A DNA stretch of 64,000 bases from Bacilli bacterium (GTDB taxonomy: Bacteria > Bacillota_I > Bacilli_A > RF39 > UBA660). Numbering within the stretch: the first letter of the stretch is position 1; each line of letters starts with the position of its first letter. Made by a program: the position numbers and the translations under genes. Shown piece after piece: positions 1 to 64,000 of the stretch. The stretch covers positions 80,520 to 144,519 of the forward strand of contig JAFRHI010000023.1 in assembly GCA_017433415.1 (NCBI GenBank), written 5' to 3'. The notes below the pieces were generated by a model. It did not search any database, had not been told where the DNA came from, and was given only the letters and a program-made list of their open reading frames with translations.

Positions 1-1
1 T

Positions 2-484
2 GATAGAATTCGTGGAGAAACACCATTAATTAATGAAAGTTTTGATTATTACATGGGACTTTTGGAATTTGCAATATGTTATTTAGGTGATGATGATTAT
101 TATGGTGTTGGTTATCTTCAACATAAACATTTTGATTATAATGAGTTAAATAATCCTTTGAATATTAAAGTAGATTTTTTAGAAAGAGATTTTGCAGAGT
201 ATTTAAAATATATATTTATAACTGGAGAATACAAAAATATTGATATGAAGGAATTAATATTAGAAAATAGATATAATTATAATTTTAATCTTGTAATTGC
301 TAGAATTATATATCCTAATTATTATTTTAATTTATTAGATGATATAATTGTTGGTTATGAAAATGAAAATATTTTATTTAATATTATAGAAAGAAATCAA
401 GAATTTGAAGCTTATTTAAAAAATATAATAGCTGAAATTTCATTAATTTATCCAATAAAAAAAATCCCATTTATGAGATTTTAA
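2..484 (+). CDS. 3' part of a gene entering from the left edge; possibly a CotS/YutH-like kinase-fold spore-coat protein (C-terminal fragment)
   Basis: The frame is open from nt 2 (DRIRGETPLINESFDYYMGLL...), so the Met at 53 is internal. Stop at 482-484. The family call is weak: it rests on composition and the neighbouring NifU-like gene (a Bacillus yutH/yutI-type neighbourhood). The fragment has no diagnostic motif. Confidence 0.3.
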   Translation, partial: DRIRGETPLINESFDYYMGLLEFAICYLGDDDYYGVGYLQHKHFDYNELNNPLNIKVDFLERDFAEYLKYIFITGEYKNIDMKELILENRYNYNFNLVIARIIYPNYYFNLLDDIIVGYENENILFNIIERNQEFEAYLKNIIAEISLIYPIKKIPFMRF

Positions 485-720
485 TCGATATTTCTTACTT
501 CTTTAACTTCTGGTATTTCATTAATAATCATTTCTTCTATGCCATCTTTTAGGGTTACATCTATCATAGGACAATCTTTACATGCTCCTGACATTCTGAC
601 ATAGACAATATTATCTTCATATTTTATAAATTCTAAGTTTCCACCATCACTTATTAAAAATGGTCTTATTTTATCTATAATAGCAATTATTTGTAATTCA
701 ATCTCATTCATTTCTATCAC
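481..720 (-). CDS. NifU-like (Nfu-type) Fe-S cluster carrier domain protein, 79 aa
   Basis: Single Nfu/NifU C-terminal domain with a CxxC pair in 'MSGACKDCPM' preceded by 'IRPFLISDGGNLEF'. It is convergent with the upstream gene and overlaps it by 4 nt. Confidence 0.8.
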   Translation of the reverse strand: MIEMNEIELQIIAIIDKIRPFLISDGGNLEFIKYEDNIVYVRMSGACKDCPMIDVTLKDGIEEMIINEIPEVKEVRNID

Positions 721-799
721 CGTAGTTAATTATATATTATTTTTCTGTTTAAGTAAACAGATTATTATTTTTGTGTTATAATTGTTATGCGGTGATTTT

Positions 800-1150
800 A
801 TGAATAATTATGATTTAAATAGTGTTGTTACAGGAAAAGTTTCAGGAATTGAGGATTATGGGATATTTTTATTGCTTGATGATGGTACTACAGGATTAAT
901 TCATATTTCAGAAATATCTGATTCTTATGTTAGAGAAGTTGGAGATTATGCTAAATTGGGTCAAAAAATAACAGCTAAAGTAATTGGTTTTGATGAAACC
1001 CATCAAAAATTAAAGCTAAGTTTGAAAATGTTGACTAATGAAGAAAAAGGTGCGAAAAAGATTAAAGAGACACCTAGTGGCTTTTCTAATCTTGGAAAAA
1101 GCTTGGAAAAATGGATAAAAGCATTAGAAGAACAAAGTGTTGAAAAATGA
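800..1150 (+). CDS. S1 RNA-binding domain protein (YugI / general stress protein 13-like)
   Basis: S1 fold signature 'VVTGKVSGIEDYGIFLLLDDGTTGLIHISEISDSYV...GQKITAKVIGFD'. I prefer the ATG at 800 (GGTGA 5-9 nt upstream) over the track's TTG at 782. An extended -10 TGTGTTATAAT lies at about 770-780. Confidence 0.75.
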   Translation: MNNYDLNSVVTGKVSGIEDYGIFLLLDDGTTGLIHISEISDSYVREVGDYAKLGQKITAKVIGFDETHQKLKLSLKMLTNEEKGAKKIKETPSGFSNLGKSLEKWIKALEEQSVEK

Positions 1151-1168
1151 AAAAAATACTAATATTAG

Positions 1169-1197
1169 TTGACAAATCACAAAGAAATTGGTATATT
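1169..1197 (+). promoter_or_regulatory. Sigma-A type promoter of the tRNA operon
   Basis: TTGACA (1169-1174), a 17-nt spacer, then TATATT (1192-1197), about 24 nt upstream of the first tRNA. Confidence 0.7.
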
Positions 1198-1220
1198 TAT
1201 AACTGTCAACTGATTTATTT

Positions 1221-1297
1221 GGGCGATTAGCTCAGTTGGTTAGAGCACCTGCCTTACAAGCAGGGGGTCACAGGTTCGAGTCCTATATCGCCCACCA
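1221..1297 (+). tRNA. tRNA-Val (anticodon UAC)
   Basis: Cloverleaf GGGCGAT/ATCGCCC acceptor, anticodon loop CTTACAA, TPsiC GGTTCGAGTCC, encoded CCA. Confidence 0.9.
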
Positions 1298-1300
1298 GAT

Positions 1301-1376
<76 letters not shown>

Positions 1377-1383
1377 TTTTTTT

Positions 1384-1468
1384 GGAGAGGTAGCGAAGAG
1401 GCTAAACGCGACAGACTGTAAATCTGTTCTCATCGAGTTCGATGGTTCGAATCCATCTCTCTCCACCA
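1384..1468 (+). tRNA. tRNA-Tyr (anticodon GUA), long variable arm
   Basis: Acceptor GGAGAGG/TCTCTCC, anticodon loop CTGTAAA, long extra arm (TCTCATCGAGTTC), encoded CCA. Confidence 0.9.
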
Positions 1469-1478
1469 CTTTTGATTT

Positions 1479-1553
1479 TGCCTCGTAGCCAAGTGGTAAG
1501 GCATCAGACTTTGACTCTGACATGCGTTAGTTCGAATCTAACCGAGGCAGCCA
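1479..1553 (+). tRNA. tRNA-Gln (anticodon UUG)
   Basis: U1:A72 acceptor TGCCTCG/CGAGGCA with G73, anticodon loop CTTTGAC, encoded CCA. Confidence 0.88.
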
Positions 1554-1563
1554 ATTAAGAATT

Positions 1564-1639
1564 GATCTGTTAGCTCAGTAGGTAGAGCATTTGACTTTTA
1601 ATCAAAGGGTCATGAGTTCGAATCTCATACAGGTCACCA
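1564..1639 (+). tRNA. tRNA-Lys (anticodon UUU)
   Basis: Acceptor GATCTGT/ACAGGTC, anticodon loop CTTTTAA, encoded CCA. Confidence 0.9.
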
Positions 1640-1646
1640 TTTATGT

Positions 1647-1735
1647 GCCTGAGTGGCGGAATTGGTAGACGCACAGGACTTAAAATCCTGCGAGAATCAA
1701 CCCTCGTGCCGGTTCAAGTCCGGCCTTAGGCACCA
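1647..1735 (+). tRNA. tRNA-Leu (anticodon UAA), long variable arm
   Basis: Acceptor GCCTGAG/CTTAGGC, anticodon loop CTTAAAA, long extra arm, encoded CCA. Confidence 0.9.
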
Positions 1736-1772
1736 TCAAAAATTTACTCACTTTATTAAAAAGTGAGTTCAC

Positions 1773-1865
1773 GGAGGAATACCCAAGTCTGGTTGAAGGG
1801 ACCGGTCTTGAAAACCGGGAGGTCGTGCAAGCGGCGCAGGGGTTCGAATCCCTTTTCCTCCGCCA
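1773..1865 (+). tRNA. tRNA-Ser (anticodon UGA), long variable arm
   Basis: Acceptor GGAGGAA/TTCCTCC with G73, anticodon loop CTTGAAA, long extra arm, encoded CCA. Confidence 0.9.
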
Positions 1866-1872
1866 TTTACAT

Positions 1873-1949
1873 CGCGGGATGGAGCAGTTTGGTAGCTCGT
1901 TGGGCTCATAACCCGAAGGTCAGAGGTTCGAATCCTCTTCCCGCAACCA
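1873..1949 (+). tRNA. Initiator tRNA-fMet (anticodon CAU)
   Basis: C1 is unpaired with A72 (CGCGGGA...TCCCGCA). Three consecutive G-C pairs close the anticodon stem (GGG/CCC) around loop CTCATAA. Both are initiator hallmarks. CCA is encoded. Confidence 0.88.
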
Positions 1950-1951
1950 TT

Positions 1952-2028
1952 GGTTCCTTGGTGCAGCTGGTTAACACGTCTGCCTGTCACGCAGAAGATC
2001 GCGGGTTCGAGTCCCGTAGGAACCGCCA
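1952..2028 (+). tRNA. tRNA-Asp (anticodon GUC)
   Basis: Acceptor GGTTCCT/AGGAACC with G73, anticodon loop CTGTCAC, encoded CCA. Confidence 0.9.
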
Positions 2029-2031
2029 TTT

Positions 2032-2107
2032 GGCTTCATAGCTCAGTCGGTAGAGCAAGGGACTGAAAATCCCTGTGTCGCTGGTTCGATTCCCGCTGGA
2101 GCCACCA
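2032..2107 (+). tRNA. tRNA-Phe (anticodon GAA)
   Basis: Acceptor GGCTTCA/TGGAGCC with A73, anticodon loop CTGAAAA, encoded CCA. A73 matches the UGGU bulge of the pheST T-box at 34328-34331. Confidence 0.9.
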
Positions 2108-2150
2108 TTTTTATTGATAAACAATTATGTGTAGCTGAACAACATGACTT

Positions 2151-2227
2151 GCGCTCGTAGCTCAGTTGGATAGAGTGTTTGGCTACGAACCAAAAGGTCA
2201 GGGGTTCGAATCCCTTCGAGCGCACCA
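2151..2227 (+). tRNA. tRNA-Arg (anticodon ACG)
   Basis: Acceptor GCGCTCG/CGAGCGC, anticodon loop CTACGAA, encoded CCA. Confidence 0.9.
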
Positions 2228-2232
2228 TAGAT

Positions 2233-2309
2233 CGGGAAGTGGCTCAACTTGGTAGAGCATTTGGTTTGGGACCAAGGGGTTGCAGGTTCAAATCCTGTCT
2301 TCCCGACCA
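2233..2309 (+). tRNA. tRNA-Pro (anticodon UGG)
   Basis: Acceptor CGGGAAG/CTTCCCG, anticodon loop TTTGGGA, encoded CCA. Confidence 0.88.
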
Positions 2310-2320
2310 TTTTGATTATG

Positions 2321-2344
2321 AACCTTGTCTTCAAGGTTTTTTTG
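2321..2344 (+). terminator. Rho-independent terminator of the tRNA operon
   Basis: AACCTTG-TCTT-CAAGGTT followed by TTTTTT. Confidence 0.8.
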
Positions 2345-2349
2345 TTCTT

Positions 2350-3030
2350 ATGAAGGTGATATTAGTGCTTGAAGATAGTTTATTTAAAAATTATTATCCA
2401 TATTATAATAAACTATTAGAATATGGATTTAAAAAAAAGGGAGTATATTATTTATTTGAAAAAAAAATAAACGATTTATTCATAGTAGAAATTAAAGTAG
2501 ATAGTAATTTTAAAGTTAAAGGAAAAATATTTGATATGGATACAGAAGAAGAGTATACTAATTTTCGAGTTGAAGATAGTTTAGGTACTTTTTCTGGAAC
2601 AATAAGACAAAATTTTATTGATCTGTTAATTGACATTCGAAATAATTGTTTTTATAAAAAGACATTTTTAAGTGAACAAGCAAATAGAATAAGTCTATTG
2701 ATTAAGAAAAAATATGGTGATAGTCCTATTTTTAAGTGGGATAAATATCCAACTCTTGGTGTTTTTCAAAATAAAGATACTAATAAATGGTATGCATTAG
2801 TTATGGATATTGCGGGTGAAAAATTTAATCTCAATATTGGAAATGTTACTGCGATGAATGTTAAATTGGATGTTAATGAGATACCAAGTCTTTTAAAAAA
2901 GAAAGGATTTTATCCGGCATATCATATGAATAAAAAATATTGGATATCTGTTTTATTAGATGATTCTATTTCTGATGAAGTAATTATGGAATTAATTGAT
3001 GAAAGTTATCAATTTTCAAAAAAAAAATAA
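2350..3030 (+). CDS. MmcQ/YjbR-family (predicted DNA-binding) protein with an N-terminal extension
   Basis: The C-terminal half matches the YjbR pattern ('KWYALVMDI...MNVKLD...GFYPAYHMNKKYWISVLLDD...VIMELIDESY'). The track ORF start (2179) lies inside tRNA-Arg/Pro and before the terminator, so the start must be the ATG at 2350 or the GTG at 2365 (AAGGTGA at 2353-2359). Confidence 0.65.
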   Translation: MKVILVLEDSLFKNYYPYYNKLLEYGFKKKGVYYLFEKKINDLFIVEIKVDSNFKVKGKIFDMDTEEEYTNFRVEDSLGTFSGTIRQNFIDLLIDIRNNCFYKKTFLSEQANRISLLIKKKYGDSPIFKWDKYPTLGVFQNKDTNKWYALVMDIAGEKFNLNIGNVTAMNVKLDVNEIPSLLKKKGFYPAYHMNKKYWISVLLDDSISDEVIMELIDESYQFSKKK

Positions 3031-3054
3031 ATAAAATATATTCAGGAGGGTTTT

Positions 3055-3972
3055 ATGGATTTTAAAAAGCTAAAAGAAAAATTAATGGCAAAGAGACCAT
3101 TATTCGCATTAGAGTATGATGGTAGTGAGATTGCTAAAATGATGCCAGAATTTGGTATAAGTATGGGATTTAATCAGTATTCTACAAGAGAAGTAGATGA
3201 TATTTATACCCATACATTGAAAGTGGTGGATAATACTTGTCCAGATTTAAGGGTTAGAATAGCAGCTTTATTTCATGATGTTGGTAAAATTAATTGTCTT
3301 ACAGTCGATGGACATGGCGAATGTCATTTTTATGGGCATTCATTAGAATCGGATTATATATTTATGAAGTATAAAGATAAATTTGATTTAAGTAATGAAG
3401 ATATAATTTTAATTCAAAAGCTTATTCATTTTCATGATACAGAGATTAATGAACGTAGTATTAAGCAATTTTTAAATTATTTTACTGCTGAAGAGATAGA
3501 ATTACTTTATTCTTTAAAATTAGCTAATATTTTAACTTTAAGTGGAGAATTTAGGGATAAAAGAAGACAGGAATTAGAAGATGAACTTAAATTTTTCGAG
3601 TCTAGTCTTTATGTAAAGGAACAAGAAGATTTATTGATTGATGCAGATAGTGATAATGATAAATACTCATATATTGATTTATATGATGAGAATATTTTAC
3701 TTTTAGCTTTATGGTTAAATGATAATCCTACTGTTTCAGCATATAAAGCAAAATTTAATTTTGATGATTGTATAGATTTTATGTTTGATAATTCATTTAT
3801 TTTAGGGATTGATACTCCAAAAGGCATGATTACTTATAAGATTAAACTTGATTATTGGGAGATGTTCAATGTTCAAGAAATTCCTTATTCGCATGTTTAT
3901 AATAAAGATAGGCCTGCTGTAGTTAGAGAAAAATTGGAGTCAGTTCTTTATAAAGGATATACAAAAAAATAG
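3055..3972 (+). CDS. HD-domain phosphohydrolase resembling the HD half of CCA-adding/tRNA nucleotidyltransferase proteins, without a nucleotidyltransferase head
   Basis: 'IYTHTLKVVD...RIAALFHDVGK...HFYGHSLES...IHFHD' gives the H..HD..H/D metal-ligand pattern. RBS AGGAGGG lies at 3044-3050. The C-terminal 120 aa are unassigned. Confidence 0.6.
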   Translation: MDFKKLKEKLMAKRPLFALEYDGSEIAKMMPEFGISMGFNQYSTREVDDIYTHTLKVVDNTCPDLRVRIAALFHDVGKINCLTVDGHGECHFYGHSLESDYIFMKYKDKFDLSNEDIILIQKLIHFHDTEINERSIKQFLNYFTAEEIELLYSLKLANILTLSGEFRDKRRQELEDELKFFESSLYVKEQEDLLIDADSDNDKYSYIDLYDENILLLALWLNDNPTVSAYKAKFNFDDCIDFMFDNSFILGIDTPKGMITYKIKLDYWEMFNVQEIPYSHVYNKDRPAVVREKLESVLYKGYTKK

Positions 3973-3998
3973 AGATTCAATTATGAATCTCTTTTTTT
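3971..3998. terminator. Bidirectional terminator between the HD gene and proS
   Basis: AGAGATTC-AATTAT-GAATCTCT flanked by an A-run (left) and a T-run (right). Confidence 0.7.
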
Positions 3999-5430
3999 AA
4001 TATTGAATTCCCCAAATAACATGATGTTTTGCTTCTTTTCCACAACAAACGCATTTATCATCAATGGCTTTTTCTTCAACGATACATCTTGATTTACAGC
4101 CTTTAATCTCTTTTATCTTATCTTCACATTCTTTATTTCCACACCACATCGCATGAATAAAACCAGGTTGAGTATTCAAAATGTTTTTCATATCTTCCAT
4201 ATTGTGAGCTTCAAAAGTTAAAGATTTTTGTCTTTCTAGTGCTTTTTTATACATATCATTTTGAATAGTGTCTAATAGTTTAGTTACTTCTTCAGTTATA
4301 TTAATATCTTTTACAAATTCTAATTTTTCTAGAGTATCTCTTCTAGTCATAGTAATAAGGCCTTTTTCTAAATCCCTTTTACCAACTTCTATTCGAAGAG
4401 GAATTCCATTTACTTCAGCTTCAGCAAATTTAAAGCCCGGACTTTTATCTGTTTCATCGATATAAGTAGTTATTCCTGCGTTATTTAGTTCTTTTTTATA
4501 TTTTTTACATAAATTGTTTACTTCTTCACTTTCACCAATTGGGATAATTACAATTTGTTTAGGGGCAATCTTTGGTGGTAGTACTAAACCTCTATCATCA
4601 GCATGAACCATGATAATTGCGGCGATAGCTCGAGTGGTTTTTCCCCAAGTTGTGTAATAAGCATATTCTTCTTTATTATCTTTATTTGTAAATTTTACAT
4701 CATAAGCCTTGGAAAACTTTTGACCAAAGTAGTGGGATGTACCATCTTGAAGGCAAACACCATTGTACATTAAATCTTCATTTGTTAGGGTAAATTCTGC
4801 ACCGGCAAATTTTTCTTTTTCGGTTTTCTTTCCAGTAATTGATGGGATAGCAAGATAGTCATGATTAAATGAGCGATAAACTTCCATCATCTGTTCAGTC
4901 TCTTTGATTGCTTCTTCTGCTGTTGCGTGAACAGTGTGACCTTCTTGCCACAAAAATTCTCTACTTCTCAAAAATGGTCTTGTTTCCTTTTCATAACGAA
5001 AAACATTACACCATTGATTATATAATTTTGGTAAATCTTTATATGAAGAAATATGTTTTTTATAATAGTCACAGAAAAGTGTTTCAGATGTTGAACGAAT
5101 AGCAAAACGTTCATCAAATTTTTTATCTCCGACTTCTGTAACCCAGATTAATTCTGGAGCAAAACCTTCAATAAGTTCTTTTTCTTTATTGAATAAACTT
5201 TCTGGTATTAAGAGTGGTAATTGAACATTAACATGACCTAATTCTTTAAATTTTTGATCCATAATTGATTGGATTTTTTCCCATAGTGCGTAACCATTTG
5301 GTTCAATGGCAATACACCCTTTTACAGAAGTATAGTCAGCAAGTTTTGCTTCTCTTACGACATCAGTATACCATTTAGCAAAATCAACATCACGAGATGT
5401 TATTTTTTCAACAAATTTTTTATCACCCAT
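3997..5430 (-). CDS. proS: Proline--tRNA ligase, archaeal/eukaryote-like type with a C-terminal Cys-rich domain
   Basis: 477 aa. The N-terminus 'DFAKWYTDVVREAKLADYTSVKGCIAIEPNGYALWEKIQ' and class II motifs ('FRYEKETRPFLRSREFLWQEGHT') fit ProRS. It lacks the bacterial INS editing insertion. The tail is 'CGNKECEDKIKEIKGCKSRC...CVCCGKEAKHHVIWGIQY'. Confidence 0.9.
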   Translation of the reverse strand: MGDKKFVEKITSRDVDFAKWYTDVVREAKLADYTSVKGCIAIEPNGYALWEKIQSIMDQKFKELGHVNVQLPLLIPESLFNKEKELIEGFAPELIWVTEVGDKKFDERFAIRSTSETLFCDYYKKHISSYKDLPKLYNQWCNVFRYEKETRPFLRSREFLWQEGHTVHATAEEAIKETEQMMEVYRSFNHDYLAIPSITGKKTEKEKFAGAEFTLTNEDLMYNGVCLQDGTSHYFGQKFSKAYDVKFTNKDNKEEYAYYTTWGKTTRAIAAIIMVHADDRGLVLPPKIAPKQIVIIPIGESEEVNNLCKKYKKELNNAGITTYIDETDKSPGFKFAEAEVNGIPLRIEVGKRDLEKGLITMTRRDTLEKLEFVKDINITEEVTKLLDTIQNDMYKKALERQKSLTFEAHNMEDMKNILNTQPGFIHAMWCGNKECEDKIKEIKGCKSRCIVEEKAIDDKCVCCGKEAKHHVIWGIQY

Positions 5431-5550
5431 AGTATTCCTTCTTTCTAATTACTAATTTTATCATAAAGTTGATAGTAAAGTAAATGATATTACTTTTTAT
5501 TTGCTTTTACTTTTTTTAAACGTTTGATATAATTAAGGTGGTGATAGTCT

Positions 5551-6531
5551 ATGAATAAGGAAAGAATTATTAGATACGTTGAAATTGTTAATCAAATGGA
5601 AAGGGCAATTGATAAAGGAGAAAACTATAAATTGTCCGATGATGAAAAGTCTTTTATTAGGGAGATGCAGGGAGAAATTGCGAATGATGAAGAGTTAAGA
5701 AAACAGCTTGAAAAAATATTTGCATTATCTCCAGAAGAAAGGCTTGAATATATAAATAAAAATAATGATAATGATGAAAAAATAGAAGAAACAGATAGTG
5801 TAGAAGAAGCTATTGCGAAGACTTTTGATATTGATGTTACTTCTATAAATCACCATTTCTTACAAAATGGTAATGAAATATTTTCTTTTTATTCTAACTT
5901 ATTAGGTAGGAATGTTGTTCTTGAAAGTACAAGTGAAGGAAAATCATTGATTGATGTTTTAAAAGAATTACAGGATGGTTTGGAAAATGCTGAAGAGAAT
6001 AATAAAGGAGAAGACATTTTACTTGATGAAAGTAAGAGAAAAAATATAGAAGTTAAAATGTATACAAAAGAAGAAATTGTTTCTAATCCTGTTGTATTTG
6101 ATTTTTTAGATGAAGATGATGAAATAAAACTAAATTATTTATTAGATAATTATGATTCTTTACAAATTGAAGGCATTGATACTGTTAATATGATTTTTAT
6201 TGATAAGAGTGGAAAAATAAAAGAAGCAACTCTTACTAAAGATAAAGAAGTAGTAATTGCTGAACCTTTATCTGAAAGTAGTTCTAGTTCATATGAACAA
6301 GATAGTAGTAATAAATCAAAGGAAGAAACTTCAGAGTTAGATAGCATGTTTAGTAATGATGAAGAAAATATTACTTATGAAGATGAAAAGCTTGAAGAAA
6401 TAAGAAAAGATAAAGAAAAGGCCAAAGTGCTTGTCTACCAAAATGAAGATGGTTTCATAAATGATGTATTCTATGTTTTCTTAGCTGTATTAGCACTTGT
6501 ATTAACTACTTTCTTTATTGTTTCTTTATAA
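5551..6531 (+). CDS. Hypothetical acidic coiled-coil-like protein with a single C-terminal TM anchor
   Basis: 326 aa, D/E/K-rich. The last 25 aa, 'VFYVFLAVLALVLTTFFIVSL', are hydrophobic. An extended -10 TGATATAAT lies about 20 nt upstream and the RBS is AAGGTGGTGA. Confidence 0.6.
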   Translation: MNKERIIRYVEIVNQMERAIDKGENYKLSDDEKSFIREMQGEIANDEELRKQLEKIFALSPEERLEYINKNNDNDEKIEETDSVEEAIAKTFDIDVTSINHHFLQNGNEIFSFYSNLLGRNVVLESTSEGKSLIDVLKELQDGLENAEENNKGEDILLDESKRKNIEVKMYTKEEIVSNPVVFDFLDEDDEIKLNYLLDNYDSLQIEGIDTVNMIFIDKSGKIKEATLTKDKEVVIAEPLSESSSSSYEQDSSNKSKEETSELDSMFSNDEENITYEDEKLEEIRKDKEKAKVLVYQNEDGFINDVFYVFLAVLALVLTTFFIVSL

Positions 6532-6557
6532 TATAAAAAATTATTGGGGGGATTGTT

Positions 6558-6965
6558 TTGGATGATGGATTAAGTGGCTTTGCTTTAAATGAGTCCGATA
6601 TTGATGGTGGATATGAGGAATGGTGTGCTTTTAATTATTGTTTGGCTACCGAGTATTATTGGGCGATAAAAGATGAAGCCTTTGATGAAATAGGGCATAT
6701 TGATGACGATACTCTTAGATTAATAAGTTATTGGTTAGACTATAATGGCTCTAATCAAGATATTATTGATGAAGTATTAAATATTCCTGATGGACGGATA
6801 ATAACGTATAATGGACGAACTTTTGCGGAAGCAGTTATTGCTGAAAAAAAAGGATATTTAGCTCTCCCTTTGATTGCTAATGGGAATCATGATCAGAGAT
6901 TATATGAATTAAATAATCAGTATTTAGAAGATTTAGAAAAGGGTAAGGTTATGATAAAAGTATAG
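6558..6965 (+). CDS. Hypothetical small acidic cytoplasmic protein (TTG start)
   Basis: 135-aa ORF preceded by GGGGGGA (6546-6552). There is no in-frame ATG near the 5' end. No recognisable motif. Confidence 0.5.
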   Translation: MDDGLSGFALNESDIDGGYEEWCAFNYCLATEYYWAIKDEAFDEIGHIDDDTLRLISYWLDYNGSNQDIIDEVLNIPDGRIITYNGRTFAEAVIAEKKGYLALPLIANGNHDQRLYELNNQYLEDLEKGKVMIKV

Positions 6966-6979
6966 TTTTGGAGGTTTAT

Positions 6980-8440
6980 ATGAGTAAGAAGCAAAAATGG
7001 GTTGTGAGTGTATTAGTTATTTTAAATTTGATTAATATCTTGATATTATTTTGGCCGGAATCTAAAAAAGATTATTCTCTTTCTATTAAAAATTTTGGAG
7101 CAGTTATTATAAATAAGAAGAGGTATCTTATAAAACCTAAAATTAAAGTAGGAAAACTTGATAATAAAAAAATAATATGGGAATCTAGTAATCCTAGTGT
7201 GATTGATGTCTCTCCTTGTAATCATACCAAATATTGTAATATTATTCCTATTAGTGTTGGAGAAACAAAAATTACTATTAGTTATAAAGATGAAAAAAAG
7301 AAAATAGATGTAAGTGATTCAATTTATATTAAAGTTTTAGAACAAGAAAAAATAAATTTTTATAAAACTGAAAATAATTTGTTCTTATATGCTGCTAAGG
7401 AATCAAATGATATTTATTCTGAAGATCCTACATATAAAAAGAAAATCACATCATATACTTGTGAGAATGTTGAGTGTGATATGGTAACAGGTAAATGGAC
7501 TGCTTTTATCAAAGATGGTGATAAGTATTTAGTAGCTAAATCTGTTAATGTATATAGCTCTACTTCTAATGAGATTTCTGCTGATATGAATATATCTGAT
7601 TGTAAAAACTCTTTTTGCTCAGCTAATTGTGAAAGTTTTAAATTTGATGAAATAGAAACAGTTATTGATAATTATCAAGGAATAGAAGCCTTACTTCTTG
7701 CTGGGACTAATTCAAAATATTCGGGTGTTTATTCTGCTGTTGGAATTAAGAAGATTGATTTTGATGAATATCAAGATATTAGTACGTTAACTCCAGAATA
7801 TAAAATCCTGATATCTAGTAAAGGTATGACATATTTATATAATTATTTGGATGGTAATATATTAAAAATAAATTATTCTGCAAAAACTATGAAAGGGACA
7901 TTTTTAGGTAATGATCGATACTATTATTTATCTTCTGATACAGATAGTAGAAAAAAATGTATCATTTTAGATGCTAACTATAATAGTTTATTTAATAGTA
8001 AGAGATTCGATTATGCATATCTCTATGATAATAAATTATTTACTTATGAAGATGCTCAAAATGGTAAAAAACCACATATTTATGATTTGACTGGAAATGA
8101 AATTGCTGATTATTTTTCTCCTGATTTTGAATTGTTTACGTATTTGGATAATTATGCTGTTGGTAGAAAAAATAATAAGTTAACTGTTATTAAATTAGAT
8201 AGTAGTGATATTTCTGATTCTTCTTTGGATATTTCTGGATATAAATTTGTTAAATTGTTAGATCGTAAAGAAAAAGATGAATTAGGTAAAGAAATAAATG
8301 TTGATTTTTTAGCTGATAATGAATTTATATTTAAATTTACTAAGGATAAAAAAGAAATATATGTAGATATATCTATTGTATATGGTACTGGATTACCAAA
8401 AATAGAAGCAAAAATTCTCTTGGAAAAGGAGAGTGATTAA
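6980..8440 (+). CDS. Membrane-anchored extracellular protein with a Big_2-like Ig domain and WG-like beta-propeller-type repeats
   Basis: N-terminal TM 'WVVSVLVILNLINILILFW'. 'IIWESSNPSVIDVSP...ISVGETKITISY' resembles bacterial Ig-like group 2. Later repeats follow the pattern '...Y.Y..G..L...Y'. The ATG at 6980 follows GGAGG (6970-6974). Confidence 0.55.
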   Translation: MSKKQKWVVSVLVILNLINILILFWPESKKDYSLSIKNFGAVIINKKRYLIKPKIKVGKLDNKKIIWESSNPSVIDVSPCNHTKYCNIIPISVGETKITISYKDEKKKIDVSDSIYIKVLEQEKINFYKTENNLFLYAAKESNDIYSEDPTYKKKITSYTCENVECDMVTGKWTAFIKDGDKYLVAKSVNVYSSTSNEISADMNISDCKNSFCSANCESFKFDEIETVIDNYQGIEALLLAGTNSKYSGVYSAVGIKKIDFDEYQDISTLTPEYKILISSKGMTYLYNYLDGNILKINYSAKTMKGTFLGNDRYYYLSSDTDSRKKCIILDANYNSLFNSKRFDYAYLYDNKLFTYEDAQNGKKPHIYDLTGNEIADYFSPDFELFTYLDNYAVGRKNNKLTVIKLDSSDISDSSLDISGYKFVKLLDRKEKDELGKEINVDFLADNEFIFKFTKDKKEIYVDISIVYGTGLPKIEAKILLEKESD

Positions 8441-8442
8441 TA

Positions 8443-9222
8443 ATGAAAAAAATCATCAAAATTTTGATTGTAATTCTTGTTGTTTCATATTTGATAACAG
8501 GGTTAATGGTTTTTATAAAATTTGATTTTTTTAAAAATAATAAGTCTCCTCTCAATGAAGTTTATAATAATATGCGAAATATTAATAATGTTAAAATAAA
8601 GCGTGTTATTTCTGCAAATTTAGAAAAGAGGGATAAGGAGTTAAAAACAGATAAAAATTCTTTTGAATTTACATATAATTATGATGTAGTAAAAAAATGG
8701 GGAGATGGCAAGTATACTTTTTTAAAACTTTTAGGAGATTCTGAAACTTCTGGGGAAGAAAAAATTTCTTTTGTTAATGATGAGGGACTTTATCATTATT
8801 GTTTGAATAGTAAATGTTCAAATTTAGGAAAACGAAATATTTATTTAGATGATTATTATTATATTTTAGAAATTTTAAAGAATACTACTTCTGTAACTAA
8901 GAATTCTGATGGTACATATAAATTAAATGTATCTGAGGAAACTTTGCATGATTATGTGCTATATTTAGGATGGTTAAGAGGAACATATAGTTTTTTGGAA
9001 AGGGATACTACTTATCCTTACCTAAATCTTTATAATAAATCTATAAAGCCACAAGCTATTAAAGTAGCTGTAAAAATAACTGATGATAATTATCTTTCCG
9101 AAATAAAAATTGATATACCTTCTGAATATGATTTTGATTATTCAATTACATATAGTGATTATAATAATGCAAATGTTGAAATACCAATATCTGTATTAGC
9201 TACTTTATCAGGGGATAATTAA
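8443..9222 (+). CDS. Hypothetical N-terminally anchored extracellular protein
   Basis: 259 aa with a signal-anchor 'IIKILIVILVVSYLITGLMVFI'. The start is 3 nt after the upstream stop, so operon continuity is likely. Confidence 0.5.
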   Translation: MKKIIKILIVILVVSYLITGLMVFIKFDFFKNNKSPLNEVYNNMRNINNVKIKRVISANLEKRDKELKTDKNSFEFTYNYDVVKKWGDGKYTFLKLLGDSETSGEEKISFVNDEGLYHYCLNSKCSNLGKRNIYLDDYYYILEILKNTTSVTKNSDGTYKLNVSEETLHDYVLYLGWLRGTYSFLERDTTYPYLNLYNKSIKPQAIKVAVKITDDNYLSEIKIDIPSEYDFDYSITYSDYNNANVEIPISVLATLSGDN

Positions 9223-9251
9223 ATATAGTTTTATAGAAAGGATGTGTTTAT

Positions 9252-9683
9252 ATGAAATATTTTAAATATATTAAATTTAGTTTATGTTTATTATTAATTT
9301 GTTTTATGTTAACAGGATGCAGTCTTTTTGGTAAGAAATTGACAGAAGAGGAAAAAATATGTCAAGCTATAGCACCAAGTATTGAGAAGTATCAGAATAA
9401 AGAAATTAATTATAATGAGTTTTTGGATTCAATTAAAGGGGATTATGAAAGTTCTTGTTCTAATGAAACTACTAGTGTTATTTGTGTCGCTATAAAAGGA
9501 TTGTATGCAACTGAAGATACAGATTTAGAATTAAAAGATTGTAGTAATTTAAGTGGTAATTTCAAAGACTTATGTGAGTCAACCAATAAAGCAAAAAAAT
9601 CAATGTCTGAAAAAAAAGACGATATTCAAGATGCATCAGTCAACAATTTAAAAAGAAGTTGTGACTTATTAGCAGAAAAATAA
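9252..9683 (+). CDS. Small Cys-rich lipoprotein
   Basis: Lipobox 'MLTGC' after a hydrophobic h-region. There are 7 further Cys residues in the mature part. RBS AAAGGATG. Confidence 0.6.
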   Translation: MKYFKYIKFSLCLLLICFMLTGCSLFGKKLTEEEKICQAIAPSIEKYQNKEINYNEFLDSIKGDYESSCSNETTSVICVAIKGLYATEDTDLELKDCSNLSGNFKDLCESTNKAKKSMSEKKDDIQDASVNNLKRSCDLLAEK

Positions 9684-9747
9684 TATTACTTAAAACATAA
9701 AATTCATAAACAACAATACTAATCATATTATTTTATAGGTGAAATAT

Positions 9748-10797
9748 ATGAAGAAAGTATTGTTTTTTTTATTATGTTCTTTATTAGTAATTACTAATGT
9801 ATATGCTAGTAATTATGTGGTTATGGATATGGGTAGTGGAAGAGTTCTTGCTTCTAGAAGTATGAATGAAGAGAAATTGATCGCATCTATTACTAAGATT
9901 ATGACTTGTATTATTATACTTGAAAATAATGATTTAGATAAGGAAGTTGTTGTTGGAGAAGAGATTTTAAAGATGTATGGCACTAATATTTATATAGAAG
10001 TAGGAGAAAAAATAAAAGTAATTGATTTATTATATGGACTAATGCTTAGGAGTGGTAATGATGCAGCAATTACTTTAGCTATTAATACTAGTGGTAGTGA
10101 AGACGAGTTTGTTGCACTCATGAATGAGAAAGCTTTGGAAATAGGAATGAACAATACTAAGTTTTCTAATGCCCATGGATTAGATGATAATAGTCAGAAT
10201 TATTCTACGGCTTATGATATGGCTTTACTTAGTCGTTATGCATTTAATAATAAAAAATATAGAGAAATTATTAATACTAAAAAATACGTGGCTAAGTCAT
10301 CATTAAAGACTTATGTCTGGTATAATAGGATGAGTCTTTTAAATAATTATAAATATTGTATAGGTGGTAAAAATGGCTATACTCCAAAAGCTGGAAAAAC
10401 ACTTGTTAGTGTGGCTGAAAAGGAAGGTGTTACTTTAACAATTGTCTCTCTTGATGATAATGATATTTATGAGACTCATGAATATTTATATGATAAATAT
10501 TTTGATAAATACAAGTTATATACAATTGTAGATAAAGATAAATTTATGATTGATAAAACATTGTATCCAGAGGATATTTATTTGAAAAAGTCTTTTAAAT
10601 ATTTATTAACTTCAGAAGAGAGTGATTTAGTTAGTACTTTTATAAAACTTAATGAGAAAAGTAATAATAATGTTGTTGGGGAAATAATTATATCGTTAGA
10701 TAATAAGGAAATAGGGAGATTAGATATTTATAAATATAAAAAAAAGAAAGATAGATTAACTATCTTTCAAAAATTTAAAAATCTAATTATTAGATAA
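9748..10797 (+). CDS. D-alanyl-D-alanine carboxypeptidase (PBP5/DacB-type, peptidase S11)
   Basis: Signal peptide plus SxxK 'SITK', SxN 'SGND' and a KTG-like 'KNGYT'. A C-terminal PBP5_C-like domain is present. The ATG at 9748 is preferred over the track's GTG at 9739. Confidence 0.8.
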   Translation: MKKVLFFLLCSLLVITNVYASNYVVMDMGSGRVLASRSMNEEKLIASITKIMTCIIILENNDLDKEVVVGEEILKMYGTNIYIEVGEKIKVIDLLYGLMLRSGNDAAITLAINTSGSEDEFVALMNEKALEIGMNNTKFSNAHGLDDNSQNYSTAYDMALLSRYAFNNKKYREIINTKKYVAKSSLKTYVWYNRMSLLNNYKYCIGGKNGYTPKAGKTLVSVAEKEGVTLTIVSLDDNDIYETHEYLYDKYFDKYKLYTIVDKDKFMIDKTLYPEDIYLKKSFKYLLTSEESDLVSTFIKLNEKSNNNVVGEIIISLDNKEIGRLDIYKYKKKKDRLTIFQKFKNLIIR

Positions 10798-11706
10798 TCT
10801 GAAGAAATTAATTGATGGTCGACAGAATAATCTAATACTACTTTTTTTATTTGTTCCTAGTCCACTAGAAATATATAACGTAGAATCATTTATTTTATAG
10901 TAGGATTGATCATATTTTTTAGCTCCATCAAATTTAAATAGAGCTTTGTTGATAAATGGTATTCTTATTAATCCATTATGTGAATGACCAGCTAAGAACA
11001 AATCTGTTTTATAACTAGTTAGTATGTTATCAACTTGATCAGGTTCATGAAGTAGAGTAATTGTATATATATCAGCATTATGTGTTTCTTCTTTAAAGTA
11101 GGAATAACCTTTATCAATATCTTGTTCTTTTTTTATATTTGATGAGAGACCAATTAATAGTATTGCATCATTACTATTATTATATATTAATTCAGATTCA
11201 TTTTTTAGGATTGTAAACTCTGCTTGAGTTAAGATTACGCCTATTTCTTCTTTATCTTCATCACCGAAAATAGCATATTTACCAAGAGAGGCATTAATAT
11301 TTTTTAATTCAGTACTTAATTTTTCTTGTTCTTTATTAGATATTTTATATTCATTACTTATTAAATCACCTGTGAAAACTACTAAGTCGGGTTTTCTTTT
11401 ATTGATTTGTTTTACTATTTTTTTTAAGTCTTCATTGAACATAGTACTTCCATAATGGAGATCACTTATTTGAATTATTTTTAAACCATTGAATGAAGTT
11501 GGTATTTTCTTGTTTATTATTCTTTCTTCTTTAATACTTACTTTAACTGTAGAAATATAAGTTGTGTAGTAGAAAAAAATAGCAGAAAATATACCTATAA
11601 TAAGGATTAATTTAATAGTAAGTTTAATAGTCTTTTTTATTGTTTCTTTATTTTGTTCTTTCATTATTTCTTTTTGTTTTTCTTCATTTATTTCTTCACG
11701 GGTCAT
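10783..11706 (-). CDS. Membrane-anchored calcineurin-like metallophosphoesterase (YkuE/YaeI-like)
   Basis: Motifs 'QISDLHYG', 'FTGDL' and 'LAGHSHNG'. It has an N-terminal TM and overlaps the dac gene 3' end by 15 nt (convergent). Confidence 0.75.
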   Translation of the reverse strand: MTREEINEEKQKEIMKEQNKETIKKTIKLTIKLILIIGIFSAIFFYYTTYISTVKVSIKEERIINKKIPTSFNGLKIIQISDLHYGSTMFNEDLKKIVKQINKRKPDLVVFTGDLISNEYKISNKEQEKLSTELKNINASLGKYAIFGDEDKEEIGVILTQAEFTILKNESELIYNNSNDAILLIGLSSNIKKEQDIDKGYSYFKEETHNADIYTITLLHEPDQVDNILTSYKTDLFLAGHSHNGLIRIPFINKALFKFDGAKKYDQSYYKINDSTLYISSGLGTNKKSSIRLFCRPSINFFRLSNN

Positions 11707-11823
11707 ATTATCACCAATTTTATTGTATCACATAAATTTCATTATTAGTTGCAAATTTAAAAAAACTAAGTAAAGTACTTTATTATTTTTAGTTAGATGT
11801 GCTATCATAAAAGTGGTGATTTT

Positions 11824-13221
11824 ATGGAATATGATGTAGTGATAATTGGAGCTGGTCCAGCAGGACTTTTTAGTGCATACGAATTAATTACAAAAAATAA
11901 AAAATTAAAAATAGCAATAATCGATAGGGGATCTTGTGTAAAGAATAGGGTATGTCCAATGAATAAGAATAAGATACCTTGTCAGAATTGTAATCCTTGT
12001 GCTATTTTATCTGGTTATGGAGGAGCTGGTACTTTTTCAGATGGAAAGTTAAATTTTATTCCTAAACTTGGTAAATCTGATTTGACAAAGTATATGTTGG
12101 AGTCAGAAGCTGATATGTTAATTGATGAGACTGAGGAGATATTTAATAAGTTTGGAATGGATGCGGAAGTTTATCCTAGTAATATGGATGAAGCTATGGC
12201 AATAAAGAAGAAAGTTGCGATAGCGGGTGCTAGACTTTTAGTTATTAAACAAAAGCATTTAGGTAGTGATCATTTACCTGGATATATTCAAGGAATATGT
12301 GATTATTTAGAAGGTAAAGGCGTTACATTGATGGAGAGATGTGATGTTTTAGATATAGAAACAAAGAATGAAAATGAACATGTAGTTACTTATAAAAAGG
12401 GAAATAGTAATAAGAAAATTACGGCTAAATATGTTATGGTAGCACCTGGTAGAACAGGAGCTAAATGGATTCAAGAGTTAGCTGATAAATATAAGATACC
12501 ATATCTTTCACAAAGTATTGAAATTGGTGTTAGAGTAGAAGTTAGAAAAGAAATAATGGAGGAAATTACTAATGTAATTTATGATCCAACTATTTTTATT
12601 AAAACTAATACTTATAGTGATGAAATTAGGACTTTTTGTACTAATCCAGGAGGGTTTGTTGCGAAAGAAAACTATTATGGATATATTTGTGTAAATGGAC
12701 ATGCTTTAAAAGATATTAAATCTAATAATACTAACTTTGCGTTTATTTCTAAAGTAACTTTAACACAACCAGTTACTAATACAAGACTTTATGGTGAGAG
12801 TATTGCGCAAATTGCGAATGTATTGGGGGACGGAAAACCAATTATTCAGTCTCTTAAAGATTTAAGAAGTGGTAGGCGTAGTGAATGGCACAGAATAAAG
12901 AAGGGTTTCATTGAACCAACACTTAAAGACTGTGTAGCAGGAGATTTAGCACTTGTTATGCCTCATAGGATTATTACTAATATCTTAGAAGGATTAGAGA
13001 CACTTGATAAGATTATTCCTGGTGTTAATAATGATGATACACTTCTTTATGGACCAGAGATTAAGTTTTTCTCTAATGAGATTGAAACTGATAATAAATT
13101 TAGATTAGAAAATGACAATATTTACTTTATTGGTGATGGTTCCGGTAAAGCTGGTAATATTGTTACAGCAGCCGCAACTGGTTTAGTTGCAGCTAGAGAT
13201 ATACTTGAAAGGGAGAAATAA
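11824..13221 (+). CDS. FAD-dependent oxidoreductase (COG2509-like uncharacterised dehydrogenase)
   Basis: Dinucleotide fold 'YDVVIIGAGPAGLF' at the N-terminus and 'IYFIGDGSGKAGNIVTAAATG' near the C-terminus. The ATG at 11824 follows GGTGA. Confidence 0.7.
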   Translation: MEYDVVIIGAGPAGLFSAYELITKNKKLKIAIIDRGSCVKNRVCPMNKNKIPCQNCNPCAILSGYGGAGTFSDGKLNFIPKLGKSDLTKYMLESEADMLIDETEEIFNKFGMDAEVYPSNMDEAMAIKKKVAIAGARLLVIKQKHLGSDHLPGYIQGICDYLEGKGVTLMERCDVLDIETKNENEHVVTYKKGNSNKKITAKYVMVAPGRTGAKWIQELADKYKIPYLSQSIEIGVRVEVRKEIMEEITNVIYDPTIFIKTNTYSDEIRTFCTNPGGFVAKENYYGYICVNGHALKDIKSNNTNFAFISKVTLTQPVTNTRLYGESIAQIANVLGDGKPIIQSLKDLRSGRRSEWHRIKKGFIEPTLKDCVAGDLALVMPHRIITNILEGLETLDKIIPGVNNDDTLLYGPEIKFFSNEIETDNKFRLENDNIYFIGDGSGKAGNIVTAAATGLVAARDILEREK

Positions 13222-13222
13222 G

Positions 13223-13912
13223 ATGAAGAAAAATATTTGGATAATTGTAGGTGTTGTTGTAGTTGTTTTACTACTTGTTGTATCTATGTTAATACCAGAA
13301 AAAGAAGAAAAGGAGTATAAAGAAAAAATGTTAGATATAAATTATGATGTTGAAGGAAATGAAGCAGATCTTAATTATGAAACTGAAAACCCAGTAGTTG
13401 CTTTATATATTGAAAAGTATGGTTCAGTAGTAATTGAATTGTATCCTGATGTTGCTCCTAATACAGTTAATAATTTTATATCTTTAGTAAAAAGTGGTTT
13501 TTATGATAACAATAGTTTTCATAGATTAGTACCAGGATTTGTTCTTCAAGGAGGAGATCCTGATGGAACAGGTACTGGTGGACCAGGATATAATATTAAA
13601 GGAGAATTTACAAGTAACGGATTCGAAAACAAATTATTACATACTGAAGGAGTTATTTCAATGGCTAGAAGTCAAGATAATGATTCAGCAGGAAGTCAGT
13701 TCTTTATTTGTTTAGGGACTGCTAGTAACTTAGATGGAAATTATGCCGCATTTGGTAAAGTAATAGATGGAATGGATAATGTCAAAGCAATTGAGAAAAG
13801 AGAGGCTATTGCTGATCAAACAACTGGTAAATTAAGAGAAAACTTGGTACTTAAAAAAGCACTAGTTGATTTAAATGATAAGGAATATCCAGAAGTAGAA
13901 AAGGTTGATTAA
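13223..13912 (+). CDS. ppiB: Cyclophilin-type peptidyl-prolyl cis-trans isomerase with an N-terminal membrane anchor
   Basis: 'FHRLVPGFVLQGGDP.GTGTGGPGY', 'GVISMARS...DSAGSQFFI' and 'AAFGKVIDGMD'. N-terminal TM 'IWIIVGVVVVVLLLVV'. Confidence 0.85.
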   Translation: MKKNIWIIVGVVVVVLLLVVSMLIPEKEEKEYKEKMLDINYDVEGNEADLNYETENPVVALYIEKYGSVVIELYPDVAPNTVNNFISLVKSGFYDNNSFHRLVPGFVLQGGDPDGTGTGGPGYNIKGEFTSNGFENKLLHTEGVISMARSQDNDSAGSQFFICLGTASNLDGNYAAFGKVIDGMDNVKAIEKREAIADQTTGKLRENLVLKKALVDLNDKEYPEVEKVD

Positions 13913-13939
13913 GAAAGTATTTGTACTTTCTTTTTTTTT
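13913..13939 (+). terminator. Rho-independent terminator
   Basis: GAAAGTA-TTTG-TACTTTC followed by T9. Confidence 0.8.
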
Positions 13940-14018
13940 ATATTTATCGGTTTGATTTACAAAGTAAAATATGGTACTATTTTTATAGGAATAAAGTAGT
14001 AGTGAAGTTGGTGATTTT

Positions 14019-17000
14019 ATGGATAAAATAAAGCATTTTATAAAAAATAACTTTGTTGCTATTATTGTGTCTTCTTTTCTGCTTTTTTTATTAATATATT
14101 CAGTCTCTGTAAGTAGTTTTAGTTTTGCTGCGATTTTAAAGGCGATGGGGATATATACTGAAGAAATAAAAAGTGTTGAGTTTAAATCGTCAGATTATGA
14201 TAATCCTGGTAGTTGGTATGTTGAAAAATCAGCTATTTGGATTGATAAAAATAAAGCAAAAGTGACATTTGATGTTAAGTCTATTTTAAAGACTGAAAGT
14301 AAGTATAGGAATGTTATTTTAGTTATGGATATATCTGATTCAATGAGCGGTAATAAGATTGAAAAAGCTAAAGATGATTCTATAAGCCTAGTAAATTATT
14401 TACTAGATGATTCTAATAATAAAGTTGCACTTATTACTTTTGATAGTACATCAGAAATAATTTCATATTTTACTAATGATTGTGATTCTTTGGTTGAAAA
14501 AATAAATAATCTTGCGGTAAAAGGCAATACAAACTATAATGCAGCACTAAAGAATGTGGATAAAGTTATGCAAAATTATGTTGGTGATAATAATGATCTT
14601 ATTGTGCTGTTTTTAACCGATGGTTATCCTAATGCAGAAACAACAAGTCAAGTAGGAACTTATGAGAGTTTAAAAGATAAGTATTCTAATATGACAATTA
14701 ATGGTGTGCAGTATGAAATGGGTGTAGATGTTATTGATGAAATAAAACAAATCACAGATGCTCAATGGGTGGCAAATCAAGATACATTAAGAAATGTATT
14801 GTTTGATGCCGTTCTTTCTCCAGAAGGATATAAAAAATTTGTTATAACTGATTATATTAGTGATTATTTTTCTATAGATTCTATAAATGATATTAAAGTT
14901 ACTGTTGGTGATGTAGAATTAAATAATGATAAAATTGTGTGGAATTTAGTTGATAAAACTTTTACAACGGGTAGTGATGCTAAAATGGATATAGTTTTAT
15001 CTTTAAAAGAACAATATCAAGAAGTTGAAGGATATTATCCAACAAATAAAAAAGAGAGTTTTATATATCAATTGGAAAATGATAATGAAAAAAATGTAAC
15101 AAGTTCAGAAACTCCTGTATTAAAGAATATATATGATGTTGTATATGATACTAATACGCCTGATGATTGTATATTAGATTCAATACCAAATGAAAAGTAT
15201 GCTCAATATTCTACAGTTATAAAAAAAGATAAGGAGTTAGTATGTCCAGGTTATTTGTTTAAAGGGTGGGATTTTTCCGGTGATGATGGTTTGGATATAA
15301 AAATAATTAGTAATGATGCCTTTGTAATGCCCTCACATGATGTAGTAATTAGAGCTACTTGGACAAAACAATCAATTGATAAGTCTATGAATGGTAAAGT
15401 TCATGAAAAAACTACATTATATAAAATGATTGAAAACCAATCTAATACTGTTTCGTATGTAAAAGAATATACTGGAAATCACCAAGATTCTTTAAACGTA
15501 GATGGTACGGAAAAAATATATTATTATAAAGGCAATGTTGAAGATAATAATGTAATATTTGGGGGATTTTGCTGGAAAATAATTAGAACAACAGATACAG
15601 GAGGAGTTAAACTTTTATATAATGGAAATGCAAGTAATACTTTTACATGTGATAATAGTGGTAGTGCTACTAGAGTTGGGACTTCAACATTTAATGTAAA
15701 CTGGGATTCAAAAAGTTATGTTGGATATATGCATAATAAGAATTATCCGGCTAATAGTAAAGAACAAAGACAATCGGTAACACTTTTTTCTAGTAGTAAT
15801 ATAAATGGTACACATTATTTTTCAGATGAATATGAGTATAATCAAAGTATTGCTGAAAGATATAAGTTATATGATAATCCATTAACAGAAGAAGATGAGA
15901 GATTTACGGCTGAGGAATGTTTGTTAAATAATAATTGTAATGAAATTTTAACTGGAAAATATACTTTATCTAGTTCAAATATAAATAATTATAATAATAC
16001 TATAAAATATATCGTTGGTGTTTCCGGAGAAAAAATATATTATTTTGAATTAAAGAATGGACAAACTTTAGAAGATGTTAATTCTACGTATTATGTTGGT
16101 AATAGTTATTCTGATAATGGTGATGGAACATTTACTATAATCGATGATGATGCTATTACAGAAATAAAAAAAGTTGAGTGGTTTAATAAATATGTATCAG
16201 TTAAAAATAAATATGTATGTATCAATTCTAATCCTTGTACTAATCCAATATATATAACATCTTCTTCAGCTACTGGTTATATGAATGAGAATGTTGCTAA
16301 CAATTTTATTTATGCTAATAGTTTTGATTACGTTTTAAATAACGAAACAGGAGAATATGAATATGTTCTTAAAGATACTGAAGTATCTAATAAAATGCAA
16401 TTTTGGGATTGGAATTATTATAGTAATAAAATAAGTAAAAACCATTACACATGCTTTAATACTAGTGGAAGATGTTCAAAAGTTTATTATATTTTTAATA
16501 CCAGTAATTCATCAATAGAGTATATTACATTAGAAAATGGGGAAAGTGTATCTGATGCCATTAACAATATGCTTTATGCAGATGATGTAAATCTCAACAA
16601 TTCAAATATTAAGAATGTTGTTGATGCTTGGTATGAAAATAATATGACTAATTATACAAAGTATATTGAAGATACAATTTATTGTAATGATCGAAGTGTA
16701 AGTAATTTAGCTGGTTGGAATCCTAATGGTGGTTCAACTGAGGGTAGAATAGTATTTAAATTTGAAAAAAGTTCTTATAAATGTAATCATGATACAGATA
16801 AGTTTATGGTAAGTAACGAAAAAGCAAAACTAAAATATCCTGTGGGATTATTAACAGCTAGTGAAGCTTCTTTAGGTCTTGGTACATATTTGCAGAGTGG
16901 TAATAGATGGTGGTTGATGACTCCAGCTACATGCGGTTGGAATATGCGGGCATGTATGAGTAATATTAATGTGAATTATGTGTCAAATGATTATAATTAT

Positions 17001-17102
17001 TATAACTGGGATGTTCGTCCAGTAATTTCTTTGATTCCGGGAATTGAGTATATAGAAGGTAATGGTACAGTGAATAGTCCATACATAATTGATGCTAATT
17101 AA
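14019..17102 (+). CDS. Large membrane-anchored surface protein: vWA domain, one Listeria-Bacteroides (Flg_new) repeat, and a long C-terminal region ending in a DUF6273-like module
   Basis: N-terminal TM. MIDAS motif 'VMDISDSMSG' with downstream 'FLTDG'. 'GYLFKGWDF...FVMPSHDVVIRATW' is a Flg_new repeat. The C-terminus 'LLTASEA...RWWLMTP...WDVRPVISL' resembles the WWLRSP...VRPAL pattern. Confidence 0.7.
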   Translation: MDKIKHFIKNNFVAIIVSSFLLFLLIYSVSVSSFSFAAILKAMGIYTEEIKSVEFKSSDYDNPGSWYVEKSAIWIDKNKAKVTFDVKSILKTESKYRNVILVMDISDSMSGNKIEKAKDDSISLVNYLLDDSNNKVALITFDSTSEIISYFTNDCDSLVEKINNLAVKGNTNYNAALKNVDKVMQNYVGDNNDLIVLFLTDGYPNAETTSQVGTYESLKDKYSNMTINGVQYEMGVDVIDEIKQITDAQWVANQDTLRNVLFDAVLSPEGYKKFVITDYISDYFSIDSINDIKVTVGDVELNNDKIVWNLVDKTFTTGSDAKMDIVLSLKEQYQEVEGYYPTNKKESFIYQLENDNEKNVTSSETPVLKNIYDVVYDTNTPDDCILDSIPNEKYAQYSTVIKKDKELVCPGYLFKGWDFSGDDGLDIKIISNDAFVMPSHDVVIRATWTKQSIDKSMNGKVHEKTTLYKMIENQSNTVSYVKEYTGNHQDSLNVDGTEKIYYYKGNVEDNNVIFGGFCWKIIRTTDTGGVKLLYNGNASNTFTCDNSGSATRVGTSTFNVNWDSKSYVGYMHNKNYPANSKEQRQSVTLFSSSNINGTHYFSDEYEYNQSIAERYKLYDNPLTEEDERFTAEECLLNNNCNEILTGKYTLSSSNINNYNNTIKYIVGVSGEKIYYFELKNGQTLEDVNSTYYVGNSYSDNGDGTFTIIDDDAITEIKKVEWFNKYVSVKNKYVCINSNPCTNPIYITSSSATGYMNENVANNFIYANSFDYVLNNETGEYEYVLKDTEVSNKMQFWDWNYYSNKISKNHYTCFNTSGRCSKVYYIFNTSNSSIEYITLENGESVSDAINNMLYADDVNLNNSNIKNVVDAWYENNMTNYTKYIEDTIYCNDRSVSNLAGWNPNGGSTEGRIVFKFEKSSYKCNHDTDKFMVSNEKAKLKYPVGLLTASEASLGLGTYLQSGNRWWLMTPATCGWNMRACMSNINVNYVSNDYNYYNWDVRPVISLIPGIEYIEGNGTVNSPYIIDAN

Positions 17103-17117
17103 TAAGGAGATGATTTT

Positions 17118-18956
17118 ATGAAAAGTGGTGGAAAAACAGTAAATTTTTGGATTTTATTGTTGTTTTCTGCTGCTTTTTTAATTTTATTATTAGTTAAAAA
17201 TAATAGTTATGCAAATCCTTTAGATAATGATGTTGAAGTTGAGTTGAATTCTGAACTTATCTATTATTTAAATGTGCAATATGATGGAATAGATAAAAAT
17301 GGTATTAAATCTAACGATTCTACTATAGCTCAGATTAATAGTGACATATTATTTGTAGAAGATAAGTTACCCGAGGGATTGGAATTTGAAGGATTTATTG
17401 CTACTGGTAATGGATCGATTGGAGCAGTTAAAAGAAGTGATAATTCTGTGTGCGTTGGTAAGGTAATTGATGATACTAATGAAGAAAGTATTAATACTGG
17501 TCGTTGGAATAGTGATCATACTGAGTATACATATCATGGACTTCATTATAATTTAAGTAATAGAACTGTAACTTTTAAGGTTGAAAATTTAATGGCAGGA
17601 TGTTATTTAACTGTTGGGATTAAGACAAAGACACCTTCAACAGTTGATGATCCAATAACCCCAGAGTTAGAAAAGAGAAGAGATTTTTATAATTTTGCAA
17701 CTTCTAGGGAGAGAGGATTAACTGTAAATTCTAATACAGTTCATGCTTTTATGGGAAGTGATGATATTGCTCTATATAGTGTTAAATATGAATATAGTGG
17801 TATTGTTCCTAGTAATGCTCCAAGTTTACCACAAGAAATGAATTATGCAGCTAATTCTATCGTTAATGTGGCAGCTAATGTAGAAGTAGAGGGATACACT
17901 TTTAGTGGATGGAGTACTAGTGATGTTAGTGTTAATAATAATTCATTTAAGATGCCAGAAACTAATGTTACTCTAAGAGGTTCATTTACAAGAAAAAATA
18001 CTAATAAAGTTAGTTATTTGGTAGAAGGAGTAACACCTGGTGATTATGTAATTCCGCTTGAGAAAAATTATTATCCTGGAAGTGTAGTTTCAGTAGATAT
18101 CTTAAAAGAAGGTGACGTGTTTAATGGATATAGATTCTTAGGATGGAATGCTACTGATGTAGAAGTTAGTGAAGATTTAGATTTTGTAATGCCTGATCAT
18201 GATGTTTCTTTTACTGGTAGATTTGAAGAAGTAAAATATAAAGTTACATATCAATTCTACGATGGAGTATTACCACCAAATTCTGATAGTTATTTACCTG
18301 ATACTAAAGATTATTCTCCAGGAGAGAAAGTTACACTTGAAAGTGTTAAGAGTGAACCAGATGGTTATAGTTTCTTAGGTTGGTATAAAGAAAAAGAATT
18401 TGAAATGCCTAATTCTGATGTTACAATTTACGGAGAATGGAAATTAAAATCTGGAGAGTTTAGACCAGAGATAAAAATAGAGATAATTGATCCTAAAAAG
18501 TCATATAAAGAAGGAGATACAGTAGAATTTAGGATTATTATTAAAAATACTGAAAATTATCCAATTAAAGATGTAATAGTTAAGGAACTTAATGACGGAG
18601 TAATATTTACTGATGGCAAAGGATATGAAGTTGTATCAGATCATATAGTAAATATCGATAGATTAGATCCAAATGAAAGTATCGAATTATATTCAAATTA
18701 TAAAGTTACTAATGAAAAAGATGGAGTAATTGAGAATAAAGTTGAAATTAAAGGAGCTCTAGCTGATAATAATTATGAAATGGCTAAGGGAGATTATAGT
18801 GATAGTATAGAATTTAAAATTAAACAAGATTTAATAGTTCCTGCTGATAATACGGGAATAAGAAAGTATTTAGTACCATTAGTTTTAGCTATCATCTTAA
18901 TTGTTTCAGGTATGAGTTTAGTACTTATTACAAAACAGAAAAAAGAAAAGGTATAA
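17118..18956 (+). CDS. Secreted surface protein with four Listeria-Bacteroides repeats, a DUF11-type repeat domain and a C-terminal sorting-signal-like tail
   Basis: Signal peptide ending in 'SYA'. Repeats include 'GYTFSGWS...MPETNVTLRGSF', 'GYRFLGWN...MPDHDVSFTGRF' and 'GYSFLGWY...MPNSDVTIYGEW'. 'EGDTVEFRIIIKNTENYPIKDVIVKE' is DUF11-like. The tail is 'PADNTG' + hydrophobic stretch + 'KQKKEKV'. Confidence 0.7.
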   Translation: MKSGGKTVNFWILLLFSAAFLILLLVKNNSYANPLDNDVEVELNSELIYYLNVQYDGIDKNGIKSNDSTIAQINSDILFVEDKLPEGLEFEGFIATGNGSIGAVKRSDNSVCVGKVIDDTNEESINTGRWNSDHTEYTYHGLHYNLSNRTVTFKVENLMAGCYLTVGIKTKTPSTVDDPITPELEKRRDFYNFATSRERGLTVNSNTVHAFMGSDDIALYSVKYEYSGIVPSNAPSLPQEMNYAANSIVNVAANVEVEGYTFSGWSTSDVSVNNNSFKMPETNVTLRGSFTRKNTNKVSYLVEGVTPGDYVIPLEKNYYPGSVVSVDILKEGDVFNGYRFLGWNATDVEVSEDLDFVMPDHDVSFTGRFEEVKYKVTYQFYDGVLPPNSDSYLPDTKDYSPGEKVTLESVKSEPDGYSFLGWYKEKEFEMPNSDVTIYGEWKLKSGEFRPEIKIEIIDPKKSYKEGDTVEFRIIIKNTENYPIKDVIVKELNDGVIFTDGKGYEVVSDHIVNIDRLDPNESIELYSNYKVTNEKDGVIENKVEIKGALADNNYEMAKGDYSDSIEFKIKQDLIVPADNTGIRKYLVPLVLAIILIVSGMSLVLITKQKKEKV

Positions 18957-18971
18957 TTTCCTTTTCTTTTT
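18944..18971 (+). terminator. Rho-independent terminator overlapping the end of the surface-protein gene
   Basis: AGAAAAGG-TATAATTT-CCTTTTCT followed by TTTT. An extended -10 TGATATAAT for the next gene follows at 18977-18985. Confidence 0.6.
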
Positions 18972-19006
18972 ATTCGTGATATAATTTACTAGAGTATGGT
19001 GGTAGT

Positions 19007-20734
19007 ATGAAAGAGTTTATTAAGAATATTAAATTTGCTTGGTATTATGCTAAGAGTGAAAAGAATAAGATTATTGGATTTATTATTTGTAATTTTATTC
19101 AGTTGTTTATTGGTGTAGTAGTACCTATTATTAGTGCTAGAATAATTGTTAATTTAACTGATAATAATATTAAGCAAGTAGTATTTATGGCTTTTGTACT
19201 ATTCTTAGTAGAAAGTTTACGTAATACGATATTTATGCTTGTTAGATTTTTTGCTCAAAGAACTTATCGTGAAACTTTTACTAAGTTACAATTAGATTTA
19301 GGTAAATCTATTTTAAAATTAAAAAATTCTTGTATTGATGAAAACTCTTCAGGGGTATTTATACAAAGACTTACTAATGATACTTCAAAGATTGCGGATG
19401 TTTTTAATTTAATTAATTTTAGATTTACAGATATTCTTACTAATATTGGTATATTTTGTGCCGTATTAATTATTGATTATAGAGTTTTTATTTATTTACT
19501 TTTATGGGTTGTTATAATTGGTGTTATTGAGAGAAGAAGAGTTTCTCTTCGTAATGAAAAAGATAAAGAATTTAGAAAAGAAAATGAAAATGTATCTGGT
19601 TTTGTTGGAGAATTAGTTCGTGGTGTTCGTGATATTAAGATGCTTAGTGCAGAAAAAAGTTTTTTAAAAGAGCTACATACTAAACTAATTCATCTTAATG
19701 GTACTAGATATGAAATGACTAAAGTAGATAGAGAATATAGTTTTTTTGCAGGATTTTTAAGAGATTTTTTAGACTTCAGTATGATTTGTTTATTAGTTTA
19801 TTTAATATACGTTGGACAAATGACTATTGCAGTTGCTTTGGTTGTTCATAATTATATGTCCCATGTAATGTATATTGTTAATAGTTATAGTACTTTATTA
19901 GAAGGTATAAAAGATTTTAACTTATCAACAAATAGAATATATGCAATTATTAATAGTCGTGAGTTTCCTAAAGAAAAGTTTGGTAAGAGACATTTAGAGA
20001 ATGTTAAAGGTAATTTTGAATTTAAAGATGTTGAATTTTCTTATAATGATAAAGATATTATTCTAAAAGATTTATCTTTTAAAGTTAAAAATGGATCGAC
20101 TGTTGCTTTTGTGGGGGCTAGTGGAGCTGGTAAAACGACAATATTTAATCTTTTATGTTTAATGTATGATAATTATAAAGGATTGATATCAATTGATGGA
20201 GAAGATATAAGAGAATTAGATAAAGAATCAATTCGTGATAATATTACAGTTATTAGTCAAAATCCGTATATTTTTAATTTAAGTATTCGTGATAATTTAC
20301 GTTTAGTTAAAGACGATTTAACTGAAGAAGAGATGATTGAAGCTTGCCGTGCAGCTTGCTTGGAAGAGTTTATTATGGCTTTGCCTGATAGGTATGATAC
20401 GATTGTAGGAGAAGGTGGAGTTACTCTAAGTGGTGGACAAAGACAGAGATTAGCGATTGCTAGAGCACTAGTACAAAATACTAAAATAATTCTTTTTGAT
20501 GAAGCAACAAGTGCTCTTGATAATATTACACAGACTAAGATTGCTGAAGCTATTGAAAATTTACAAGGTAATTATACAGTTTTAATTATTGCCCATCGTC
20601 TTAGTACGATAGTTAATAGTGATAGAATACTTTTCTTAAAAGATGGTAAGATTGAAACTGAAGGTACTCATGATGAATTATTAAATAATTGTTTAGAATA
20701 CAAAGAATTGTACGATGCAGAAATAGAAAAATAA
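19007..20734 (+). CDS. ABC exporter, fused permease/ATPase (MsbA/type I exporter family), no peptidase C39 domain
   Basis: Six predicted TM helices precede the ATPase. Walker A 'GASGAGKTT', signature 'LSGGQRQR', Walker B 'ILFDEATSALD', H-loop 'IIAHRL'. Confidence 0.85.
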   Translation: MKEFIKNIKFAWYYAKSEKNKIIGFIICNFIQLFIGVVVPIISARIIVNLTDNNIKQVVFMAFVLFLVESLRNTIFMLVRFFAQRTYRETFTKLQLDLGKSILKLKNSCIDENSSGVFIQRLTNDTSKIADVFNLINFRFTDILTNIGIFCAVLIIDYRVFIYLLLWVVIIGVIERRRVSLRNEKDKEFRKENENVSGFVGELVRGVRDIKMLSAEKSFLKELHTKLIHLNGTRYEMTKVDREYSFFAGFLRDFLDFSMICLLVYLIYVGQMTIAVALVVHNYMSHVMYIVNSYSTLLEGIKDFNLSTNRIYAIINSREFPKEKFGKRHLENVKGNFEFKDVEFSYNDKDIILKDLSFKVKNGSTVAFVGASGAGKTTIFNLLCLMYDNYKGLISIDGEDIRELDKESIRDNITVISQNPYIFNLSIRDNLRLVKDDLTEEEMIEACRAACLEEFIMALPDRYDTIVGEGGVTLSGGQRQRLAIARALVQNTKIILFDEATSALDNITQTKIAEAIENLQGNYTVLIIAHRLSTIVNSDRILFLKDGKIETEGTHDELLNNCLEYKELYDAEIEK

Positions 20735-20762
20735 CAAGTTCTAGACTTGTTATTTTTTTTTT
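20733..20762 (+). terminator. Rho-independent terminator after the ABC exporter
   Basis: AACAAGT-TCTAG-ACTTGTT then A + T10. The -10 TGTTATAAT of the next gene (20762-20770) abuts it. Confidence 0.8.
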
Positions 20763-20794
20763 GTTATAATAAATGGCACTTGGGGGAAAGTAAG

Positions 20795-21562
20795 ATGGAT
20801 AAACTTGATGTTAAAAATTTATATTTAGAAGTAACAAGAGATTGTACCCTTGAATGTATTCATTGTTATAGAGGAGAGAAGGAAGATAAGTATTTATCTT
20901 TTGATGTTATTGATAAAGTGTTTAGTGGCGTAGAAAAGATTCATAAACTTTTAATAACTGGAGGAGAACCTTTTTTAGCTTTAGAACAGTTAAAGAGAAT
21001 AGCTTATAATATTCAAAAAAATGCTATTAAAATAGATAGGATTACAATAGTTACTAATGGAACAATACTTTCAAAAGAGATAATTGATTTAATTGTATAT
21101 TTTTCTAATATTTCTTATCTAGAATTGGATATATCTAGTGATAAATTTCATGAAATTGAATTAGAAAGATTAGGTCTTTTAGAAAGAAAACAGAAAAATG
21201 TTGCAAGGCTTAATGAATTATTTTCTGTTGAAGAGTTGATTCCTACAAGATATCCTAAGGTTATTCATAAATTGGGGAGAGCTATTAATCTTACAACTGA
21301 AGATCTTCATTATATTAATAATCTTGGTGACGTTCAAACAAAATATGTTTTATCTTTTGATGAAGAATTAGAAAAGATGCGTGCTAAATATAGAGAATTA
21401 AGTTTTGATGGTTCTTTTATAGATGGTTATTTATATATCGATGTTAATGGTAATATTGTTCCAGCTTATGCTTCTTTTAAGGAAGAAGATGAAAATGTAT
21501 ATAGTAGTTTAGAAGGAAAAACTTTAGTAAAAGCTATTAGAGATATTAAGATTAGTAATTAA
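20795..21562 (+). CDS. Small radical SAM enzyme (255 aa) lacking SPASM/twitch cysteines
   Basis: CX3CX2C in 'TRDCTLECIHCY' and the SAM-binding 'LLITGGEPFL'. The C-terminus 'YLYIDVNGNIVPAYASF' looks like the start of a SPASM region, but no Cys residues remain. The ATG at 20795 follows GGGGGAAAG. Confidence 0.7.
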   Translation: MDKLDVKNLYLEVTRDCTLECIHCYRGEKEDKYLSFDVIDKVFSGVEKIHKLLITGGEPFLALEQLKRIAYNIQKNAIKIDRITIVTNGTILSKEIIDLIVYFSNISYLELDISSDKFHEIELERLGLLERKQKNVARLNELFSVEELIPTRYPKVIHKLGRAINLTTEDLHYINNLGDVQTKYVLSFDEELEKMRAKYRELSFDGSFIDGYLYIDVNGNIVPAYASFKEEDENVYSSLEGKTLVKAIRDIKISN

Positions 21563-21662
21563 AAACTTAAGTAAAAAATATTTTTCTTCGTATATTTTAA
21601 ATGGAACATTTAGTTGTTGGGTGTCTACCTTCTTATCTTCTAGAAGAAAGGAGGTTGATAAA

Positions 21663-21755
21663 ATGAAAACTAAAACTTTTATTGTAAAAGTTTTAAGATT
21701 TATTTCTATCATTTTATTCCTTTTAATCATTTTGATTATAGTAATAAAAAAATGA
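21663..21755 (+). CDS. Unannotated 30-aa hydrophobic peptide MKTKTFIVKVLRFISIILFLLIILIIVIKK (type I toxin-like)
   Basis: AAGGAGG (21648-21654) lies 8 nt before the ATG. The peptide has a single TM-length hydrophobic core flanked by Lys and ends in TGA. A paralogue sits in the next module. It is below the 60-aa cutoff of the ORF track. Confidence 0.6.
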   Translation: MKTKTFIVKVLRFISIILFLLIILIIVIKK

Positions 21756-21827
21756 CACTTAAGTCTATGACTTAAATGTCTACCACATTTTTAAGGTAGG
21801 CATTCAGCGTAAAAAACTGAATGTTCC
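21744..21827 (-). ncRNA. Predicted antisense (antitoxin-like) sRNA of module 1
   Basis: On the minus strand, TAAAAT (21839-21834) inside the conserved 3' block is a possible -10. The minus-strand intrinsic terminator GACATTTAAGTC-ATA-GACTTAAGTGTC + ATTTTTTTATT (21780-21744) overlaps the peptide's last codons. The end points are predictions only. Confidence 0.35.
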
Positions 21828-22015
21828 CTTTTAATTTTATGCAAGATGTCTTGCTAAATACATAGTAGCATATTTTAATATTCTTGTAAATTATTATTGA
21901 TATTTATTATAGATTAAAAATTTAAGTGAAAAAATATTTTTTTCGTATATTTTAAATGGAACATTTGATATGAGTGTCATCCTCTAATCTTTTTAAAGAA
22001 AGGAGGTAGATGATA

Positions 22016-22108
22016 ATGGAGACTAAAGCTTTTATTTTGGAAGTTTTAAAATTTCTTTCTATAATTTTATTACTTTCTACCTTACTGGTATTAGTCATAA
22101 AAAAATAG
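22016..22108 (+). CDS. Unannotated 30-aa hydrophobic peptide METKAFILEVLKFLSIILLLSTLLVLVIKK (type I toxin-like paralogue)
   Basis: AGGAGG (22001-22006) lies 9 nt before the ATG. It has the same length and the same K-x-F-I...VIKK frame as the module 1 peptide, and ends in TAG. Confidence 0.6.
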   Translation: METKAFILEVLKFLSIILLLSTLLVLVIKK

Positions 22109-22179
22109 ACACTCATTTGCATAGATAGAGTGTCATACCTAATATAGAGGAGACATTTATGCAGACTCAAATGTTCCTC
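22097..22179 (-). ncRNA. Predicted antisense (antitoxin-like) sRNA of module 2
   Basis: Minus-strand TAAAAT (22191-22186) is a possible -10. The minus-strand terminator is GACACTC-13 nt-GAGTGTC + TATTTTTTTAT (22134-22097). The end points are predictions only. Confidence 0.35.
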
Positions 22180-22262
22180 TTTTTAATTTTATGCAAGAGG
22201 TCTTGCTAAATACATAGTAGCATAAAAGTAGTTTGTTGTCAAAATACACTCTCTAAAAACAA

Positions 22263-22291
22263 TTGACATTTATTTGGAAAAGATATATATT
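22263..22291 (+). promoter_or_regulatory. Sigma-A promoter of the glyQS leader
   Basis: TTGACA (22263-22268), a 17-nt spacer, then TATATT (22286-22291). Confidence 0.65.
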
Positions 22292-22297
22292 TATTAC

Positions 22298-22414
22298 ATA
22301 AGTGTGATGACGGGTGTGGAAAGCCAAGAGCAGTATATTAAGAGTTGATTCTTCTAGAATAAGTAAGGTGGAACCGCGGAGAAATTCGTCCTTACAAATT
22401 CTAGAAGTTTTTTT
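22298..22414 (+). promoter_or_regulatory. Compact T-box leader (glycine-type acceptor match) with terminator
   Basis: T-box sequence AAGTAAGGTGGAACCGCGG (22361-22379). The antiterminator is GTAAGG / bulge TGGAACC / GCGGA-GAAA-TTCGT / CCTTAC (22363-22395). The helix extension is TTCTAGAAT (22352-22360) / ATTCTAGAA (22398-22406), followed by T7 (22408-22414). The UGGA bulge fits a U73 tRNA-Gly. A TGTGATGA K-turn-like motif lies at 22303-22310. Confidence 0.7.
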
Positions 22415-22429
22415 GTTAAAGGAGGTATT

Positions 22430-22750
22430 ATGAAATTATTTATTAGTGGATATATTAATAATTTTCCTGAAAAATTTAATGATTTTGAACTTGCTGATAA
22501 TATTAGTGAAGCTAATATGGTATTAATATTACCTGGTGGAGTCGGGACGATGCATGACTTATTTAAATCTGTTAATGATGGTAAAAGAGTAATTGTTTAT
22601 AATAAGGATTTTTTCTATACTCCGATAATAAAGAAATTGTTTGAATTGTATGAAGAAGGAATTGAATTAAGACGTCCATCTGAATATATGGAGATAGAAA
22701 GTGAAATGGATGAAATAATTAAGAAATTGGAGGATAATAAATATGAGTAA
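22430..22750 (+). CDS. Small LOG/TIGR00725-like Rossmann-fold protein (truncated relative to LOG family)
   Basis: 106 aa. 'ANMVLILPGGVGTMHDLF' resembles the PGGxGTxxE motif of LOG / lysine-decarboxylase-like proteins. RBS AAAGGAGG. Its stop overlaps the glyQS start (ATATGAGTAA). Confidence 0.45.
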   Translation: MKLFISGYINNFPEKFNDFELADNISEANMVLILPGGVGTMHDLFKSVNDGKRVIVYNKDFFYTPIIKKLFELYEEGIELRRPSEYMEIESEMDEIIKKLEDNKYE

Positions 22751-24113
22751 TTTAACAATGGAAAAGTTAGTTAATTATTGCAAACAATATGGTTTTATAT
22801 TTCAAGGAAGTGAAATATATGGAGGACTTGCAAATACTTGGGATTATGGGCCATTAGGTAGTAGGTTAAAGAATAATATTAAGGATTCATGGAGAAAAAG
22901 ATTTATTCAAGAACGTCCTAATGCTTATGAAGTTGATGCGGCAATTTTGATGCATCCAAGAGTTTGGGAAGCAAGTGGTCATGTTGCTAGTTTTTCTGAT
23001 CCTTTAATAGATTGTAAGCATTGTAAATCTAGACAAAGAACAGATGAACTAATTGATGGATTTGATTCTAGTGCTCACGCTGATGGTATGAGTGAAGAAG
23101 AGATGATGTCATATATTAAGAAACATAAAGTACCATGTCCTAAATGTGGAAAAAGTGATTGGACTGATATTCGTCAATTTAAGCTTATGTTTGAGACTAA
23201 ACGAGGAGTAGTTGAAGATGGTAAAAATTTAGTTTATTTAAGACCAGAAAATGCCCAAGGAGAGTATGTTAATTTCTTAAATGTACAAAGAACTATGCGA
23301 GCAAAGCTTCCATTTAGTATTGGACAAATTGGTAAAGCTTTTAGAAATGAAATTACTCCAGGTAACTTTACTTTTAGAACTATTGAATTTGAACAAATGG
23401 AATATCAAACTTTCTGTAAGGAAGGAACTGATAGTGATTTATATAATTATTTTAAAGAATATGGTAAGAAGTATTATATGGATTTAGGTATTCCAGAAGA
23501 AAAATTAAGATTTCATGATCATGAAAAGTTAGCACATTATGCTAAAGAAGCTTGTGATATTGAATATAACTTTTGTTTCGGATGGGGAGAGATTAATGGT
23601 ACACATAATCGTACTAATTACGATCTTAGTCGTCATCAAGAATATTCTACTGTATCACAAGAATATTTAGATCCTGAAACTAATGAGAAATTTATTCCAT
23701 ATGTAATAGAATCTACTTATGGATGTGACAGAACAACACTTGCGGTACTAGATAATAGTTACTGTGAAGAACAATTAGAAAATGGTGAAACAAGAGAAGT
23801 TATGAAGTTTATTCCATATCTTGCACCATATAAAGTATGTGTACTTCCTCTTGCTAAAAAATATCATAGTGAAAAGGCAGTAGAAATATATAATGAATTA
23901 GCAAAGCACTTTATGACTAGTTACGATGAGACAGGTTCAATTGGAAAAAGATATAGAAGAAGTGATGCTATTGGTACTCCTTGGTGTATTACAGTGGATG
24001 ATGAAACTATTAATAAAGGAACTGTCACAGTAAGAGATAGAGATACTATGGAACAAATAACTTTAAAAGTAGATAAAGTTGTTGAGTATATAAACAAGAG
24101 AATTCAATTTTAG
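22743..24113 (+). CDS. glyQS: Glycine--tRNA ligase, homodimeric alpha2 type
   Basis: 456 aa. 'YGFIFQGSEIYGGLANTWDYGPLG', 'FRNEITPGNFTFRTIEFEQME', 'GCDRT' and 'SIGKRYRRSDAIGTPWCITVD' fit GlyRS. Confidence 0.92.
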   Translation: MSNLTMEKLVNYCKQYGFIFQGSEIYGGLANTWDYGPLGSRLKNNIKDSWRKRFIQERPNAYEVDAAILMHPRVWEASGHVASFSDPLIDCKHCKSRQRTDELIDGFDSSAHADGMSEEEMMSYIKKHKVPCPKCGKSDWTDIRQFKLMFETKRGVVEDGKNLVYLRPENAQGEYVNFLNVQRTMRAKLPFSIGQIGKAFRNEITPGNFTFRTIEFEQMEYQTFCKEGTDSDLYNYFKEYGKKYYMDLGIPEEKLRFHDHEKLAHYAKEACDIEYNFCFGWGEINGTHNRTNYDLSRHQEYSTVSQEYLDPETNEKFIPYVIESTYGCDRTTLAVLDNSYCEEQLENGETREVMKFIPYLAPYKVCVLPLAKKYHSEKAVEIYNELAKHFMTSYDETGSIGKRYRRSDAIGTPWCITVDDETINKGTVTVRDRDTMEQITLKVDKVVEYINKRIQF

Positions 24114-24172
24114 GATTCTCTTTTAATGATTATATTTTATATGTATAATTGATTATAGGAGGTCTTTTGTTT

Positions 24173-24604
24173 GTGAAAAAAGTTATATTAGGTGAAAAGA
24201 AAAAGAATGTTAAGTATGATTTTAGAGAAACTTGTTTTGGTATTATTTTTAAAAATGATAAGTTTTATCTTACAGAAAAACATGGTGAATTATCACTTGT
24301 TGGTGGTGGAGTAGAAGTCGGTGAGAATCACTTTGAAACTTTAAAAAGAGAAGCAATTGAAGAAGCAGGATTACAAGTTTTAGAAATAAATGATTTTGTT
24401 ACAATAGACTGTTTTTGGCATACTATAGATAATAGAGAAATGGAGTCTTTAGCAAACTTCTATTTAGTTAAAGTGTCGGATGAAATATTAGAGGCTACTG
24501 AAAATGTATCAAATTTAGTAATATTAGATGAAAAAGAATTATTAAAAAGACTTTCTTTACCATATCAAAAGAAAGCAATTGAGTTATATTTACAAGAGAG
24601 GTGA
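24173..24604 (+). CDS. NUDIX hydrolase
   Basis: Nudix box 'GGGVEVGENHFETLKREAIEEAGL'. The start is uncertain (GTG 24173 or TTG 24167). The track's TTG at 24149 overlaps the likely -10 TGTATAAT (24142-24149). Confidence 0.75.
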   Translation: MKKVILGEKKKNVKYDFRETCFGIIFKNDKFYLTEKHGELSLVGGGVEVGENHFETLKREAIEEAGLQVLEINDFVTIDCFWHTIDNREMESLANFYLVKVSDEILEATENVSNLVILDEKELLKRLSLPYQKKAIELYLQER

Positions 24605-24608
24605 TATT

Positions 24609-25295
24609 ATGCCAGTAATAGGTATTCCTTTAAGATATACAAAACTTAGTGATGAGCGACCAATTCTATTTTTAGGGGAAAGAATTAGAAGAACTTTTCA
24701 AAAGGCAGGAGCAATAATCTTACCAATTTGTCAGGTTCAAGACTGTGATTATATTAATACGAAGTATAATGAATATTTGCCTTTAACAGAAGACGAAAAA
24801 GAAACTATTAATAAATATTTAGATATGGTAGATGGTGTAGTATTTCCTGGTGGTAAAAAGATTACTCCTTTTGATGAGTATTTATTGAAACGTTGTATTG
24901 AGAGAAAAATCCCAACTTTAGGTATTTGTTTAGGAATGCAATTAATGAGTTGTTTTAATGAGAAATTTGAGGTTTATCCAAATGAAGAGAAGAGTCATTT
25001 TCAAGATAATGATTTAGAACTTACACATAAAGTAAAAATACAAAAAGAAACTTTACTTTATGAGATACTCGGTAAAGAAGAAATACTTGTTAATAGTTTT
25101 CATAATTATCATGTAGAAATTAATAATGATTATAAAGTTAATGCTATTAGTGATGATGGTTTTGTTGAGGGTATTGAACTAGCAGATGATGTATTTAGTT
25201 TAGGTATTCAATGGCATCCAGAAATTAGCTATGACTTTGATGAGAACTCTAAAAAGATAATAGATTATTTTATTGATATTTGTTCAACACTTTGA
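24609..25295 (+). CDS. Class I glutamine amidotransferase-like gamma-glutamyl hydrolase (peptidase C26, PuuD-like)
   Basis: Nucleophile elbow 'GICLGMQL' and 'IQWHPE'. The ATG at 24609 follows GAGAGGTGA. Confidence 0.75.
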   Translation: MPVIGIPLRYTKLSDERPILFLGERIRRTFQKAGAIILPICQVQDCDYINTKYNEYLPLTEDEKETINKYLDMVDGVVFPGGKKITPFDEYLLKRCIERKIPTLGICLGMQLMSCFNEKFEVYPNEEKSHFQDNDLELTHKVKIQKETLLYEILGKEEILVNSFHNYHVEINNDYKVNAISDDGFVEGIELADDVFSLGIQWHPEISYDFDENSKKIIDYFIDICSTL

Positions 25296-25328
25296 TATAT
25301 TATTTTTACAATAAGGAGTGTTGTATAG

Positions 25329-26084
25329 ATGAGTTATATAATTTTGGCAATTATATTATTTGGGATATTAGCAGGTTTTTTACCTCCCTTAATTTGTTGG
25401 CTTGTTTACGATGTGGCTTTTATTGCTGCGATAGTTTGTATTATTATTATATTGGTGGAATTTATTAAAAATAAAAAGATTTCTGCTAAAATTGTTTATG
25501 TAGTTATATTAATAGCTTTTATTCTTTTTTCAAAAACACCTTTTGTATTTATTCATAATTATAGTGAAGTAAAAAAAGACTTGGAAAAGGGGTCATTTAC
25601 TGGTAAGTATAAAATTTTAAATGTAAGAAAAGAACATGTTGAAAATAGTAGTGGTGAAAGTTATGGTGGGTTTGATTGTGATTATGTTTTTGATGTTAAA
25701 TTAAATGATGATACTGGTATTGTATATCAAACTTCTTACTGTGAGAATGGAACATTTTGGACAGAGTATCATGTCTTGAATAATTACATATATCACTATA
25801 TGGCATATTATTTAGATTCCTATAATAAAAGTAATTCTACTAACTTGAAATTTGTTGATGGTGATGATTTGTATGGTACTGATGCATTTTATATTTCTTA
25901 TCATACTGATGATATTGAGCAACTGTATCAATTTATTGATTATTTTTTCTCTCAAACTCCTGCTCTTTCATATCAGTTTAAGATACAGGACGAAGATACT
26001 AATAGATTTTATTTTGTTTCACCCAATGATGATGAATATAAGCATGCAATAGAAATGGATAGAAAATATCATAATAATTATTAA
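25329..26084 (+). CDS. Hypothetical membrane protein (3 N-terminal TM helices plus a soluble domain)
   Basis: 251-aa ORF with RBS AAGGAG. No recognised motif. Confidence 0.5.
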   Translation: MSYIILAIILFGILAGFLPPLICWLVYDVAFIAAIVCIIIILVEFIKNKKISAKIVYVVILIAFILFSKTPFVFIHNYSEVKKDLEKGSFTGKYKILNVRKEHVENSSGESYGGFDCDYVFDVKLNDDTGIVYQTSYCENGTFWTEYHVLNNYIYHYMAYYLDSYNKSNSTNLKFVDGDDLYGTDAFYISYHTDDIEQLYQFIDYFFSQTPALSYQFKIQDEDTNRFYFVSPNDDEYKHAIEMDRKYHNNY

Positions 26085-26099
26085 AAATGTTAAAAAGTG

Positions 26100-26267
26100 T
26101 TGACAAATAAGGACTTTTAGCATAAAATGTTACTAGTCGAGAAAAAAGGAAAGAGATTTATATCCACCTGATCAGCGAATAGCGATGGGTTAAAGGCCGA
26201 GGGAAACAATTTTGTTTTAATATGGTTTTTAAGTGGATATAAGTTTTATATCTGCTTTTCTTATTTT
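26100..26267 (+). promoter_or_regulatory. Promoter plus L20-leader-type attenuator of the infC-rpmI-rplT operon
   Basis: TTGACA (26100-26105), 17 nt, TAAAAT (26123-26128). A long-range helix pairs GATTTATATCCAC (26155-26167) with GTGGATATAAG (26233-26243). It competes with the terminator GATATAA-GTT-TTATATC (26236-26252) plus its T-rich tail. This location and logic match the Firmicute L20 leader. Confidence 0.65.
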
Positions 26268-26819
26268 ATGGAGGTGTTAGATATCGCAAAAGTTAATGAT
26301 AACATGTTGATTAATGATCAGATTAAAGTTCCTGAAGTTTTGGTTATTGGACCAAATGGTGAGCAAGTAGGAGTAAAGACTATTCAAGATGCAAAAACTT
26401 TAGCTAGTTATGCAGCTCTTGATTTAGTACTTATTAGTCCTAATGCTAATCCACCAGTATGTAAAGTAATGGATTATAATAAATTCCGTTATGAAAAACA
26501 AAAGAAAGCTAAAGAGGCTTTGAAAAAGCAAAAAGCAAATATGTCAGAACTTAAAGAGTATCGTTTATCGCCTGTTATTGATGTTGGTGATTTTGAGACA
26601 AAACTAAGAAATGCAACAAAGTATCTTGAAAAGGGAGATAGAATAAAACTTACAATTCGTTTTAAAGGTCGTCAAATGGCTCATACGGAACTTGGTAAGG
26701 ATGTTTTAAATCGCTTCGCCGACCGTGTTAAAGATTATGCAGATATGGAACAAAGTCCTAAGTTAGATGGTAGAACTATGACTTGTATTTTAGTTCCAAA
26801 AAAAGACAATAATAAGTAG
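26268..26819 (+). CDS. infC: Translation initiation factor IF-3
   Basis: 'INDQIKVPEVLVIGPNGEQVGVKTIQDAKTLA', 'KVMDYNKFRYEKQKK' and 'IRFKGRQMAH' fit IF-3. The real start may be the ATC at 26283 (see findings). Confidence 0.9.
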   Translation: MEVLDIAKVNDNMLINDQIKVPEVLVIGPNGEQVGVKTIQDAKTLASYAALDLVLISPNANPPVCKVMDYNKFRYEKQKKAKEALKKQKANMSELKEYRLSPVIDVGDFETKLRNATKYLEKGDRIKLTIRFKGRQMAHTELGKDVLNRFADRVKDYADMEQSPKLDGRTMTCILVPKKDNNK

Positions 26820-26830
26820 GAGGAATAAAT

Positions 26831-27016
26831 ATGCCAAAAATTAAGACACATAAAGGAACAGCAAAAGTTTTAACAAAAAGAAAGAATGATTATAAAATTG
26901 GTAAACCAGGTAGTAGACATAATACTGGTGCAAAAAGTGCAAGCTACAATAGAGGTTGCAGAAAGGGATCTAACCTTAGTAAGGCAGATCAAAATAGATT
27001 AAAGAATTTAATCTAA
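26831..27016 (+). CDS. rpmI: 50S ribosomal protein L35
   Basis: 61 aa, starting 'MPKIKTHKGTAK'. Basic composition. Positioned between infC and rplT. Confidence 0.9.
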   Translation: MPKIKTHKGTAKVLTKRKNDYKIGKPGSRHNTGAKSASYNRGCRKGSNLSKADQNRLKNLI

Positions 27017-27040
27017 TAAAATTTTGAAGGAGGAAGAAGC

Positions 27041-27682
27041 ATGGCAAGAGTAAAAAATGGAGCAGTTACTAAAGCTCGTCATAAAAAAGTATTAAAAGAA
27101 GCTAAAGGTTACTTTGGAAGTAAACATAGATTATATAAGTCAGCTAAAGAACAATTAATGCATTCTGGACAATATGCCTTTAGAGATAGAAAACAAAAGA
27201 AGAGAGATTTCAGAAAGTTATGGATTACAAGAATTAATGCTGCTTGTAGACAAAATGATATTTCTTATTCAAGATTTATTGAAGGTTTAACTAAGGCTGG
27301 TGTTGAAGTTAACAGAAAAATGTTAAGTGAAATTGCTATTAATGATCCAAAAGCATTTACTGAATTAGTTAAAGTTGCTAAAGATGGTAAAGCTGGAAAA
27401 GTAAAACCTGCAAGTGAAGTTGTTGGTAAAGAAGTAACAATTGGTGCTAAAAAAGCTGCTAAGAAAGTAGAAGAAAAGAAAGCACCTGCAAAGAAAGAGA
27501 CAGCTAAGAAAGAATCAGTAAAGAAAGAAACAACAAAAAAAGTAGAAAAGAAAGAAACTAAGAAAGAAGCAGTTGATTATTCAAAAATGACTGTTGCTGA
27601 ATTAAAAGCAGTTGCTGCTAAAAAGAAAATAGCAGTTACTGGTATGAAAAAAGCTGAAATAATTGCAGCTTTAGAAAAATAA
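27041..27682 (+). CDS. rplT: 50S ribosomal protein L20 with a C-terminal K/E-rich extension of about 95 aa ending in a Rho_N/HeH-like motif
   Basis: The first ~118 aa are canonical L20 ('[22 protein letters not shown]...[19 protein letters not shown]...[14 protein letters not shown]'). The ORF continues without a stop to 213 aa. Confidence 0.9.
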
Positions 27683-27773
27683 ACATATTAGTGAATTGAC
27701 TAATCTAGTGCCTAATGGTGGTTAGTTTTAGAAACTAATAGAAGATGAAAACGAAAAGGAGAATTAAAAAAAT

Positions 27774-28832
27774 ATGACTGTTGTATCAATGAATTATTTA
27801 TTAGAAGCTGGTGTTCAATTTGGACATCAAAAAAGAAGATGGAATCCTAAAATGAAGGAATATATCTTCACTACTCGTGATGATATTTATATTATCGATT
27901 TACAAAAAACTGTAAAAAAATTAGAAGAAGCTTATGAAGCTTTAAAAGAAATAGCTCAAAATGAAGGAAAAGTTCTATTTGTAGGAACAAAGAAACAAGC
28001 TCAAGAAGCTGCTGAAGAATCAGCAGTTAGAACTAACATGTATTTCGTAAACGAAAGATGGTTAGGTGGAACACTTACTAATTTCAAAACTATTCGTTCT
28101 AGAATTAGAAGAATGGAAGAAATTGAAAAAATGGAAACTGATGGTACTTTTGAGGCTTTACCTAAAAAAGAAGTTATTGGTATTCGTAAAGAATATGATA
28201 AGTTAAATAGAAACTTAAGAGGAATTCGTGAAATGAAGAAGATGCCTCAAGCTATGGTAATTGTTGATCCTCGTAAAGAAGAAATCGCAATTAAAGAGGC
28301 TCGTATATTAGGTATTCCAGTATTTGGTATCGTAGATACTAACTGTGATCCTGATATGGTTGATTACGTAATTCCAGGAAATGATGATGCTGTTAGATCA
28401 GTAAAACTTTTAATTGGAGCTTTAACTAATGCAATTGCTGAAGTTAATGGTAATGAAGTAATTGATTATATAAGTGAAGATGACAAGGTAAAAGCAGAAA
28501 AAGGCGAAGTAGAAGAAAAAGAAGAAAAGGTTGAAAAAGCTGAAAAGGTAGAAAAACCAAAGAAAGCTGAAAAAGAAGAAAAAGTTGAGAAAACTGAAAA
28601 ACCTAAAAAAGAAGTAAAAGAAGAAAAGGAAGAGAAAAAAGAAGCTAAGAAAACTTCTAAAGTAAGTGAAAAAGCAGAAGCTAAAAAAGAAAAGGCAGTT
28701 GTAGAAAAGAAAGTTAGTGAAGATTTAAATGCTTTAACATTAGCAGATTTAAAAGCTAAAGCAAAAGAGGCTGGTATTAAAGGTTATTCTACAATGAAAA
28801 AAGCTGAATTAGTTGAAGCTTTAACTAAATAG
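27774..28832 (+). CDS. rpsB: 30S ribosomal protein S2 with a C-terminal K/E-rich extension of about 110 aa ending in a Rho_N/HeH-like motif
   Basis: Canonical S2 core ('[19 protein letters not shown]...FVGTKKQAQ...[11 protein letters not shown]...VDTNCDPD'). The ORF continues to 352 aa. Confidence 0.9.
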
Positions 28833-28842
28833 TTTACTTAAG

Positions 28843-28868
28843 GAGTGGTATTAGTTACCACTCTTTTT
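28843..28868 (+). terminator. Hairpin with a short T-run between rpsB and tsf (partial terminator/attenuator)
   Basis: GAGTGGTA-TTAGT-TACCACTC followed by TTTTTC. Confidence 0.5.
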
Positions 28869-28896
28869 CTAAATATGAATATAGAGGAGGATAATT

Positions 28897-29787
28897 ATGT
28901 TTAGTGCAAGTGATGTAAAAGAATTAAGAGAAAAAACTGGTGCTGGAATGATGGATTGTAAGAAAGCACTTGAAGCCTGTGAAGGTAATATGGACAAAGC
29001 AGTTGATTGGTTAAGAGAAAAAGGAATTGCTAAAGCTGCTAAAAAAGAATCAAGAATTGCTGCTGAAGGTTTAACTGATTTGGCTGCTGATGAGAATGTA
29101 GCTGTTGTTTTAGAAGTTAACTGTGAAACTGATTTTGTTACAAAAAATGAGAAGTTTACTGATTTAGTAAAAGAAATTAGAAAAGCATTGTTAAATAATG
29201 AATGTTCTACTATGGAAGAAGCAAAAGAGTTAAAATTAGATGATGGTAAGACTATTGCTGAAAGATTAGTAGAAGAAACAGCAACTATCGGAGAAAAGAT
29301 TTCATTTAGAAGATTTGAAAGAATTGTTAAAAATGATGATGAAGTATTTGGTCTTTACTCACATATGGGTGGAAGAATATCTTCAGTTGTTGTATTAAAA
29401 GGTGGAGATCGTGATGTTGCAAGAGATGTTGCAATGCAAGCTGCTGCCATGAGTCCAATTGCAGTTAATCGTGATAGCGTTCCAGCTGACGTTGTGGAAC
29501 ATGAAAAAGAAATGATTAAAGCTGAAATGAAAAATGATCCTAAAAATGAAAAGAAACCAGAAGAAATTTTAGATAAAATGGCAACTGGTAAACTTTCTAA
29601 ATTCTTTAAAGAAAATTGTTTAGTAGAACAAGACTTCATTAAAGATTCTTCTCTAACTGTTGAAAAATATGTTAAAGAAAATGGTGGAGAAGTTCTTTCA
29701 ATGGTAAGATATGCTGTTGGTGAAGGTATTGAAAAGAAACAAGAAGATTTTGCTGCTGAAGTAGCTGCTCAAATAAATGCTGCTTAA
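28897..29787 (+). CDS. tsf: Elongation factor Ts
   Basis: UBA-like N-terminus 'VKELREKTGAGMMDCKKALEACEGNMDKAVDWLREKG' and the dimerisation core 'LEVNCETDFV'. Confidence 0.92.
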   Translation: MFSASDVKELREKTGAGMMDCKKALEACEGNMDKAVDWLREKGIAKAAKKESRIAAEGLTDLAADENVAVVLEVNCETDFVTKNEKFTDLVKEIRKALLNNECSTMEEAKELKLDDGKTIAERLVEETATIGEKISFRRFERIVKNDDEVFGLYSHMGGRISSVVVLKGGDRDVARDVAMQAAAMSPIAVNRDSVPADVVEHEKEMIKAEMKNDPKNEKKPEEILDKMATGKLSKFFKENCLVEQDFIKDSSLTVEKYVKENGGEVLSMVRYAVGEGIEKKQEDFAAEVAAQINAA

Positions 29788-29810
29788 TAGTAAAATATGT
29801 GTAAATAAAT

Positions 29811-29841
29811 AAGTATATTTTGGGATATACTTATTTTTTTT
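29811..29841 (+). terminator. Rho-independent terminator after tsf
   Basis: AAGTATAT-TTTGGG-ATATACTT followed by ATTTTTTTT. Confidence 0.8.
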
Positions 29842-29880
29842 ATTACTATTTTGCTATACTTAAGATAATAGAGGTGGCTT

Positions 29881-31998
29881 ATGGAAAAAGATAATATTGA
29901 AAAAATTGATGAACAAATAAAAGATATTATGGATGGAAATAAATCTAAAAAGGGAAAACGGGAAGTAATAGTAGATAGAAAATATGCTTATGATGATGGG
30001 GACACTAAAAAAATTGATGCTATTAGTGATATAGACGAAGAAGAAGTAAAGGATAACGTATCAGAAGATATGGAAAAGGCTGTTGAAGAAGAAAAGGAAA
30101 AGACTGTTGAAGAAGAAATTGTAAAAGAAGAAGATAAAGATGTTGAGACGGATGATGATAAACATGGTAAAAATGATTCTAAAAAGAAGAAGAAAAAGAC
30201 TTTATTTTGGATTTTAGGATGCTTAATTTTAGTATTATTGATATTATTAATTATTTTGATACCAGAACCTAAAGAGGAAAAGAAAGAAGTAAAAAAGAAA
30301 AATGAATTAAGTAGTAGTGAACAAGAGAAAATAATTACTGGATATGGCGATGCTTTAAAAGGAGTTATTGCGGTTTATTATGATAAACAAAATGTATTAT
30401 TAGAGTATGAAGATGCTGTTAAATTAGTTAATTATGATTATAAAGTTAAATGTGGTGAGCATGAAATTTATGATGATGGCGAATTATATTTAAATAATTG
30501 TAGTATTAATGGAAAAAGTACCAAACATTTTTATGGTAAAAAACAAGAAAAAGAAGAACTAGTTATTAGTGATAAAGATATTGTTGTTTATGTTTCAAAG
30601 AGTAGTGGTATTGCTACACTAACTAAACCTAGTAATGTTAAAGATTATGATCTTTATAAATTTCAAATAGATGGAGCTTATAGTGAACTTAAGTTATTAG
30701 ATGAAAAAAACAGTGATTATGTTTTATATACAGATGAAAATTATAATGTTTATATGATTAATTATAAAACAGGTAAAAAGGTGTTAGATCCACTAAATTA
30801 TGAATCAATATTACCGATAATTTATAAAGGTAATTATGATAGTGATTATATTGCGGTATTAATTAATAATAAATGGGGAATTTATAATATTAATACAAGA
30901 GAAAGAGTTGTGGGACATTATTATGATAGTGTTTCAGTTAGTCTATCGATGGGGATATCAGGACCTGCAATGAATATTTTTAGTCTTGATGATGGAGTAA
31001 TAGCTGTCGCTAATTATGGAGAAAATTCAGAATTTGGTGTTATTAATTATCGTGATAATACAATGATTATTCCTGTTGAATATAATCAAATGCTTAAGAG
31101 TGGTAATTATTTATGGGCAATTGATGGTTATGGTGATGGTCATATTTTTGATTATAATGGTAATGAATACTTAGAAGATGAATATGATAAAATATATGGA
31201 ATAGTTGATGGTAAATATGTATTAATCAAAGAAAATGACAATGTTAAGTTAGTTACACTTAAAGGTAAAGAATTATATGATTATGGGGAATTAAATTTAG
31301 AAGATGCTAATTTTGCTATTGCATATAAAGATGGGGCATTATTTCAATTTGATAATCCTAATAAAGATAGTGATGATTATAAAACTGATTGTTTAGAAGT
31401 TATTTATGATAATAGTAAAAAAGAAGGAGAAGTAAAAACTACTGAATGTGGTGGAATAGCTAAGCCAATTCTTTACTTATATCCTAAGAAGATGGAAAAG
31501 GTAACTGTTAATTTTGAACATCCTGAGTATTTAAAAACTACTTATCCGAAGTTTAATGGTAATTGGGAAGTAGAGGCACACCATAATGGTGATTTATATG
31601 ATAAAAATGGTAAATACTATTATGGACTTTATTGGGATGAATTTAAAGTACATAATGTTGATTTTAGTACCGGTTATTATGTTACTAAAGATATGGCAAT
31701 TGAGTTTTTGGAAGAAAAATTAGATTATATTGGTTTATCTCCAAGAGAAGCTAATGAATTTATAACTTATTGGTTGCCAATACTTGAAGATAATGAACAA
31801 AGCTTGGTTTATTTTGAACTTACTGAAGAAAGAGAAAGCTATAATAAATTAAATATAAATCCAAAACCAGATTCATTACTTCGTTTAGTTATTCATATTA
31901 AAAAAGTAGATGAAAAAGTAGATATTGAAAAACAGAAATTAACTAGATTTAAAAGAAGAGGTTTTGTTGCTGTTGAATGGGGTGGAACCACTTATTAA
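29881..31998 (+). CDS. Large membrane-anchored protein: acidic cytoplasmic N-terminus, one TM, WG-like repeats and a conserved-looking C-terminal domain
   Basis: TM 'LFWILGCLILVLLILLIILI'. Repeats include 'NNKWGIYNINTRERVV' and 'SEFGVINYRDNTMIIPVEYNQ'. The C-terminal module is 'KPILYLYPKKMEKVTVNFEHPEYL...YYGLYWDE...ANEFITYWLP'. Confidence 0.55.
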   Translation: MEKDNIEKIDEQIKDIMDGNKSKKGKREVIVDRKYAYDDGDTKKIDAISDIDEEEVKDNVSEDMEKAVEEEKEKTVEEEIVKEEDKDVETDDDKHGKNDSKKKKKKTLFWILGCLILVLLILLIILIPEPKEEKKEVKKKNELSSSEQEKIITGYGDALKGVIAVYYDKQNVLLEYEDAVKLVNYDYKVKCGEHEIYDDGELYLNNCSINGKSTKHFYGKKQEKEELVISDKDIVVYVSKSSGIATLTKPSNVKDYDLYKFQIDGAYSELKLLDEKNSDYVLYTDENYNVYMINYKTGKKVLDPLNYESILPIIYKGNYDSDYIAVLINNKWGIYNINTRERVVGHYYDSVSVSLSMGISGPAMNIFSLDDGVIAVANYGENSEFGVINYRDNTMIIPVEYNQMLKSGNYLWAIDGYGDGHIFDYNGNEYLEDEYDKIYGIVDGKYVLIKENDNVKLVTLKGKELYDYGELNLEDANFAIAYKDGALFQFDNPNKDSDDYKTDCLEVIYDNSKKEGEVKTTECGGIAKPILYLYPKKMEKVTVNFEHPEYLKTTYPKFNGNWEVEAHHNGDLYDKNGKYYYGLYWDEFKVHNVDFSTGYYVTKDMAIEFLEEKLDYIGLSPREANEFITYWLPILEDNEQSLVYFELTEERESYNKLNINPKPDSLLRLVIHIKKVDEKVDIEKQKLTRFKRRGFVAVEWGGTTY

Positions 31999-32002
31999 AA
32001 AT

Positions 32003-32028
32003 AAGTAGTTTTTACTACTTGTTTTTTT
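32003..32028 (+). terminator. Rho-independent terminator
   Basis: AAGTAGT-TTTT-ACTACTT then G + T7. Confidence 0.8.
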
Positions 32029-32070
32029 AAATATTTTTGATATAATAAGCGCAAATGAGGGGATGTAAAT

Positions 32071-32922
32071 ATGGCTAAGAAAAGTTCAGGTAATGCAGTT
32101 AAGAAAATTGATGAACAAATAAAAGAATTAAATGAAAAAGTAGAAAAAAATGTAAGTAGTCAGAATTCTAATAATAAGAAGAAAAAAAATAGAAATAATA
32201 GAACTAAAGGAAAGAAAAAGAATAATTCAAATAATTCTTCTAAAAAGGGTGTTAATTCTGTAAACAAAAAGAATTCTAATAAGCAAACTTCTACTAAGAA
32301 CAATAATAATCAAACTAAAAAGAAACCAGTTAAAAAAGAAGCTATTGTTGCGCCTGAGAGAAAGCCAAAAAAGAAAGAAATTGTTAAAGAAAAAGAAATT
32401 AAAAAAATAGTAAGAGAAGAAGCTATTGTTGTCCCTGAAAGAAAAGAAGAAGAAAAGAAAGTACAAGAAACTGTAAAAGAAATTAAAGATGAAATTATAG
32501 TTCCTGTTGAAAAAGAAATAGATGTAATTAAAACTGATTTAGTAGATGATCATAAAGAAGTTCAAGACATTTCTTTGGAAGATGTTCCAGAAATTGAAGA
32601 AGAAATAGTTCTTGAAGATGTTCAGCCTACTGCTAAATTGGAAGTAATAGAGGAAGTATCTGATAAAGAGGAAAAGATTAAATATACAATACTTGAAAAA
32701 GAAATGCGTTCTTTATATGATAAAGTTGAATCTGTTGTTGATGATATTGATGTTAATGATCAAGAAAAGATTGAATTACCAGAGCTTTCTTTAAATGAAG
32801 AAAAAGTAGAAAAAGTAGATGATAATAAATTACTTAATAAATTGATTTTAATACTTGGTATTATATTTATAATATTATTAGTATTATTTATTGCTTTTGT
32901 TATTTATGTTTGTACTTTTTAG
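32071..32922 (+). CDS. Low-complexity K/N/E-rich protein with a C-terminal TM anchor
   Basis: 283 aa. It contains the internal duplicate 'EAIVAPERK...EAIVVPERK' and the tail 'LILILGIIFIILLVLFIAFVIYVCTF'. It has its own -10 TGATATAAT (32037-32045). Confidence 0.5.
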   Translation: MAKKSSGNAVKKIDEQIKELNEKVEKNVSSQNSNNKKKKNRNNRTKGKKKNNSNNSSKKGVNSVNKKNSNKQTSTKNNNNQTKKKPVKKEAIVAPERKPKKKEIVKEKEIKKIVREEAIVVPERKEEEKKVQETVKEIKDEIIVPVEKEIDVIKTDLVDDHKEVQDISLEDVPEIEEEIVLEDVQPTAKLEVIEEVSDKEEKIKYTILEKEMRSLYDKVESVVDDIDVNDQEKIELPELSLNEEKVEKVDDNKLLNKLILILGIIFIILLVLFIAFVIYVCTF

Positions 32923-32983
32923 TACTTTTTTTCTTTATTTTATTTTATTGTTATAATATAATTAGATTAGGAGTTGATAATTA

Positions 32984-33532
32984 ATGGATAGTGATTTAAT
33001 TATTTTAGATGTAGAAGAGAAGATGACTAAGACTTTGGAAAATCTTCAAAAAAGATTTGCAACGGTTAGAGCTGGAAGGGCTAATCCGTCTAGTTTAGAT
33101 GGAGTAATGGTTGAGTATTATGGTGTTATGACACCTCTTAAACAATTAGCAACTATTTCTGTACCAGAAGCTAGACAATTACTTATTAAACCATTTGACA
33201 AAGGGGCTTTAGGGGCAATAGAAAAAGCAATTTTAGCGTCTAATTTAGGTTATAATCCAGGTAATGATGGAGAAACAATTAGAATTGTAATTCCTGAACT
33301 TACTGAGGAAAGAAGACGTGAACTTGCTAAACAAGTTAAAGCATTATCTGAAGAAGCTAGAGTTTCTATTAGAAATATTAGACATGATGGATTAGAAGAA
33401 GTGAAAAAAGCTGAACTTCCTGAAGATCAGGAAAAAGGTATGGAAAAAGATATTCAAGATTTAGTAAATGAATATAATAAAAAAATAGATGCAAAGTTAA
33501 AAGAAAAAGAGCAAGAATTACTTACTGTTTAG
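32984..33532 (+). CDS. frr: Ribosome recycling factor
   Basis: 'FATVRAGRANPSSLDGVMVEYYG...IKPFD...IRIVIPELTEERRRELAKQVK...RNIRHD'. Confidence 0.92.
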   Translation: MDSDLIILDVEEKMTKTLENLQKRFATVRAGRANPSSLDGVMVEYYGVMTPLKQLATISVPEARQLLIKPFDKGALGAIEKAILASNLGYNPGNDGETIRIVIPELTEERRRELAKQVKALSEEARVSIRNIRHDGLEEVKKAELPEDQEKGMEKDIQDLVNEYNKKIDAKLKEKEQELLTV

Positions 33533-33560
33533 TAGGTAATTTTCTATATTGGGTGATTTT

Positions 33561-34148
33561 ATGAATATTGAAGAATTAATTAGTAAAATGACTATTGAAG
33601 AAAAAGAAGTCTTTCAGTCTGGAACAGCTAGTGAATACTATGAATATGTTATAGAAGAGTTTGCATTAAAAGAAAAAATTCAGAATATTAAGAATATTGA
33701 TGAAGATAGTTTTAATTTTATACTTGAAAAGCTATATTTAGTTGTTGGTAAAGCTGTTTTAGAAGATGGAGATTATACTTTTGGTGATGAAGTATTAAAA
33801 AAACTTGTAACAAAGTTAATGCGTTCTCGTTTTACATCAGAACCAGTTTCTAATGAGTGTTATAAATTTATTAATTATTTAGAAGCTTTGAAGAAGGGCA
33901 TTGAAATAAATGAAGATCTTTTAGATGGACATGATGTTGTTTTAGAAAGTGGAGATGTTAATGATTTGAAAACACTTTATGGTCAACATGAAGAAGCTAA
34001 TCTTTTTAGAACGAATTATGAGTATTTTATTGATTTGTATGAGAGTGTTCCTAGTGGGGTTATAGATGTTAATTTAAGAAGTGCTATTTATGCAATGAAC
34101 AATGCCTATGAAAGAGAAAAAGAACTTGTAAAAAAGTATGAGAAGTGA
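33561..34148 (+). CDS. Hypothetical cytoplasmic protein
   Basis: 195-aa ORF with an ATG after GGGTGA. No recognised motif. Confidence 0.45.
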   Translation: MNIEELISKMTIEEKEVFQSGTASEYYEYVIEEFALKEKIQNIKNIDEDSFNFILEKLYLVVGKAVLEDGDYTFGDEVLKKLVTKLMRSRFTSEPVSNECYKFINYLEALKKGIEINEDLLDGHDVVLESGDVNDLKTLYGQHEEANLFRTNYEYFIDLYESVPSGVIDVNLRSAIYAMNNAYEREKELVKKYEK

Positions 34149-34369
34149 TATAATTTGTGTATCGACTGTGAAGAGGAGTAGTAATAAACTTAATTATTTT
34201 TAGAGAGATTGTGGTTGGTGGAAACAATTAATAATAGTTTATGAATTCGCCTGTGGAGTTCTTATTAATAGTAAGCGTATTTCTTGCGTTAAAAGATTTG
34301 AGTGTATAGTAAAGCTATGAAATAAGGTGGTACCGCGAGTAATTCGTCCTTATGAATAGCTTTTTTTTT
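34146..34369 (+). promoter_or_regulatory. Promoter plus Phe-specific T-box leader with terminator
   Basis: Extended -10 TGATATAAT (34146-34154). K-turn-like TGTGAAGA. AG bulge TAGAGAG (34201-34207). Distal loop GGTTGGTGGAAAC (34212-34224). Specifier region GAA-TTC-G (TTC at 34246-34248). T-box AATAAGGTGGTACCGCG (34321-34337) with a UGGU bulge matching A73 of tRNA-Phe. T9 at 34361-34369. Confidence 0.85.
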
Positions 34370-34378
34370 GGGGGATTT

Positions 34379-35017
34379 ATGGAAAAGAAAAAATTAATTT
34401 TAGATTTAGATAGGACAATTATTACGTCAGGAGATTATAAGTTACAAAATGAGTTTTTTAGAAATCTATATGGAGAAAGTGAACAAGTGAATAGATTTAT
34501 TCAAAATATTGGGCATTATTTAGATCATTATGAGTATATGTTTAAAAATTATACTATTGAAGATTTATCACACTATTTAACAACAGTAACCGGTCTTACA
34601 GTTACTAAGAAAATTATTTCTGATTGGTTAGATTTACGATGGTATGAAACAGATTATTTAGAACCAGGTATTATAGAATTATTAGAATACGCTAAAAGTA
34701 AAGATATAAGGATAGTAGTTTTAACTAATTGGTTTTTAAAATGTCAAAAAGATCGCTTAGCTCATAAAGATCTTTTAAAGTATTTTGATGATGTTATTGG
34801 TGGAGAGATGTGTTTGAAGCCACATAGAGAAGCCTACGATATGGCTTGTGGTAATTTTAGTAGGGCTGATTGTTTAGTTGTCGGAGATAATTTATATAAA
34901 GATTATTTAGGACCATTAATTGCTGGATACGATGCAGTTTTATATGATCAACATGATCAAGAAAAGGGCTATGTTGTCAAAGTAAAAAAAATAGATGAAA
35001 TAAAGAATATGTTATAG
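34379..35017 (+). CDS. HAD-superfamily hydrolase
   Basis: Motif I 'LDLDRTI', motif II 'VVLTN', motif IV 'VGDNLYKD'. The track's start at 34352 lies inside the T-box terminator. The ATG at 34379 follows GGGGGA. Confidence 0.7.
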   Translation: MEKKKLILDLDRTIITSGDYKLQNEFFRNLYGESEQVNRFIQNIGHYLDHYEYMFKNYTIEDLSHYLTTVTGLTVTKKIISDWLDLRWYETDYLEPGIIELLEYAKSKDIRIVVLTNWFLKCQKDRLAHKDLLKYFDDVIGGEMCLKPHREAYDMACGNFSRADCLVVGDNLYKDYLGPLIAGYDAVLYDQHDQEKGYVVKVKKIDEIKNML

Positions 35018-35025
35018 GAGGAGTT

Positions 35026-36075
35026 ATGGAGAATAAGAAAGTTTTAGAAGTAAAAAAAGAATTAGAAAAAGATTTGGTAGAAATTGATGATTTAAAAGTT
35101 GTTAATGATTTGAAAGTTAAATATTTAGGAAAAAAAGGATTAATAACAGAATTAAATAGTGAGATTAAGAATGTTCCAAATGAGGAGAAAAAAGAATTTG
35201 GAATGCAAGTAAATGAACTTCGCAATACTTTTAATGATTATTATGAGAAAATGGTAGAAAAGTTAGAAAAGGCTGAACTTGATAAGAAGTTAGCAAATGA
35301 GGCAATAGATGTTACATTACCGGCTACTAAGTTAGCAGTAGGAGCACCTCATATTTTAGAGAAAGTTATTGAAGAGGTAGAAGAAGTATTTATGTCTATG
35401 GGTTTTGATGTTATTGATGGACCAGAAATAGAAGAGGATAAATATAACTTTGAGATGTTAAATATTCCTAAGGGGCATCCGGCAAGAGATGCTCAAGATA
35501 CTTTCTATGTTGAAGGTGAAGAAATGCTTCTTCGTAGTCAAACTTCTCCTGTCCAAGTTAGAACTATGCTAAAGGGAGAAGGAAAAACTCCAATTAGAAT
35601 GATTTGTCCAGGTAAGACTTATCGTAGAGATGATGATGATGCGTCTCATTCACATCAATTTATGCAGATTGAAGGATTACTTGTTGATAAGGATATTTCA
35701 TTATCAGATTTAAAAGGAACAATGGATGTTTTATTTAAAAGATTATTTGGCAAGAGTAGTGAAACACGTTTTAGACCAAGTTATTATCAGTTTACTGAAC
35801 CATCAGTAGAAGTTGATATTACTTGTGTTAATTGTCATGGTAAAGGTTGTAATGTTTGTAAACACACAGGTTGGGTTACCGTTTGTGGAGCAGGGGTAGT
35901 TCATCCTAATGTTTTAAGAATGAGCGGTTATGATCCAGATGTTTGGAGTGGTTTTGCTTTTGGCTTTGGGGCTGAGCGACTTGCCATGATGAAATATGAT
36001 ATTAATGATATTAGAACTTTCTATAATACAGATCTTCGTGAGGCGAAGATATTTGATAGGGAGGATGAAGAATAA
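35026..36075 (+). CDS. pheS: Phenylalanine--tRNA ligase alpha subunit
   Basis: 'HPARDAQDTFY', 'LLRSQTSPVQVR', 'FRPSYYQFTEPSVEVD' and 'GFGAERLAMM'. Confidence 0.93.
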   Translation: MENKKVLEVKKELEKDLVEIDDLKVVNDLKVKYLGKKGLITELNSEIKNVPNEEKKEFGMQVNELRNTFNDYYEKMVEKLEKAELDKKLANEAIDVTLPATKLAVGAPHILEKVIEEVEEVFMSMGFDVIDGPEIEEDKYNFEMLNIPKGHPARDAQDTFYVEGEEMLLRSQTSPVQVRTMLKGEGKTPIRMICPGKTYRRDDDDASHSHQFMQIEGLLVDKDISLSDLKGTMDVLFKRLFGKSSETRFRPSYYQFTEPSVEVDITCVNCHGKGCNVCKHTGWVTVCGAGVVHPNVLRMSGYDPDVWSGFAFGFGAERLAMMKYDINDIRTFYNTDLREAKIFDREDEE

Positions 36076-38444
36076 TGATTAGTTTAAATTGGGTAAAAGA
36101 TTATATTGATATAGCTGATCAAGATGTTCATGAGTTAGCAACAAAAATTACTAAGGCAGGTATTAATGTTGAAGCTGTTGTTTCACATGAAATACCAGGT
36201 TTAATTATTGGCCAAATTAAAAAAATAGAAAATCATCCAGATAGTGAAACATTACATGTTTGTCAAGTTGATATTGGAAAAGAAAATTTACAAATAGTAT
36301 GTGGTGCGCAAAATATCTATGAAGGTATGAAGGTTGTAGTTGCTCAAGAAGGAACTGTTTTACCAGGAAATGTGGAAATAAAGAAAAGTAAACTTCGTGG
36401 AGTTGATTCTTGTGGAATGATGTGTGCTTTATGGGAATTAGAGTTAGAAGAAAAACCAGAAGATATTTATGCATCAGGTATACATGACTTGGATAAAAAT
36501 GCTCCTGTTGGTGGAGATCCACTTGTATATTTAGGACTTGATGATACTTTATATGACTTGGATATACATAAGCATCGTAATAATGACTGCTACTACCATA
36601 TTGGTTTTGCTTACGAAATTGCTTGTATTTTAAATAGAAAAGTAAAATTACCAGAACTTGATTTTAAAACAGTAAAGGATAAAATTAATGATAATTTTAA
36701 ATTAGAAGTTAAGACAGATAAATGTAGTTATTATTTAGCACGTGAAGTACGTAATGTAAAAGTAGGAGAGAGTCCAGACTTTATTAAACAAAGATTAGTT
36801 GCGGCTGGTATGCGTCCAATTAATAATGTTGTTGATATTTCTAATTATGTAATGTTAGAGTTTGGTCAACCACTACATTTCTTTGATAAAGATAAGTTAG
36901 GAGAAAAAATATTAGTTAGAGATGCTAAAGATGGGGAAAAAATAGTAACACTAGACGGAAATGAATGTGAACTTAATAGTAGTGATATAGTTATTACTGA
37001 TGGTAAAAATCCTGTTTGTATTGCGGGAATTAAAGGTGGAGCAAATACTGAAGTTGATGAAAATACTAAAAATATTTTGATTGAATCTGCTATCTTTGAT
37101 TCGGTAAGTATTAGAAATACATCAAAAAGACTTGAACTTCCTAGTGAAGCAGCAATTAGATATGGAAAAGGACTTAGTTATGAATATACAGAGATGGCTA
37201 ATAGAAGAGCTTGTCATTTACTTGAAAAATATGCTGGGGCAGAAGTATTAGATGGTTATGTTTTAGTAGATAATGAAGATTATAGCGAAAAGACTCTAAC
37301 ATTTAAACCAGAGGATGTTGATAAAATACTTGGTATTACTATTTCTGAAGAAGATATGAAAACTGAACTTGAAAGATTAGATTTTCCATATACAGTGAAA
37401 AATCACGAATTTAAGGTAACAATTCCAAGAAGAAGATTAGATATAGATGCTAATGTCAATGATATAGCAGAAGAGATTGGAAGATTATATGGCTATAATA
37501 ACTTAGCTTCATCTGTACCAAGTGTTCCTCTTAGACGTGGAGAATATATTGGTGATGTTAAATATCGTAAACTTGTTTCTAAACGTCTTAGAAGTTTAGG
37601 CCTAACAGAAGTTAAAACATATACATTAGTTAGTCCAGAAATGGCAAGTAAATTTAAATATGAGGAAAAAGAACAAGTAGTATTACCTAATCCAATGAGT
37701 GTTGATAAAAGTGTTGTTAGAACGACTTTAATTCCATCACTATTAAATATTTATGAATATAATAAAGCTCGTGGAGTTAAAGATATTTCAATCTATGAGA
37801 TTGCTAAAACATATGATAAAAAGTATGAAGAAGTATCTAAAGTATGTGGACTTATGAGTGGTGAGTATTTAACTAATAGTTGGAATGGTAATATGAAAAT
37901 TGACTTCTATGTAGTTAAAGGTGTAGTAGAAGATATACTTGAATATATGGGATATCATGATAGATATTCATTTAGACGTGATAATTGTAGTGATCTACAT
38001 CCTGGTGTACAAGCTAGTATTATTCTAGATGGCAAAAAAATAGGTATACTAGGAAAAGTTCATCCAAATATTAGTAAAAAAGATATTTATGTTTTTGAAC
38101 TTAATTTGAATAGTATCTTTGGACGTACTAATAAATTAAAATACAAAGAAGCATTTAAATATCCAAGTATTGAAAAAGATATGGCCTTTATTTTAGACAA
38201 GAATATTGATGTTTATGAAGTAATTAAAACTATTAAAAAAGGTGCTAATAAGATATTACAAGAAGTAGGAGTATTCGATGTCTATGAAGGTGAGAGAGTA
38301 GACCAAAATAAGAAGAGTGTAGCTTTTAATTTAGTATTTAATGGAATGGATAGAACACTTACTGATGAAGAAGTTATGAAAGTCTTTAATGGTTTAATTG
38401 ACAAAGTAGTGACAACTTATAAAGCAGAATTAAGAGATAAGTAA
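36075..38444 (+). CDS. pheT: Phenylalanine--tRNA ligase beta subunit
   Basis: 789 aa. It has an N-terminal tRNA-binding (EMAP-like) domain ('HPDSETLHVCQVDIG'), B3/B4 and B5 domains, and a FDX-ACB tail. The ATGA start overlaps the pheS stop. Confidence 0.93.
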   Translation: MISLNWVKDYIDIADQDVHELATKITKAGINVEAVVSHEIPGLIIGQIKKIENHPDSETLHVCQVDIGKENLQIVCGAQNIYEGMKVVVAQEGTVLPGNVEIKKSKLRGVDSCGMMCALWELELEEKPEDIYASGIHDLDKNAPVGGDPLVYLGLDDTLYDLDIHKHRNNDCYYHIGFAYEIACILNRKVKLPELDFKTVKDKINDNFKLEVKTDKCSYYLAREVRNVKVGESPDFIKQRLVAAGMRPINNVVDISNYVMLEFGQPLHFFDKDKLGEKILVRDAKDGEKIVTLDGNECELNSSDIVITDGKNPVCIAGIKGGANTEVDENTKNILIESAIFDSVSIRNTSKRLELPSEAAIRYGKGLSYEYTEMANRRACHLLEKYAGAEVLDGYVLVDNEDYSEKTLTFKPEDVDKILGITISEEDMKTELERLDFPYTVKNHEFKVTIPRRRLDIDANVNDIAEEIGRLYGYNNLASSVPSVPLRRGEYIGDVKYRKLVSKRLRSLGLTEVKTYTLVSPEMASKFKYEEKEQVVLPNPMSVDKSVVRTTLIPSLLNIYEYNKARGVKDISIYEIAKTYDKKYEEVSKVCGLMSGEYLTNSWNGNMKIDFYVVKGVVEDILEYMGYHDRYSFRRDNCSDLHPGVQASIILDGKKIGILGKVHPNISKKDIYVFELNLNSIFGRTNKLKYKEAFKYPSIEKDMAFILDKNIDVYEVIKTIKKGANKILQEVGVFDVYEGERVDQNKKSVAFNLVFNGMDRTLTDEEVMKVFNGLIDKVVTTYKAELRDK

Positions 38445-38499
38445 TTATCTCTTTTTTTTTACTTTTATTTTTTGTATAATTTGATTAGGATGTGATACT

Positions 38500-41400
38500 G
38501 TGGATACTAAGATGACATTAGAAGAATTTAGAAAAATAAAAAGTGAATTTCTTCAATTGTATCATGATGTTGAAGAATATTATAATGATGATTCTAGGGA
38601 TAGAACAAAAGATGATGAAGTAAGTGATAAGTTTTTAGAGGATGTTGAGTTATTACAACAAAAATTATTATCAAGAGATTTGAGTGATATTCCATTTGAA
38701 GAATGGGAAGGATTATACTTTATTTCTGATGGTAAATTGGATTTTTCTAAAACACATGCTAATATTGATTTTTCGTTATTGAGAGAAGTGGAGTTTGAAA
38801 CAATAGATTTAAGCGGTTGTAATGTACGTGGACTTCAAGCTTTAGATTATGAAATGGATACTTTTAGCCCAGAATTTATGAAAAAACATCCAGAAGCTTT
38901 TCCAGACGAATCGCTTCCTCTAGAAATAAAAGAAAAGTTTTTTGCTAATAAAATAACTTTTTCTGATTTATTTCAATATCCAACTTTAAAAAAATGTATT
39001 TCAGAGAAATCATTTAAATATGCAAATCCTGGGACAAAGTTCTTTGTTGATGCTATAGGATATGAAAATGCAATAAAATTTTTTGAAGAATATCCAGAAT
39101 TTGCTGTAACAATTACAGATAATGCAAATCATATTTATTGGAAATATTTAACTTTAGGAGATAATTCTTATGACTCTGTAAAACAAAGAATATTTAATAA
39201 TATTATTGATTCTATTAAGACGTATAGCACTATTTTGCCAGATCTTGATATTATTCCTGTAGAAATGATTGAAATGTTTCCTAATATATTTGTGCAAGAA
39301 GGGGAATTACCTGAAGATGTTATTAATAATTATTATGCCGGTAATTTATCAATAAGAGATTTTAGGATTTATAAAGATGTTTTGAAAAATAAAGATTTAG
39401 AATTTGCTACTAGGTCATATGAATCTTTTTCAATAAGACACATCAATAAACTTTTTGGTAGTATTTGGGATTATATTGATAAAGTTCCAATGGAATTAGA
39501 TTATATAGTTAATTCTTATTTAATTAGACATAAAACAGATGAAGAAACGATTAATAAAATTTCTGAGATGCAATTATCAGAAATTATTAGTGAGATGTTA
39601 TCTGAAATATTAAGTAGATCTGGATCTTTCGAATTTAAGGATTTAGATAGTTTAGATGTTTTTTCACAATATCTTCCTATTGAAAAAATGGGATTAAGTG
39701 AAAACGAAGTAGCATTTATTGAGAAAATTGGTCTTAAAAATCTTATTGATTTTAATCATAATCATGATGAAATACTGGATGTATTTGGTGATTATTCTGG
39801 TACGGAATTTTGGAGGGAACTAGCAGCTAATTTTGATGTTATTAATGATGATATTACTATTAATAACGAAGAGGAGTTATTAGATGTATTTAGACAAATA
39901 ATTCATAAAATGAGAGCTTCTTACTCTTTGAATGTTCAAAAATTATTTTCTGAAAATAGAAAAGACTTAGTTAAACTTTTTCCTGATGAATTTATTGATT
40001 ATGATTTATTATATGAAATATTAAGTGCTAGAGGATTTTCTGTTGAAAATATTGGAGAGTTTGCTAAAGTGTTGGATAAATCTATTAATGGTAATTTTAA
40101 TAATTTTGAAAGCATTTTAAACACTTACCCTTATTTAATACCTGTATTAGAAGATAAAACTATAATTTTTCCAAAAGGGATGGCACAGACTGAAGACCTT
40201 TATCAAAAAATAGGTAGTAGAAAATTTTTAGAAGTGTGTTCTAAATATGGATTGTGGTTTAGTACAGTTTTTGATAGTTTATCATCTGTTGATAGTCAGG
40301 AAAAATTAATTGAGCTAATAAAAAATGGTAATTATGAAGAACAGATTAATCAATATATTTATGAATTAATTAGTGCTGGTAAAAGATATAATATAATAAA
40401 TTTACCACAAAGTTTTAAAGATAAATATCCAGAATTGTTTATATCTCCTGATGCTCCAGAAGAATTACAAAACTTTTTTTATGATGGTTTAGATTCTATG
40501 AGGATTTTTCTAACTCCTGAAATTGTTCCATATTTAATGAATGTAGATTTAAGCAGAAGTATGAGATCAGAATATGTAACAGTAGTTAATGCTAATAACA
40601 ATGAAGGTAGTATGAGAATGAATCTTTATGAAGCACTTGGTAAGATTTTTTCTCAAGAAGAAATACTTGAATTATTATCTAAATATGGAATGTATATTGT
40701 ACCTATTGATTTTTGCCTCGATTTGGCAAAAAGCAAGGAAGAAGTGTATAATGCTTTAGTTGAATCTATATATTTAATGATAAAAGATGGATATGCAAAT
40801 TATAATGATACTACTTTACCTAAGGAGTTTATGGAAAGATATCCGAATTTGTTTTTAGATGAAAATGCTCCAGATGCATTAAAAAAAGCCTTTTATTGGA
40901 TTAATTATCATAAGCTTACTTTTGGATTGTTATCAGAAAATAAAGATGAGTGGTTATCTTTTCTAAAGGATAAAGATATAAAATCTGTTTTAGTTAGAGA
41001 TGCAAATGTAAAAGAAGAATGTGCAAAATACTTTTCTCTTTTTGGTGATGAAAAAGCTCTTAAATTAGCTATTGGAAATCAAAGAAGAGCAGAAACTGTA
41101 ACTGAAATGATTAATTCACATCAAGTTGATTTGATGAAAAGTTGGTATGATAAAACAGGTGGAAAGTTTATTCCAGATTTTGTAGTAATGCAAAATTTCA
41201 GATTAGAAGAAGCTGATAAGTTTTTAGCAGCTGGTTCTAATTGGAGTCGATTAATGCGAATAGAAAGCTTTGCAAAATCTGCAGAAGCTAGAGATGCAAT
41301 GCTAAAACTTGCATATTCATTTGGGGCTTTTGATCAAGACCAACGAGGATTTAAAAAGGTACAAGATTTATTAACTGATTTACCTAGAAAAATAAGTGCA

Positions 41401-43164
41401 GATTATTATCATATTATGGATAGTATATCAAATTTAGCAGTTGATGCTGAGGCTATTAAGGAAATAACTTCTAGTTTTCCAGCAGGATATCAAGAGTATG
41501 TGCAATTGAAAGATACACTTGTTAATGAAGGATTTAATCTTGACACAGATAAGGAAGTATTTGGACAAGTATATTGTAAAAATGAAGATGGTTCGTATTC
41601 TTTAGCTATAAATACCCAGGATTATCCTAAATCGACACAATTGATACGAGCTATTATGGAAATATATCCAGATTCTCCAATTATATCACCAATTAAAGCA
41701 CATCAATTATTTGGAGGATTTGAGTTAAAATATGATCCTGATTTTAGAGAGTTTTTACTTGCAAATGTAGATAAAATATTAGAAAATCCAGAATATACTA
41801 CTTATGTTTCAAGTGTTCAAAGACATTTTTCTGAAATTAAAGCAATAAATAGTAATAGATTGCTTACTTGGGATTTAGCAGTTAGTTATGTTCAAACCAA
41901 TAAATTTACATCTGTAAATACTGGGAATGAAAAGGTTGCTGAAATATCTGCTATTGCAGGATATAGTCAAGCTGATTTTGATACATTACAAAGAATATAT
42001 AACTATGGTAAACAAAGAGTTTTTAGTAGTATTCCTAGAATTGAAAATACTAGTGAAAAGAAAAGTGGCAATTATAGTTATGAAATATTAAGATTAGACG
42101 ATCCACTTGCTATGGCAATAGGTACTTTAACAGATTGTTGTCAAGAATTAAATAATTGTGCTGAAGTTTGTATGGAACATAGTATGGTTGATAAAAATGG
42201 ACGAGTTTTTGTAATTAAAGATGAAATGGGCAATATAGTTGCTCAAAGTTGGGTATGGAGAAATAAAGATGTATTATGTTTTGATAATATAGAAATACCA
42301 GATAAAGCATTTTCAAGGGTAGTTAGATTGTATCCAGACTTAGGTAGAAAAGGTTTTACTGATGATGTTTTTGAAATATATAAACAAGCAGCCCATGAAT
42401 TAATTGAAGAAGACGAAAAAGTTTATAGAGAACTTTTTGAAAGTGGTAAAATTACACAAGAACAGTATGATGGATTGAGACTTGGAAAAGTAACTGTTGG
42501 TTTAGGGTATAATGATATTGCGGTATCATTAAAACAGCATTCCAAAGTAGATACTGGGTATGTTTCTAGGCCTGTACCTTTTAGTGAACCAGTAAAATTA
42601 TCTAGAGGACTTTATACTAATGATTCTACTACGCAGTATGTTTTAGAGGAAAGAGAAGATAGAAAAGAATTTGATGGTGAAAGCATTAATGTACATAGTG
42701 ATCAGTATATTAAATATGATGATTCAACATTTACGGAAAAAGATTTACTTTCATTAGAAAAATTAGAACTTGTAACTAAAGAAGATCCAATGTTTTTAGA
42801 AACAGCAGTTCAAGATGATGTTAATAAAGAACATTTAGTTACAGCTTTAGCAAGAAACTATCGTTTAAATCCAGATACAACAAAAATTATAAAGCATCCT
42901 AATTTTGCCATAATATATGATGTTAATGATGATGTAGTAAAAATAGCAGATTTATTCTTTAATACTAAAGTTGATAATGAGAGTCAACAAATGGATATTG
43001 AGGATAAAGTATTAATACAGATAAAATTAGCTTTAGAACAGATTGCTAAAAACAAAAAAATTGATATTTCAGATTTGAATAGTAAGCAGAAAGCAATGTA
43101 TGAAAAAGCTATAAGTTTATCAGATGAATTAGATACAGAAAGGGGATTAAATAATGCAAGATAA
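38500..43164 (+). CDS. Giant (1554 aa) cytoplasmic protein of unknown function with a recurring 'P-E/N-x-F...AP-E/D-x-L...FY' motif and a C-terminal Cys/His cluster
   Basis: One uninterrupted 4.6-kb ORF in AT-rich DNA. It has its own -10 TGTATAAT (38473-38480). No TM or signal peptide. The start is GTG 38500 or ATG 38512. Confidence 0.75.
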   Translation: MDTKMTLEEFRKIKSEFLQLYHDVEEYYNDDSRDRTKDDEVSDKFLEDVELLQQKLLSRDLSDIPFEEWEGLYFISDGKLDFSKTHANIDFSLLREVEFETIDLSGCNVRGLQALDYEMDTFSPEFMKKHPEAFPDESLPLEIKEKFFANKITFSDLFQYPTLKKCISEKSFKYANPGTKFFVDAIGYENAIKFFEEYPEFAVTITDNANHIYWKYLTLGDNSYDSVKQRIFNNIIDSIKTYSTILPDLDIIPVEMIEMFPNIFVQEGELPEDVINNYYAGNLSIRDFRIYKDVLKNKDLEFATRSYESFSIRHINKLFGSIWDYIDKVPMELDYIVNSYLIRHKTDEETINKISEMQLSEIISEMLSEILSRSGSFEFKDLDSLDVFSQYLPIEKMGLSENEVAFIEKIGLKNLIDFNHNHDEILDVFGDYSGTEFWRELAANFDVINDDITINNEEELLDVFRQIIHKMRASYSLNVQKLFSENRKDLVKLFPDEFIDYDLLYEILSARGFSVENIGEFAKVLDKSINGNFNNFESILNTYPYLIPVLEDKTIIFPKGMAQTEDLYQKIGSRKFLEVCSKYGLWFSTVFDSLSSVDSQEKLIELIKNGNYEEQINQYIYELISAGKRYNIINLPQSFKDKYPELFISPDAPEELQNFFYDGLDSMRIFLTPEIVPYLMNVDLSRSMRSEYVTVVNANNNEGSMRMNLYEALGKIFSQEEILELLSKYGMYIVPIDFCLDLAKSKEEVYNALVESIYLMIKDGYANYNDTTLPKEFMERYPNLFLDENAPDALKKAFYWINYHKLTFGLLSENKDEWLSFLKDKDIKSVLVRDANVKEECAKYFSLFGDEKALKLAIGNQRRAETVTEMINSHQVDLMKSWYDKTGGKFIPDFVVMQNFRLEEADKFLAAGSNWSRLMRIESFAKSAEARDAMLKLAYSFGAFDQDQRGFKKVQDLLTDLPRKISADYYHIMDSISNLAVDAEAIKEITSSFPAGYQEYVQLKDTLVNEGFNLDTDKEVFGQVYCKNEDGSYSLAINTQDYPKSTQLIRAIMEIYPDSPIISPIKAHQLFGGFELKYDPDFREFLLANVDKILENPEYTTYVSSVQRHFSEIKAINSNRLLTWDLAVSYVQTNKFTSVNTGNEKVAEISAIAGYSQADFDTLQRIYNYGKQRVFSSIPRIENTSEKKSGNYSYEILRLDDPLAMAIGTLTDCCQELNNCAEVCMEHSMVDKNGRVFVIKDEMGNIVAQSWVWRNKDVLCFDNIEIPDKAFSRVVRLYPDLGRKGFTDDVFEIYKQAAHELIEEDEKVYRELFESGKITQEQYDGLRLGKVTVGLGYNDIAVSLKQHSKVDTGYVSRPVPFSEPVKLSRGLYTNDSTTQYVLEEREDRKEFDGESINVHSDQYIKYDDSTFTEKDLLSLEKLELVTKEDPMFLETAVQDDVNKEHLVTALARNYRLNPDTTKIIKHPNFAIIYDVNDDVVKIADLFFNTKVDNESQQMDIEDKVLIQIKLALEQIAKNKKIDISDLNSKQKAMYEKAISLSDELDTERGLNNAR

Positions 43165-44161
43165 TATTAATCAAATTATTTCAAATGCTTTATATGTTGA
43201 AAAAGATAACTTAGCTAAAAACGTAAAAGATATTGTTAAACAAATTTATAAAGTACTTGTTGATAATAAAGATGTTATAGAAGATACAAATAAAATTGAT
43301 AAAAAAAATGATAATGGTTTTATAATTGATTTTAATATTATTGAGAATATAATTTCTAATATAGAAAAAGAAAAAGTTTTCTATGGAGATGTTACCCTTT
43401 CAGAAAAAGATGATATTAAAAAAATTATCTATGGTAAGCAAATAATGGATTATGGTAATGTAGTTGTTATCAGTGATGGTAATCCTTATATTACTATTGA
43501 AATGATTATTAGAAATATAATGGCTGGTAATACTACAATATTATCTAATAGTGGTTATATGTATGGTACTAATCAATTACTAGTCCAATTAATACAATCT
43601 GTATTAGAACAATTTAATATTTCTAAATATTTAGTACAAATATATTTATCAGAAGAATTTGATGATATTTTAGCTAATTTTGCAAATATTGACTTAGTTG
43701 TTTGTGTAGGAGATCATGATTTACAGAGATTAGTATTAAATAAATCTAAAAATGAAACTATTGTTAGTGGATATGAAAATTTTGATTTATACATAGAAGA
43801 TTTAAAATATATTGATTTTTTAAATAAAATTTTAGACTTAGGTGTTAATATTCAACTTTATTTAAATAGTAATTTAGGTGTAGATGTTGATGAAGCAATT
43901 ATTGTTGATTCTATAGATGAGGCAGTGGCTCAGATAAACTATAATGGTAATCGTTATAGTAGTGCAATATTTACAAATTCGAGTGAAAATGCTTCAAAGT
44001 TTATTAGAGAAGTTAAGTCAAAACAAGTTACTGTTAATACAAGTCCTACTATTGAAAGAATATTTGATATAAAACAAAGTTATTTAGTAGTTGAAAAAAC
44101 AATTATTTATCCACTAGAATTAAAATTTGATGGAGAAGGAACTAAAATAGATTTAAATTAA
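43154..44161 (+). CDS. Degenerate gamma-glutamyl phosphate reductase (ProA)/ALDH-fold-like protein
   Basis: Colinear with ProA segments: 'GNVVVISDGNPYITIEMIIRNIMAGNTTIL' matches the 'GVVGMIYEARPNVTVDA...KTGNAVVL' region, and 'YSSAIFTNSSENASKFIREVKSKQVTVNTSPT' matches 'HSEAILTE...F...VDAAAVYHNASTRF'. It is about 80 aa shorter than ProA, and the catalytic-Cys segment is not recognisable. Its ATG overlaps the giant ORF's last codons (SD AGGGGA). Confidence 0.55.
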   Translation: MQDNINQIISNALYVEKDNLAKNVKDIVKQIYKVLVDNKDVIEDTNKIDKKNDNGFIIDFNIIENIISNIEKEKVFYGDVTLSEKDDIKKIIYGKQIMDYGNVVVISDGNPYITIEMIIRNIMAGNTTILSNSGYMYGTNQLLVQLIQSVLEQFNISKYLVQIYLSEEFDDILANFANIDLVVCVGDHDLQRLVLNKSKNETIVSGYENFDLYIEDLKYIDFLNKILDLGVNIQLYLNSNLGVDVDEAIIVDSIDEAVAQINYNGNRYSSAIFTNSSENASKFIREVKSKQVTVNTSPTIERIFDIKQSYLVVEKTIIYPLELKFDGEGTKIDLN

Positions 44162-44176
44162 AAGAACTTATAAAAA

Positions 44177-44533
44177 TTAAGTTCTTTTTGTTATACCAAA
44201 CATACTACCTAGAGTAGATGTTGCGATTATAATTAAATAATAAATTATATTTTTTAATTCGAATTTAGAAAATATTAAAGTTAATACTAGTAGTAATATA
44301 GTTATTAATAGACCAAATCTTAATCCTGTTAGATATCTTTTTTTCTTAGATTCTCTACCTAATAAGAGACTATTTATTAAAATAGGGAAAATTACTATTA
44401 ATAGTTTAAAGAAATTATAAGTATTAATGTTTATAAGATCAAAATAAAAAGGAATGGTTATTAAAAATAATAATATTAATATTGATAAAGTAGTAAATAA
44501 TAAGTATTTAAGATATTTTTTTATAGTAGTCAC
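44177..44533 (-). CDS. Hypothetical small membrane protein (4 TM)
   Basis: 118 aa, highly hydrophobic. It is convergent with the upstream operon and shares the hairpin AAGAACTTA-TAAAAA-TTAAGTTCTT at 44162-44188. Confidence 0.5.
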   Translation of the reverse strand: MTTIKKYLKYLLFTTLSILILLFLITIPFYFDLININTYNFFKLLIVIFPILINSLLLGRESKKKRYLTGLRFGLLITILLLVLTLIFSKFELKNIIYYLIIIATSTLGSMFGITKRT

Positions 44534-44599
44534 CTCTAATTAAAAATATGTAATGTATAAATATTTATGACATTAATCATTATATTATTAGGTGATATT

Positions 44600-45244
44600 A
44601 TGAAATACTTAATAGTTTTATTTAGAAGTGTTTTCTTTTATTTTTTAATTACTATTTTATATAGATTAATGGGTAAAAGAGAAATAGGTGAATTATCAAT
44701 AATGGATTTTATTGTATCTATTTTTATTGCGGAAATGGTGGCTATATCAATAGAGAATTATAAATCTAGTATGTTAATGTCTGTTATACCAGTAATTTCT
44801 TTAACTGCTTTACAAATTGGTTTTTCGTATTTATCAGTTAAAAGTAGTAAAATAAGAAAAATAGTAGATGGAGAACCATCAGTTATTATAAATAGAGGTA
44901 AGGTTAATTTTAAAGAAATGTTAAAGCAAAGATATAATTTAGATGATTTATTAATGCAACTTAGAAGTAATGAAGTTAAGTCTATTGAAGAAGTAGATTA
45001 TGCCATATTAGAAACAAGTGGTAAGTTGTCAATATTTAAGAAAAATGATGATGTTTTAAGAAATTATCCATTACCTTTAATACTAGATGGAGTATTAGAT
45101 GAAGAAACTTTACTTCAGATTCATAAATCTAGGACTTGGTTAGATAATGAATTAAGGAAAGAAAATGTATTAATTGAAAATATATTTTATGCTTTTTATA
45201 AAGATAATAAATTATATATAATTGAAAAAGATAAGATAAAATGA
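44600..45244 (+). CDS. DUF421 (YetF/YdfS-like) membrane protein
   Basis: 'YRLMGKREIGELSIMDFIVSIFIAE' plus a C-terminal YetF_N/DUF421 pattern ('IINRGKVNFKEMLKQRYNLDDLLMQLR...ILETSGKLSIF'). The ATG at 44600 follows AGGTGA. Confidence 0.75.
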   Translation: MKYLIVLFRSVFFYFLITILYRLMGKREIGELSIMDFIVSIFIAEMVAISIENYKSSMLMSVIPVISLTALQIGFSYLSVKSSKIRKIVDGEPSVIINRGKVNFKEMLKQRYNLDDLLMQLRSNEVKSIEEVDYAILETSGKLSIFKKNDDVLRNYPLPLILDGVLDEETLLQIHKSRTWLDNELRKENVLIENIFYAFYKDNKLYIIEKDKIK

Positions 45245-45290
45245 CATTTTTTTCATTAAATTAACTATATGATTATAATAGGTGATTTAG

Positions 45291-46445
45291 ATGAAAAAAA
45301 TATTAGTAGTAGTTATTATTATAATAATTTTATTGATTAGTAGTATAAAACCAAAATCTTTAGAAAAGAATGAAGAAACTAGAGCAGTATTTATTAGTTA
45401 TATAGAACTTAATGAATATGTAAAAGCTAATAGTATAGAGGAAAGTAAAAAAAATATTGATAAGATGATTTCTAATATAAAGAAAACAAAGTTTAATACT
45501 ATTATTTTACAAGTAAGATCTTGTAGTGATGCGATATATAATTCTAAATTGTTTCCTTATAGTATGTATGTATCAGGTACTGAGGGAAAATACTTTTATG
45601 ATGTTTTAGATTATTTTATTATGAAATGTCATGAAAAAGATATGAAGTTATATGCTTGGATTAATCCTTATCGAGTTAGAACTAGTGAGGATGTTTCTAC
45701 TATAGCTAAAGATAATCCGGCTTATAAGTATTTAGAGACGGATACTATTTATATTAATAAAGGAATCTATTTTAATCCGGCAAAAAAAGAAGTGGAGAAA
45801 TTAATAGTAGATGGGGTAAAAGAAGTCATTAAATATGATGTAGATGGTGTTCTTTTTGATGATTATTTTTATCCTAGTGATGATATAGATGAAAAAGATT
45901 ATTTAGAATACTTGAAAAGTAATAAATATATTACAAAAGAAGAATATCATTTAAATAATGTTAATGAGATGGTTAAGAAGGTATATAGTGTTTGTCATAA
46001 GAAAAAAATAAAATTTGGAATATCTCCAGAGGGAAATATAGAAAATAATTATAATAAGAATTATGCAGATGTAAAGAGATGGATGAAGAGTGATGGCTAT
46101 ATAGATTTTATAATGCCACAAGTATATTATGGTTTTTATAATAGTACTAAGGATTTTGCGAAAGTAATAAAAGAGTGGGAGAGTTTAGTTACGAATGATA
46201 ATATTGAATTACTGATAGCTTTAGCTTTTTATAAAGTAGGAAGAGAAGATAAATATGCTAAAGAAGGTAGAGATGAATGGATGCTAAGTAATAATATTAT
46301 TATGCGAGAGATAATTTTATCAAGAAATTTAAATCACTATAGAGGATTTGCTTTATTTAGATATGATAATTTGTTTGATATTAATAGTTTTACACCTAAT
46401 AGTATTAATGAAATAGAAAATATGAAAAAAATATTAAATTATTAA
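45291..46445 (+). CDS. Glycoside-hydrolase-like GHL10 (DUF187, YngK-like) protein with signal/anchor
   Basis: 'RAVFISY', 'FNTIILQVR...DAIYNS', 'YAWINPYRV' and 'DGVLFDDYFYP' are typical of the family. Confidence 0.65.
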   Translation: MKKILVVVIIIIILLISSIKPKSLEKNEETRAVFISYIELNEYVKANSIEESKKNIDKMISNIKKTKFNTIILQVRSCSDAIYNSKLFPYSMYVSGTEGKYFYDVLDYFIMKCHEKDMKLYAWINPYRVRTSEDVSTIAKDNPAYKYLETDTIYINKGIYFNPAKKEVEKLIVDGVKEVIKYDVDGVLFDDYFYPSDDIDEKDYLEYLKSNKYITKEEYHLNNVNEMVKKVYSVCHKKKIKFGISPEGNIENNYNKNYADVKRWMKSDGYIDFIMPQVYYGFYNSTKDFAKVIKEWESLVTNDNIELLIALAFYKVGREDKYAKEGRDEWMLSNNIIMREIILSRNLNHYRGFALFRYDNLFDINSFTPNSINEIENMKKILNY

Positions 46446-46480
46446 TTTTATGTTATAATGAAGTAAAGGTAGGGATAAAA

Positions 46481-47008
46481 ATGAATAGTAAAGGATTTAC
46501 ATTAATTGAATTGTTAGCAATGATGGTTGTTTTAGGAATTTTAATGACAGTAGCTGTACCTAATATTACGGGTATACTAAATAATCAAAAAGCTAATTCT
46601 ATTGTAGAAGATGCTGTTAGAATGACAGATAAAGTAAAAACGATAGTGGCAACAGATGAAGGTATTGCTAATCCAGGAGTAAATGATTGTTTGATATTTA
46701 CTTTAGATTATTTAGATATGAGTAAAGAAATAGAAAAAGGACCTAATGGTGGCGATTATGACAGAAAACAATCATTTGTTGTAGTAACAAGAATAGCTAA
46801 TCAATATAAATATTACGCAAGAATTATTGAAGAAGATCATGGTAAGTACTATGGAATTAATCTATCTAGTCTTGATGATATAAATAAGAATGGCAATAGT
46901 TTAGTTACTGATTTACCTAGTTCGGAATTTAACGCTATAAAATATAATAGTATTCCAAATACAATTGTTACTTGTAATAATAAAGATATTCGTGACTACA
47001 CTTATTAG
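46481..47008 (+). CDS. Type IV pilin / pseudopilin-like protein (prepilin-type N-terminal cleavage/methylation domain)
   Basis: 'MNSKG|FTLIELLAMMVVLGILMTVAVP' has the G-1/E+5 prepilin signature. It has its own -10 TGTTATAAT (46451-46459). Confidence 0.8.
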   Translation: MNSKGFTLIELLAMMVVLGILMTVAVPNITGILNNQKANSIVEDAVRMTDKVKTIVATDEGIANPGVNDCLIFTLDYLDMSKEIEKGPNGGDYDRKQSFVVVTRIANQYKYYARIIEEDHGKYYGINLSSLDDINKNGNSLVTDLPSSEFNAIKYNSIPNTIVTCNNKDIRDYTY

Positions 47009-47151
47009 TTGCAACAATAAAGTTATTTGTGGCAAATAAATTGTAAAGTGTAAAGTTGATGTACATTTAAAAAAAATATATTGTCTAAAAAAAAAGTCTA
47101 TGTTAAGATTAATTTGTAAGATAAAGAAAAGAAAGAGAGTGAAAGAAAGAA

Positions 47152-47685
47152 ATGAGAAAATTAAATTCTAAAGGTTTTACATTAATTGAATTACTTGCTG
47201 TTATTACTATTATGGGTATCTTGATGTTAGTTGCAATCCCAGCTGTATCTCGTACAATTGAAAACTCAAGACGTGATACATTTATGGACACTGCTAAATC
47301 ATATGTTAATGCAGTTAAAAATGCTGTAGCATCTGAATCTATTAAGTGCCTTGATAGTGCTGGCGTAAGTCAACCAATAGCCGCATTAGGTACTGGTACA
47401 TATTACTATTACTTTGAAAGTGGTGAAGATAGTGGTACAGATTTGTTGGAGCAAGGTGGAAAATCATCTTGGGGTAGTGCTAAAGTAACAGGATATGTAG
47501 AAATTTCAAAAACTGTTAATTCTGATTCTGCACAATACGATTATAAAATTTCTATGACTGATACAGGAAAGCATGGTATTAAAGATTTAACACCAGAGAA
47601 TGATTTGAATAGAACTTCTGTTTTGACTTCTGGTGCTGATGCTCCTGAAGCGTCAGCAGGTAATGCGTGTTCTTTAGTATATTAG
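47152..47685 (+). CDS. Type IV pilin-like protein, paralogue A
   Basis: 'MRKLNSKG|FTLIELLAVITIMGILMLVAIPAVSR'. It shares the 'EQGGKSSWG' block with the next gene. Confidence 0.8.
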   Translation: MRKLNSKGFTLIELLAVITIMGILMLVAIPAVSRTIENSRRDTFMDTAKSYVNAVKNAVASESIKCLDSAGVSQPIAALGTGTYYYYFESGEDSGTDLLEQGGKSSWGSAKVTGYVEISKTVNSDSAQYDYKISMTDTGKHGIKDLTPENDLNRTSVLTSGADAPEASAGNACSLVY

Positions 47686-47716
47686 TTTGATTTGAGACAT
47701 AATTTTTAATAATTTT

Positions 47717-47741
47717 AAGACTTCGACTTGAAGTCTTTTTT
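47717..47741 (+). terminator. Rho-independent terminator after pilin paralogue A
   Basis: AAGACTTC-GACTT-GAAGTCTT followed by TTTT. Confidence 0.75.
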
Positions 47742-47850
47742 AGCAACTTATAATTAGTAAAGTTAATGTTAAACTGTGAAAAATGTTGTTTTAGATTAGA
47801 AGTTGTGTTAATATTGTTATGTAATTTATATTAAAGTAGGTGTTAAGTGA

Positions 47851-48465
47851 GTGAAAAAAATTAATTATAAAGGTTTTACATTAATTGAGTTACTTGCCGT
47901 TATTACTATTATGGGTATCTTGATGTTGGTTGCTATCCCCGCTGTATCTCGAATTGTTGAAAATGCTCGTTGTGATACGTTTATGAATACTGCCAAAGCA
48001 TATATAAATGCTACTAAAAATGCGGTTGCAGCAAATGAGATATATTGTGGTAGTAGTGGTATATCTGCTAGAGAGGGTAATTATTATTATATTATGTTTG
48101 ATAGTTCTAGTCCTACTGGTAAAGATTTAATTGAACAGGGTGGTAAGTCGTCTTGGGGTAATGCTGATGTTAAAGGTATTATTATTATAAAAAAAACAGT
48201 TGAAGCTGATAGGCAAGATTATCATTATTACATTATAATGGCTGATTCAGCAGGTCATGGTATAGGTGAAGCTAGATCAAGTATTTCTCGTGTCATTGGA
48301 GAAGAAGATTTAGATAGGGATAGTGTGAAAACATTAGATGGTTTAAAAACTTATTATAATAATAATCCACGTCCAACTACTAGTGTTAGGATTGGTTATG
48401 AAAAAGATGATGCTGGTAATGATATTATAATTGGTGGTACTGGCGCAGTTGAGTGTCATCTATAA
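47851..48465 (+). CDS. Type IV pilin-like protein, paralogue B (GTG start)
   Basis: 'MKKINYKG|FTLIELLAVITIMGILMLVAIPAVSR'. Its first ~100 nt after the leader are nearly identical to paralogue A. SD AGGTG lies 8 nt upstream. Confidence 0.8.
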   Translation: MKKINYKGFTLIELLAVITIMGILMLVAIPAVSRIVENARCDTFMNTAKAYINATKNAVAANEIYCGSSGISAREGNYYYIMFDSSSPTGKDLIEQGGKSSWGNADVKGIIIIKKTVEADRQDYHYYIIMADSAGHGIGEARSSISRVIGEEDLDRDSVKTLDGLKTYYNNNPRPTTSVRIGYEKDDAGNDIIIGGTGAVECHL

Positions 48466-48486
48466 GACTTCATTGAAGTCTTTTTC
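48464..48486 (+). terminator. Rho-independent terminator after pilin paralogue B
   Basis: AAGACTTC-ATT-GAAGTCTT followed by TTT. The stem sequence is the same as in the terminator at 47717. Confidence 0.75.
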
Positions 48487-48524
48487 TTTTTGTTTGTTTT
48501 TGATATAATGTTTTTGGTGATGTT

Positions 48525-49403
48525 ATGTTGTATATAGGTAGTCATGTTGGGTTTAGAAAGGATAGTCAGTTGCTTGGTAGTTTGGATGAGGCTTTAGGAT
48601 ATGGAGCTAATACATTTATGTTTTATACTGGAGCTCCTCAGAATACGGCTCGTGGTGATATTGATGATAATCTTACTTTGAAGGCAATTGATAAGATGAA
48701 GGAAAATGATATTGATTTTTCTAAAGTAATAGTTCATGCTCCATATATTATTAATTTATGTAATGAAGAGAAGTTTGATTTTTCGGTTAGTTTTTTAACT
48801 GAAGAAGTTAGACGTGTTCAAAAACTTGGTGTTAAATACTTAGTACTTCATCCTGGTAGTCATGTAGGACTTGGTATTGATAAGGGAATAGAAAATATAA
48901 TTGAAGGATTGAAAATAGTGTTTTCTAATGTAGGTGATGTTGATGTTACAATATTACTTGAGACGATGGCTGGTAAAGGTAGTGAAGTGGGATCTAAATT
49001 AGAAGAGATTAAAAGAATACTTGATGGTGTTAATAATAGTCATTTAGGTGTTTGTATTGATACTTGTCATTTAAACGATAGTGGGTATGATCTTGTAGAC
49101 TTTAATATGTTTTTAGATGAGTTTGATAAAATTATTGGTATTGATAAAATAGGTTGTGTTCATGTTAATGATTCTAAAAATGATAGAGGGTCTCATAAAG
49201 ATAGACACGAAAATATAGGTTTTGGTCATATTGGATTTGATACTTTACTTGGAGTAATTTATAATGAAAGACTTGAGAGTGTTCCTAAAATATTAGAGAC
49301 ACCTTATGTTGATAGAGAATATCCTCCTTATAAATATGAAATTGAAATGATTAGAAGTAAAGAGTTTGATGAAAAATTAATAGATAAAATAAAAAATAGC
49401 TAA
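48525..49403 (+). CDS. nfo: Deoxyribonuclease IV (endonuclease IV)
   Basis: 'IGSHVG', 'GANTFMFYTGAPQNT', 'VHAPYIINL', 'LVLHPGSH', 'LLETMAGKGSE', 'VCIDTCH' and 'HVNDSKN...GSHKDRHENIG'. Confidence 0.9.
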   Translation: MLYIGSHVGFRKDSQLLGSLDEALGYGANTFMFYTGAPQNTARGDIDDNLTLKAIDKMKENDIDFSKVIVHAPYIINLCNEEKFDFSVSFLTEEVRRVQKLGVKYLVLHPGSHVGLGIDKGIENIIEGLKIVFSNVGDVDVTILLETMAGKGSEVGSKLEEIKRILDGVNNSHLGVCIDTCHLNDSGYDLVDFNMFLDEFDKIIGIDKIGCVHVNDSKNDRGSHKDRHENIGFGHIGFDTLLGVIYNERLESVPKILETPYVDREYPPYKYEIEMIRSKEFDEKLIDKIKNS

Positions 49404-49414
49404 GGCTATTTTTT

Positions 49415-49663
49415 TTATAAGTATTTTTGTTTATATTCAATGTATAAATTTAATAGTTTTTTATAAAGATTGGGATTTATTTTATTTTTTATTTGTTCAA
49501 ATACTTTGATATTTTCATTTAATAGTTCATTATAATTATACATGATAAAATTATAAATAATTATTATTTCATCATTAGTATAAGTAATATTATTTTTATT
49601 AGCAAAATCTTTTAGATGATCAATTGTTAATTTATTAATATTATTTTTTATTAATTCTTTGAT
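49415..49663 (-). CDS. Unannotated 82-codon ORF with no canonical start codon (candidate ATC start after GAGGTG); small helical protein of unknown function
   Basis: The minus-strand frame is stop-free from 49732 down to the TAA at 49417-49415, which is improbable by chance in DNA this AT-rich. SD GAGGTG (49674-49669) lies 5 nt before the ATC (49663-49661). The only in-frame ATG is at codon 41. Translation: (I)KELIKNNINKLTIDHLKDFANKNNITYTNDEIIIIYNFIMYNYNELLNENIKVFEQIKNKINPNLYKKLLNLYIEYKQKYL. Confidence 0.45.
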   Translation of the reverse strand: MKELIKNNINKLTIDHLKDFANKNNITYTNDEIIIIYNFIMYNYNELLNENIKVFEQIKNKINPNLYKKLLNLYIEYKQKYL

Positions 49664-49736
49664 ATTATCACCTCTGATAAAAATATATGAATTAAGTTTT
49701 GAATTATGTGATAAACTAATATTAGGTGAACATTAC

Positions 49737-51788
49737 ATGGGTAAAAATAAAAGAAAGAGAAAAATTAATTATGATTTAGTAATTCAAAATAGAGTTTTGA
49801 TATTTTTAGTTATTATTGTTTCTTTATTTGGGATTATTATTTTTAAAATGGTTGATGTAATGTTGTTTAATAAGAAGATTTATACTGATAATTTAGAGAG
49901 ACTTAGTTATACTAAAGTTACGGGTACTAGTAGTCCTAGGGGAAGAATTTATGATAGAAATTATAATATAATTGTTGATAATAAGTCTTTAAAAACTATT
50001 GTTTATCAAAAGAAGAAAGGTACTACTAATTTAGAAATGATTGAGGTTGCGAGAAAGATTTCTTCTCATTTAGATTTAAATTATTCAAGGCTTACTGAGA
50101 GGGCTAGGAGAGAGTATTATTTTGCGAAGAATAAAGGTGAATGTGATAAGTTAGTTACTAAGAGTGAGATAGAAAAAGTTAAACAGAGGAAGTTAACTCA
50201 AAATGAACTTGATGAACTAAAATTAAAAAGAATTAGTGAAGAGAAGTTAAAGTTTTCTCCTGAGGAAGAGAGAATTGCATATATTTATTATTTAATGAAT
50301 AAGGGATATACTTATGAAGAAAAGATTATTAAAAGTGATGCGAGTGATGTAGAGTATGCCTATGTATCTGAAAATAATGAAGAGTTAGTTGGGTTTAATA
50401 CGAAAATTGATTGGGAGAGAGTATATCCATATGGTGATACTTTAAGGAGTATTCTTGGTACTGTTTCAACGCCTTCTCAAGGAATACCTGCTGAAGAGAA
50501 GGATTATTATTTGGAAAAAGGGTATAGTTTAAATGATAGGGTTGGTTTAAGCTATTTGGAAAAGGAATATGAAGAATATTTAAAGGGAGAAAAAGCTCTT
50601 TATGAAGTTGTTAATTCACATGAAACAAAACTAATTAAAGAAGGAAGTCGTGGTAAAGACATTGTTTTAAGTATAGATATTAATTTACAAAAAGAAGTGG
50701 AAAGAATCTTAGAAGAAAACATTAGAAGAGCAAAAGGAGAAGCTAATACTGATTATTATGATCACTCTAGTGTTATTATTCAAGAACCTAATACAGGTGA
50801 GATTTTAGCTATTGCTAGTAAGAGAATTGTTGGGGATAATGTAATTGATAATACAACAAGTATTTTAATGTCACCAATTACTCCTGGTAGTGTTGTTAAA
50901 GGGGCATCGATGTTAGTTGGTTATAATGAGGGTGCTGTGCATATTGGTGAGAGAATGCTTGATGAATGTGTTAAAGTTGCTGGTACTCCGGAAAAATGTT
51001 CATCTGTTAATAATTTAGGGGTAATTGATGATATTACGGCACTAGCTAAGAGTAGTAATGTTTATCAGTTTAAAATAGCAATTAGAGTAAATGGTCAAGA
51101 GTATTTTAGAGGAATGCGACTTAACTTTAATCAAGAAGCTTTTGATAAGTATCGTAATATGTATCATTCTTTTGGACTTGGTGTTAAAACAGAAATTGAT
51201 TTACCAGTTGAAAGTAGTGGTTATTCTTCAAAAGATAAAGCGGCGGGTAATTTACTTGATTTTGTAATGGGACAATATGAAACATATACACCAATTCAGT
51301 TATCTCAATATATTTCAACTATTGCGAATGGGGGAGAAAGGGTTGCTCCACATTTATTAAAAGAAGTTCATAAAAGTAGTGATAATGATAAAATTGGAGA
51401 TGTTGATTTTAATGTTGAAAGAAAAGTTCTTAATAAGATTGATACTAGTGAAGAGTATTTAAATCGCGTTAAGCAAGGCTTTATAGCGGTTCTTAATTCT
51501 CCTGGGGGATATGGTGTTGGTTATATGGATACTAGTATGCGTCCAGCAGGTAAGACTGGTACATCACAAAGTTTTATTGATACTAATAATGATGGAAGAA
51601 TTGATACAGAAACAATTACAAGTTCTTTTATTGGTTATGCTCCATATGATAATCCTAAAATGAGTATTGTTGTTACATCTCCTGATTCATCGCATCCTAA
51701 TTCTTCTACTAATTATGCATCACTTGTCACTTATAGGATTACTAGAGAAGTTACTGCTAAATACACTGAAATGTATGGTATAGATTGA
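49737..51788 (+). CDS. Penicillin-binding protein 2 (class B transpeptidase)
   Basis: N-terminal TM, PBP dimer domain, SxxK 'SVVK', SxN 'SSN', 'KTGTS'. The ATG at 49737 (AGGTGA upstream) is preferred over the track's start at 49659. Confidence 0.85.
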   Translation: MGKNKRKRKINYDLVIQNRVLIFLVIIVSLFGIIIFKMVDVMLFNKKIYTDNLERLSYTKVTGTSSPRGRIYDRNYNIIVDNKSLKTIVYQKKKGTTNLEMIEVARKISSHLDLNYSRLTERARREYYFAKNKGECDKLVTKSEIEKVKQRKLTQNELDELKLKRISEEKLKFSPEEERIAYIYYLMNKGYTYEEKIIKSDASDVEYAYVSENNEELVGFNTKIDWERVYPYGDTLRSILGTVSTPSQGIPAEEKDYYLEKGYSLNDRVGLSYLEKEYEEYLKGEKALYEVVNSHETKLIKEGSRGKDIVLSIDINLQKEVERILEENIRRAKGEANTDYYDHSSVIIQEPNTGEILAIASKRIVGDNVIDNTTSILMSPITPGSVVKGASMLVGYNEGAVHIGERMLDECVKVAGTPEKCSSVNNLGVIDDITALAKSSNVYQFKIAIRVNGQEYFRGMRLNFNQEAFDKYRNMYHSFGLGVKTEIDLPVESSGYSSKDKAAGNLLDFVMGQYETYTPIQLSQYISTIANGGERVAPHLLKEVHKSSDNDKIGDVDFNVERKVLNKIDTSEEYLNRVKQGFIAVLNSPGGYGVGYMDTSMRPAGKTGTSQSFIDTNNDGRIDTETITSSFIGYAPYDNPKMSIVVTSPDSSHPNSSTNYASLVTYRITREVTAKYTEMYGID

Positions 51789-51840
51789 CAGATTAATAAA
51801 TATTGCTATAATAACTTTTTAGAAAAAGAGGTTTAATTGT

Positions 51841-52491
51841 ATGGTGGAAGAGTTAGCCGATAAGATTAAAAAGGGAATAGCTATTCTTACAACGACAGGT
51901 ATTATATTTTCTTTTGTTGGTTGTGAAAATATAAATTTTAAAATTAAAAATCAACGTATAATATCTGTTAAGGATAGAGGTATTGAATTAGTATTAGATG
52001 ATATTTCTGCTTATACGGAATTGGATAATAATGTAGCAATGCTAAATTATGAAGGAAATAGTTTTCTACAAATAATTGATAGTTATAATATGGCAAGAGA
52101 AAATGAAAATTATGTAGCTTGTCAAGATTATTTATATCAATTATGTTATTTGATTCTTATGGAATCAGTTTCAGAGGTATTAGATATTGATATTAAAAAA
52201 ATTACTTCTTTTGGTGTATCTTGGGATGAATATGATAATTATAATATTTTGATTAAATATCTTGATGTTGAAAATTTGATTATAGAGAAAAGTTTCTATC
52301 TTTCAGGTGATGGTATAGGGATGGCAGAGATAATTAAAAACTATTTAATGGATAAGGATATGTCACCAGAAGAAATTGATGAAAACTATATTAGATGTGT
52401 TAACTTTTTACTTACGACTGGTTATATTGTTAATGAAACAATGGTTTTCTCTTATAGTGATGACAAAGTTAAAGTTTATATTAAAAATTAG
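51841..52491 (+). CDS. Hypothetical lipoprotein
   Basis: Lipobox-like 'FSFVGC' after a hydrophobic stretch. No other motif. Confidence 0.5.
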   Translation: MVEELADKIKKGIAILTTTGIIFSFVGCENINFKIKNQRIISVKDRGIELVLDDISAYTELDNNVAMLNYEGNSFLQIIDSYNMARENENYVACQDYLYQLCYLILMESVSEVLDIDIKKITSFGVSWDEYDNYNILIKYLDVENLIIEKSFYLSGDGIGMAEIIKNYLMDKDMSPEEIDENYIRCVNFLLTTGYIVNETMVFSYSDDKVKVYIKN

Positions 52492-52548
52492 CATTATACT
52501 AGTGCTTTTTTTTTATTTGTGTTATTATTGTTATAATAGGAGGATAAT

Positions 52549-54204
52549 ATGGAAGAAGAAAAGAAAGATATTTCAACTGAGGAAGTAGAAGAGGTAGAGA
52601 AAAATGATAATTCTTTAAATTTAAAAGACGAGAAACCAAAAAAGAAAAAAGGTGGAGTTGTTTTAATTTTATTACTATTATTACTTGCTTGTGGTAGTTG
52701 TTATTTTATTTTTTATAATCCATCTGGAAAGAAAGAAACAAAGAAAGCTGATGTTGATGTAAAAGAAGTAAAGGGTGAATATCGCATGAGTGGTAATTCA
52801 CTAGAAAATTTTGACTTGGTGTTTTTAAAACTTGAAAATGAAGCTAAGAATAAAGTTTATAGCCCATTGTCAATTAAGTATGCACTTGAAATGTTAGCTG
52901 AAGGAGCTGATGGGGAAACTCGTGCGCAACTTGATGCTGTAATTGGAGATTATGAAGCTAGAAAGTATGATAATAATGAACATATGAGTTTTGCCAATGC
53001 AATGTTTATTAGGGATTCATTTAAGGATTCTATAAGGAAAGAGTATACGGATAATCTTAGTACTAAATTTGGTGCTGAAGTTATTACTGACTCATTTCAA
53101 AGTGCTAATACAATTAATTCCTGGGTAAGTGAAAAGACACTTAAATTAATTGATAAGTTATTTCAAGATGATGAAGTTGGAGAACTTAACTTTGTTCTTG
53201 CTAATGCTTTGGCAATTGATATGAGTTGGACTAATAAATTACAATGTACAGATGAAAATTTTAATCCGCAATTAACTAATGAAATTCCTTGTAAGGAATA
53301 CTCTGTTGAATATGATCATGAGAATTATAGTGATTGGGTTAGTTCAATTGGTGGCGAAGATGGTTATCCTGCAATGACTTTTAATGGCATTGAAAATATT
53401 AAATCAACTAAAATTGGTGCCAGTTTGAATAATTATGATATTATTTCTGATCTTGGTGAAGATAATATTAGAAATACAATTAGTAAAGAATATCAGGAAT
53501 GGTTAGATGAAGGAAACTGTGGTGGTCCTGAACAAAATCCTGATGTTAATACATATGTTGATCAATTTGTTAAGGATTTAGGATCTAATTATCACAAAGT
53601 GGATGTTTCGTCAGATTTTTATATTTATGATGATGAGGAAATAAAAGCTTTTGCTAAGGACTTACAAGAATATAATGGTACTACTTTACAATATGTTGGT
53701 ATTATGCCTAAAACAGTTGAACTAACTAATTATGTAGATGGTTTTGATTCTGAAAAAGCGAATACAATTATTAAAAATCTTAAAGAAATTAAAAGCGAAA
53801 ACTTTAAAGATGGTGTTGTTACTAAAATAGTTGGAAATATTCCATTATTTAAATTCGATTATGAATTGGATTTATTAACTGATTTACAAAAATTAGGTAT
53901 TAAAGATGTTTTTGATATTAATAAAGCAAATCTAACAAAAATGTTAGATGGGGGCACTAAGCAATATATTGCTAAAGCTAAACATATGGCTAATATTGAG
54001 TTTTCTAATAATGGTATTAAAGCTGCTGCTGTTACTGCTATGGGTGGTAAAGGAGCAGCAGGTTGTTGGTTTGAACATTTATATGATGTGCCTGTTGAAA
54101 CTATAGATATTACTTTTGATAAACCATACATGTATATTATTCGTGATAAATCAACTGGAGAAGTTTGGTTTGCAGGTACTGTTTATGAACCTATAAAGAA
54201 ATAG
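52549..54204 (+). CDS. Membrane-anchored serpin (serine protease inhibitor, family I4)
   Basis: 'YSPLSIKYALEMLAEGADGETRAQL', hinge 'NNGIKAAAVTAMGG', and the C-terminal serpin signature 'FDKPYMYIIRDKSTGEVWFAGTVYEP'. The N-terminal TM is 'VVLILLLLLLACGSCYFIF'. Confidence 0.8.
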   Translation: MEEEKKDISTEEVEEVEKNDNSLNLKDEKPKKKKGGVVLILLLLLLACGSCYFIFYNPSGKKETKKADVDVKEVKGEYRMSGNSLENFDLVFLKLENEAKNKVYSPLSIKYALEMLAEGADGETRAQLDAVIGDYEARKYDNNEHMSFANAMFIRDSFKDSIRKEYTDNLSTKFGAEVITDSFQSANTINSWVSEKTLKLIDKLFQDDEVGELNFVLANALAIDMSWTNKLQCTDENFNPQLTNEIPCKEYSVEYDHENYSDWVSSIGGEDGYPAMTFNGIENIKSTKIGASLNNYDIISDLGEDNIRNTISKEYQEWLDEGNCGGPEQNPDVNTYVDQFVKDLGSNYHKVDVSSDFYIYDDEEIKAFAKDLQEYNGTTLQYVGIMPKTVELTNYVDGFDSEKANTIIKNLKEIKSENFKDGVVTKIVGNIPLFKFDYELDLLTDLQKLGIKDVFDINKANLTKMLDGGTKQYIAKAKHMANIEFSNNGIKAAAVTAMGGKGAAGCWFEHLYDVPVETIDITFDKPYMYIIRDKSTGEVWFAGTVYEPIKK

Positions 54205-54238
54205 TGTCAAATTTTGTATAGTTTTAATTAATATAAAA

Positions 54239-54263
54239 AAAGGAGCTAAATACTCCTTTTTTT
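54239..54263 (+). terminator. Rho-independent terminator after the serpin gene
   Basis: AAAGGAG-CTAAATA-CTCCTTT followed by TTTT. Confidence 0.8.
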
Positions 54264-54308
54264 ATATTTTTTTATTTGCTAGAATTTTTATAAGGAGTGT
54301 GTGATATT

Positions 54309-55142
54309 ATGGCGAAAGAAAAAAAAGAAGTTAATGAAAATAGTAAAGGTAGTAGGTTTCGAGTAACTTTATTGATTGTATTGTTGTTTGGAGTGTTTCT
54401 AGGATTTGGGTTTGCTTTAGGTGGAGTTAATATAATTAATAAAGCTGTAGGTAGTAACGATGTTACTACTACATCAACTGATAAAAAAGCAACTAATGAT
54501 AATGCTAAATATACAGAAATAGCAGTTGACGTTATGATTGAGAATTTGTATGAGCGAGTTAAGACTTTTACTTCAACAGGAGCTAAAGTAAGTGAGATGA
54601 GTGATAAAGAAAAAGGTGTTTTAGCATCTAGATATTTTATGCGTTATGATGAATTCTATCAATATGATAATTCTCATCATTTGAAAGAAGCTGATGTTCA
54701 ATATGCATATGATTCTATATTTGGGGCTGGTACTTATAAATCTGGGCAAACTATCTATACAAGTTGTTCTGATTATAATTATGATGCAACTAAGAAAGAA
54801 TATATTACTTATCAGGATGGTTGTGGTGGAACTAGTGCTCAAGCAGTTTATTCAAAAGTTGTTAAGGCTGAAAAAGCAGGTAACATGTTAAAAGTTACTG
54901 CAGGTGTTTTATATGTAGATGGTTCTGAAGATAAAGTTTATAGAGATTTTGAAAAAACTAAGACTTTAGGTAATACTATTGGCGAATACTTAGGAACTGC
55001 AGGTGAGTATCAAGAAATGTATGCTAAGAGACATATTGAAAATACTGTTGATACTTGTGAATTATATACTTATACTTTTGAAGCTGATAATAATGGATTT
55101 TATAAGTATGTAGGATTTGAAAGAACTCAAGAAGCTAAATAA
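54309..55142 (+). CDS. Hypothetical N-terminally anchored extracellular protein
   Basis: 277 aa with TM 'VTLLIVLLFGVFLGFGFALGGV'. The ATG at 54309 follows AAGGAGTG. Confidence 0.5.
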   Translation: MAKEKKEVNENSKGSRFRVTLLIVLLFGVFLGFGFALGGVNIINKAVGSNDVTTTSTDKKATNDNAKYTEIAVDVMIENLYERVKTFTSTGAKVSEMSDKEKGVLASRYFMRYDEFYQYDNSHHLKEADVQYAYDSIFGAGTYKSGQTIYTSCSDYNYDATKKEYITYQDGCGGTSAQAVYSKVVKAEKAGNMLKVTAGVLYVDGSEDKVYRDFEKTKTLGNTIGEYLGTAGEYQEMYAKRHIENTVDTCELYTYTFEADNNGFYKYVGFERTQEAK

Positions 55143-55147
55143 TAGGA

Positions 55148-55375
55148 CTAGAGATTATTCTCTAGTCCTTTTTTTACTCTTTTTCTAATTGTTTCTATTA
55201 GTTGATCTTTTAATTCTTGTGAAGCATTTTCCCAGATGAGTTCAAAAAACACTCCAAGACCAGGTAGAGTTACTTCATCTTTTGCTTCAACAGCTTCATC
55301 AATTGCTCGGCGAAGAGTACTATAATCATCTCCTTTAAAATTATTAATAATATGTTTTCTAATATTTATATCCAT
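55148..55375 (-). CDS. sspI: Small acid-soluble spore protein I
   Basis: 75 aa. 'MDINIRKHIINNF.G......L...I.EA......V.LPGLGVFFELIWENAS' is colinear with Bacillus SspI ('MDLNLR...LPGLGVLFEVIW'). Confidence 0.75.
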   Translation of the reverse strand: MDINIRKHIINNFKGDDYSTLRRAIDEAVEAKDEVTLPGLGVFFELIWENASQELKDQLIETIRKRVKKGLENNL

Positions 55376-55391
55376 ATTTTCCTCCTATAGT

Positions 55392-55421
55392 TATTATGAT
55401 TATAAATATTAGTTTTTATTC
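55392..55421 (-). promoter_or_regulatory. Forespore (sigma-G/sigma-F type) promoter candidate for sspI
   Basis: On the minus strand: GAATA (55421-55417), an 18-nt spacer, then CATAATA (55398-55392). This matches the GHATR-N17/18-CATXHTA consensus. GGAGG and the ATG follow within 17 nt. Confidence 0.45.
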
Positions 55422-55469
55422 AATAGTGCTTTTTTTACTAATTTATTGTAAAATAATATTGGTGGTTAT

Positions 55470-56108
55470 ATGCAACTTACGTATAATAATAAGAATTATG
55501 AAATAATAATTGAAAAGAAAAAGAGTAATAGAAATACTTATATAAGAGTTAAAAAGGATTTAAAAATTTATGTTACTACTTCTTTTTTTACTACTAATAG
55601 ATTTATTGAAAATTTAATTGAAGAAAATTATGATCGAATTGGTAAAATGATTGATGCTCAAGAAATTAAAGCTAAAAATAACAATGGGTTTAATTATTTG
55701 GGTAAACAATATGTGGTTATTTATTGTGATAGTGAAGGTATTACTTTTAGTGGTGATAAAGTCTATATTAATCATGATTTTGATATAGATAAATGGTATA
55801 AGAAACAAGCAAAGACTTTGTTTTTGGAACGACTTAATTACAATTATAATAATTTTAGTCGAAAAATACCTTATCCAAAACTAAGAATTAGAAAGATGAC
55901 TAGTAGATGGGGAGTTTGTAATATTAATACACATATAATTACATTAAATTTGGAACTTATAAAAAGAGATATTAGTTATTTAGATTATGTAATTATTCAT
56001 GAGATGAGTCATTTAATTCATGGAGATCATTCAACATCTTTTTGGAAATTAGTAGAAGAAAATATGCCTAATTATAAAAAATATAGGGAAGAAATGAAGG
56101 AGTTTTAA
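55470..56108 (+). CDS. YgjP-like (DUF45 / M48-related) metal-dependent hydrolase
   Basis: 'RWGVCN...ITLNLELI' followed by the HExxH motif in 'VIIHEMSHLIHGDHS'. Confidence 0.75.
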   Translation: MQLTYNNKNYEIIIEKKKSNRNTYIRVKKDLKIYVTTSFFTTNRFIENLIEENYDRIGKMIDAQEIKAKNNNGFNYLGKQYVVIYCDSEGITFSGDKVYINHDFDIDKWYKKQAKTLFLERLNYNYNNFSRKIPYPKLRIRKMTSRWGVCNINTHIITLNLELIKRDISYLDYVIIHEMSHLIHGDHSTSFWKLVEENMPNYKKYREEMKEF

Positions 56109-56836
56109 TGGTTATAACTAGTTTAGAAAATTCTAAAGTTAAAGATTATGTAAAATTACAACAAAGAAAATATCGTGATTTTACTAATACTTATATAATT
56201 GAAGGAGAACACTTAGTAATTGAGGCTTATAAAGCCGGTTTAGTTAAAGAATTAATTTTGCTTGATGGAGAAAAAGTTCCTTTTGATATTGATTATATTT
56301 ATGTTAGTAATGAAGTAATGAAGAAGATATCTACTCTTGATACAGCACCTACTATTATGGCTGTATGTAATAAAAGTAATTCTTCTGATATTGTTGGTGA
56401 TAAAGTATTATTACTTGATGGTATTCAAGATCCGGGTAATTTAGGGACTATTATTAGAAGTAGTGTAGCTTTTAATATTGATACAATTATTTTGTCGGAG
56501 AATACAGTTGATTTATATAATCCAAAGGTTTTAAGGGCAACGCAAGGAATGTATTGTCATGTTAATATTATTAGTCGTGATGCGATAGATGCAATTAATT
56601 ATTTAAAAGATAATAATTATATTGTTTATGGTACTAATGTTAATAATGGTTATGATGTACGTGAAGTAGATTCTAATGATAAGTTCTGTTTAATTATGGG
56701 TAATGAAGGTAATGGGGTTCGTGAGGGAATTCAAAATATGTGTGATAAGAATTTGTATATAAAAATGAATAATGCAGTTGAGAGTTTAAATGTAGGAGTT
56801 GCTTGTAGTATTTTACTGTATGAATTAGGGAGGTAG
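56108..56836 (+). CDS. TrmH/SpoU-family RNA 2'-O-methyltransferase (RlmB/YsgA-like)
   Basis: 'LLDGIQDPGNLGTIIRS', 'LIMGNEGNGV' and 'SLNVGVACSILLYE'. It also has an N-terminal substrate-binding domain. Confidence 0.8.
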   Translation: MVITSLENSKVKDYVKLQQRKYRDFTNTYIIEGEHLVIEAYKAGLVKELILLDGEKVPFDIDYIYVSNEVMKKISTLDTAPTIMAVCNKSNSSDIVGDKVLLLDGIQDPGNLGTIIRSSVAFNIDTIILSENTVDLYNPKVLRATQGMYCHVNIISRDAIDAINYLKDNNYIVYGTNVNNGYDVREVDSNDKFCLIMGNEGNGVREGIQNMCDKNLYIKMNNAVESLNVGVACSILLYELGR

Positions 56837-56837
56837 T

Positions 56838-57320
56838 ATGGAAAAGATTTATATTGGTAAAATAGTATCTACTCATGGAATAAAAGGAGAGGTTAAAATA
56901 TTAAGTGATTTTCAATATAAAGATAAGGTTTTTGTTGTTGGTAAAAAGTTAATTATTGATGACTTGGTATTTTTAATTAGGAGTTATAGAGTACACAAGA
57001 AATTTGATATGGTTACTTTAAATGATTATAAAGATATTAATGAGGTTTTATATTTACTTAATAAGAAGGTATATGTATCTTTAGATGATTTAGAACTTGG
57101 TGATAATGAGGTTTTAGATGAGGAGTTAATTACTTATAAAGTATTGACAAATGATGGTAAAAGAGGAATAATAAAAGAAATTTTCTTGGCAAGTAAAACT
57201 AATAAAGTGCTTAGAGTTTTCTTTGATGAAGAAGTTTTAATTCCAATGAATTCACCAATGATTGTAAAAATTGATAAAAAGAATAAATGTGTTTATGTAG
57301 ATTTAATTGATGGAATGTAA
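56838..57320 (+). CDS. rimM: Ribosome maturation factor RimM
   Basis: 'IGKIVSTHGIKGEVKI' followed by a PRC barrel. Its position directly upstream of trmD fits. Confidence 0.88.
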   Translation: MEKIYIGKIVSTHGIKGEVKILSDFQYKDKVFVVGKKLIIDDLVFLIRSYRVHKKFDMVTLNDYKDINEVLYLLNKKVYVSLDDLELGDNEVLDEELITYKVLTNDGKRGIIKEIFLASKTNKVLRVFFDEEVLIPMNSPMIVKIDKKNKCVYVDLIDGM

Positions 57321-57331
57321 TGGGTGGTTGT

Positions 57332-58003
57332 ATGAAGATAGATATTTTAACTTTATTTCCTAATATGTTTGATGGTGTTTTTAATGAGTCAATTATTAAA
57401 AGAGCAATAGATAATGGTAATGTAGAAATTAACTTGATTAATTTTAGAGATTATTCACTTGATCCACATAATAAAGTTGATGATACTCCTTATGGTGGAG
57501 GAGTGGGAATGGTTCTTACTTGTCAACCTATATTTGATTGCGTTAAAGCAATTAGGAGTAATGATGCTAAAGTTATTTTATTAACTCCTAGTGGTATTAC
57601 ATATAAGCAAAAAAAGGCTTATGAACTTGCGAAAGAGAAGCATTTAATTATTATTTGTGGTCACTATGAGGGGTTTGATGAGAGAATAAAATCTATTTGT
57701 GATATGGAAATTAGTATTGGGGATTATGTACTTACTGGTGGAGAAGTACCCGCAATGGTATTAGTTGATTCAATTACAAGACTTCTTCCAGGGGTAATTA
57801 ATGAAGAGAGTCATTTAGAGGATTCTTTTAATGATAATTATTTACTTGACTATCCTACCTATACTAAACCAAGAGTATTTGAAGGTATGGAAGTGCCTGA
57901 AGTATTAATATCAGGGGATCATAAAAAAATAGCTCAATATAGGCAGGAAGAAAGTTTAAGAATAACTAAGGAAAATAGACCAGATTTATTGGATAATAAG
58001 TAG
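57332..58003 (+). CDS. trmD: tRNA (guanine37-N1)-methyltransferase
   Basis: 'MKIDILTLFPNMF', 'YGGGVGMV', 'LLTPSG', 'IICGHYEGFDER' and 'ISIGDYVLTGGE'. An alternative ATG at 57320 overlaps the rimM stop. Confidence 0.92.
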   Translation: MKIDILTLFPNMFDGVFNESIIKRAIDNGNVEINLINFRDYSLDPHNKVDDTPYGGGVGMVLTCQPIFDCVKAIRSNDAKVILLTPSGITYKQKKAYELAKEKHLIIICGHYEGFDERIKSICDMEISIGDYVLTGGEVPAMVLVDSITRLLPGVINEESHLEDSFNDNYLLDYPTYTKPRVFEGMEVPEVLISGDHKKIAQYRQEESLRITKENRPDLLDNK

Positions 58004-58012
58004 GTGATTTTA

Positions 58013-58462
58013 ATGTATTCTGTTAATAATACTAAGTATAAAAATAAGTATAAATTGGTAGATAAAGAAGAACTTATGGTTATTTCTGGTTTTTTAATGG
58101 GAGGAAAGACAAAGCCCTTTAAAATTGATGGAGAAGATATTAGAAATATTGTTGTCGTTAAAAGGAAGTTGGCTAATCCTTTAGCAACAAAAAAGGTAAT
58201 GACCAAGTATACTAAATTAATTGCTTATTTAACAGAATTGTTAATAGATGATGATGATAGTGGAGATTCTTTTAGAGAGGCACTAAATCAAATTGAAAAG
58301 TTTAGGTTAGAAATAAAAGTTAAATATCGGGAATTTTTAAAGCAAAAAGAATTGGAAATGATGTCAAAGCAACTTACTGCTTTGAAGAAAGAAGCTATGA
58401 AAAGATTAATGGAGATTCAAGATAGTTATATAGCTATGAATGAAAATAATAGAAGTAGATAA
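58013..58462 (+). CDS. Hypothetical protein (coiled-coil C-terminus)
   Basis: 149-aa ORF. The ATG at 58013 follows AGGTGA. No recognised motif. Confidence 0.45.
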   Translation: MYSVNNTKYKNKYKLVDKEELMVISGFLMGGKTKPFKIDGEDIRNIVVVKRKLANPLATKKVMTKYTKLIAYLTELLIDDDDSGDSFREALNQIEKFRLEIKVKYREFLKQKELEMMSKQLTALKKEAMKRLMEIQDSYIAMNENNRSR

Positions 58463-58558
58463 AACTAATTAGATAATATAATTAGTTTTTTTTTGATTGT
58501 TTTTGCTAGATTGTTATGCTATAATTTTTGTAGATAATATCATAATGGATGGTGTTTT

Positions 58559-59737
58559 ATGAGTAAAAAGGAAAAAGAGTTAGAGGTTACTAATCAAGAT
58601 GAAAAAGTAGAAGAAGTACTTGAAGATATTAAACAAGAAAAATTAGCTGAAACTAAGCATGAGGAAAAAGTAGAAAAAGAAAATAAAGTAGAAGAAGTAG
58701 TTAATAATCCAAAAGTAAAAGATAGAAAATTGTATTTTGGATTTGAAGCTAGGATTATTTGCTTTGCAGTTTGTAGTGTACTTTTCTTTGGAATAGCTTG
58801 TTTCTTCTTTTTAAAAACTATTAATTTTGGTAAAGGTGAAATAGTTTATTATGATGAAGTAGCTAGTGCTAAATATAATGTTTGTCTAAAGGATAATAAT
58901 TATTATGATAAATCTTGTTTAGGTGAAGAGATGCAGTATGCTTCCGCTTTGGTTGATAGTGTTGTTACTTCATTCAATTATGATGTTAATTTTTCTACAG
59001 ATATAAGTTATGATTTGTCATATCATGTTGTTGGTGTTACTAAGATATATGATGCTAGTGACAGAAGTAAGATTTTATATCAGAATGAAGATTTATTAGT
59101 TGAAAAAACAAAAGTTGCGGATTATAATAAATGGATAAAGTTTCAAACCAATGTTTCGGTTGATTTTAATAAGTATAATGCTTCTGTTTTAGAATATAAG
59201 AATAATTATGCTAGTAATTCTATGGCTGTTTTTGATATTGTGTTATATCTTAATGAGCCAACTGAGACTAGACAGATAGCTTCTGTTTCAATACCATTAG
59301 GTGGAGAAACATTTGGAATTACTAAAGAAGCAATTTCTAATAAGAATAGAGCTGTTGAAATAGATGATGATTCTTGGAATGATACTAGTACTATTTATGC
59401 GATAATTGCTTGTATATTTTTAATAACATCGTTGATATTCTTATATAGACTTACATATCTTATCTTTAAAGTAGCAACTAACAAGAGTAAATATGAAACT
59501 AAATTGAAGCATTTGTTGAATGCACATAATGATGTTGTTGTCGTTGCTAAAGAAGGATATAGTAGTAGTGATTTTACTAAGATCATTAAAGTTGATAATT
59601 TTGATGAGTTACTAAAAGTTAGGGAAACTCTTGATAAGCCAATTGTTTTTTCTAAAGTTAATGATGTTAAGAGTGAATTTGTTGTAGAAGAGGGAGAAAC
59701 TCTTTATAAATATGTATTTAAAGAAGCAGATTTATAA
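58559..59737 (+). CDS. Hypothetical two-TM membrane protein with a large extracytoplasmic domain
   Basis: 392 aa with an acidic N-terminus. TMs are 'IICFAVCSVLFFGIACFFFL' and 'IYAIIACIFLITSLIFLY'. It has its own extended -10 TGCTATAAT. Confidence 0.5.
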   Translation: MSKKEKELEVTNQDEKVEEVLEDIKQEKLAETKHEEKVEKENKVEEVVNNPKVKDRKLYFGFEARIICFAVCSVLFFGIACFFFLKTINFGKGEIVYYDEVASAKYNVCLKDNNYYDKSCLGEEMQYASALVDSVVTSFNYDVNFSTDISYDLSYHVVGVTKIYDASDRSKILYQNEDLLVEKTKVADYNKWIKFQTNVSVDFNKYNASVLEYKNNYASNSMAVFDIVLYLNEPTETRQIASVSIPLGGETFGITKEAISNKNRAVEIDDDSWNDTSTIYAIIACIFLITSLIFLYRLTYLIFKVATNKSKYETKLKHLLNAHNDVVVVAKEGYSSSDFTKIIKVDNFDELLKVRETLDKPIVFSKVNDVKSEFVVEEGETLYKYVFKEADL

Positions 59738-59751
59738 TAAGGAGGAATAAT

Positions 59752-59868
59752 ATGAGTAATAAGAATTATAGAAATGTGGTTTTTATGATATTGTTGCTAT
59801 TCGTTTTAACAGCGGTTTGTATTTATGGAATATTCTATGATATTCCTCTTTATATGGATATGCCTTAA
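59752..59868 (+). CDS. Unannotated 38-aa single-TM peptide MSNKNYRNVVFMILLLFVLTAVCIYGIFYDIPLYMDMP
   Basis: AAGGAGGA (59739-59746) lies 5 nt before the ATG and directly after the upstream stop. It is followed by the terminator AAAAGAAGA-TTT-TCTTCTTTT (59867-59890). Confidence 0.5.
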   Translation: MSNKNYRNVVFMILLLFVLTAVCIYGIFYDIPLYMDMP

Positions 59869-59891
59869 AAGAAGATTTTCTTCTTTTTTTC

Positions 59892-59999
59892 TTGCTTTTT
59901 TTGAGTAATGTGGTATAATTTAATTCGTCTAGTGGAATGATCCGCTGTTTGTATTTAATATGATCATTTGAAAAAATATATATAGAGAGGAGACTTAGA
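59892..59999 (+). promoter_or_regulatory. Promoter and structured leader of rplS (possible L19 leader)
   Basis: TTGCTT (59892-59897), 16 nt, TGGTATAAT (extended -10, TATAAT at 59914-59919). An ~80-nt leader precedes GAGAGGAG and the ATG. Its position matches the Firmicute L19 leader, but I have not verified the fold. Confidence 0.45.
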
Positions 60000-60344
60000 A
60001 TGAATATAATAGACAAAATCAATGAAAAACAAATTAATCCTAACGTTCCTGAATTTAGAGTAGGAGATACTGTTAGAGTAGATGTTAAGATTATTGAAGG
60101 TAAAAGAGAACGTATTCAAGCTTTTGAAGGTTTAGTTGTTGCTCGTCGTGGTAGTAGCGTGAGTGAAACTTTTACTGTTCGTAAAATGTCTAGTGGTGTT
60201 GGAGTTGAGAGAACTTTCCCAATTCATTCACCAAAAGTTGCAGGTATCACAGTTGTACGTAAAGGTAAGGTTAGACGTGCTAAACTTACATTCCTTAAAG
60301 GTAGAGTTGGCGGATACCGTATTAAAGAAAGAGGACAACAATAA
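60000..60344 (+). CDS. rplS: 50S ribosomal protein L19
   Basis: '[35 protein letters not shown].....[20 protein letters not shown]'. Confidence 0.93.
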
Positions 60345-60345
60345 T

Positions 60346-60366
60346 AAGGCCAAGCCTTATTTTTTG
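60346..60366 (+). terminator. Hairpin with T-run after rplS
   Basis: TAAGGC-CAA-GCCTTA followed by TTTTT. Confidence 0.6.
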
Positions 60367-60379
60367 TTAGGTAATGGTT

Positions 60380-60892
60380 ATGGGTGATATTAAGAAAGAC
60401 AAAAGAAAGGCAATAATAAAAGAATACCTTTCTTATGTAGTAATAATTATTTTAGTTATATTATTCAAACGTTTTGTTTTTTCACCAATTAAAGTTAATG
60501 GTGATAGTATGATGAATACTTTGCATGATGGAGATATAATGATTTTAAATGTTATTGGTTATAATACTTCTTCAGCGAAACGTTTTGATATTGTGGTTAT
60601 TAAAGAGAACAAAGAATATATTATTAAAAGAGTAATTGGTCTTCCAGGAGAAACAGTTGAATATAAGGATAATCAATTATATATTAATGGTAAGAAGATG
60701 AAAGATGGTTATGGAATTGGTAAGACTAATGATTTTACTGTTAAGGTTCCTGAGGGTAAATTTTTTGTTTTAGGTGATAATAGAGAAAACTCTATGGATA
60801 GTAGATTTTTTGGTTCTTTTAAGAAAAAAGAAATATTAGGTAAAACAAAATTAATTATATTTCCATTTAGTAGATTTGGTACTAAAGAATAG
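60380..60892 (+). CDS. lepB: Signal peptidase I
   Basis: 'VNGDSMMNTL' (catalytic Ser), 'IKRVIGLPGETV' (catalytic Lys box) and 'GDNRENSMDSR'. An alternative ATG lies at 60374. Confidence 0.9.
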   Translation: MGDIKKDKRKAIIKEYLSYVVIIILVILFKRFVFSPIKVNGDSMMNTLHDGDIMILNVIGYNTSSAKRFDIVVIKENKEYIIKRVIGLPGETVEYKDNQLYINGKKMKDGYGIGKTNDFTVKVPEGKFFVLGDNRENSMDSRFFGSFKKKEILGKTKLIIFPFSRFGTKE

Positions 60893-60919
60893 TTGAGTAT
60901 GCTCAACTATTTTATTTTT
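60891..60919 (+). terminator. Rho-independent terminator after lepB
   Basis: AGTTGAG-TATG-CTCAACT followed by ATTTTATTTTT. Confidence 0.7.
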
Positions 60920-60983
60920 AAATATTTCCATATTAAGTGGAAATATTTTTTTTAATCTTGTATAATTATAATTGGTGAATAAT

Positions 60984-61760
60984 ATGAATAATAGAATACT
61001 TTTTATGTTAATTAATGGCGAGATGAAGTATTTGCAGAAAAATGATGGTGATCATCGGGAATGGTATCTTTCTTTAGGAGGTGATCCCAATAACTTTGAA
61101 AATATTGTTAGAGGATTTATTTTGGACGGAAAAATAGTTTTTTATAAGGGAATTAACTTTAATTATGATGATGAAGTTATTAGGACTGCTCAAGAATATG
61201 CTCCAAGTATGAGATTAGTATTAGGAGATCCAACTCTGGAAGTATGGTGTGGTGTTGTTATAGAAGGATATAATGCTAAATGGGAGCCAATTTTAAGGAT
61301 TAATGATGAGGAACTTACTGGTTTTTCTAAGGAAAAAAAGGAAGAAGTAAAAAAAGAAAAAGAGCAAATTGAAACTGGACCATTAGTGGAATTTAAAAAT
61401 GATTATAATGATGATAAAGTTATTCAATTAGCTGTAAAAGTTACGGGTATTGTTTTAGCTTTAGCTGTTCTTTCGAAAATAGCATTAATTACTAGAGGGG
61501 CATTATACTTAAATACTTTTGGTGGGTTTATATTGTTTTTTGGACAAATTGGTTTACTTGTATATGCTATTTATGGTTATAAAAAGAAATTAAGTTATAC
61601 TAAATATATCAGTATAGCGGCGTGTTTTTTACTGGTTATGACCTTAAGTTTATTTGATATAATTTTAGCTATTATTTATTTTTTGTTTAGTGTTGATCAA
61701 AGTATTGTTTTAAAAGCTTATGAAAATATTAAAGAACAAATAGAAAAAATGAAGAAGTAA
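60984..61760 (+). CDS. Hypothetical protein with a soluble N-terminal domain and 3-4 C-terminal TM helices
   Basis: 258-aa ORF starting at the ATG at 60984 (GGTGA upstream). No recognised motif. Confidence 0.45.
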   Translation: MNNRILFMLINGEMKYLQKNDGDHREWYLSLGGDPNNFENIVRGFILDGKIVFYKGINFNYDDEVIRTAQEYAPSMRLVLGDPTLEVWCGVVIEGYNAKWEPILRINDEELTGFSKEKKEEVKKEKEQIETGPLVEFKNDYNDDKVIQLAVKVTGIVLALAVLSKIALITRGALYLNTFGGFILFFGQIGLLVYAIYGYKKKLSYTKYISIAACFLLVMTLSLFDIILAIIYFLFSVDQSIVLKAYENIKEQIEKMKK

Positions 61761-61776
61761 TAAAAGGAGAGATAAA

Positions 61777-62622
61777 ATGTATAAGGTATTAAAAAATAAA
61801 AAGATTAGTTCAGGTTCTTATGAAATGATTATTGAAGCACCAATGGTTGTTAAAAATGTTATGCCTGGACAATTTGTTTTGGTTATGGCTAAAGAAGATA
61901 GTGAGCGAATTCCATTATCAATTTATGATTATGATAAAGAAAAAGGAACTTTATATGTGATTTATCAAGTTGTTGGTGCATCAACTGAAGAATTGAGTTT
62001 AGTTAAAGATGAAATATTTGGTGTTGTTGGTCCACTTGGTAAACCTAATGAGATTTGTGCTAATATTGATGATTTTAAGGACAAGAAGGTTATTTATGTA
62101 GCTGGTGGTGTTGGGATTGCGCCGGTTTACCCTCAAATTAAGTATTTACATGAACATGGATTAGATGCTGATGTAATTTGTGGGGCACGTAGTGCTGATT
62201 TGTTACTTATTCGTAATAAGGTAGAAAAAGTTGTTAATAAAATTAGTTATGCTACTGATGATGGATCATTTGGTACTAAGGGCTTTGTTACAGATTTACT
62301 TGATAAGGTTTGTGATAAATATGATATATGTGTAACTATTGGACCAATGATCATGATGAAAAATGTTTGTGATGTGACTAAAAAACATGGAGTTAAAACT
62401 ATTGTTAGTATGAATCCATTAATGGTTGATGGTAGTGGAATGTGTGGAGCTTGTCGATGTGAGGTTGATGGAAAGCCAAAATTTGCTTGCGTTGATGGTC
62501 CGGAATTTGATGGCCATAAGATTGATTTTTCTTTAGCAATGAAAAGAATGAATACTTATAAAGAAGAAGAAAAAATTAAATGGGAGCAAATGAAAAAGAA
62601 ATTTGCTGAAGAAGATAAATAG
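61777..62622 (+). CDS. PyrK-like FAD/[2Fe-2S] oxidoreductase subunit (NfnA / sulfide dehydrogenase SudB-like)
   Basis: FNR-like fold ('RIPLSI', 'GPLGKP', 'YVAGGVGIAP') and the C-terminal cluster 'DGSGMCGACRCEVDGKPKFACVDGPEFDG'. Confidence 0.8.
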   Translation: MYKVLKNKKISSGSYEMIIEAPMVVKNVMPGQFVLVMAKEDSERIPLSIYDYDKEKGTLYVIYQVVGASTEELSLVKDEIFGVVGPLGKPNEICANIDDFKDKKVIYVAGGVGIAPVYPQIKYLHEHGLDADVICGARSADLLLIRNKVEKVVNKISYATDDGSFGTKGFVTDLLDKVCDKYDICVTIGPMIMMKNVCDVTKKHGVKTIVSMNPLMVDGSGMCGACRCEVDGKPKFACVDGPEFDGHKIDFSLAMKRMNTYKEEEKIKWEQMKKKFAEEDK

Positions 62623-62633
62623 GAGGTTATGGT

Positions 62634-63992
62634 ATGGATGATAAAAAAGTATTAGGTAGAAGACAAGATTCTAAAGAAAGAGCTACTAATTTTTTTGAAG
62701 TAGAACTAGGATATAATGATGAAGAAGCTTTAAAAGAAGCAAATCGCTGTTTACAATGTAATAACCCTCGTTGTGTTAAAGGTTGTCCTGTTAATATAAT
62801 GATTCCAGAGTTTATTAAATGCATAAAAGAAGGTAATTTAAAAGAGGCTTATGAAGTAATTAGTAAAGCATCGGCACTACCTGCTATTTGTGGTAGAGTT
62901 TGTCCACAGGAAAAGCAGTGTGAGGCAATGTGTATTAAGGGCTTAAAAGGAGATGCGATTTCCATTGGTGCACTAGAAAGATATGTTGCGGACAATGCTT
63001 TAAAGAATAATTATAGTGTTGGAGATGTTCTTAAGAAGAATGGTAAGAAGGTTGCTATTGTTGGAAGTGGTCCAGCTGGTTTAACTTGTGCTGGTGAACT
63101 TGCCAAAAATGGTTTTGATGTTACTGTTTTTGAAGTTTTACATAAAGCAGGTGGAGTTTTAACTTATGGAATTCCTGAATTTAGACTTCCTAAAAAAATA
63201 GTTGAACAAGAAGTTGAAAAGTTGGAAAAATTAGGAGTAGATATAAAAACAGATGTGCCAGTTGGTAATGCGATTACTTTAGATGAGTTAAGTCGTGAAT
63301 ATGATGCTGTTTTTATAGGTTCTGGTGCAGGACTTCCTAAATTTATGGGAATTGAAGGAGAAAATGCTAATGGTGTATTTTCGGCTAATGAAGTGTTAAC
63401 GCGTATTAATTTAATGGGTGCTTATAAAGATGATAGTAAAACACCAATAAAGAAAGCTAAAAAAGCTTATGTTATTGGTGGTGGTAATGTTGCGATGGAT
63501 GCGGTTAGATCTTTAAAAAGATTAGGAATAGATGCTCATATTATGTATCGACGTGGAGAAGAGGAATTACCTGCAAGGCATATGGAAGTGGAACATGCTA
63601 AAGAGGAAGGTATTGTTTTTGATCTTTTACAAAATCCAAAGAAAATATTAGTAGATGAAGATAATAATGTTACTGGTATGGAAGTTGTTAATATGGTTTT
63701 GGGTGAAGAAGGAGAAGACGGTAGACGTAGTGTTAGTGAAGATGAAAAGAGTGTTCATACAGTTGAATGTGATATGGTTGTTATGGCTCTTGGTACTAGT
63801 CCAAATCATAGTGCTTTAAAAGATAGTGATATTAATTTATCTGATCGAGGTTTAATCGTTGTAGAGGATACAAAAACATCACTTGATAATGTCTATGCTG
63901 GAGGAGATGCAGTAACAGGTGCCGCAACAGTTATACTAGCTATGGAAGCTGGCAAAAAGGGTGCTAGACAGATAATTAATGATTTAATATAA
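62634..63992 (+). CDS. NADPH-dependent glutamate synthase small-chain-like oxidoreductase (NfnB / GltD family)
   Basis: The N-terminal 2x[4Fe-4S] region is 'CLQCNNPRCVKGCPV...CGRVCPQEKQCEAMC'. There are two dinucleotide folds ('VAIVGSGPAGLTCA', 'YVIGGGNVAMDA') and 'VYAGGDAVTGAATVILAM'. Confidence 0.85.
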   Translation: MDDKKVLGRRQDSKERATNFFEVELGYNDEEALKEANRCLQCNNPRCVKGCPVNIMIPEFIKCIKEGNLKEAYEVISKASALPAICGRVCPQEKQCEAMCIKGLKGDAISIGALERYVADNALKNNYSVGDVLKKNGKKVAIVGSGPAGLTCAGELAKNGFDVTVFEVLHKAGGVLTYGIPEFRLPKKIVEQEVEKLEKLGVDIKTDVPVGNAITLDELSREYDAVFIGSGAGLPKFMGIEGENANGVFSANEVLTRINLMGAYKDDSKTPIKKAKKAYVIGGGNVAMDAVRSLKRLGIDAHIMYRRGEEELPARHMEVEHAKEEGIVFDLLQNPKKILVDEDNNVTGMEVVNMVLGEEGEDGRRSVSEDEKSVHTVECDMVVMALGTSPNHSALKDSDINLSDRGLIVVEDTKTSLDNVYAGGDAVTGAATVILAMEAGKKGARQIINDLI

Positions 63993-64000
63993 TAAGAGTC

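Follow-up and report, generated by a model that had tools for sequence, protein, structure and literature searches.

Two colinear units of ~310 bp, A (21561-21872) and B (21916-22224), lie in tandem between a radical SAM gene and the glyQS T-box of the 64-kb window (the whole stretch of DNA that was analysed), and the question raised by this locus is whether each of them is a type I toxin-antitoxin module, as a sequence-only reading had suggested from the toxin-like appearance of the peptides. Annotation usually overlooks such systems, and most of those known come from cultured Proteobacteria, Bacillus, Staphylococcus, Enterococcus and Clostridioides. The present analysis of sequence and modelled RNA structure indicates, with a probability of roughly 0.78, that the units are type I toxin-antitoxin-like modules whose two transcripts would converge and overlap at their 3' ends; by sequence comparison the family is previously undescribed and is built like the known type I systems. 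Purifying selection on the peptide, an antisense gene, a covarying long-range helix (P1) and the existence of tandem and decaying copies, all obtained by computation, agree with the toxin-like interpretation. A minus-strand promoter in the 3' block and the complementarity of the 5' and 3' blocks are new, and the main addition is a predicted antisense RNA as antitoxin candidate.

Alignment confirmed the tandem arrangement, A and B sharing 84% column identity. Identity was 96% over the promoter and 5' end, 73% over the inner 5'UTR, 76% over the ORF, 61% over the stretch that separates the ORF from the long helix's 3' strand, beginning with the stop codon, and 95% over the 3' block, in keeping with the near-identical ends and diverged interiors described earlier. 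The 25-nt 5' block TTCGTATATTTTAAATGGAACATTT and the 38-nt 3' block were each found exactly twice in the window, at the positions described (0 occurrences expected from shuffles), and a profile search with nhmmer returned no copies in the window other than A and B. The two blocks are complementary to each other (GGAACATT / AATGTTCC).

The Shine-Dalgarno (SD) sequence and 30-codon ORF claimed for each unit were recovered (Table 1). Both ORFs are preceded by AGGAGG, with GGAGG situated 8 nt (A) or 9 nt (B) upstream of the ATG; unit B has a second, upstream ATG at 22010, and 22016 is the likely start because the former is only 3 nt from the SD. The peptides have a basic N-terminus, an uncharged/hydrophobic core of 16 to ~17 residues and a C-terminal KK, and their sequences mark them as single-pass membrane type. 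Cysteine is absent from the window peptides and from most relatives, position 15 being Cys in 5 of 45 family peptides. The type I class calls for a hydrophobic, membrane-type peptide of 20-60 aa encoded on an mRNA of 150-400 nt, and a 30-aa ORF on a predicted ~235-nt mRNA agrees with this.

The description of the family as unnamed held in Rfam, Pfam and NCBIfam. Rfam, searched on both strands at gathering thresholds and at E up to 10, yielded no toxin-antitoxin RNA family, the sole local match being a sub-threshold glyQS T-box, while Pfam and NCBIfam at E up to 10 yielded no toxin family and generic transmembrane noise only. Fst toxins have a conserved proline and an acidic tail, both of which are absent from the window peptide; neither an Fst-type profile match nor an Rfam covariance-model match was obtained, and these searches do not place the units within Fst/RNAII. 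Using phmmer, there were 0 matches to the peptide among 1.84 billion cluster representatives; a protein database search with a 44-aa extended query gave one match, P0001, and the one match among 5.8 billion clusters exists only because of a spurious N-terminal extension. A viral contig scan and blastn against plasmids and phages gave no match to the units, and no papers on the peptide strings or on type I systems in Erysipelotrichaceae were retrieved from the literature.

Related loci, at least 120 of them from the metagenome scan, were identified by two collection scans in metagenomes of gut and rumen and in MAGs of Bacilli, and on this evidence the family is common in uncultured gut Bacilli. 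The loci listed include 76 unique intact units, tandem copies occur in ~15% of loci, and about a quarter (~25%) of all copies are degenerate or truncated. Copy number varies between strains, and the window locus itself has one-unit alleles in L008 and L043. Genes flanking the units elsewhere include those for CotJB, LeuRS, an M23 peptidase, a histidine kinase, a symporter and helicases, with no conserved neighbouring gene as a possible partner among the loci listed. L006 (Crocinitomicaceae) was discarded as a chance match of the DNA pattern without a unit, and tRNA-like fragments upstream of the L003 units were negative in ARAGORN. The sequence and the comparison with these relatives together demonstrate the anatomy of the units, the constraint on coding, the covariation, and that promoters and terminators are conserved.

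In the 76 intact units, codon-position entropy was 0.61, 0.41 and 0.93, the third position being the most variable and the second the least, and pN/pS was 0.45 in the ORF frame compared to 0.86 and 1.20 in the other two frames; the median dN/dS of the ORF was 0.32 across the family. All 45 distinct peptides are 30 codons long and retain the basic N-terminus, hydrophobic core and KK end, and the SD score is 6/6, at optimal spacing, in most units. The ORF is, judged from these alignments, under purifying selection as a protein, a constraint seen at family level only and not from A versus B (12 non-synonymous and 3 synonymous codon differences). Equal frequencies of synonymous and non-synonymous change, which the sequence-only reading would have counted against itself, are not what the family pN/pS of 0.45 indicates. 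Three unrelated-looking peptide types (30, 27 and 25 aa) were found on one RNA scaffold.

On the plus strand, a promoter TTAAGT/TATATT had been proposed, of which the -10 stood and the -35 did not: in 62 of 73 family units a 5-6/6 match to TATAAT precedes GGAAC by 6-7 nt, whereas the -35 is weak and, across the family, at chance level. The 5' end of the predicted mRNA (~235 nt) was placed from the -10 and the 3' end, with some uncertainty, at the U-tract after P1; we infer this 3' end and the exact overlap with the antisense RNA, because a terminator scan of the window called no plus-strand intrinsic terminator. The mRNA is predicted to close on itself through a ~30-bp 5'-3' helix (P1), which is built from different sequences in A and B and was recovered by RNAalifold. 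It was observed that 83.8% of cells were paired, compared to ~45% with partners slid and with 0/500 shuffles reaching the observed value, a count in which the structure was taken from window unit A and which thus favours the observed value over the slid controls. P1 is 92% paired across the 76 units, with double-sided changes at alignment pairs 46-325, 47-324, 62-304 and 63-303, and cognate 5'/3' UTR duplexes were better than non-cognate ones (permutation z = -8.2). The metagenome search pattern fixed a 3' motif, so conservation of the 3' block and of the GGAACATT partner is partly by construction; the L003 and L007 units were found independently of that pattern and carry compensated ends (GGAACAC/GTGTTCC and GGATACA/TGTATCC, respectively). 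In the models the SD pairs with a partner in the 5'UTR, with an unpaired probability of 0.05-0.11 family-wide, and stays paired in every state that was modelled. A structured mRNA with a sequestered SD and a 5'-3' long-distance interaction, as in type I toxin mRNAs, is therefore predicted.

On the minus strand, the conserved 3' block carries a promoter reading back towards the ORF. Its extended -10 is present in 71 of 73 family units, and 66 of 71 units have a -35 that agrees with TTGACA in at least 4 of 6 positions (25 perfect), within flank that is variable otherwise. The predicted antisense RNA would end at a terminator (family mean -13.9 kcal/mol with 8 U) which shows covariation at alignment pair 221-260 and whose U-tract is the complement of the Lys-Lys-stop codons. 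The RNA overlaps the mRNA 3'UTR and the last ~3 codons of the ORF, with perfect complementarity to ~95 nt of the mRNA (the P1 3' strand, the post-stop hairpin and the last codons). Cognate antisense-mRNA duplexes were calculated at -152.5 (A) and -155.2 kcal/mol (B), compared to -51 and -53 kcal/mol for the cross pairs, the latter for the antisense RNA of A. As expected of a type I system, the units thus contain, in silico, a gene for an RNA that is complementary to the putative toxin mRNA and has a promoter and a terminator of its own. Modelled binding lowered SD accessibility slightly (from 0.11 to 0.05). Action of the antitoxin in trans on the SD was unsupported, the duplex (-10.9 kcal/mol) being only 1.2 better than shuffled sequence (-9.8 kcal/mol). 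The antisense ORFs in the ORF track (19-72 aa), already suspected of being spurious, have unconserved starts and ends, and those of 68 and 72 aa, one of them called as a gene in L001, were rejected because neither length nor ends are conserved. A 16-aa reading frame that starts at 22159 in the 3'UTR of unit B (MQTQMFLFLILCKRSC) was also rejected on inspection, because an indel puts its unit A counterpart out of frame.

Table 1. Positions in the window of the features assigned to units A and B; RNAs and their ends are predictions
Feature	Unit	Position	Strand	Details and basis
Promoter	A	-10 TATATT 21591..21596; weak -35 TTAAGT 21567-21572	+	Sequence; family -10
Putative toxin mRNA, predicted, ~238 nt	A	21603..21840	+	-78 kcal/mol, z = -9.1
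Helix P1, 5' strand	A	21603..21631	+	Pairs with 21793-21828; fold and covariation
Anti-SD AUCUUCU	A	21635-21641	+	Paired with SD AGGAGGU 21649-21655; MFE structure
Putative toxin ORF, 30 aa	A	21663..21755	+	MKTKTFIVKVLRFISIILFLLIILIIVIKK; sequence, family coding signature
Helix P1, 3' strand	A	21793..21828	+	Followed by U-tract 21829-21840
Antisense promoter	A	21862..21890	-	-35 TTTACA 21890-21885, 17 nt, extended -10 TGcTACTAT 21870-21862
Antisense RNA, predicted, ~110 nt	A	21746..21855	-	Three hairpins; fold z = -4.9
Antisense terminator hairpin	A	21754..21780	-	U-tract 21745-21753; terminator scan, fold
Promoter	B	-10 TATATT 21946..21951; weak -35 TTAAGT 21922-21927	+	Sequence; family -10
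Putative toxin mRNA, predicted, ~234 nt	B	21958..22191	+	-72.3 kcal/mol, z = -5.4
Helix P1	B	5' strand 21958-21986; 3' strand 22145-22177	+	Fold and covariation
SD; U-tract	B	22002-22006; 22178-22191	+	
Putative toxin ORF, 30 aa	B	22016..22108	+	METKAFILEVLKFLSIILLLSTLLVLVIKK; sequence, family coding signature
Antisense promoter	B	22214..22242	-	-35 TTGACA 22242-22237, 17 nt, extended -10 TGcTACTAT 22222-22214
Antisense RNA, predicted, ~110 nt	B	22098..22207	-	Fold z = -3.9
Antisense terminator	B	Stem 22134-22108; U-tract 22107-22098	-	Hairpin and U-run

From this anatomy we infer the transcription of both RNAs, their exact ends, a role for RNase III, the toxicity of the peptide and the biological role of the module, and the following mechanism is proposed. 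The plus strand would give rise to the ~235-nt mRNA, starting from a promoter whose -10 is good but whose -35 is poor; ~30 nt at its 5' end would pair with the 3'UTR as P1, and the message should be intrinsically poorly translated because the upstream anti-SD, in the model, sequesters the SD. The minus strand would give rise to the ~110-nt three-hairpin antisense RNA from a much stronger promoter (near-consensus -35 and extended -10). Made in excess, the antisense RNA would meet the mRNA through hairpin loops and form a long duplex with it. Cleavage of this duplex by RNase III would keep the putative toxin mRNA low, and displacement of the P1 5' strand by the antisense RNA could make occlusion of the SD or AUG modestly tighter.

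It is possible, though doubtful, that the module is an allosteric three-strand switch in which control of translation, and not only decay by RNase III, is the primary action of the antitoxin. The P1 3'UTR strand would then bear an SD-like decoy (AAGGUAGG in A, UAGAGGAG in B) to which the anti-SD region of the 5'UTR is bound; the antitoxin RNA, which mimics the mRNA 5' end in sequence, would capture the decoy, and the anti-SD so freed would clamp the true SD or the AUG. The C-terminal Lys-Lys codons may also be under a double constraint, from the peptide and from the U-tract of the antisense terminator, and toxin and antitoxin evolution would be coupled through it.

Among characterised systems, the closest in architecture were bsrG/SR4 and bsrE/SR5 of Bacillus subtilis. 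The bsrG mRNA pairs its 5' nt 1-35 with 3' nt 232-262 as a helix P1, which was probed experimentally (PMC3834814); its SD is part of a stem, the 3' end of the mRNA is where the antisense RNA binds, and binding of SR4 extends SD sequestration, and the BsrE and BsrG peptides are 30 and 38 aa on mRNAs of 255-296 nt (PMC3834814; PMC6562991). The units are predicted to share the small hydrophobic peptide and short mRNA, a P1 which joins the mRNA ends and gives off stem-loops, an SD enclosed in a stem, and a convergent, 3'-overlapping, multi-hairpin antisense RNA that includes a terminator; P1, SD in a stem and 3'-overlapping antisense RNA together constitute the bsrG-type architecture (PMC3834814). 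The small modelled rise in SD/AUG occlusion is the same in kind as that caused by SR4. There is, however, no peptide or RNA sequence similarity to bsrG/SR4 or bsrE/SR5 of the TxpA/BsrG and BsrE/BsrH groups, the antisense RNA is shorter (~110 nt versus 163-183 nt), no separate plus-strand terminator stem-loop was detected after P1, the overlap with the ORF is limited to the last ~3 codons with the U-tract as the Lys-Lys-stop complement, and the loci lie outside recognisable prophages in uncultured gut Bacilli.

The Gram-positive modules Fst/RNAII (par of pAD1) and SprA1/SprA1AS also have single-TM toxins of ~30-33 aa and convergent transcription, but their functional pairing takes place at 5' repeats or around the SD and not within the overlap (T1TAdb paper, PMC8594479). 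They resemble the units in a 3'-side antisense RNA that spares most of the ORF and in mRNA 5' structure that limits translation (PMC8594479), whereas strong complementarity in the units is confined to the ~95-nt overlap. In the Gram-negative hok/Sok and aapA/IsoA systems the mRNA is locked by 5'-3' end pairing and SD/anti-SD sequestration (PMC8594479), and a 5'-3' long-distance interaction with SD sequestration is likewise predicted for the units. The hok/Sok and aapA/IsoA antisense RNAs target the 5' or ORF region, in contrast to the 3' strand of the long helix here, and their mRNAs need 3' trimming for activity; the units have no leader ORF and no sequence similarity to them.

The predicted RNAs speak for antisense control and not for toxicity as such, and the peptides could be non-toxic small membrane proteins (regulators or complex subunits) tuned by a cis-antisense RNA, with no addiction or toxin module. 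Purifying selection would suit any functional peptide, and BsrE, a validated relative by architecture, is only weakly toxic (PMC6562991). Such a role is nevertheless unlikely: no conserved partner gene was found in the flanks of the loci listed, tandem duplication, strain-level change in copy number and ~25% decay are unusual for housekeeping small proteins, and three peptide types on one RNA scaffold are easier to reconcile with generic membrane damage than with one specific partner. The antisense promoter is furthermore strong, the toxin promoter weak and the SD sequestered in the models, a combination suited to keeping expression off.

It is very improbable that the units are a non-coding structured repeat or mobile intergenic element in which the ORF is incidental, even though the RNA scaffold shows higher conservation than the peptide, identity within the genome is 95-96% at the unit ends around diverged interiors, and truncated copies are many. 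The variable third codon position, the lower pN/pS in frame (0.45 versus 0.86 and 1.20), the SD consensus at optimal spacing (6/6 in most units) and the fixed length of 30 codons across 45 distinct peptides argue for coding, and against mobility, neither terminal inverted repeats nor target-site duplications were seen, and plasmid and phage collections gave no match. Least plausible of all is a RiPP or leaderless bacteriocin, with the peptides as precursors or products of the adjacent genes. Immediately upstream of the units, the window encodes a radical SAM protein of 255 aa and an ABC exporter of 575 aa, and the former has weak N-terminal similarity to RiPP maturases; yet this similarity and every other NCBIfam match is far below cut-off, the protein is generic with no SPASM region, and the exporter has no peptidase domain. 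The window peptides lack Cys, the modifiable residue of sacti- and ranthipeptides, and leader/core organisation, and the units have their own promoter, opposed by a predicted antisense RNA. The RiPP explanation was rejected on co-occurrence: a radical SAM homologue was found in only 4 of 128 loci (808 kb), namely the orthologous L001, L002, L008 and L043, and the other units are in unrelated contexts. Residence in RiPP clusters, which the sequence-only reading had named as evidence for such a role, is therefore not a consistent feature of the family.

While the concept of type I systems is unchanged by it, the family is a well-defined and abundant example (at least 120 loci) from uncultured, low-GC gut and rumen Bacilli, with a peptide that is missing from protein catalogues. 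Annotators could use it as a model for masking spurious antisense ORFs of the sort that are called at the units. The 45 peptides and 76 RNA scaffolds form a ready covariation data set for the folding of bsrG-like mRNAs and for the divergence of antitoxin specificity between tandem copies.

Units A and B, which lie between a radical SAM gene (end 21562) and the glyQS leader, aligned with 84% column identity. Their 25-nt 5' block and 38-nt 3' block were each found exactly twice in the window (0 expected by chance), and a profile from 76 relatives identified the two units as the sole copies in the 64 kb. Identity was mosaic, at 96% (5') and 95% (3') in the ends, 73% in the inner 5'UTR, 76% in the ORF and 61% in the post-stop stretch. 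Both units contain a 30-codon ORF with GGAGG 8-9 nt 5' of the start; the sequence-only reading, which had described two colinear units with near-identical ends, a diverged interior and a strong Shine-Dalgarno (SD) sequence before a 30-codon ORF, was confirmed on each point.

Features of the tandem units and their surroundings (window coordinates unless indicated)
Feature	Position	Strand	Remarks
Unit A	21561-21872	+	Colinear with unit B
Unit B	21916-22224	+	Colinear with unit A
Putative antisense promoter, unit A	21890 to 21862	-	TTTACA, 17 nt, TGcTACTAT; promoter scan
Putative antisense promoter, unit B	22242 to 22214	-	TTGACA, 17 nt, TGcTACTAT; promoter scan
Putative antisense terminator, unit A	21780 to 21754	-	Stem, then AUUUUUUUAU; terminator scan
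Predicted antisense RNA, unit A, ~110 nt	about 21855 to 21746	-	Promoter and terminator; fold z = -4.9
Predicted antisense RNA, unit B, ~110 nt	about 22207 to 22098	-	Framing signals; fold z = -3.9
Public gene call, 62 aa, spurious	L001 6730-6918 (window ~21524-21712)	-	Antisense to unit A
VWA-domain protein, 1027 aa	in run 17118-21562 and upstream	+	
Flg_new/SHIRT/DUF11 surface protein, 612 aa	in run 17118-21562 and upstream	+	
ABC exporter, 575 aa	in run 17118-21562 and upstream	+	No peptidase domain
Small radical SAM protein, 255 aa	ends 21562	+	No SPASM; under all NCBIfam cut-offs
Short T-box leader	22222-22396	+	37 bits (gathering score 93); keeps GGUGGAACCGCG motif
T-box leader promoter	22263-22291	+	TTGACA-17-TATATT
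LOG/lysine-decarboxylase-like ORF, 106 aa	22430-22750	+	Downstream of short T-box
glyS	22743-24113	+	Downstream of short T-box
tRNA array, 13 genes	1221-2306	+	
Full-score T-box leader	34159-34354	+	121.7 bits

The 30-mer peptide had no phmmer match among 1.84 billion representatives, and a 44-aa extended query retrieved a single protein among 5.8 billion clusters. This maps to L003, a contig carrying two tandem units, one of which codes for a different, 27-aa peptide and has compensated helix ends (GGAACACUUAAUU / AAUUAAGUGUUCC). A genome collection searched with a DNA pattern from the ORF gave four real loci: L004 (a tandem pair of units), L005 and L007 (Bacilli MAGs by label, the latter with a second unit encoding a 25-aa peptide and ending in GGAUACA/UGUAUCC) and L008, which is orthologous to the window locus and carries one B-type unit. 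In addition, a metagenome scan with a 3'-block pattern identified at least 120 loci, the majority in samples of human gut, of rumen or of the gut of other animals. Among 107 full-length units were 76 unique ones in which the ORF was intact and the 5'/3' duplex fell between -19 and -47 kcal/mol; approximately one quarter of copies were decayed (5'-truncated, frameshifted or with the start codon lost).

Coding constraint was assessed on 54 distinct 30-codon sequences (45 distinct peptides). Entropy at codon positions 1, 2 and 3 was 0.61, 0.41 and 0.93, and pN/pS was 0.45 in the ORF frame (median dN/dS 0.32) compared to 0.86 and 1.20 in the other two, so that synonymous and non-synonymous changes were not equally frequent. 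This argues that the 30-aa peptide, with the consensus MK(K/T)(K/R)TFIIKVL(R/K)(L/Y)I(A/S)IILLLL(T/I)LLV(L/I)VIKK, is translated and constrained. Minus-strand ORFs overlapping it (19-72 aa) were not conserved, as anticipated when the antisense ORFs of the ORF track were called spurious; the 62-aa public call at L001 is also spurious because it arises from the hydrophobic-peptide codons read as their reverse complement.

With the mRNA 5' end placed at GGAAC, 6-7 nt past the -10, the ~235-nt plus-strand RNA folded at -78 kcal/mol (z = -9.1) for unit A and -72 kcal/mol (z = -5.4) for unit B. The first ~30 nt were predicted to form a long helix (P1) with part of the 3'UTR; P1 is built from different sequences in A and B and precedes a U-rich run. 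Conserved GGAACATT (5' end) and AATGTTCC (3' end), listed as separate in the sequence-only reading, make up the two sides of the P1 base. RNAalifold recovered the long-range helix from a MAFFT alignment of 76 units. On this alignment of related sequences, the structure of one member (unit A) gave 83.8% paired cells compared to ~45% with partners slid by 1-3 columns, a value matched by 0 of 500 shuffles. P1 was 92% paired and several of its pairs showed double-sided changes (e.g. AU/GC, GC/AU/UA, UA/GC/AU); the post-stop hairpin had a CG/UA covariation. Inner 5'UTR/3'UTR duplexes were more stable between cognate (-22.3 kcal/mol) than non-cognate (-19.0 kcal/mol) partners (permutation z = -8.2). 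The terminal motif in metagenome units was fixed by the search pattern used, an objection answered by the L003 and L007 units, since these were found independently of the 3' pattern.

The best minus-strand promoter sites fell within the conserved 3' blocks and had been overlooked in the sequence-only reading. The sole terminator-like site of the region is on the minus strand immediately past the unit A stop codon, its U-run being complementary to the AAA-AAA-TGA (Lys-Lys-stop) codons; alignment and folding gave an equivalent hairpin and U-run in unit B. Three hairpins were predicted for each antisense RNA, and the middle and terminator stems are retained although their sequences differ between A and B. 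The extended -10 (TGnTAnnAT) was present at a constant position in 71/73 units, with a -35 at exactly 17 nt spacing within otherwise unconserved flank, matching TTGACA at four or more of six positions in 66/71 units (25 perfect). On the plus strand the -10 matched at 5-6 of six positions in 62/73 units, while the -35 was at chance level across the family. The antisense promoter therefore appears the stronger, as expected for an antitoxin. Decayed copies (L009, L014, L037, L028, L077 and others) include some keeping the antisense half alone, some with ATG changed to ATA or ACG, and frameshifts; several truncated copies keep the antisense promoter and terminator and may therefore be orphan antitoxins.

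Partition-function folding of 73 units left the SD mostly paired, with a partner in the 5'UTR, in all modelled states (unpaired probability 0.11 for the full mRNA; 0.05 both after masking of the antisense target and after truncation at the stop codon). Masking reduced SD accessibility from 0.10 to 0.01 in unit A and AUG accessibility from 0.49 to 0.15 in unit B. On translation, the modelled effect of antisense binding is real but small, and direct contact of the antisense RNA with the SD in trans was not supported. By analogy with B. subtilis systems, duplex-directed decay of the toxin mRNA would more likely be the main action.

Searches of Rfam, Pfam, NCBIfam and the plasmid and phage collections gave no match, and a literature search for the peptide strings found no papers, in line with the earlier view that the peptides match no named family. 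The closest architecture is that of B. subtilis bsrG/SR4 and bsrE/SR5. Helix P1 of bsrG mRNA joins nt 1-35 to nt 232-262 and the SD is enclosed in a stem, while SR4, an antisense RNA with several hairpins, binds the mRNA 3' end and extends SD sequestration (PMC3834814); BsrE has 30 aa and an mRNA of 255-260 nt (PMC6562991). As a rule, Gram-positive families place the antisense RNA at the 3' side (PMC8594479). Unlike these systems, to which they have no sequence relationship, the window units have a shorter predicted antisense RNA reaching only the last ORF codons, an antisense terminator U-tract encoded by Lys-Lys-stop codons and no detected separate plus-strand terminator hairpin, and the hosts are uncultured Bacilli with no evident prophage context.

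The adjacent radical SAM gene could suggest a RiPP or bacteriocin cluster; however, among the 128 loci listed, radical SAM homologues were adjacent in only four, all orthologous (L001, L002, L008, L043), and elsewhere the units sit between unrelated chromosomal genes. The radical SAM protein is also generic and without a SPASM region, and this reading was rejected on non-co-occurrence, varied contexts and that generic character. The coding signature contradicts the alternative of a non-coding repeat element. Non-toxic small membrane proteins under antisense regulation are a less likely alternative, fitting poorly with the tandem copies, copy-number variation and decayed copies, and with three different peptide types sharing one RNA scaffold. 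The units represent a new family of candidate type I toxin-antitoxin modules with a predicted antisense partner; their RNA and coding anatomy is well supported by comparative evidence.

At the orthologous locus, L008 has unit B alone, with flanking-gene proteins 92-96% identical to those of the window, and L043 has one unit with an A-type ORF fused to the B-type downstream flank. The two-unit state is polymorphic, and these single-unit alleles of 21561-22224 imply unequal recombination, with the 95-96% identical unit ends as putative substrates. L008 (CAZVUP010000019.1) is labelled 'uncultured Muribaculaceae bacterium', and the contig has low GC, a T-box and glyS; it is probably mis-binned or mislabelled, because the class-labelled carriers in the genome collection (L005, L007) are Bacilli MAGs. 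In L003, sequence resembling a tRNA 3' half on the minus strand (GGACTCGAACC..., TGGTGCCTCAGGC...) lies 5' of each unit (180-240, 630-690); ARAGORN called no tRNA in these stretches, which may be integration-site remnants.

The plus-strand gene run at 17118-21562 and upstream (VWA-domain protein, surface protein, ABC exporter, radical SAM) was unlinked to the toxin units beyond the window's species. A small-ORF scan also identified a 38-aa hydrophobic ORF with an SD (MSNKNYRNVVFMILLLFVLTAVCIYGIFYDIPLYMDMP) at 59752-59868 (+), unrelated in sequence to the units. The window has ~28% GC overall and a strongly positive GC skew, and all long ORFs at 18-26 kb are on the plus strand.

Follow-up and report, generated by a model that had tools for sequence, protein, structure and literature searches.

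Two tandem modules, each of ~350 nt, occupy positions 21567-22242 of the window (the whole 64,000-nt stretch of DNA that was analysed), and each is probably a type I toxin-antitoxin-like cassette whose mechanism, by analogy, would be of the bsrG/SR4 type. Each module features a promoter, a structured leader, a short open reading frame (ORF) and a convergent minus-strand RNA gene. In computational comparison with relatives, the ORF, both promoters and both terminators are conserved, and the hairpins as well as a helix joining the 5' and 3' ends of the predicted toxin mRNA covary.

A widespread family of small modules

The two modules are 84% identical across ~350 nt, and their conserved blocks have no further copy in the window (0 expected). 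All of the motifs listed in the original prediction were found where it had placed them. The 30-aa ORFs of the window have no called-gene record; gene callers miss the 30-aa ORF or pick the wrong strand. In the window, the modules lie after a radical-SAM gene and an ABC exporter. A role as RiPP precursor for the neighbouring radical-SAM gene was considered and rejected, as this linkage is not kept in relatives.

Relatives were gathered with a gapped pattern that matched at least 120 other loci, and 121 distinct full modules were recovered from MAGs of uncultured gut Bacilli/"Tenericutes". The family is spread over >120 species-level genomes, often in tandem, with arrays at 28 of 137 loci and decaying copies among them. 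The gene neighbourhoods of the relatives are unrelated and contain no radical-SAM genes, and one carrier chromosome measures 1.34 Mb. A concatenated query of both peptides returned mostly frameshifted or over-extended ORFs, while an exact 22-mer of the conserved 3' block gave 0 matches in the genome contigs collection because relatives differ at that site.

No antitoxin family was matched among all 4227 Rfam families searched, whether the cut-off was the gathering threshold or E <= 10; the only returns were a weak T-box match and chance hits, with "Betaproteobacteria toxic sRNA" (E = 0.18) rejected as one of the latter. In Pfam and NCBIfam (E <= 10) the peptides had no match except chance ones, in PHROGs and PADLOC they had none, and blastn against plasmid and phage collections gave no match either. 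No description of the module family was found in the literature searched. Judged from sequence, this appears to be a new, undescribed family of a known kind (type I toxin-antitoxin), with toxicity and transcripts predicted. To our knowledge, almost all type I systems described come from cultured Proteobacteria, Bacillus, Staphylococcus, Enterococcus, Clostridioides and Helicobacter. If the assignment is true, their range would reach uncultured small-genome gut Bacilli/"Tenericutes", where the family is widespread yet invisible to annotation.

The predicted toxin and its mRNA

The features assigned to the toxin side of the two modules are as follows.

21567-21596, plus strand: module 1 putative toxin promoter (TTAAGT, 18-nt spacer, TATATT), start predicted at ~G21603
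21603-21838, plus strand: module 1 predicted toxin mRNA, ~236 nt (leader, ORF and 3'UTR ending in a terminator and T-run)
21603-21631, plus strand: module 1 predicted long-range helix, 5' strand, GGAACAUUUAGUUGUUGGGUGUCUACCUU, including an anti-SD-like CUACCUU
21650-21654, plus strand: module 1 Shine-Dalgarno (SD) sequence GGAGG, predicted to be paired
21663-21755, plus strand: module 1 candidate toxin ORF, 30 aa, MKTKTFIVKVLRFISIILFLLIILIIVIKK, stop TGA, subfamily B
21793-21838, plus strand: module 1 predicted sense terminator, AAGG..GCAUUCAG-loop-CUGAAUG..CCUU and T-run, also the 3' strand of the 5'-3' helix
21922-21951, plus strand: module 2 putative toxin promoter (TTAAGT, 18-nt spacer, TATATT), start predicted at ~G21958
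21958-22190, plus strand: module 2 predicted toxin mRNA, ~233 nt
21958-21986, plus strand: module 2 predicted long-range helix, 5' strand, GGAACAUUUGAUAUGAGUGUCAUCCUCUA, including an anti-SD UCCUCU
22002-22006, plus strand: module 2 SD GGAGG
22016-22108, plus strand: module 2 candidate toxin ORF, 30 aa, METKAFILEVLKFLSIILLLSTLLVLVIKK, stop TAG, subfamily A
22145-22190, plus strand: module 2 predicted sense terminator, AGAGGAGACAUUU-loop-AAAUGUUCCUCU and T-run, also the 3' strand of the 5'-3' helix

The predicted peptide has a basic N-terminus, one hydrophobic helix (a stretch of ~17 residues) and a C-terminal KK, and its length is exactly 30 aa in 110 of the 121 relatives. The ORF looks coding, given that codon position 2 is the most constrained (entropy of 0.23, against 0.54 at position 1 and 0.65 at position 3). 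As is typical of type I systems, this small hydrophobic ORF has its own conserved promoter and a GGAGG SD. The consensus of the toxin promoter in relatives is TTGnnn-17-TATAAT, and the first base past its -10 box falls at -65/-66 from the ATG in 74/121 modules.

The most prominent predicted property of the toxin mRNA is a covarying helix of ~25 bp in which the first ~29 nt pair with the last ~35 nt, that is, with the terminator region. In module 1, whose mRNA has a minimum free energy (MFE) of -72.4 kcal/mol (z = -8.31), this 5'-3' helix joins 21603-21631 to 21793-21828 and closes both the MFE and the centroid structure, and the local fold of the sense terminator reaches -11.7 kcal/mol; in module 2 the helix likewise closes the structure (MFE -66.7 kcal/mol, z = -6.64). 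A 5'-3' helix with at least 20 pairs is found in the MFE structure of 114 of the 121 modules. The expected number of 5'-3' pairs is 25.6 in native sequences, 12.0 in cross-subfamily chimeras and 1.9 when the 5' end is shuffled. For 117 of 118 modules the closed state is the more stable one, by a median of -16 kcal/mol, although it may be kinetically inaccessible in vivo because the 5'-3' helix cannot coexist with the sense terminator. The predicted unpaired probability of the SD has a family median of 0.08. Taken together, SD occlusion and the 5'-3' helix constitute, in silico, an mRNA structure of the kind that guards type I toxins against premature translation.

Comparison across relatives points to the same helix. 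Its cells are paired in 93.4% of cases, a share that falls to 88.0% in shuffled controls and to 34-46% once the register is shifted. Covariation scores 0.174 vs 0.094, a value attained by 0 of 500 shuffles; much of the covariation in the family splits just the two subfamilies and so stands for few independent events. Compensatory pairs include 45:243 (UA67/GC28) and 46:242 (AU62/UG34/CG8), together with 29:275 (GC26/AU18), the column 275 of which lies outside the terminator stem.

A predicted convergent antisense RNA gene

On the opposite strand, each module carries a second set of predicted elements.

21862-21890, minus strand: module 1 putative antisense promoter, -35 TTTACA at 21890-21885, 17-nt spacer, TGcTACTAT at 21870-21862 (promoter scan)
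21746-21855, minus strand: module 1 predicted antisense (antitoxin) RNA, ~110 nt (5' hairpin, middle hairpin, terminator hairpin and U7)
21841-21854, minus strand: module 1 antisense 5'-terminal hairpin, GCAAGAcaUCUUGC (fold prediction)
21754-21780, minus strand: module 1 antisense terminator hairpin, GACATTTAAGTC-ATA-GACTTAAGTGTC, then ATTTTTTTAT (terminator scan, 12 pairs)
21746-21752, minus strand: module 1 antisense U-tract (A7 run)
22214-22242, minus strand: module 2 putative antisense promoter, -35 TTGACA at 22242-22237, 17-nt spacer, TGcTACTAT at 22222-22214 (promoter scan)
22099-22207, minus strand: module 2 predicted antisense (antitoxin) RNA, ~109 nt (three hairpins, then U7)
22108-22134, minus strand: module 2 antisense terminator hairpin, GACACTC-13 nt-GAGTGTC, then TATTTTTTTAT
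22099-22105, minus strand: module 2 antisense U-tract (A7 run)

The presence of a convergent cis-antisense sRNA gene, and with it a type I toxin-antitoxin logic, is supported by these putative elements and their conservation. The antisense promoter has a 17-nt spacer in 115/121 relatives and a TG-extended -10 box in 117/121; that of module 2 scored 10/12 matches plus TG in the promoter scan, and the antisense promoter looks stronger than the toxin promoter. Minus-strand terminators overlapping the peptide stop codons had been proposed in the original prediction, and this proposal holds. The terminator (hairpin 1) shows compensatory changes at 184:211 (UA50/CG48) and 185:210 (AU71/UA30), and its wobbles are those of a minus-strand RNA, with 79 A·C cells on the plus strand (G·U on the minus strand) vs 6 plus-strand G·U cells. 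The terminator of module 2 was missed by the scan because its loop exceeds 8 nt. The KK codons of the toxin are at the same time the A7 run that supplies the antisense U-tract; this run of exactly seven occurs in 110/121 relatives, with 6-8 A in 10/121 and 5 A in one.

Three hairpins are predicted in the antisense RNA of module 1 (MFE -32.9 kcal/mol, z = -6.67), the middle one being the complement of the sense terminator, and the corresponding values for module 2 are -29.7 kcal/mol and z = -4.27. The 5'-terminal hairpin is kept in relatives as CAAG-N4-CTTG (helix 5). Over ~92 nt, the RNA would pair with the toxin 3'UTR without a mismatch, and its terminator hairpin overlaps the toxin stop codon. 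Between the two modules, the 3'UTRs are alike only over their final ~25 nt. An antisense gene with its own promoter and terminator, as expected of type I systems, is thus predicted in each module. The TAAAAT sequences from which an antisense RNA of ~80 nt had been proposed to start are indeed present at 21839-21834 and 22191-22186, but the conserved antisense promoter (TTGACA/TTTACA-17-TGcTACTAT) sits ~25 nt further upstream, and the predicted RNA is therefore ~110 nt rather than ~80 nt in length. As a -10 box, TAAAAT was rejected; it has no -35 partner and lies inside the U-tract of the sense terminator.

Each module also repeats part of its 5' leader downstream of the ORF.

21622-21629 and 21777-21784, plus strand: module 1 direct repeat, TGTCTACC
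21972-21988 and 22128-22143, plus strand: module 2 direct repeats, GAGTGTCATCCTCTAAT and GAGTGTCATACCTAAT, respectively

Such repeats had suggested a par/Fst-like system, in which the antisense RNA acts, trans-like, mainly on the translation initiation region via module-specific direct repeats. This reading is unlikely. The repeats are present in both window modules, though an 8-nt direct repeat is by itself weak evidence, and beyond an (A/G)TGTC core they are unconserved among relatives. Past this core, the direct copy agrees with the leader at a mean of 1.3-2.8 of 6 positions, compared to 2.5-4.4 of 6 (ungapped) for the reverse-complementary segment, which is conserved and covaries with the leader. 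Compensatory changes across homologous loci, expected in the direct repeats, occur in the reverse-complementary segment instead, the direct copy being variable. The "SD-like copies" reported to follow the repeats exist (AAGGTAGG at 21793-21800 and AGAGGAG at 22146-22152), and each serves both as the lower part of the sense terminator's 5' arm and as 3' partner in the 5'-3' helix.

Antisense-leader duplexes reach -29.0 kcal/mol for cognate pairs and -28.8 kcal/mol for the non-cognate antisense RNA of the other subfamily vs -23.5 kcal/mol for shuffled controls, values that serve for comparison only and are meaningless as absolute energies because RNAduplex allows very large internal loops. The advantage of ~5.5 kcal/mol over shuffled antisense, seen in 112/121 modules, agrees with what had been predicted and is what a par/Fst-like system would show, whereas the predicted module specificity is absent, with the cognate antisense better in only 58/121. 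In subfamily A, the antisense sequence GCCUCU could pair with GGAGGU at the SD (L003 is an example), but no good anti-SD exists in the antisense RNAs of subfamily B. Each of the two RNAs has a terminator of its own rather than sharing a single bidirectional one, their overlap spans ~92 nt, and neither a Pfam match to Fst (Fst_toxin) nor an Rfam match of the RNAII type nor a set of conserved 5' direct repeats was found.

It is also quite unlikely that the modules have nothing to do with toxin-antitoxin function and encode a small membrane protein of an ordinary kind, such as an accessory subunit or a precursor peptide for the radical-SAM/ABC neighbours, with an antisense transcript that is incidental or a hairpin 1 that is merely a bidirectional terminator. 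Many small hydrophobic proteins are non-toxins, the present peptide is a putative toxin, and the window modules do come after a radical-SAM gene and an ABC exporter. However, the relatives occur in unrelated neighbourhoods devoid of radical-SAM genes, each module has its own promoters and terminators, and the minus-strand promoter is conserved as well as the ORF. The peptide has no Cys/Ser/Thr-rich core of the kind typical of radical-SAM RiPP substrates, and tandem copies with decay, along with SD occlusion, are features characteristic of type I toxins (PMC8594479). A miniature mobile DNA element, in which 5' GGAACATT... and ...AATGTTCC 3' would be a terminal inverted repeat and not an RNA helix, would fit a multi-copy module with varied insertion contexts and inverted termini of 12-29 bp, but this MITE-like reading is rejected as very improbable because the termini accept G·U over A·C in the plus-strand sense (113 vs 35 cells), which indicates selection at the RNA level, and because both promoters are conserved outside the inverted repeat and a conserved coding ORF lies inside it.

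A proposed mechanism

For the preferred reading, a type I cassette of the bsrG/SR4 kind, the individual steps were drawn by analogy with bsrG/SR4 and txpA/RatA, and we infer that both RNAs are made, that the peptide is toxic, that RNase III is involved and that the mRNA refolds on binding. The toxin mRNA would be locked by the long closing helix, with the SD buried by an adjacent CCUCC-like anti-SD. The antisense RNA would then pair with the 3'UTR, creating a long duplex as a substrate for RNase III, and this pairing would release the mRNA 5' end from the closing helix. Once released, the 5' end would be open to nucleases, and the freed anti-SD could pair fully with the SD. In the predictions, antisense binding raises the number of SD:anti-SD pairs from 2.3 to 4.6 of 5, a modest shift that comes from thermodynamic models of AT-rich RNA. 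With the 5' end exposed and the SD sequestered, it is proposed that no toxin would be produced as long as the antisense RNA is present.

It is conceivable, if rather doubtful, that the module operates as a three-state switch in which the antitoxin RNA mimics the sequence of the toxin mRNA's 5' end and both vie for one 3' target, the terminator. The first state would be the terminator hairpin during mRNA synthesis and the second the closed 5'-3' helix in the stored mRNA. In the third, antisense-bound state, the released anti-SD would snap onto the SD and the 5' end would be exposed to 5'-dependent RNases. Since the KK codons coincide with the antitoxin U-tract, slippage in the A7 run would alter the toxin C-terminus and antitoxin termination together. 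The 121 natural variants, in which one sequence serves as terminator, 5'-3' lock and antisense target, provide a comparative dataset that may be useful for RNA-switch engineering and for MAG annotation.

Comparison with known systems

The predicted design is close to that of Bacillus bsrG/SR4 rather than to that of Enterococcus par. Helix P1 of the bsrG mRNA is formed by nt 1-35 and nt 232-262, and a short duplex contains the SD; SR4 is complementary to the bsrG 3' end, works via RNase III and extends SD sequestration (PMC3834814). More generally, the antisense RNAs of Gram-positive type I families overlap the mRNA 3' end, and SD/anti-SD pairing and 5'-3' interactions are found (PMC8594479). 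The BsrE-G-H group of Bacillus subtilis, to which bsrG/SR4 belongs, and the present family, as predicted, have in common a short hydrophobic toxin with terminal lysines, a convergent antisense RNA directed against the mRNA 3' end and an antitoxin promoter that is the stronger of the two (PMC3834814). Both also have a helix of the first ~35 nt with a 3' segment that closes the mRNA, and a short SD duplex that lengthens on antitoxin binding (PMC3834814; here in silico). The BsrE-G-H/SR4 architecture was thus recovered in silico, whereas NCBIfam, Pfam and Rfam profile searches detected no sequence similarity of peptide or RNA.

Several further features differ. The present antisense is ~110 nt, compared to ~180 nt for SR4, and would overlap the last three codons and stop of the ORF only, whereas SR4 covers a large part of its ORF. 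In bsrG, P1 and the terminator SL4 are adjacent but separate; here, the terminator hairpin itself supplies the 3' strand of the closing helix, and the 5'-3' helix and the terminator are for this reason alternatives. The hosts also differ, the present family residing in uncultured gut Bacilli with small genomes and bsrG/SR4 in Bacillus prophages.

With fst/RNAII (par of Enterococcus faecalis pAD1), the family, as predicted, shares convergent RNAs on the 3' side, a small hydrophobic toxin and a 5' structure that limits translation. Translation in par is blocked by an interaction outside the overlap that involves 5' direct repeats and a shared terminator (PMC8594479; PMC3834814), unlike the present family, in which direct repeats are not conserved, a cognate advantage is lacking and the RNAs have separate terminators.

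The txpA/RatA pair of Bacillus subtilis is similar in having a 3'-overlapping cis-antisense, but the present family has no Rfam match to RatA, its ORF overlap is minimal and the predicted toxin is half the length of TxpA. TxpA comprises 59 aa. In that system, the antisense promotes mRNA degradation (PMC3834814), as is proposed here.

Among Gram-negative systems, hok/Sok and aapA1/IsoA1 likewise silence the toxin mRNA by a 5'-3' interaction and SD occlusion, their full-length mRNA being inert owing to a long-distance 5'-3' interaction and an occluded SD (PMC8594479). In these systems, the antisense lies inside the mRNA and targets its 5' region, and activation occurs by 3' trimming, whereas the antisense RNA predicted here would target the 3' segment that holds the mRNA 5' end.

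A family of small-peptide modules

Positions 21560-22262 of the window hold two tandem modules, 84% identical across ~350 nt. Conservation between modules 1 and 2 is strongest in the SD and ORF and in two further blocks, one 5' (TTCGTATATTTTAAATGGAACATTT) and one 3' (ATGCAAGAnGTCTTGCTAAATACATAGTAGCATA), each of which occurs exactly twice in the window against a chance expectation of 0. Every motif of the original prediction, which proposed a convergent antisense RNA acting as in the Enterococcus par locus, was recovered at its position (sequence read over 21300-22600).

Peptide ORFs and upstream genes (window coordinates)
21663-21755, plus strand: module 1 peptide ORF, 30 aa, MKTKTFIVKVLRFISIILFLLIILIIVIKK
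22016-22108, plus strand: module 2 peptide ORF, 30 aa, METKAFILEVLKFLSIILLLSTLLVLVIKK
14019-21562: upstream cluster with a 1027-aa VWA-domain protein and a 612-aa InlB-B-repeat/SHIRT/DUF11 surface protein
19007-20734: ABC exporter
20747-21562: small radical-SAM protein

The upstream cluster (14019-21562) may make a secreted or modified product. Downstream, a weak T-box leader match (22222-22396; 37.2 bits, below the Rfam gathering score of 93) precedes a 106-aa LOG/'lysine decarboxylase'-like ORF (22430-22750) and glyQS (22743-24113). The promoter probably serving this leader (TTGACA-17-TATATT, 22263-22291) stands back-to-back with that of the module 2 antisense RNA, and thus the Rfam alignment probably covers non-T-box sequence in its 5' part. 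Elsewhere in the window are a second, strong T-box leader (34159-34354; 121.7 bits) and 13 clustered tRNA genes (1221-2306).

Apart from this weak T-box and chance matches, the modules were unmatched in Rfam at the gathering threshold and at E <= 10, as they were in blastn searches of plasmid and phage collections, and the peptides were unmatched in Pfam, NCBIfam, PHROGs and PADLOC. ENA metagenome contigs carry a locus identical to the two modules. There (L001 2095-2283, equivalent to window ~21524-21730, minus strand), gene calling skipped the 30-aa ORFs and placed one of 62 aa on the opposite strand. In protein databases the peptide is present almost solely in frameshifted or over-extended form; one JGI call translates the TGA stop of subfamily B as Trp, while in the window TGA acts as a stop.

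When the two peptides were joined into a single protein query, 12 small ORFs were recovered; their contigs keep the whole ~290-nt module, 70-80% identical, among unrelated neighbouring genes. All modules on those contigs were matched by a gapped pattern (SD, MKTKTF, an A-run and GACAC, in that order), which also found at least 120 matching stretches in a one-genome-per-species collection. Nearly all hosts are MAGs of uncultured gut bacteria ("Bacilli", "Tenericutes" or "Firmicutes") of rabbit, mouse, goat and human (Hadza) origin; one carrier is a closed chromosome of 1.34 Mb. Distinct full modules numbered 121, with a peptide of exactly 30 aa in 110. Subfamily A (module 2 type) ends in ...ILLLSTLLVLAIKK with stop TAG and subfamily B (module 1 type) in ...ILFLLIIMIVVIKK with stop TGA. 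The least variable codon position across family ORFs is the second, as expected for a sequence coding for a hydrophobic peptide. By nhmmer profile, 28 of 137 loci have 2-4 copies in tandem, some of them partial or decayed (L051 3847-5104; L046 4463-6061; L134 2863-3959; L088 4586-5001). L088 also shows a ~77-nt tandem expansion internal to the 3'UTR.

The predicted antisense gene

Antisense signals (window coordinates, minus strand)
22242-22214: module 2 promoter, TTGACA-17-TACTAT, TG before the -10 (promoter scan)
21890-21862: module 1 promoter, TTTACA-17-TACTAT, TG before the -10 (promoter scan)
21780-21754: module 1 terminator, 12 pairs then ATTTTTTTAT (simple terminator scan)

On the minus strand 3' of every one of the 121 modules lies a -35 TTGnnA with a TG-extended -10, mostly TGnTATTAT; 115 modules have a 17-nt spacer and 117 have the TG. 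The toxin promoter, TTGnnn-17-TATAAT, is less conserved, with a TG in 30. Antisense transcription would start ~7 nt downstream of the -10 box and run through a 5' hairpin (CAAG-N4-CTTG) and the complement of the sense terminator, stopping at hairpin 1, which overlaps the peptide stop codon, and U7. The TAAAAT box originally taken as the antisense -10 is without a -35 partner and sits within the sense terminator U-tract; since it is not the likely -10 box, the antisense RNA would be ~110 nt by the conserved promoter instead of ~80 nt. The predicted RNAs of module 1 (21855->21746) and module 2 (22207->22099) fold into three hairpins and a U-tract (z = -6.7 and -4.3, respectively).

Compensatory changes in hairpin 1 are seen both between and within subfamilies, at alignment column pairs 184:211 (UA50/CG48) and 185:210 (AU71/UA30) and, in subfamily B, 186:209 (AT49/TA17) and 188:207 (TA39/CG21). 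Its non-Watson-Crick cells, read on the plus strand, are 79 A·C vs 6 G·U. These wobbles are G·U solely in the minus-strand RNA, indicating selection as an antisense RNA structure and bearing out the minus-strand terminator first proposed.

The ...I-K-K codons are an A7 run that encodes the antisense U-tract, 7 nt long in 110 of the 121 modules (A6 in 7, A8 in 3, A5 in 1). Runs of another length shift the frame, giving C-terminal extensions of 34-70 aa (e.g., L003 4001-4105, L006 4001-4213, L007 4001-4129). Because the two features share one run, slippage would hit both genes; the variants could equally be homopolymer assembly errors.

A predicted 5'-3' closing helix in the putative toxin mRNA

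The predicted plus-strand mRNAs of module 1 (21603-21838; -72.4 kcal/mol, z = -8.3) and module 2 (21957-22190; -66.7 kcal/mol, z = -6.6) share, in MFE and centroid structures, a long closing helix in which the first ~29 nt pair with the last ~35 nt; it joins the conserved 5' GGAACAUUU with the conserved AAAUGUUCC just before the T-run. The partner of the leader GUGUC-xx-CC(UC) is AAGGUAGGCA in module 1 and AGAGGAGACA in module 2. These segments, once described as SD-like copies, are instead the sense terminator 5' arm, the reverse complement of the leader.

At least 20 helix pairs are present in the MFE structure of 114 of 121 modules, and expected 5'-3' pairs number 25.6 with the native 5' end, 1.9 with a shuffled one and 12.0 with that of the other subfamily. 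The closed state beats an independent-terminator state by a median of 16 kcal/mol (117 of 118 modules). In alignment A2, 93.4% of cells are paired in the proposed structure vs 88.0% in column shuffles and 34-46% in a slid register, and none of 500 shuffles reached its covariation score (0.174 vs 0.094). Among the compensatory pairs are 45:243 (UA67/GC28), 46:242 (AU62/UG34/CG8) and, in subfamily A, 29:275 (GC26/AU18); as column 275 is not part of the terminator stem, this last pair supports the long-range helix specifically. The wobble bias (113 G·U vs 35 A·C) matches the plus strand. Folding predicts a paired SD across family mRNAs (median unpaired probability 0.08).

Alternative explanations

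In a par-like mechanism the antisense RNA would act on the leader through direct repeats. Antisense-leader duplexes are indeed ~5.5 kcal/mol better than shuffles, and the subfamily A antisense GCCUCU may pair to some extent with the SD; however, cognate duplexes are no better than non-cognate ones (-29.0 vs -28.8 kcal/mol; cognate better in 58 of 121). The 3'UTR consists of the hairpin 1 right arm, ending (A/G)TGTC like the leader, a variable spacer and the sense terminator 5' arm. The window's spacer happens to prolong the leader similarity (TGTCTACC, and GAGTGTCAT.CC.TAAT), but in relatives the 6 positions after TGTC vary, matching the leader at 1.3/6 (A) or 2.8/6 (B), so the direct repeats beyond (A/G)TGTC are not a conserved feature. 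What is conserved, and tracks the leader, is the reverse-complementary segment (TACC../..GGTA in subfamily B, G(U)CCUC/GAGGC in A; columns 45-46). Equal energies and a variable direct copy thus leave the par-like reading unsupported as a conserved mechanism.

A second reading takes the product as an ordinary small membrane protein or as a RiPP precursor serving the adjacent radical-SAM/ABC genes, but in other genomes that cluster is without linkage to the modules. A MITE-like element conflicts with the wobble bias, which acts at the RNA level, and with the conserved promoters lying outside the inverted termini.

Taken together, the comparative evidence strongly supports a predicted type I toxin-antitoxin system with an antisense RNA; that part of the original prediction stands, and its par-like details are unsupported. 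The literature search returned no paper connecting such systems with these gut Bacilli/"Tenericutes" lineages.

Proposed mechanism and comparison with bsrG/SR4

When the ~92 nt that the antisense RNA would cover were blocked and the mRNAs refolded in silico, the predicted unpaired probability of the 5' end rose from 0.00 to 0.49, SD:anti-SD pairs from 2.3 to 4.6 of 5, and the SD unpaired probability fell from 0.08 to 0.01. From these predictions we infer a mechanism in which the toxin mRNA would be stored in a closed, inert form. By pairing with the 3'UTR, the antisense RNA would create an RNase III substrate and strip the mRNA 5' end out of the closing helix, and the freed anti-SD would then clamp the SD. 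On loss of the antisense RNA, some processing or refolding event would have to expose the SD.

Among experimentally studied designs, bsrG/SR4 comes closest. In bsrG mRNA, nt 1-35 pair with nt 232-262 (helix P1) and the SD lies within a 4-bp duplex, which SR4 lengthens to 8 bp; SR4 is complementary to the bsrG 3' end and promotes RNase III-dependent decay, and the stronger promoter is that of the antitoxin (PMC3834814). The new family differs in that the 3' strand of its closing helix is the terminator hairpin itself, so that one sequence serves as terminator, as lock and as target of the antisense RNA, which resembles the mRNA 5' end. With their predicted transcripts and putative toxin, the modules are a new family of a known kind, with an architecture nearest that of bsrG/SR4.

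What the first reader, a model, noticed from the sequence alone, without database searches (positions are those of the whole stretch)
38500..43164. 1554-aa cytoplasmic protein of unknown function with a five-fold recurring motif and a C-terminal Cys/His cluster
This is a single 4.6-kb ORF with its own promoter (-10 TGTATAAT, 38473-38480). It has no TM segment, no signal peptide and no enzymatic motif that I can name. One sequence element recurs at least five times:
- 'KKHPEAFPDESLPLEIKEKFFANKITFSDL'
- 'EMFPNIFVQEGELPEDVINNYYAGNLSIRDF'
- 'KLFPDEFIDYDLLYEIL'
- 'DKYPELFISPDAPEELQNFFYDGLDSMRIF'
- 'ERYPNLFLDENAPDALKKAFYWINYHKLTF'

The consensus is roughly (K/R)-(Y/H)-P-(E/N)-x-F-(3-5 residues)-(L/A)-P-(E/D)-x-(L/V/I)-x-x-x-(F/Y)-(F/Y). 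This suggests a repeated helical module.

Near residue 1210 lies a compact cluster, 'GTLTDCCQELNNCAEVCMEHSMVDKNGRVFVIKDEMGNIVAQSWVWRNKDVLCFDNIE' (42131-42300). It has four Cys and a His within 16 residues, a possible metal site, followed by a beta-rich segment. I have a vague, unverified impression that it resembles PcfJ-like domains. Codon and base composition look native. A giant orphan protein wedged between pheST and a membrane-protein block is a good candidate for an undescribed function.
Basis: partly seen in the sequence, partly recalled or inferred. Interest (0 to 1): 0.62.

Follow-up and report, generated by a model that had tools for sequence, protein, structure and literature searches.

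The report
Giant scaffold protein with GNAT-like head
This is a real, conserved and apparently expressed 1554-residue protein of uncultured gut Bacilli whose C-terminal part folds like an acyl-transferase (GNAT) domain with an unusual invariant Cys-Cys-Gln motif, always paired with a catalytically dead ProA-like gene; its family has no name or known function, so it is a good but still unproven candidate for a new protein- or RNA-modifying enzyme.

Summary
The ORF (38500-43164, +) is real, intact, under purifying selection and probably transcribed. It is not an orphan. It belongs to an unnamed family of 1200-1900-aa proteins in RF39-type gut Bacilli (37 species-level genomes, over 100 protein clusters). 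No Pfam, NCBIfam, PHROG, PADLOC or PDB sequence match exists.

Four of the five claimed repeats are statistically solid; the third is not. AlphaFold2 models are confident (pLDDT 91-93). They show a helical hairpin, a short beta-solenoid, a long all-alpha repeat scaffold with no structural relative, and a C-terminal alpha/beta domain (residues 1182-1384). All 50 top PDB matches of the C-terminal model are GNAT-fold acyltransferases, each individually weak.

The Cys/His cluster is not a conserved four-Cys site. C1213, C1214, Q1215, H1227 and C1260 are 96-100% conserved, C1224 is 62% and C1220 is 12%. The core domain spans at least 2855 clusters and also occurs in cyanophage and jumbo-phage proteins.

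PcfJ membership fails (Pfam no hit; hhalign below 1%). The only conserved neighbour is the overlapping ProA-like gene, which lacks ProA's catalytic Cys region. A sister family keeps the N-terminal scaffold but carries a nucleotidyltransferase-like head.

Best reading: a scaffolded group-transfer enzyme. The function remains untested.

The parts
38500..43164 (+). Giant ORF, 1554 aa, GTG start, acidic (270 D+E versus 176 K+R), no TM segment or signal peptide
38473..38480 (+). It is present but not distinguishable from chance in this AT-rich DNA, and there is no terminator between pheT and the ORF
38518..38670 (+). N-terminal helical hairpin (residues 7-57)
   Evidence: AF2 model
38671..38844 (+). 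Short beta-solenoid-like segment (residues 58-115) with the family's most widely conserved motifs: DLSDIPF..W.G, DFSKT.ANIDF, GCNV. It is also shared with the NTase-type sister family
38857..39024 (+). Repeat 1 (residues 120-175), 53.8 bits
39247..39426 (+). Repeat 2 (residues 250-309), 48.5 bits
39973..40023 (+).
40399..40578 (+). Repeat 3 (residues 634-693), 58.9 bits
40813..41001 (+). Repeat 4 (residues 772-834), 64.8 bits
41047..42039 (+). Conserved helical middle region (residues 850-1180). Its last part (from about residue 1084) is co-conserved with the core in cyanophage MaMV-DC ORF68L
42043..42651 (+). GNAT-fold-like alpha/beta core (residues 1182-1384): strands, alpha1, alpha2, beta2-beta4, alpha3, a helical insertion, beta5, alpha4, beta6
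42130..42144 (+). T-D-C-C-Q motif (residues 1211-1215) in the alpha1-alpha2 loop. C1214 is 100%, C1213 is 98% and Q1215 is 96% conserved
42244..42264 (+). Q-S-W-V-W-R-N (residues 1249-1255) on beta3, 97-100% conserved
42277..42294 (+). C-F-D-N-I-E (residues 1260-1265) on beta4. D1262 and E1265 are 100% conserved and are candidate catalytic acid/base residues
42697..43161 (+). C-terminal alpha/beta tail (residues 1400-1554). It includes a five-stranded sheet plus helix and has no sequence relation to the core
43154..44161 (+). Partner gene: a 335-aa divergent ProA homologue without the catalytic Cys region. Its start overlaps the giant ORF's end by 11 nt, and an AAGGGGA RBS lies at 43140-43146

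Best explanation
The gene encodes a cytoplasmic, acidic, multi-domain protein. About 1150 N-terminal residues form a helical hairpin, a short beta-solenoid and a long alpha-helical scaffold built around four copies of a roughly 60-residue repeat. The scaffold carries a C-terminal catalytic head with a GNAT-like (acyl-CoA N-acyltransferase-type) fold.

The head is predicted to be a group-transfer enzyme moving an acyl or aminoacyl group. Its active cleft would be lined by the invariant Cys1213-Cys1214-Gln1215 loop, the QSWxWRN strand and the CFDNxE strand, where Glu1265 or Asp1262 is a likely general base and Cys a possible acyl-carrying nucleophile. The scaffold would select a macromolecular target.

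The protein works as a two-gene module with a translationally coupled ProA-like pseudoenzyme, which would act as a ligand-binding or regulatory subunit.

Shown here: gene reality, family, repeats, fold prediction, conserved residues, partner linkage, and the sister family with a different head.

Inferred only: that the head is catalytically active, what it transfers, what it modifies, and what the partner does.
For: 1. The gene is real and constrained.
- It is intact in 35 of 37 related genome loci.
- An independent DNA run carries it with no differences.
- Metatranscriptome contigs tile it and cross the junction with the partner gene.
- Strain variants are 15 synonymous and 10 non-synonymous, against 19% synonymous expected (P = 8e-6).

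2. Fold.
- The AF2 model of residues 840-1554 has pLDDT 90.7.
- All 50 listed Foldseek PDB matches are GNAT-fold enzymes: NatD probability 0.97, RibT probability 0.99 with TM 0.61, plus YhbS, FemX, VipF, SpeG, Eis and Gcn5.
- GNATs also dominate the named viral hits.
- The DSSP element order fits the GNAT topology.

3. Invariant polar or nucleophilic residues sit on the loop and strands that form the substrate cleft in GNATs. They persist even in 189-aa stand-alone homologues: D1201, G1208, T1211, C1213, C1214, Q1215, Q1249, S1250, W1251, W1253, D1262, E1265, Y1372, D1375. This pattern is typical of an active site rather than a structural core.

4. A sister family keeps the N-terminal domain and repeats but replaces the head. 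The replacement carries the Pol-beta nucleotidyltransferase signature (G-S, 11 residues, D-x-D, then a third Asp) and gives weak NTP_transf_2 and SMODS hits in 4 of 4 sequences. Two alternative transferase heads on one scaffold argue that the head is an enzyme and the scaffold a targeting device.

5. The ProA-like gene follows in 34 of 38 loci, usually with an 8-11 nt overlap, and nothing else around the gene is conserved.
Against: - No sequence method links the head to any GNAT family.
- The Foldseek E-values are weak (0.025 or higher), because a 715-residue multi-domain query was used and could not be trimmed.
- The canonical GNAT pyrophosphate-binding motif (Q/R-x-x-G-x-G/A after beta4) is not conserved, so acyl-CoA use is doubtful.
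- The domain might be a non-catalytic binding module.
- The conserved Cys and His residues could equally form a metal site.
- No substrate, phenotype or interaction data exist.
- Evidence for transcription comes from assembled metatranscriptome contigs that may contain DNA.
Confidence: 0.4

Rival explanations
1. Metal-binding (Zn or Fe-S) domain. C1213, C1214, H1227 and C1260 would ligate a metal that stabilises or regulates the domain, and the domain would not be an acyl-transferase.
For: These four residues are 98-100% conserved in the giant family. Distant homologues keep CC plus a nearby His (CCQH) and a further Cys.
Against: H1227 is not conserved in distant homologues. Adjacent Cys-Cys pairs are unusual as joint ligands of one metal ion (general knowledge). 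The other invariant residues (Q1215, QSWxWRN, D1262, E1265, Y1372, D1375) are not explained by a metal site. A metal site and catalysis are not mutually exclusive.
Confidence: 0.2
2. Non-enzymatic scaffold or structural protein. The GNAT-like head would be a degenerate pseudoenzyme used only for binding, for example of the ProA-like partner or a small ligand, and the whole protein would organise some cellular structure.
For: The GNAT motif A is absent. The partner is itself a pseudoenzyme. The bulk of the protein is an alpha-solenoid-like scaffold with no structural relative. The acidic charge is conserved.
Against: Polar residues are extremely conserved (100% for C1214, W1251, W1253, D1262, E1265), even in 189-aa stand-alone and phage versions that lack the scaffold. 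The sister family shows a parallel swap to a head that retains the full NTase catalytic triad motif.
Confidence: 0.2
3. Polymorphic-toxin-like effector with a downstream immunity gene. A constant N-terminal region delivers alternative C-terminal toxic enzymatic heads (GNAT-like or NTase), and the overlapping ProA-like gene encodes the immunity protein.
For: The architecture is a constant N-terminus, then repeats, then alternative enzymatic C-termini. The downstream gene is tightly overlapped. Some genomes carry tandem paralogues.
Against: No secretion signal or known trafficking domain is present. The C-terminal head is the most conserved part rather than hypervariable. The gene is single-copy among housekeeping genes in most genomes. 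The NTase-type sister has no conserved downstream partner. There are no PADLOC hits. A 335-aa ALDH-fold immunity protein would be atypical.
Confidence: 0.1
4. PcfJ-like domain protein of mobile-element origin, as the first reader loosely suggested.
For: Three viral models annotated 'PcfJ-like protein' appear among the weak Foldseek hits (E 0.014, 0.034 and 0.48). Both domains have a helix carrying a Cys followed by three beta-strands.
Against: There is no PF14284 hit in the query, in 26 relatives, in the isolated domain or in distant homologues. hhalign probability is 0.1-0.3% against a 13-sequence PcfJ profile. The motifs differ (EGxxLxHCVxSY versus TDCCQ...QSWxWRN...CFDNxE). No plasmid homologue was found. 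The gene is chromosomal among housekeeping genes.
Confidence: 0.05

Closest known systems
GNAT-fold acyltransferases (for example NatD/Naa40 4u9v, RibT 5xxs, YhbS 4rs2, FemX 1ne9, VipF 6wqb)
   Same: The predicted topology of residues 1182-1384 matches. All 50 top PDB fold matches are of this kind. Conserved residues lie on the alpha1-alpha2 loop and on beta3-beta4, which form the cleft in GNATs.
   Different: No sequence or profile similarity was found. The acetyl-CoA pyrophosphate loop motif is not conserved. An invariant Cys-Cys-Gln is present. A 30-40-residue helical insertion lies between alpha3 and beta5. The domain is embedded in a 1554-aa scaffold.
Uncharacterised phage proteins with the same core domain: Microcystis phage MaMV-DC ORF68L (697 aa), 'Bacteriophage sp.' A0A7G9A3X2 (656 aa), and a PhiKZ-like jumbo-phage protein (P0147)
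   Same: They share the TxCCQ, AQSWxW and CFDNxE motifs (BLASTP 6e-14; alignment). A0A7G9A3X2 matches about 590 columns of the C-terminal model at Foldseek E 3.9e-12.
   Different: The phage proteins lack the N-terminal domain, the repeats and the ProA-like partner. They have CCQH and lack H1227. They are equally uncharacterised.
PcfJ-like domain (Pfam PF14284; pCF10 PcfJ)
   Same: It is an uncharacterised domain found in large proteins of phages and plasmids. It has a Cys-bearing helix followed by beta-strands, and it gives weak co-hits in the viral fold search.
   Different: It has a different signature and no profile similarity. PcfJ occurs on mobile elements, whereas this gene is chromosomal.
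Gamma-glutamyl phosphate reductase ProA (for the partner gene)
   Same: There is clear homology: NCBIfam proA E 2e-18, and PDB ProA chains down to E 2e-9.
   Different: It scores 66 bits against a cut-off of 289. About 70 residues are missing where ProA 234-304 would align, and from general knowledge this is the region holding the catalytic Cys. Family members have 0-3 Cys, none of them invariant. It is probably not a reductase.
Bacterial protein acetyltransferase Pat-type enzymes (a GNAT head attached to a large catalytically inactive regulatory domain). This analogy rests on my own knowledge, not on a tool result.
   Same: The logic is the same: a small transferase head joined to a large non-catalytic or pseudoenzyme part.
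   Different: No homology was detected. Here the pseudoenzyme is a separate ProA-like subunit, and the large part is a novel repeat scaffold.
Sister family with a nucleotidyltransferase-type head (P0084-P0100; L006:11510-15946)
   Same: It has the same N-terminal hairpin and solenoid domain and the same repeats. In one genome it lies directly after the ProA-like gene.
   Different: The C-terminal half has IDTGSTxRxTN...GDxD plus VDIDISF (a Pol-beta NTase signature) instead of the GNAT-like core. It has no ProA-like partner of its own.

Membership tests
GNAT (acyl-CoA N-acyltransferase) superfamily | Mixed alpha/beta fold with the order beta1-alpha1-alpha2-beta2-beta3-beta4-alpha3-beta5-alpha4-beta6 | tested here: met
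   AF2 DSSP order at model residues 343-545. All 50 top Foldseek PDB hits are GNAT-fold, with probability up to 0.99 and target TM up to 0.61, but E is 0.025 or higher. This rests on a predicted structure only.
GNAT (acyl-CoA N-acyltransferase) superfamily | Motif A: the Q/R-x-x-G-x-G/A pyrophosphate-binding loop between beta4 and alpha3 | tested here: not met
   After beta4 the family has IEIPxKAFxR..., with no conserved G-x-G. Only some distant members have a loose E-A-K-G-x-G.
GNAT (acyl-CoA N-acyltransferase) superfamily | Significant match to a curated acetyltransferase profile | tested here: not met
   No Acetyltransf_* hit for the full protein, for 26 relatives, for the isolated domain at E up to 10, or in a PDB profile search.
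GNAT (acyl-CoA N-acyltransferase) superfamily | Binds an acyl donor and transfers the acyl group | not testable with these tools
   Needs biochemistry.
PcfJ-like (PF14284) | Match to the Pfam model | tested here: not met
   no hit even at E up to 10 on the isolated domain.
PcfJ-like (PF14284) | Signature EGxxLxHCVxSY...G.t.IvFvR...TlE...vQxrGxxN, or profile similarity to it | tested here: not met
   hhalign of A4 and A5 against a 13-sequence PcfJ alignment gives probability 0.3% and 0.1%. Against pCF10 PcfJ alone it gives 0.2%.
PcfJ-like (PF14284) | Shared three-dimensional fold | tested here: inconclusive
   Three 'PcfJ-like' BFVD models hit at E 0.014-0.48 with probability 0.18-0.54. They are large multi-domain proteins, and the region aligned is unknown.
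ProA, gamma-glutamyl phosphate reductase (partner gene) | Score above the equivalog cut-off | tested here: not met
   66.2 bits against 289 (NF001221) and 61.4 against 317 (TIGR00407).
ProA, gamma-glutamyl phosphate reductase (partner gene) | Catalytic cysteine in the catalytic domain | tested here: not met
   ProA residues about 234-304 have no counterpart. The family has 0-3 Cys and none is invariant. The location of the ProA Cys is taken from general knowledge.
Pol-beta-type nucleotidyltransferases (sister family head) | hG[GS]-x9-13-Dh[DE]h plus a third acidic residue | tested here: met
   Invariant G1251-S1252, D1264-x-D1266 and D1323 in alignment A6.
Pol-beta-type nucleotidyltransferases (sister family head) | Curated profile match above threshold | tested here: not met
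   NTP_transf_2 scores 17.1 bits against 21; SMODS scores 14 bits against 26.5. The hits are consistent in 4 of 4 sequences but below threshold. No PDB sequence hit.
Polymorphic toxin / immunity systems | N-terminal secretion or trafficking domain or signal | tested here: not met
   No signal peptide or TM segment and no Pfam trafficking domain.
Polymorphic toxin / immunity systems | C-terminal toxin domain that varies between close relatives, with a cognate downstream immunity gene | tested here: inconclusive
   Two head types exist, but each is highly conserved. The downstream ProA-like gene is conserved only with the GNAT-type.
Pentapeptide-repeat proteins (N-terminal solenoid) | Match to the Pentapeptide profile, or regular five-residue periodicity | tested here: not met
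   No Pfam hit. The six short strands in the model are spaced 5-9 residues apart.

The most novel reading that the evidence does not exclude
The giant proteins of RF39-type gut Bacilli form a previously unrecognised class of scaffolded target-modifying enzymes with interchangeable heads. One head is a Cys-dependent GNAT-like domain that works with a ProA-derived pseudoenzyme subunit. The other is a nucleotidyltransferase. The GNAT-like 'CCQ' head is an unnamed enzyme family (at least 2855 clusters) that large phages (cyanophage, jumbo phage, gut phage) also deploy. If so, it would be a new covalent-modification chemistry acting on a conserved cellular target such as the translation apparatus.
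Probability: 0.25. Interest if true: 0.75.

Novelty: new variant of a known kind. Interest (0 to 1): 0.55.

Why it matters
RF39-type Bacilli are among the most prevalent uncultured gut bacteria and have strongly reduced genomes (PMC6784871). Keeping a 4.7-kb gene and its partner under purifying selection in such genomes implies an important function, yet nothing about the family is annotated.

The work turns 'giant hypothetical protein' into testable hypotheses:
- a defined catalytic-looking domain of about 200 residues with named candidate residues (C1213, C1214, Q1215, D1262, E1265);
- an obligate partner, the ProA-like pseudoenzyme;
- a natural head-swap control, the nucleotidyltransferase-type sister family;
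- small stand-alone and phage versions (189-700 aa) that are far easier to express than the giant.

It also defines an unnamed domain family that could be added to domain databases.

Tried and rejected
- Curated libraries on the full protein gave nothing significant: Pfam, NCBIfam, PHROGs, PADLOC and PDB sequences. Pfam on 26 relatives gave only stray weak OST-HTH and SHOCT hits.
- Pfam and PHROGs on the isolated core and on distant or phage homologues gave nothing.
- PDB profile searches with the core alignment and with the sister-family alignment gave nothing.
- A fold search of the N-terminal 850 residues returned only generic alpha-solenoids with probability 0.09 or less.
- PcfJ link: I built a 13-sequence PcfJ alignment from pCF10, plasmids and phages. 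hhalign was negative.
- The IMG/VR scan for the core motifs found no relative. The plasmid tblastn found none.
- The second and third large protein searches returned mostly fragments of the same family and no annotated relative.
- Internal duplication of the core in the C-terminal tail or the middle region was rejected (hhalign probability 1.1% or less).
- No DNA-level tandem repeats underlie the protein repeats.
- No paralogue lies in the window.
- Own-promoter claim: not distinguishable from chance.
- Literature searches for PcfJ function and for giant proteins in RF39 returned nothing useful. 'PcfJ' mostly matches C. elegans pCFJ plasmids.
- Anti-phage defence system reading: no PADLOC hit and no defence-island context.
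- Decaying mobile element reading: rejected by conservation, synteny with the partner and the excess of synonymous variants.

Full report
1. THE OBSERVATION

The window has a single open reading frame at 38500-43164 on the + strand, 1554 codons with a GTG start. The GTG is the likely true start for two reasons. Homologues begin with the same MxEKMTLExF, and an AGGA lies 9 nt upstream. The database copy was called from the ATG four codons later.

The protein has no hydrophobic stretch compatible with a membrane helix. The best 19-residue Kyte-Doolittle mean is 1.25, and the N-terminus is charged. It is strongly acidic (270 D+E against 176 K+R), and relatives share this property, averaging -4.6 net charge per 100 residues. 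GC content (26-28%) and GC skew match the rest of the window.

However, sigma-70-like matches in this AT-rich DNA are no commoner than in shuffled sequence (78 found against 81.7 +/- 6.8 expected), and no terminator separates pheT from the ORF. An independent promoter is therefore possible but not shown. A T-box leader (34159-34354) heads the upstream HAD-pheS-pheT block.

2. REPEATS

Profiles built from each claimed repeat across the family recognise one another for copies 1, 2, 4 and 5, at 14-54 bits against at most 8 bits in 500 shuffles. An iterated family-wide repeat HMM gives four clear copies in this protein:
- 120-175, 53.8 bits
- 250-309, 48.5 bits
- 634-693, 58.9 bits
- 772-834, 64.8 bits

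The shuffle maximum is 10.7 bits. Among 70 full-length relatives, 56 have five copies, 6 have six and 8 have four. The consensus is DTFPEEFIKEHPELFLSEDAPEELKEKFYNRKLTFEDLKLHPEWIPYLKDKNL. The repeats leave no trace as DNA tandem repeats, so they are old.

3. NOT AN ORPHAN

No curated library matches: Pfam, NCBIfam, PHROGs, PADLOC or PDB sequences. The large protein collection nevertheless holds at least 100 clusters of similar giants (937-1797 aa), all without Pfam domains or names.

Thirty-seven species-representative genomes encode one. The record titles read 'uncultured Bacilli', 'Tenericutes', 'Mycoplasmatota', Clostridium sp. CAG:710 and CAG:914, Mycoplasma sp. CAG:956, and Candidatus Faecimonas. 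I recognise this as the RF39-type assemblage of small-genome gut Bacilli. That placement is my own knowledge and was not tested. NCBI files Candidatus Faecimonas under Bacilli incertae sedis. RF39 is described as highly reduced and auxotrophic in PMC6784871.

The window sequence is found in gut, goat and bovine metagenomes. One DNA run carries the 36065-45500 stretch with no differences. A bovine metatranscriptome holds contigs of a 95-99% identical strain that tile the ORF, and one of them (42665-43232) crosses into the next gene. The caveat is that assembled metatranscriptomes can contain DNA.

Of 25 strain variants inside the ORF, 15 are synonymous, against 19% expected by chance (P = 8e-6). 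The gene is split in only two of the 37 loci (L001, L033). Four loci hold a second giant gene beside the first: L024, L028 and L034 a further GNAT-type copy, and L006 the NTase-type sister gene.

4. ARCHITECTURE

BLAST segments and conservation together with two confident AlphaFold2 models give the layout below. The models cover residues 1-850 (pLDDT 92.6, pTM 0.71) and residues 840-1554 (pLDDT 90.7, pTM 0.66).
- Residues 7-57: helical hairpin.
- Residues 58-115: short beta-solenoid-like segment carrying the most widely shared motifs (DLSDIPF..W.G, DFSKT.ANIDF, GCNV).
- Residues 116-849: all-alpha region containing the repeats.
- Residues 850-1180: conserved helical region.
- Residues 1182-1384: alpha/beta core.
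- Residues 1400-1554: alpha/beta tail.

The N-terminal 850 residues have no structural relative. The best Foldseek probability is 0.09, to generic HEAT or importin-like solenoids.

5. THE C-TERMINAL CORE

All 50 listed PDB matches of the C-terminal model are GNAT-fold acyltransferases. They include NatD, RibT, YhbS, RimI, SpeG, Gcn5, Eis, FemX and VipF. Probabilities reach 0.99 and target-normalised TM reaches 0.61, but E-values are only 0.025 or higher. The query was a 715-residue multi-domain model that I could not trim. The order of secondary-structure elements fits the GNAT topology. In the viral library, GNATs again dominate the named hits.

Across 77 family members the invariant residues cluster in three places:
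- G1208, C1213, C1214
- H1227, S1228
- Q1249-S-W-x-W-R-N1255 and F1261-D-N-x-E1265-x-P

Over 248 unique sequences the conservation is as follows:
- C1214, W1251, W1253, D1262, E1265: 100%
- C1213, H1227, C1260: 98-99%
- Q1215: 96%
- C1224: 62% (Ser in 29%)
- C1220: 12%

A profile of the core finds 2855 clusters in the 1.84-billion-protein representative set at E up to 1e-3, and 1167 at E up to 1e-10. The domain is therefore widespread yet unnamed.

Divergent stand-alone versions define a minimal domain of about 170 residues. Its invariant positions are D1201, G1208, T1211, C1213, C1214, Q1215, Q1249, S1250, W1251, W1253, D1262, E1265, a beta5 Gly, Y1372 and D1375. H1227 is not kept there. Those proteins have CCQH instead.

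The canonical GNAT pyrophosphate loop is not conserved. A catalytic Cys/Glu/Asp constellation, or a differently composed metal site (C1213, C1214, H1227, C1260), both remain possible.

6. PHAGE RELATIVES AND THE PCFJ QUESTION

The best structural match anywhere is an uncharacterised 656-aa protein of a 'Bacteriophage sp.' (A0A7G9A3X2): E 3.9e-12 over 589 columns. By sequence, Microcystis phage MaMV-DC ORF68L (697 aa, hypothetical) shares the core and part of the preceding helical region, with tblastn 6e-8 and BLASTP 6e-14. The 412-aa homologue P0147 lies on a contig with a PhiKZ-type major capsid gene. No plasmid homologue was found.

PF14284 is not hit by the query, by 26 relatives, by the isolated domain or by distant homologues, even at E up to 10. 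I then fetched pCF10 PcfJ and twelve diverse PcfJ domains from plasmids and phages and aligned them. Profile-profile comparison gives probability 0.1-0.3%. The signatures also differ: EGxxLxHCVxSY in PcfJ against TDCCQ...QSWxWRN...CFDNxE here. Membership in PcfJ is not supported. A very distant fold-level kinship cannot be excluded.

7. THE PARTNER GENE

Across the 37 loci plus the window, the only conserved neighbour is the 335-aa gene immediately downstream. It is present in 34 of 38, usually with an 8-nt overlap. In the window its ATG (43154) lies 11 nt inside the giant ORF's end, behind an AAGGGGA Shine-Dalgarno sequence. pheST is upstream only in the closest relative, L007.

The partner is a clear but degenerate ProA homologue, scoring 66 bits against NCBIfam proA where the cut-off is 289. 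PDB ProA chains align to its residues 100-218 and 232-298. About 70 ProA residues (roughly 234-304) have no counterpart. From general knowledge, that is where the catalytic cysteine sits. The family has 0-3 cysteines, none invariant, yet it conserves its own motifs: SGYENFDLYIED, INYNGSxYSSAIFT and NTSPTIER. I read it as a pseudoenzyme subunit.

8. THE SISTER FAMILY

Proteins P0084-P0100 (1345-1728 aa) share the N-terminal domain and the repeats but lack the GNAT-like core. Their C-terminal half has invariant IDTGSTxRxTN...GDxD and VDIDISF. That is the Pol-beta nucleotidyltransferase pattern: G-S, 11 residues, D-x-D, and a third Asp. Four of four sequences give sub-threshold NTP_transf_2 or SMODS hits over exactly that segment.

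These proteins have no ProA-like neighbour. In L006, however, one sits right after the ProA-like gene of the GNAT-type protein. One scaffold with two alternative transferase-type heads is the strongest indirect argument that the heads are enzymes and the scaffold a targeting or organising device.

9. MECHANISM

Best-supported reading (confidence about 0.4): a cytoplasmic, scaffolded group-transfer enzyme.
- The GNAT-like head binds an acyl or aminoacyl donor in the beta4-beta5 cleft.
- E1265 or D1262 acts as the base, and C1213 or C1214 acts as nucleophile or substrate ligand.
- The acidic repeat scaffold recruits a macromolecular, probably basic, target.
- The ProA-like pseudoenzyme is a regulatory or ligand-binding subunit made in step through translational coupling.

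Shown: the gene, the family, the repeats, the predicted fold, the conservation pattern, the partner linkage and the head swap. Inferred: activity, donor, acceptor and partner role.

Rivals:
- a metal-binding domain (0.2; not exclusive of catalysis);
- a non-catalytic scaffold with a pseudo-GNAT (0.2);
- a polymorphic-toxin-like effector with an immunity gene (0.1);
- a PcfJ-type mobile-element protein (0.05).

10. VERDICT

Three of its specifics need correction: the five-fold repeat, the four-Cys/His site and the orphan status. The PcfJ suggestion fails.

What is there is a new, unnamed family built on a known fold type, with an unusual motif, an unusual pseudoenzyme partner, phage relatives and a head-swapped sister. 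The function remains unknown but is now sharply testable. Interest 0.55. Novelty: new variant of a known kind.

Noticed in passing
window 34159-35017: A T-box leader (121.7 bits) lies directly in front of a HAD-like hydrolase ORF (34352-35017) that immediately precedes pheS and pheT. The T-box thus appears to govern a HAD-pheS-pheT block rather than pheS directly, and the leader's 3' end overlaps the HAD start codon.
   Followed up: partly
L006:11510-15946; proteins P0084-P0100 (alignment A6): A sister family of giants has the same N-terminal domain and repeats but a Pol-beta nucleotidyltransferase-like C-terminal head (IDTGSTxRxTN..GDxD, VDIDISF). It is unannotated and has further invariant blocks (for example TPLDTD, HYGIRTG, QGGLGGxGxENWxLQ) that I did not analyse.
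   Followed up: partly
window 52549-54204: A 551-aa ORF with a serpin domain (Pfam E 2.9e-44). Bacterial serpins are uncommon, and it has a long N-terminal extension of about 350 residues without a Pfam match.
   Followed up: no
window 29881-31998 and 33549-34148: A 705-aa ORF and a 199-aa ORF (TTG start, between frr and the T-box) have no Pfam hit; the 199-aa ORF also has no NCBIfam hit. The 199-aa ORF is conserved in the syntenic relative L007.
   Followed up: no
window 46481-48465: Three consecutive small ORFs carry the N-terminal methylation (type IV pilin-like) motif. They lie downstream of a GHL10 glycosyl-hydrolase-like gene and may be a pseudopilus or competence cluster.
   Followed up: no
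window 1221-2306: A cluster of 12 tRNA genes lies at the start of the window.
   Followed up: no
window 14019-18956: A 1027-aa VWA-domain protein is followed by a 612-aa protein with InlB B-repeat, SHIRT and DUF11 domains. These are surface or adhesin-type proteins.
   Followed up: no
L007, L014, L029, L030: MAG records labelled Muribaculaceae or Methanobrevibacter carry this Bacilli-type gene pair. L007 even has full synteny with the window (frr through pilins). These are probably binning or labelling errors in the public records.
   Followed up: no
L024, L028, L034: Some genomes carry two GNAT-type giant paralogues in tandem (for example 1662 aa plus 1551 aa). In L034 the order is giant, ProA-like, giant.
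   Followed up: partly
L039:15874-17984: On pCF10 the PcfJ gene overlaps a gene annotated as Cas9 inhibitor AcrIIA9 family. This places PcfJ in an anti-defence-type neighbourhood.
   Followed up: no
window 44177-44533 (- strand): A 118-aa TIGR04086-family membrane protein lies convergent to the ProA-like gene. It marks the end of the two-gene module.
   Followed up: no
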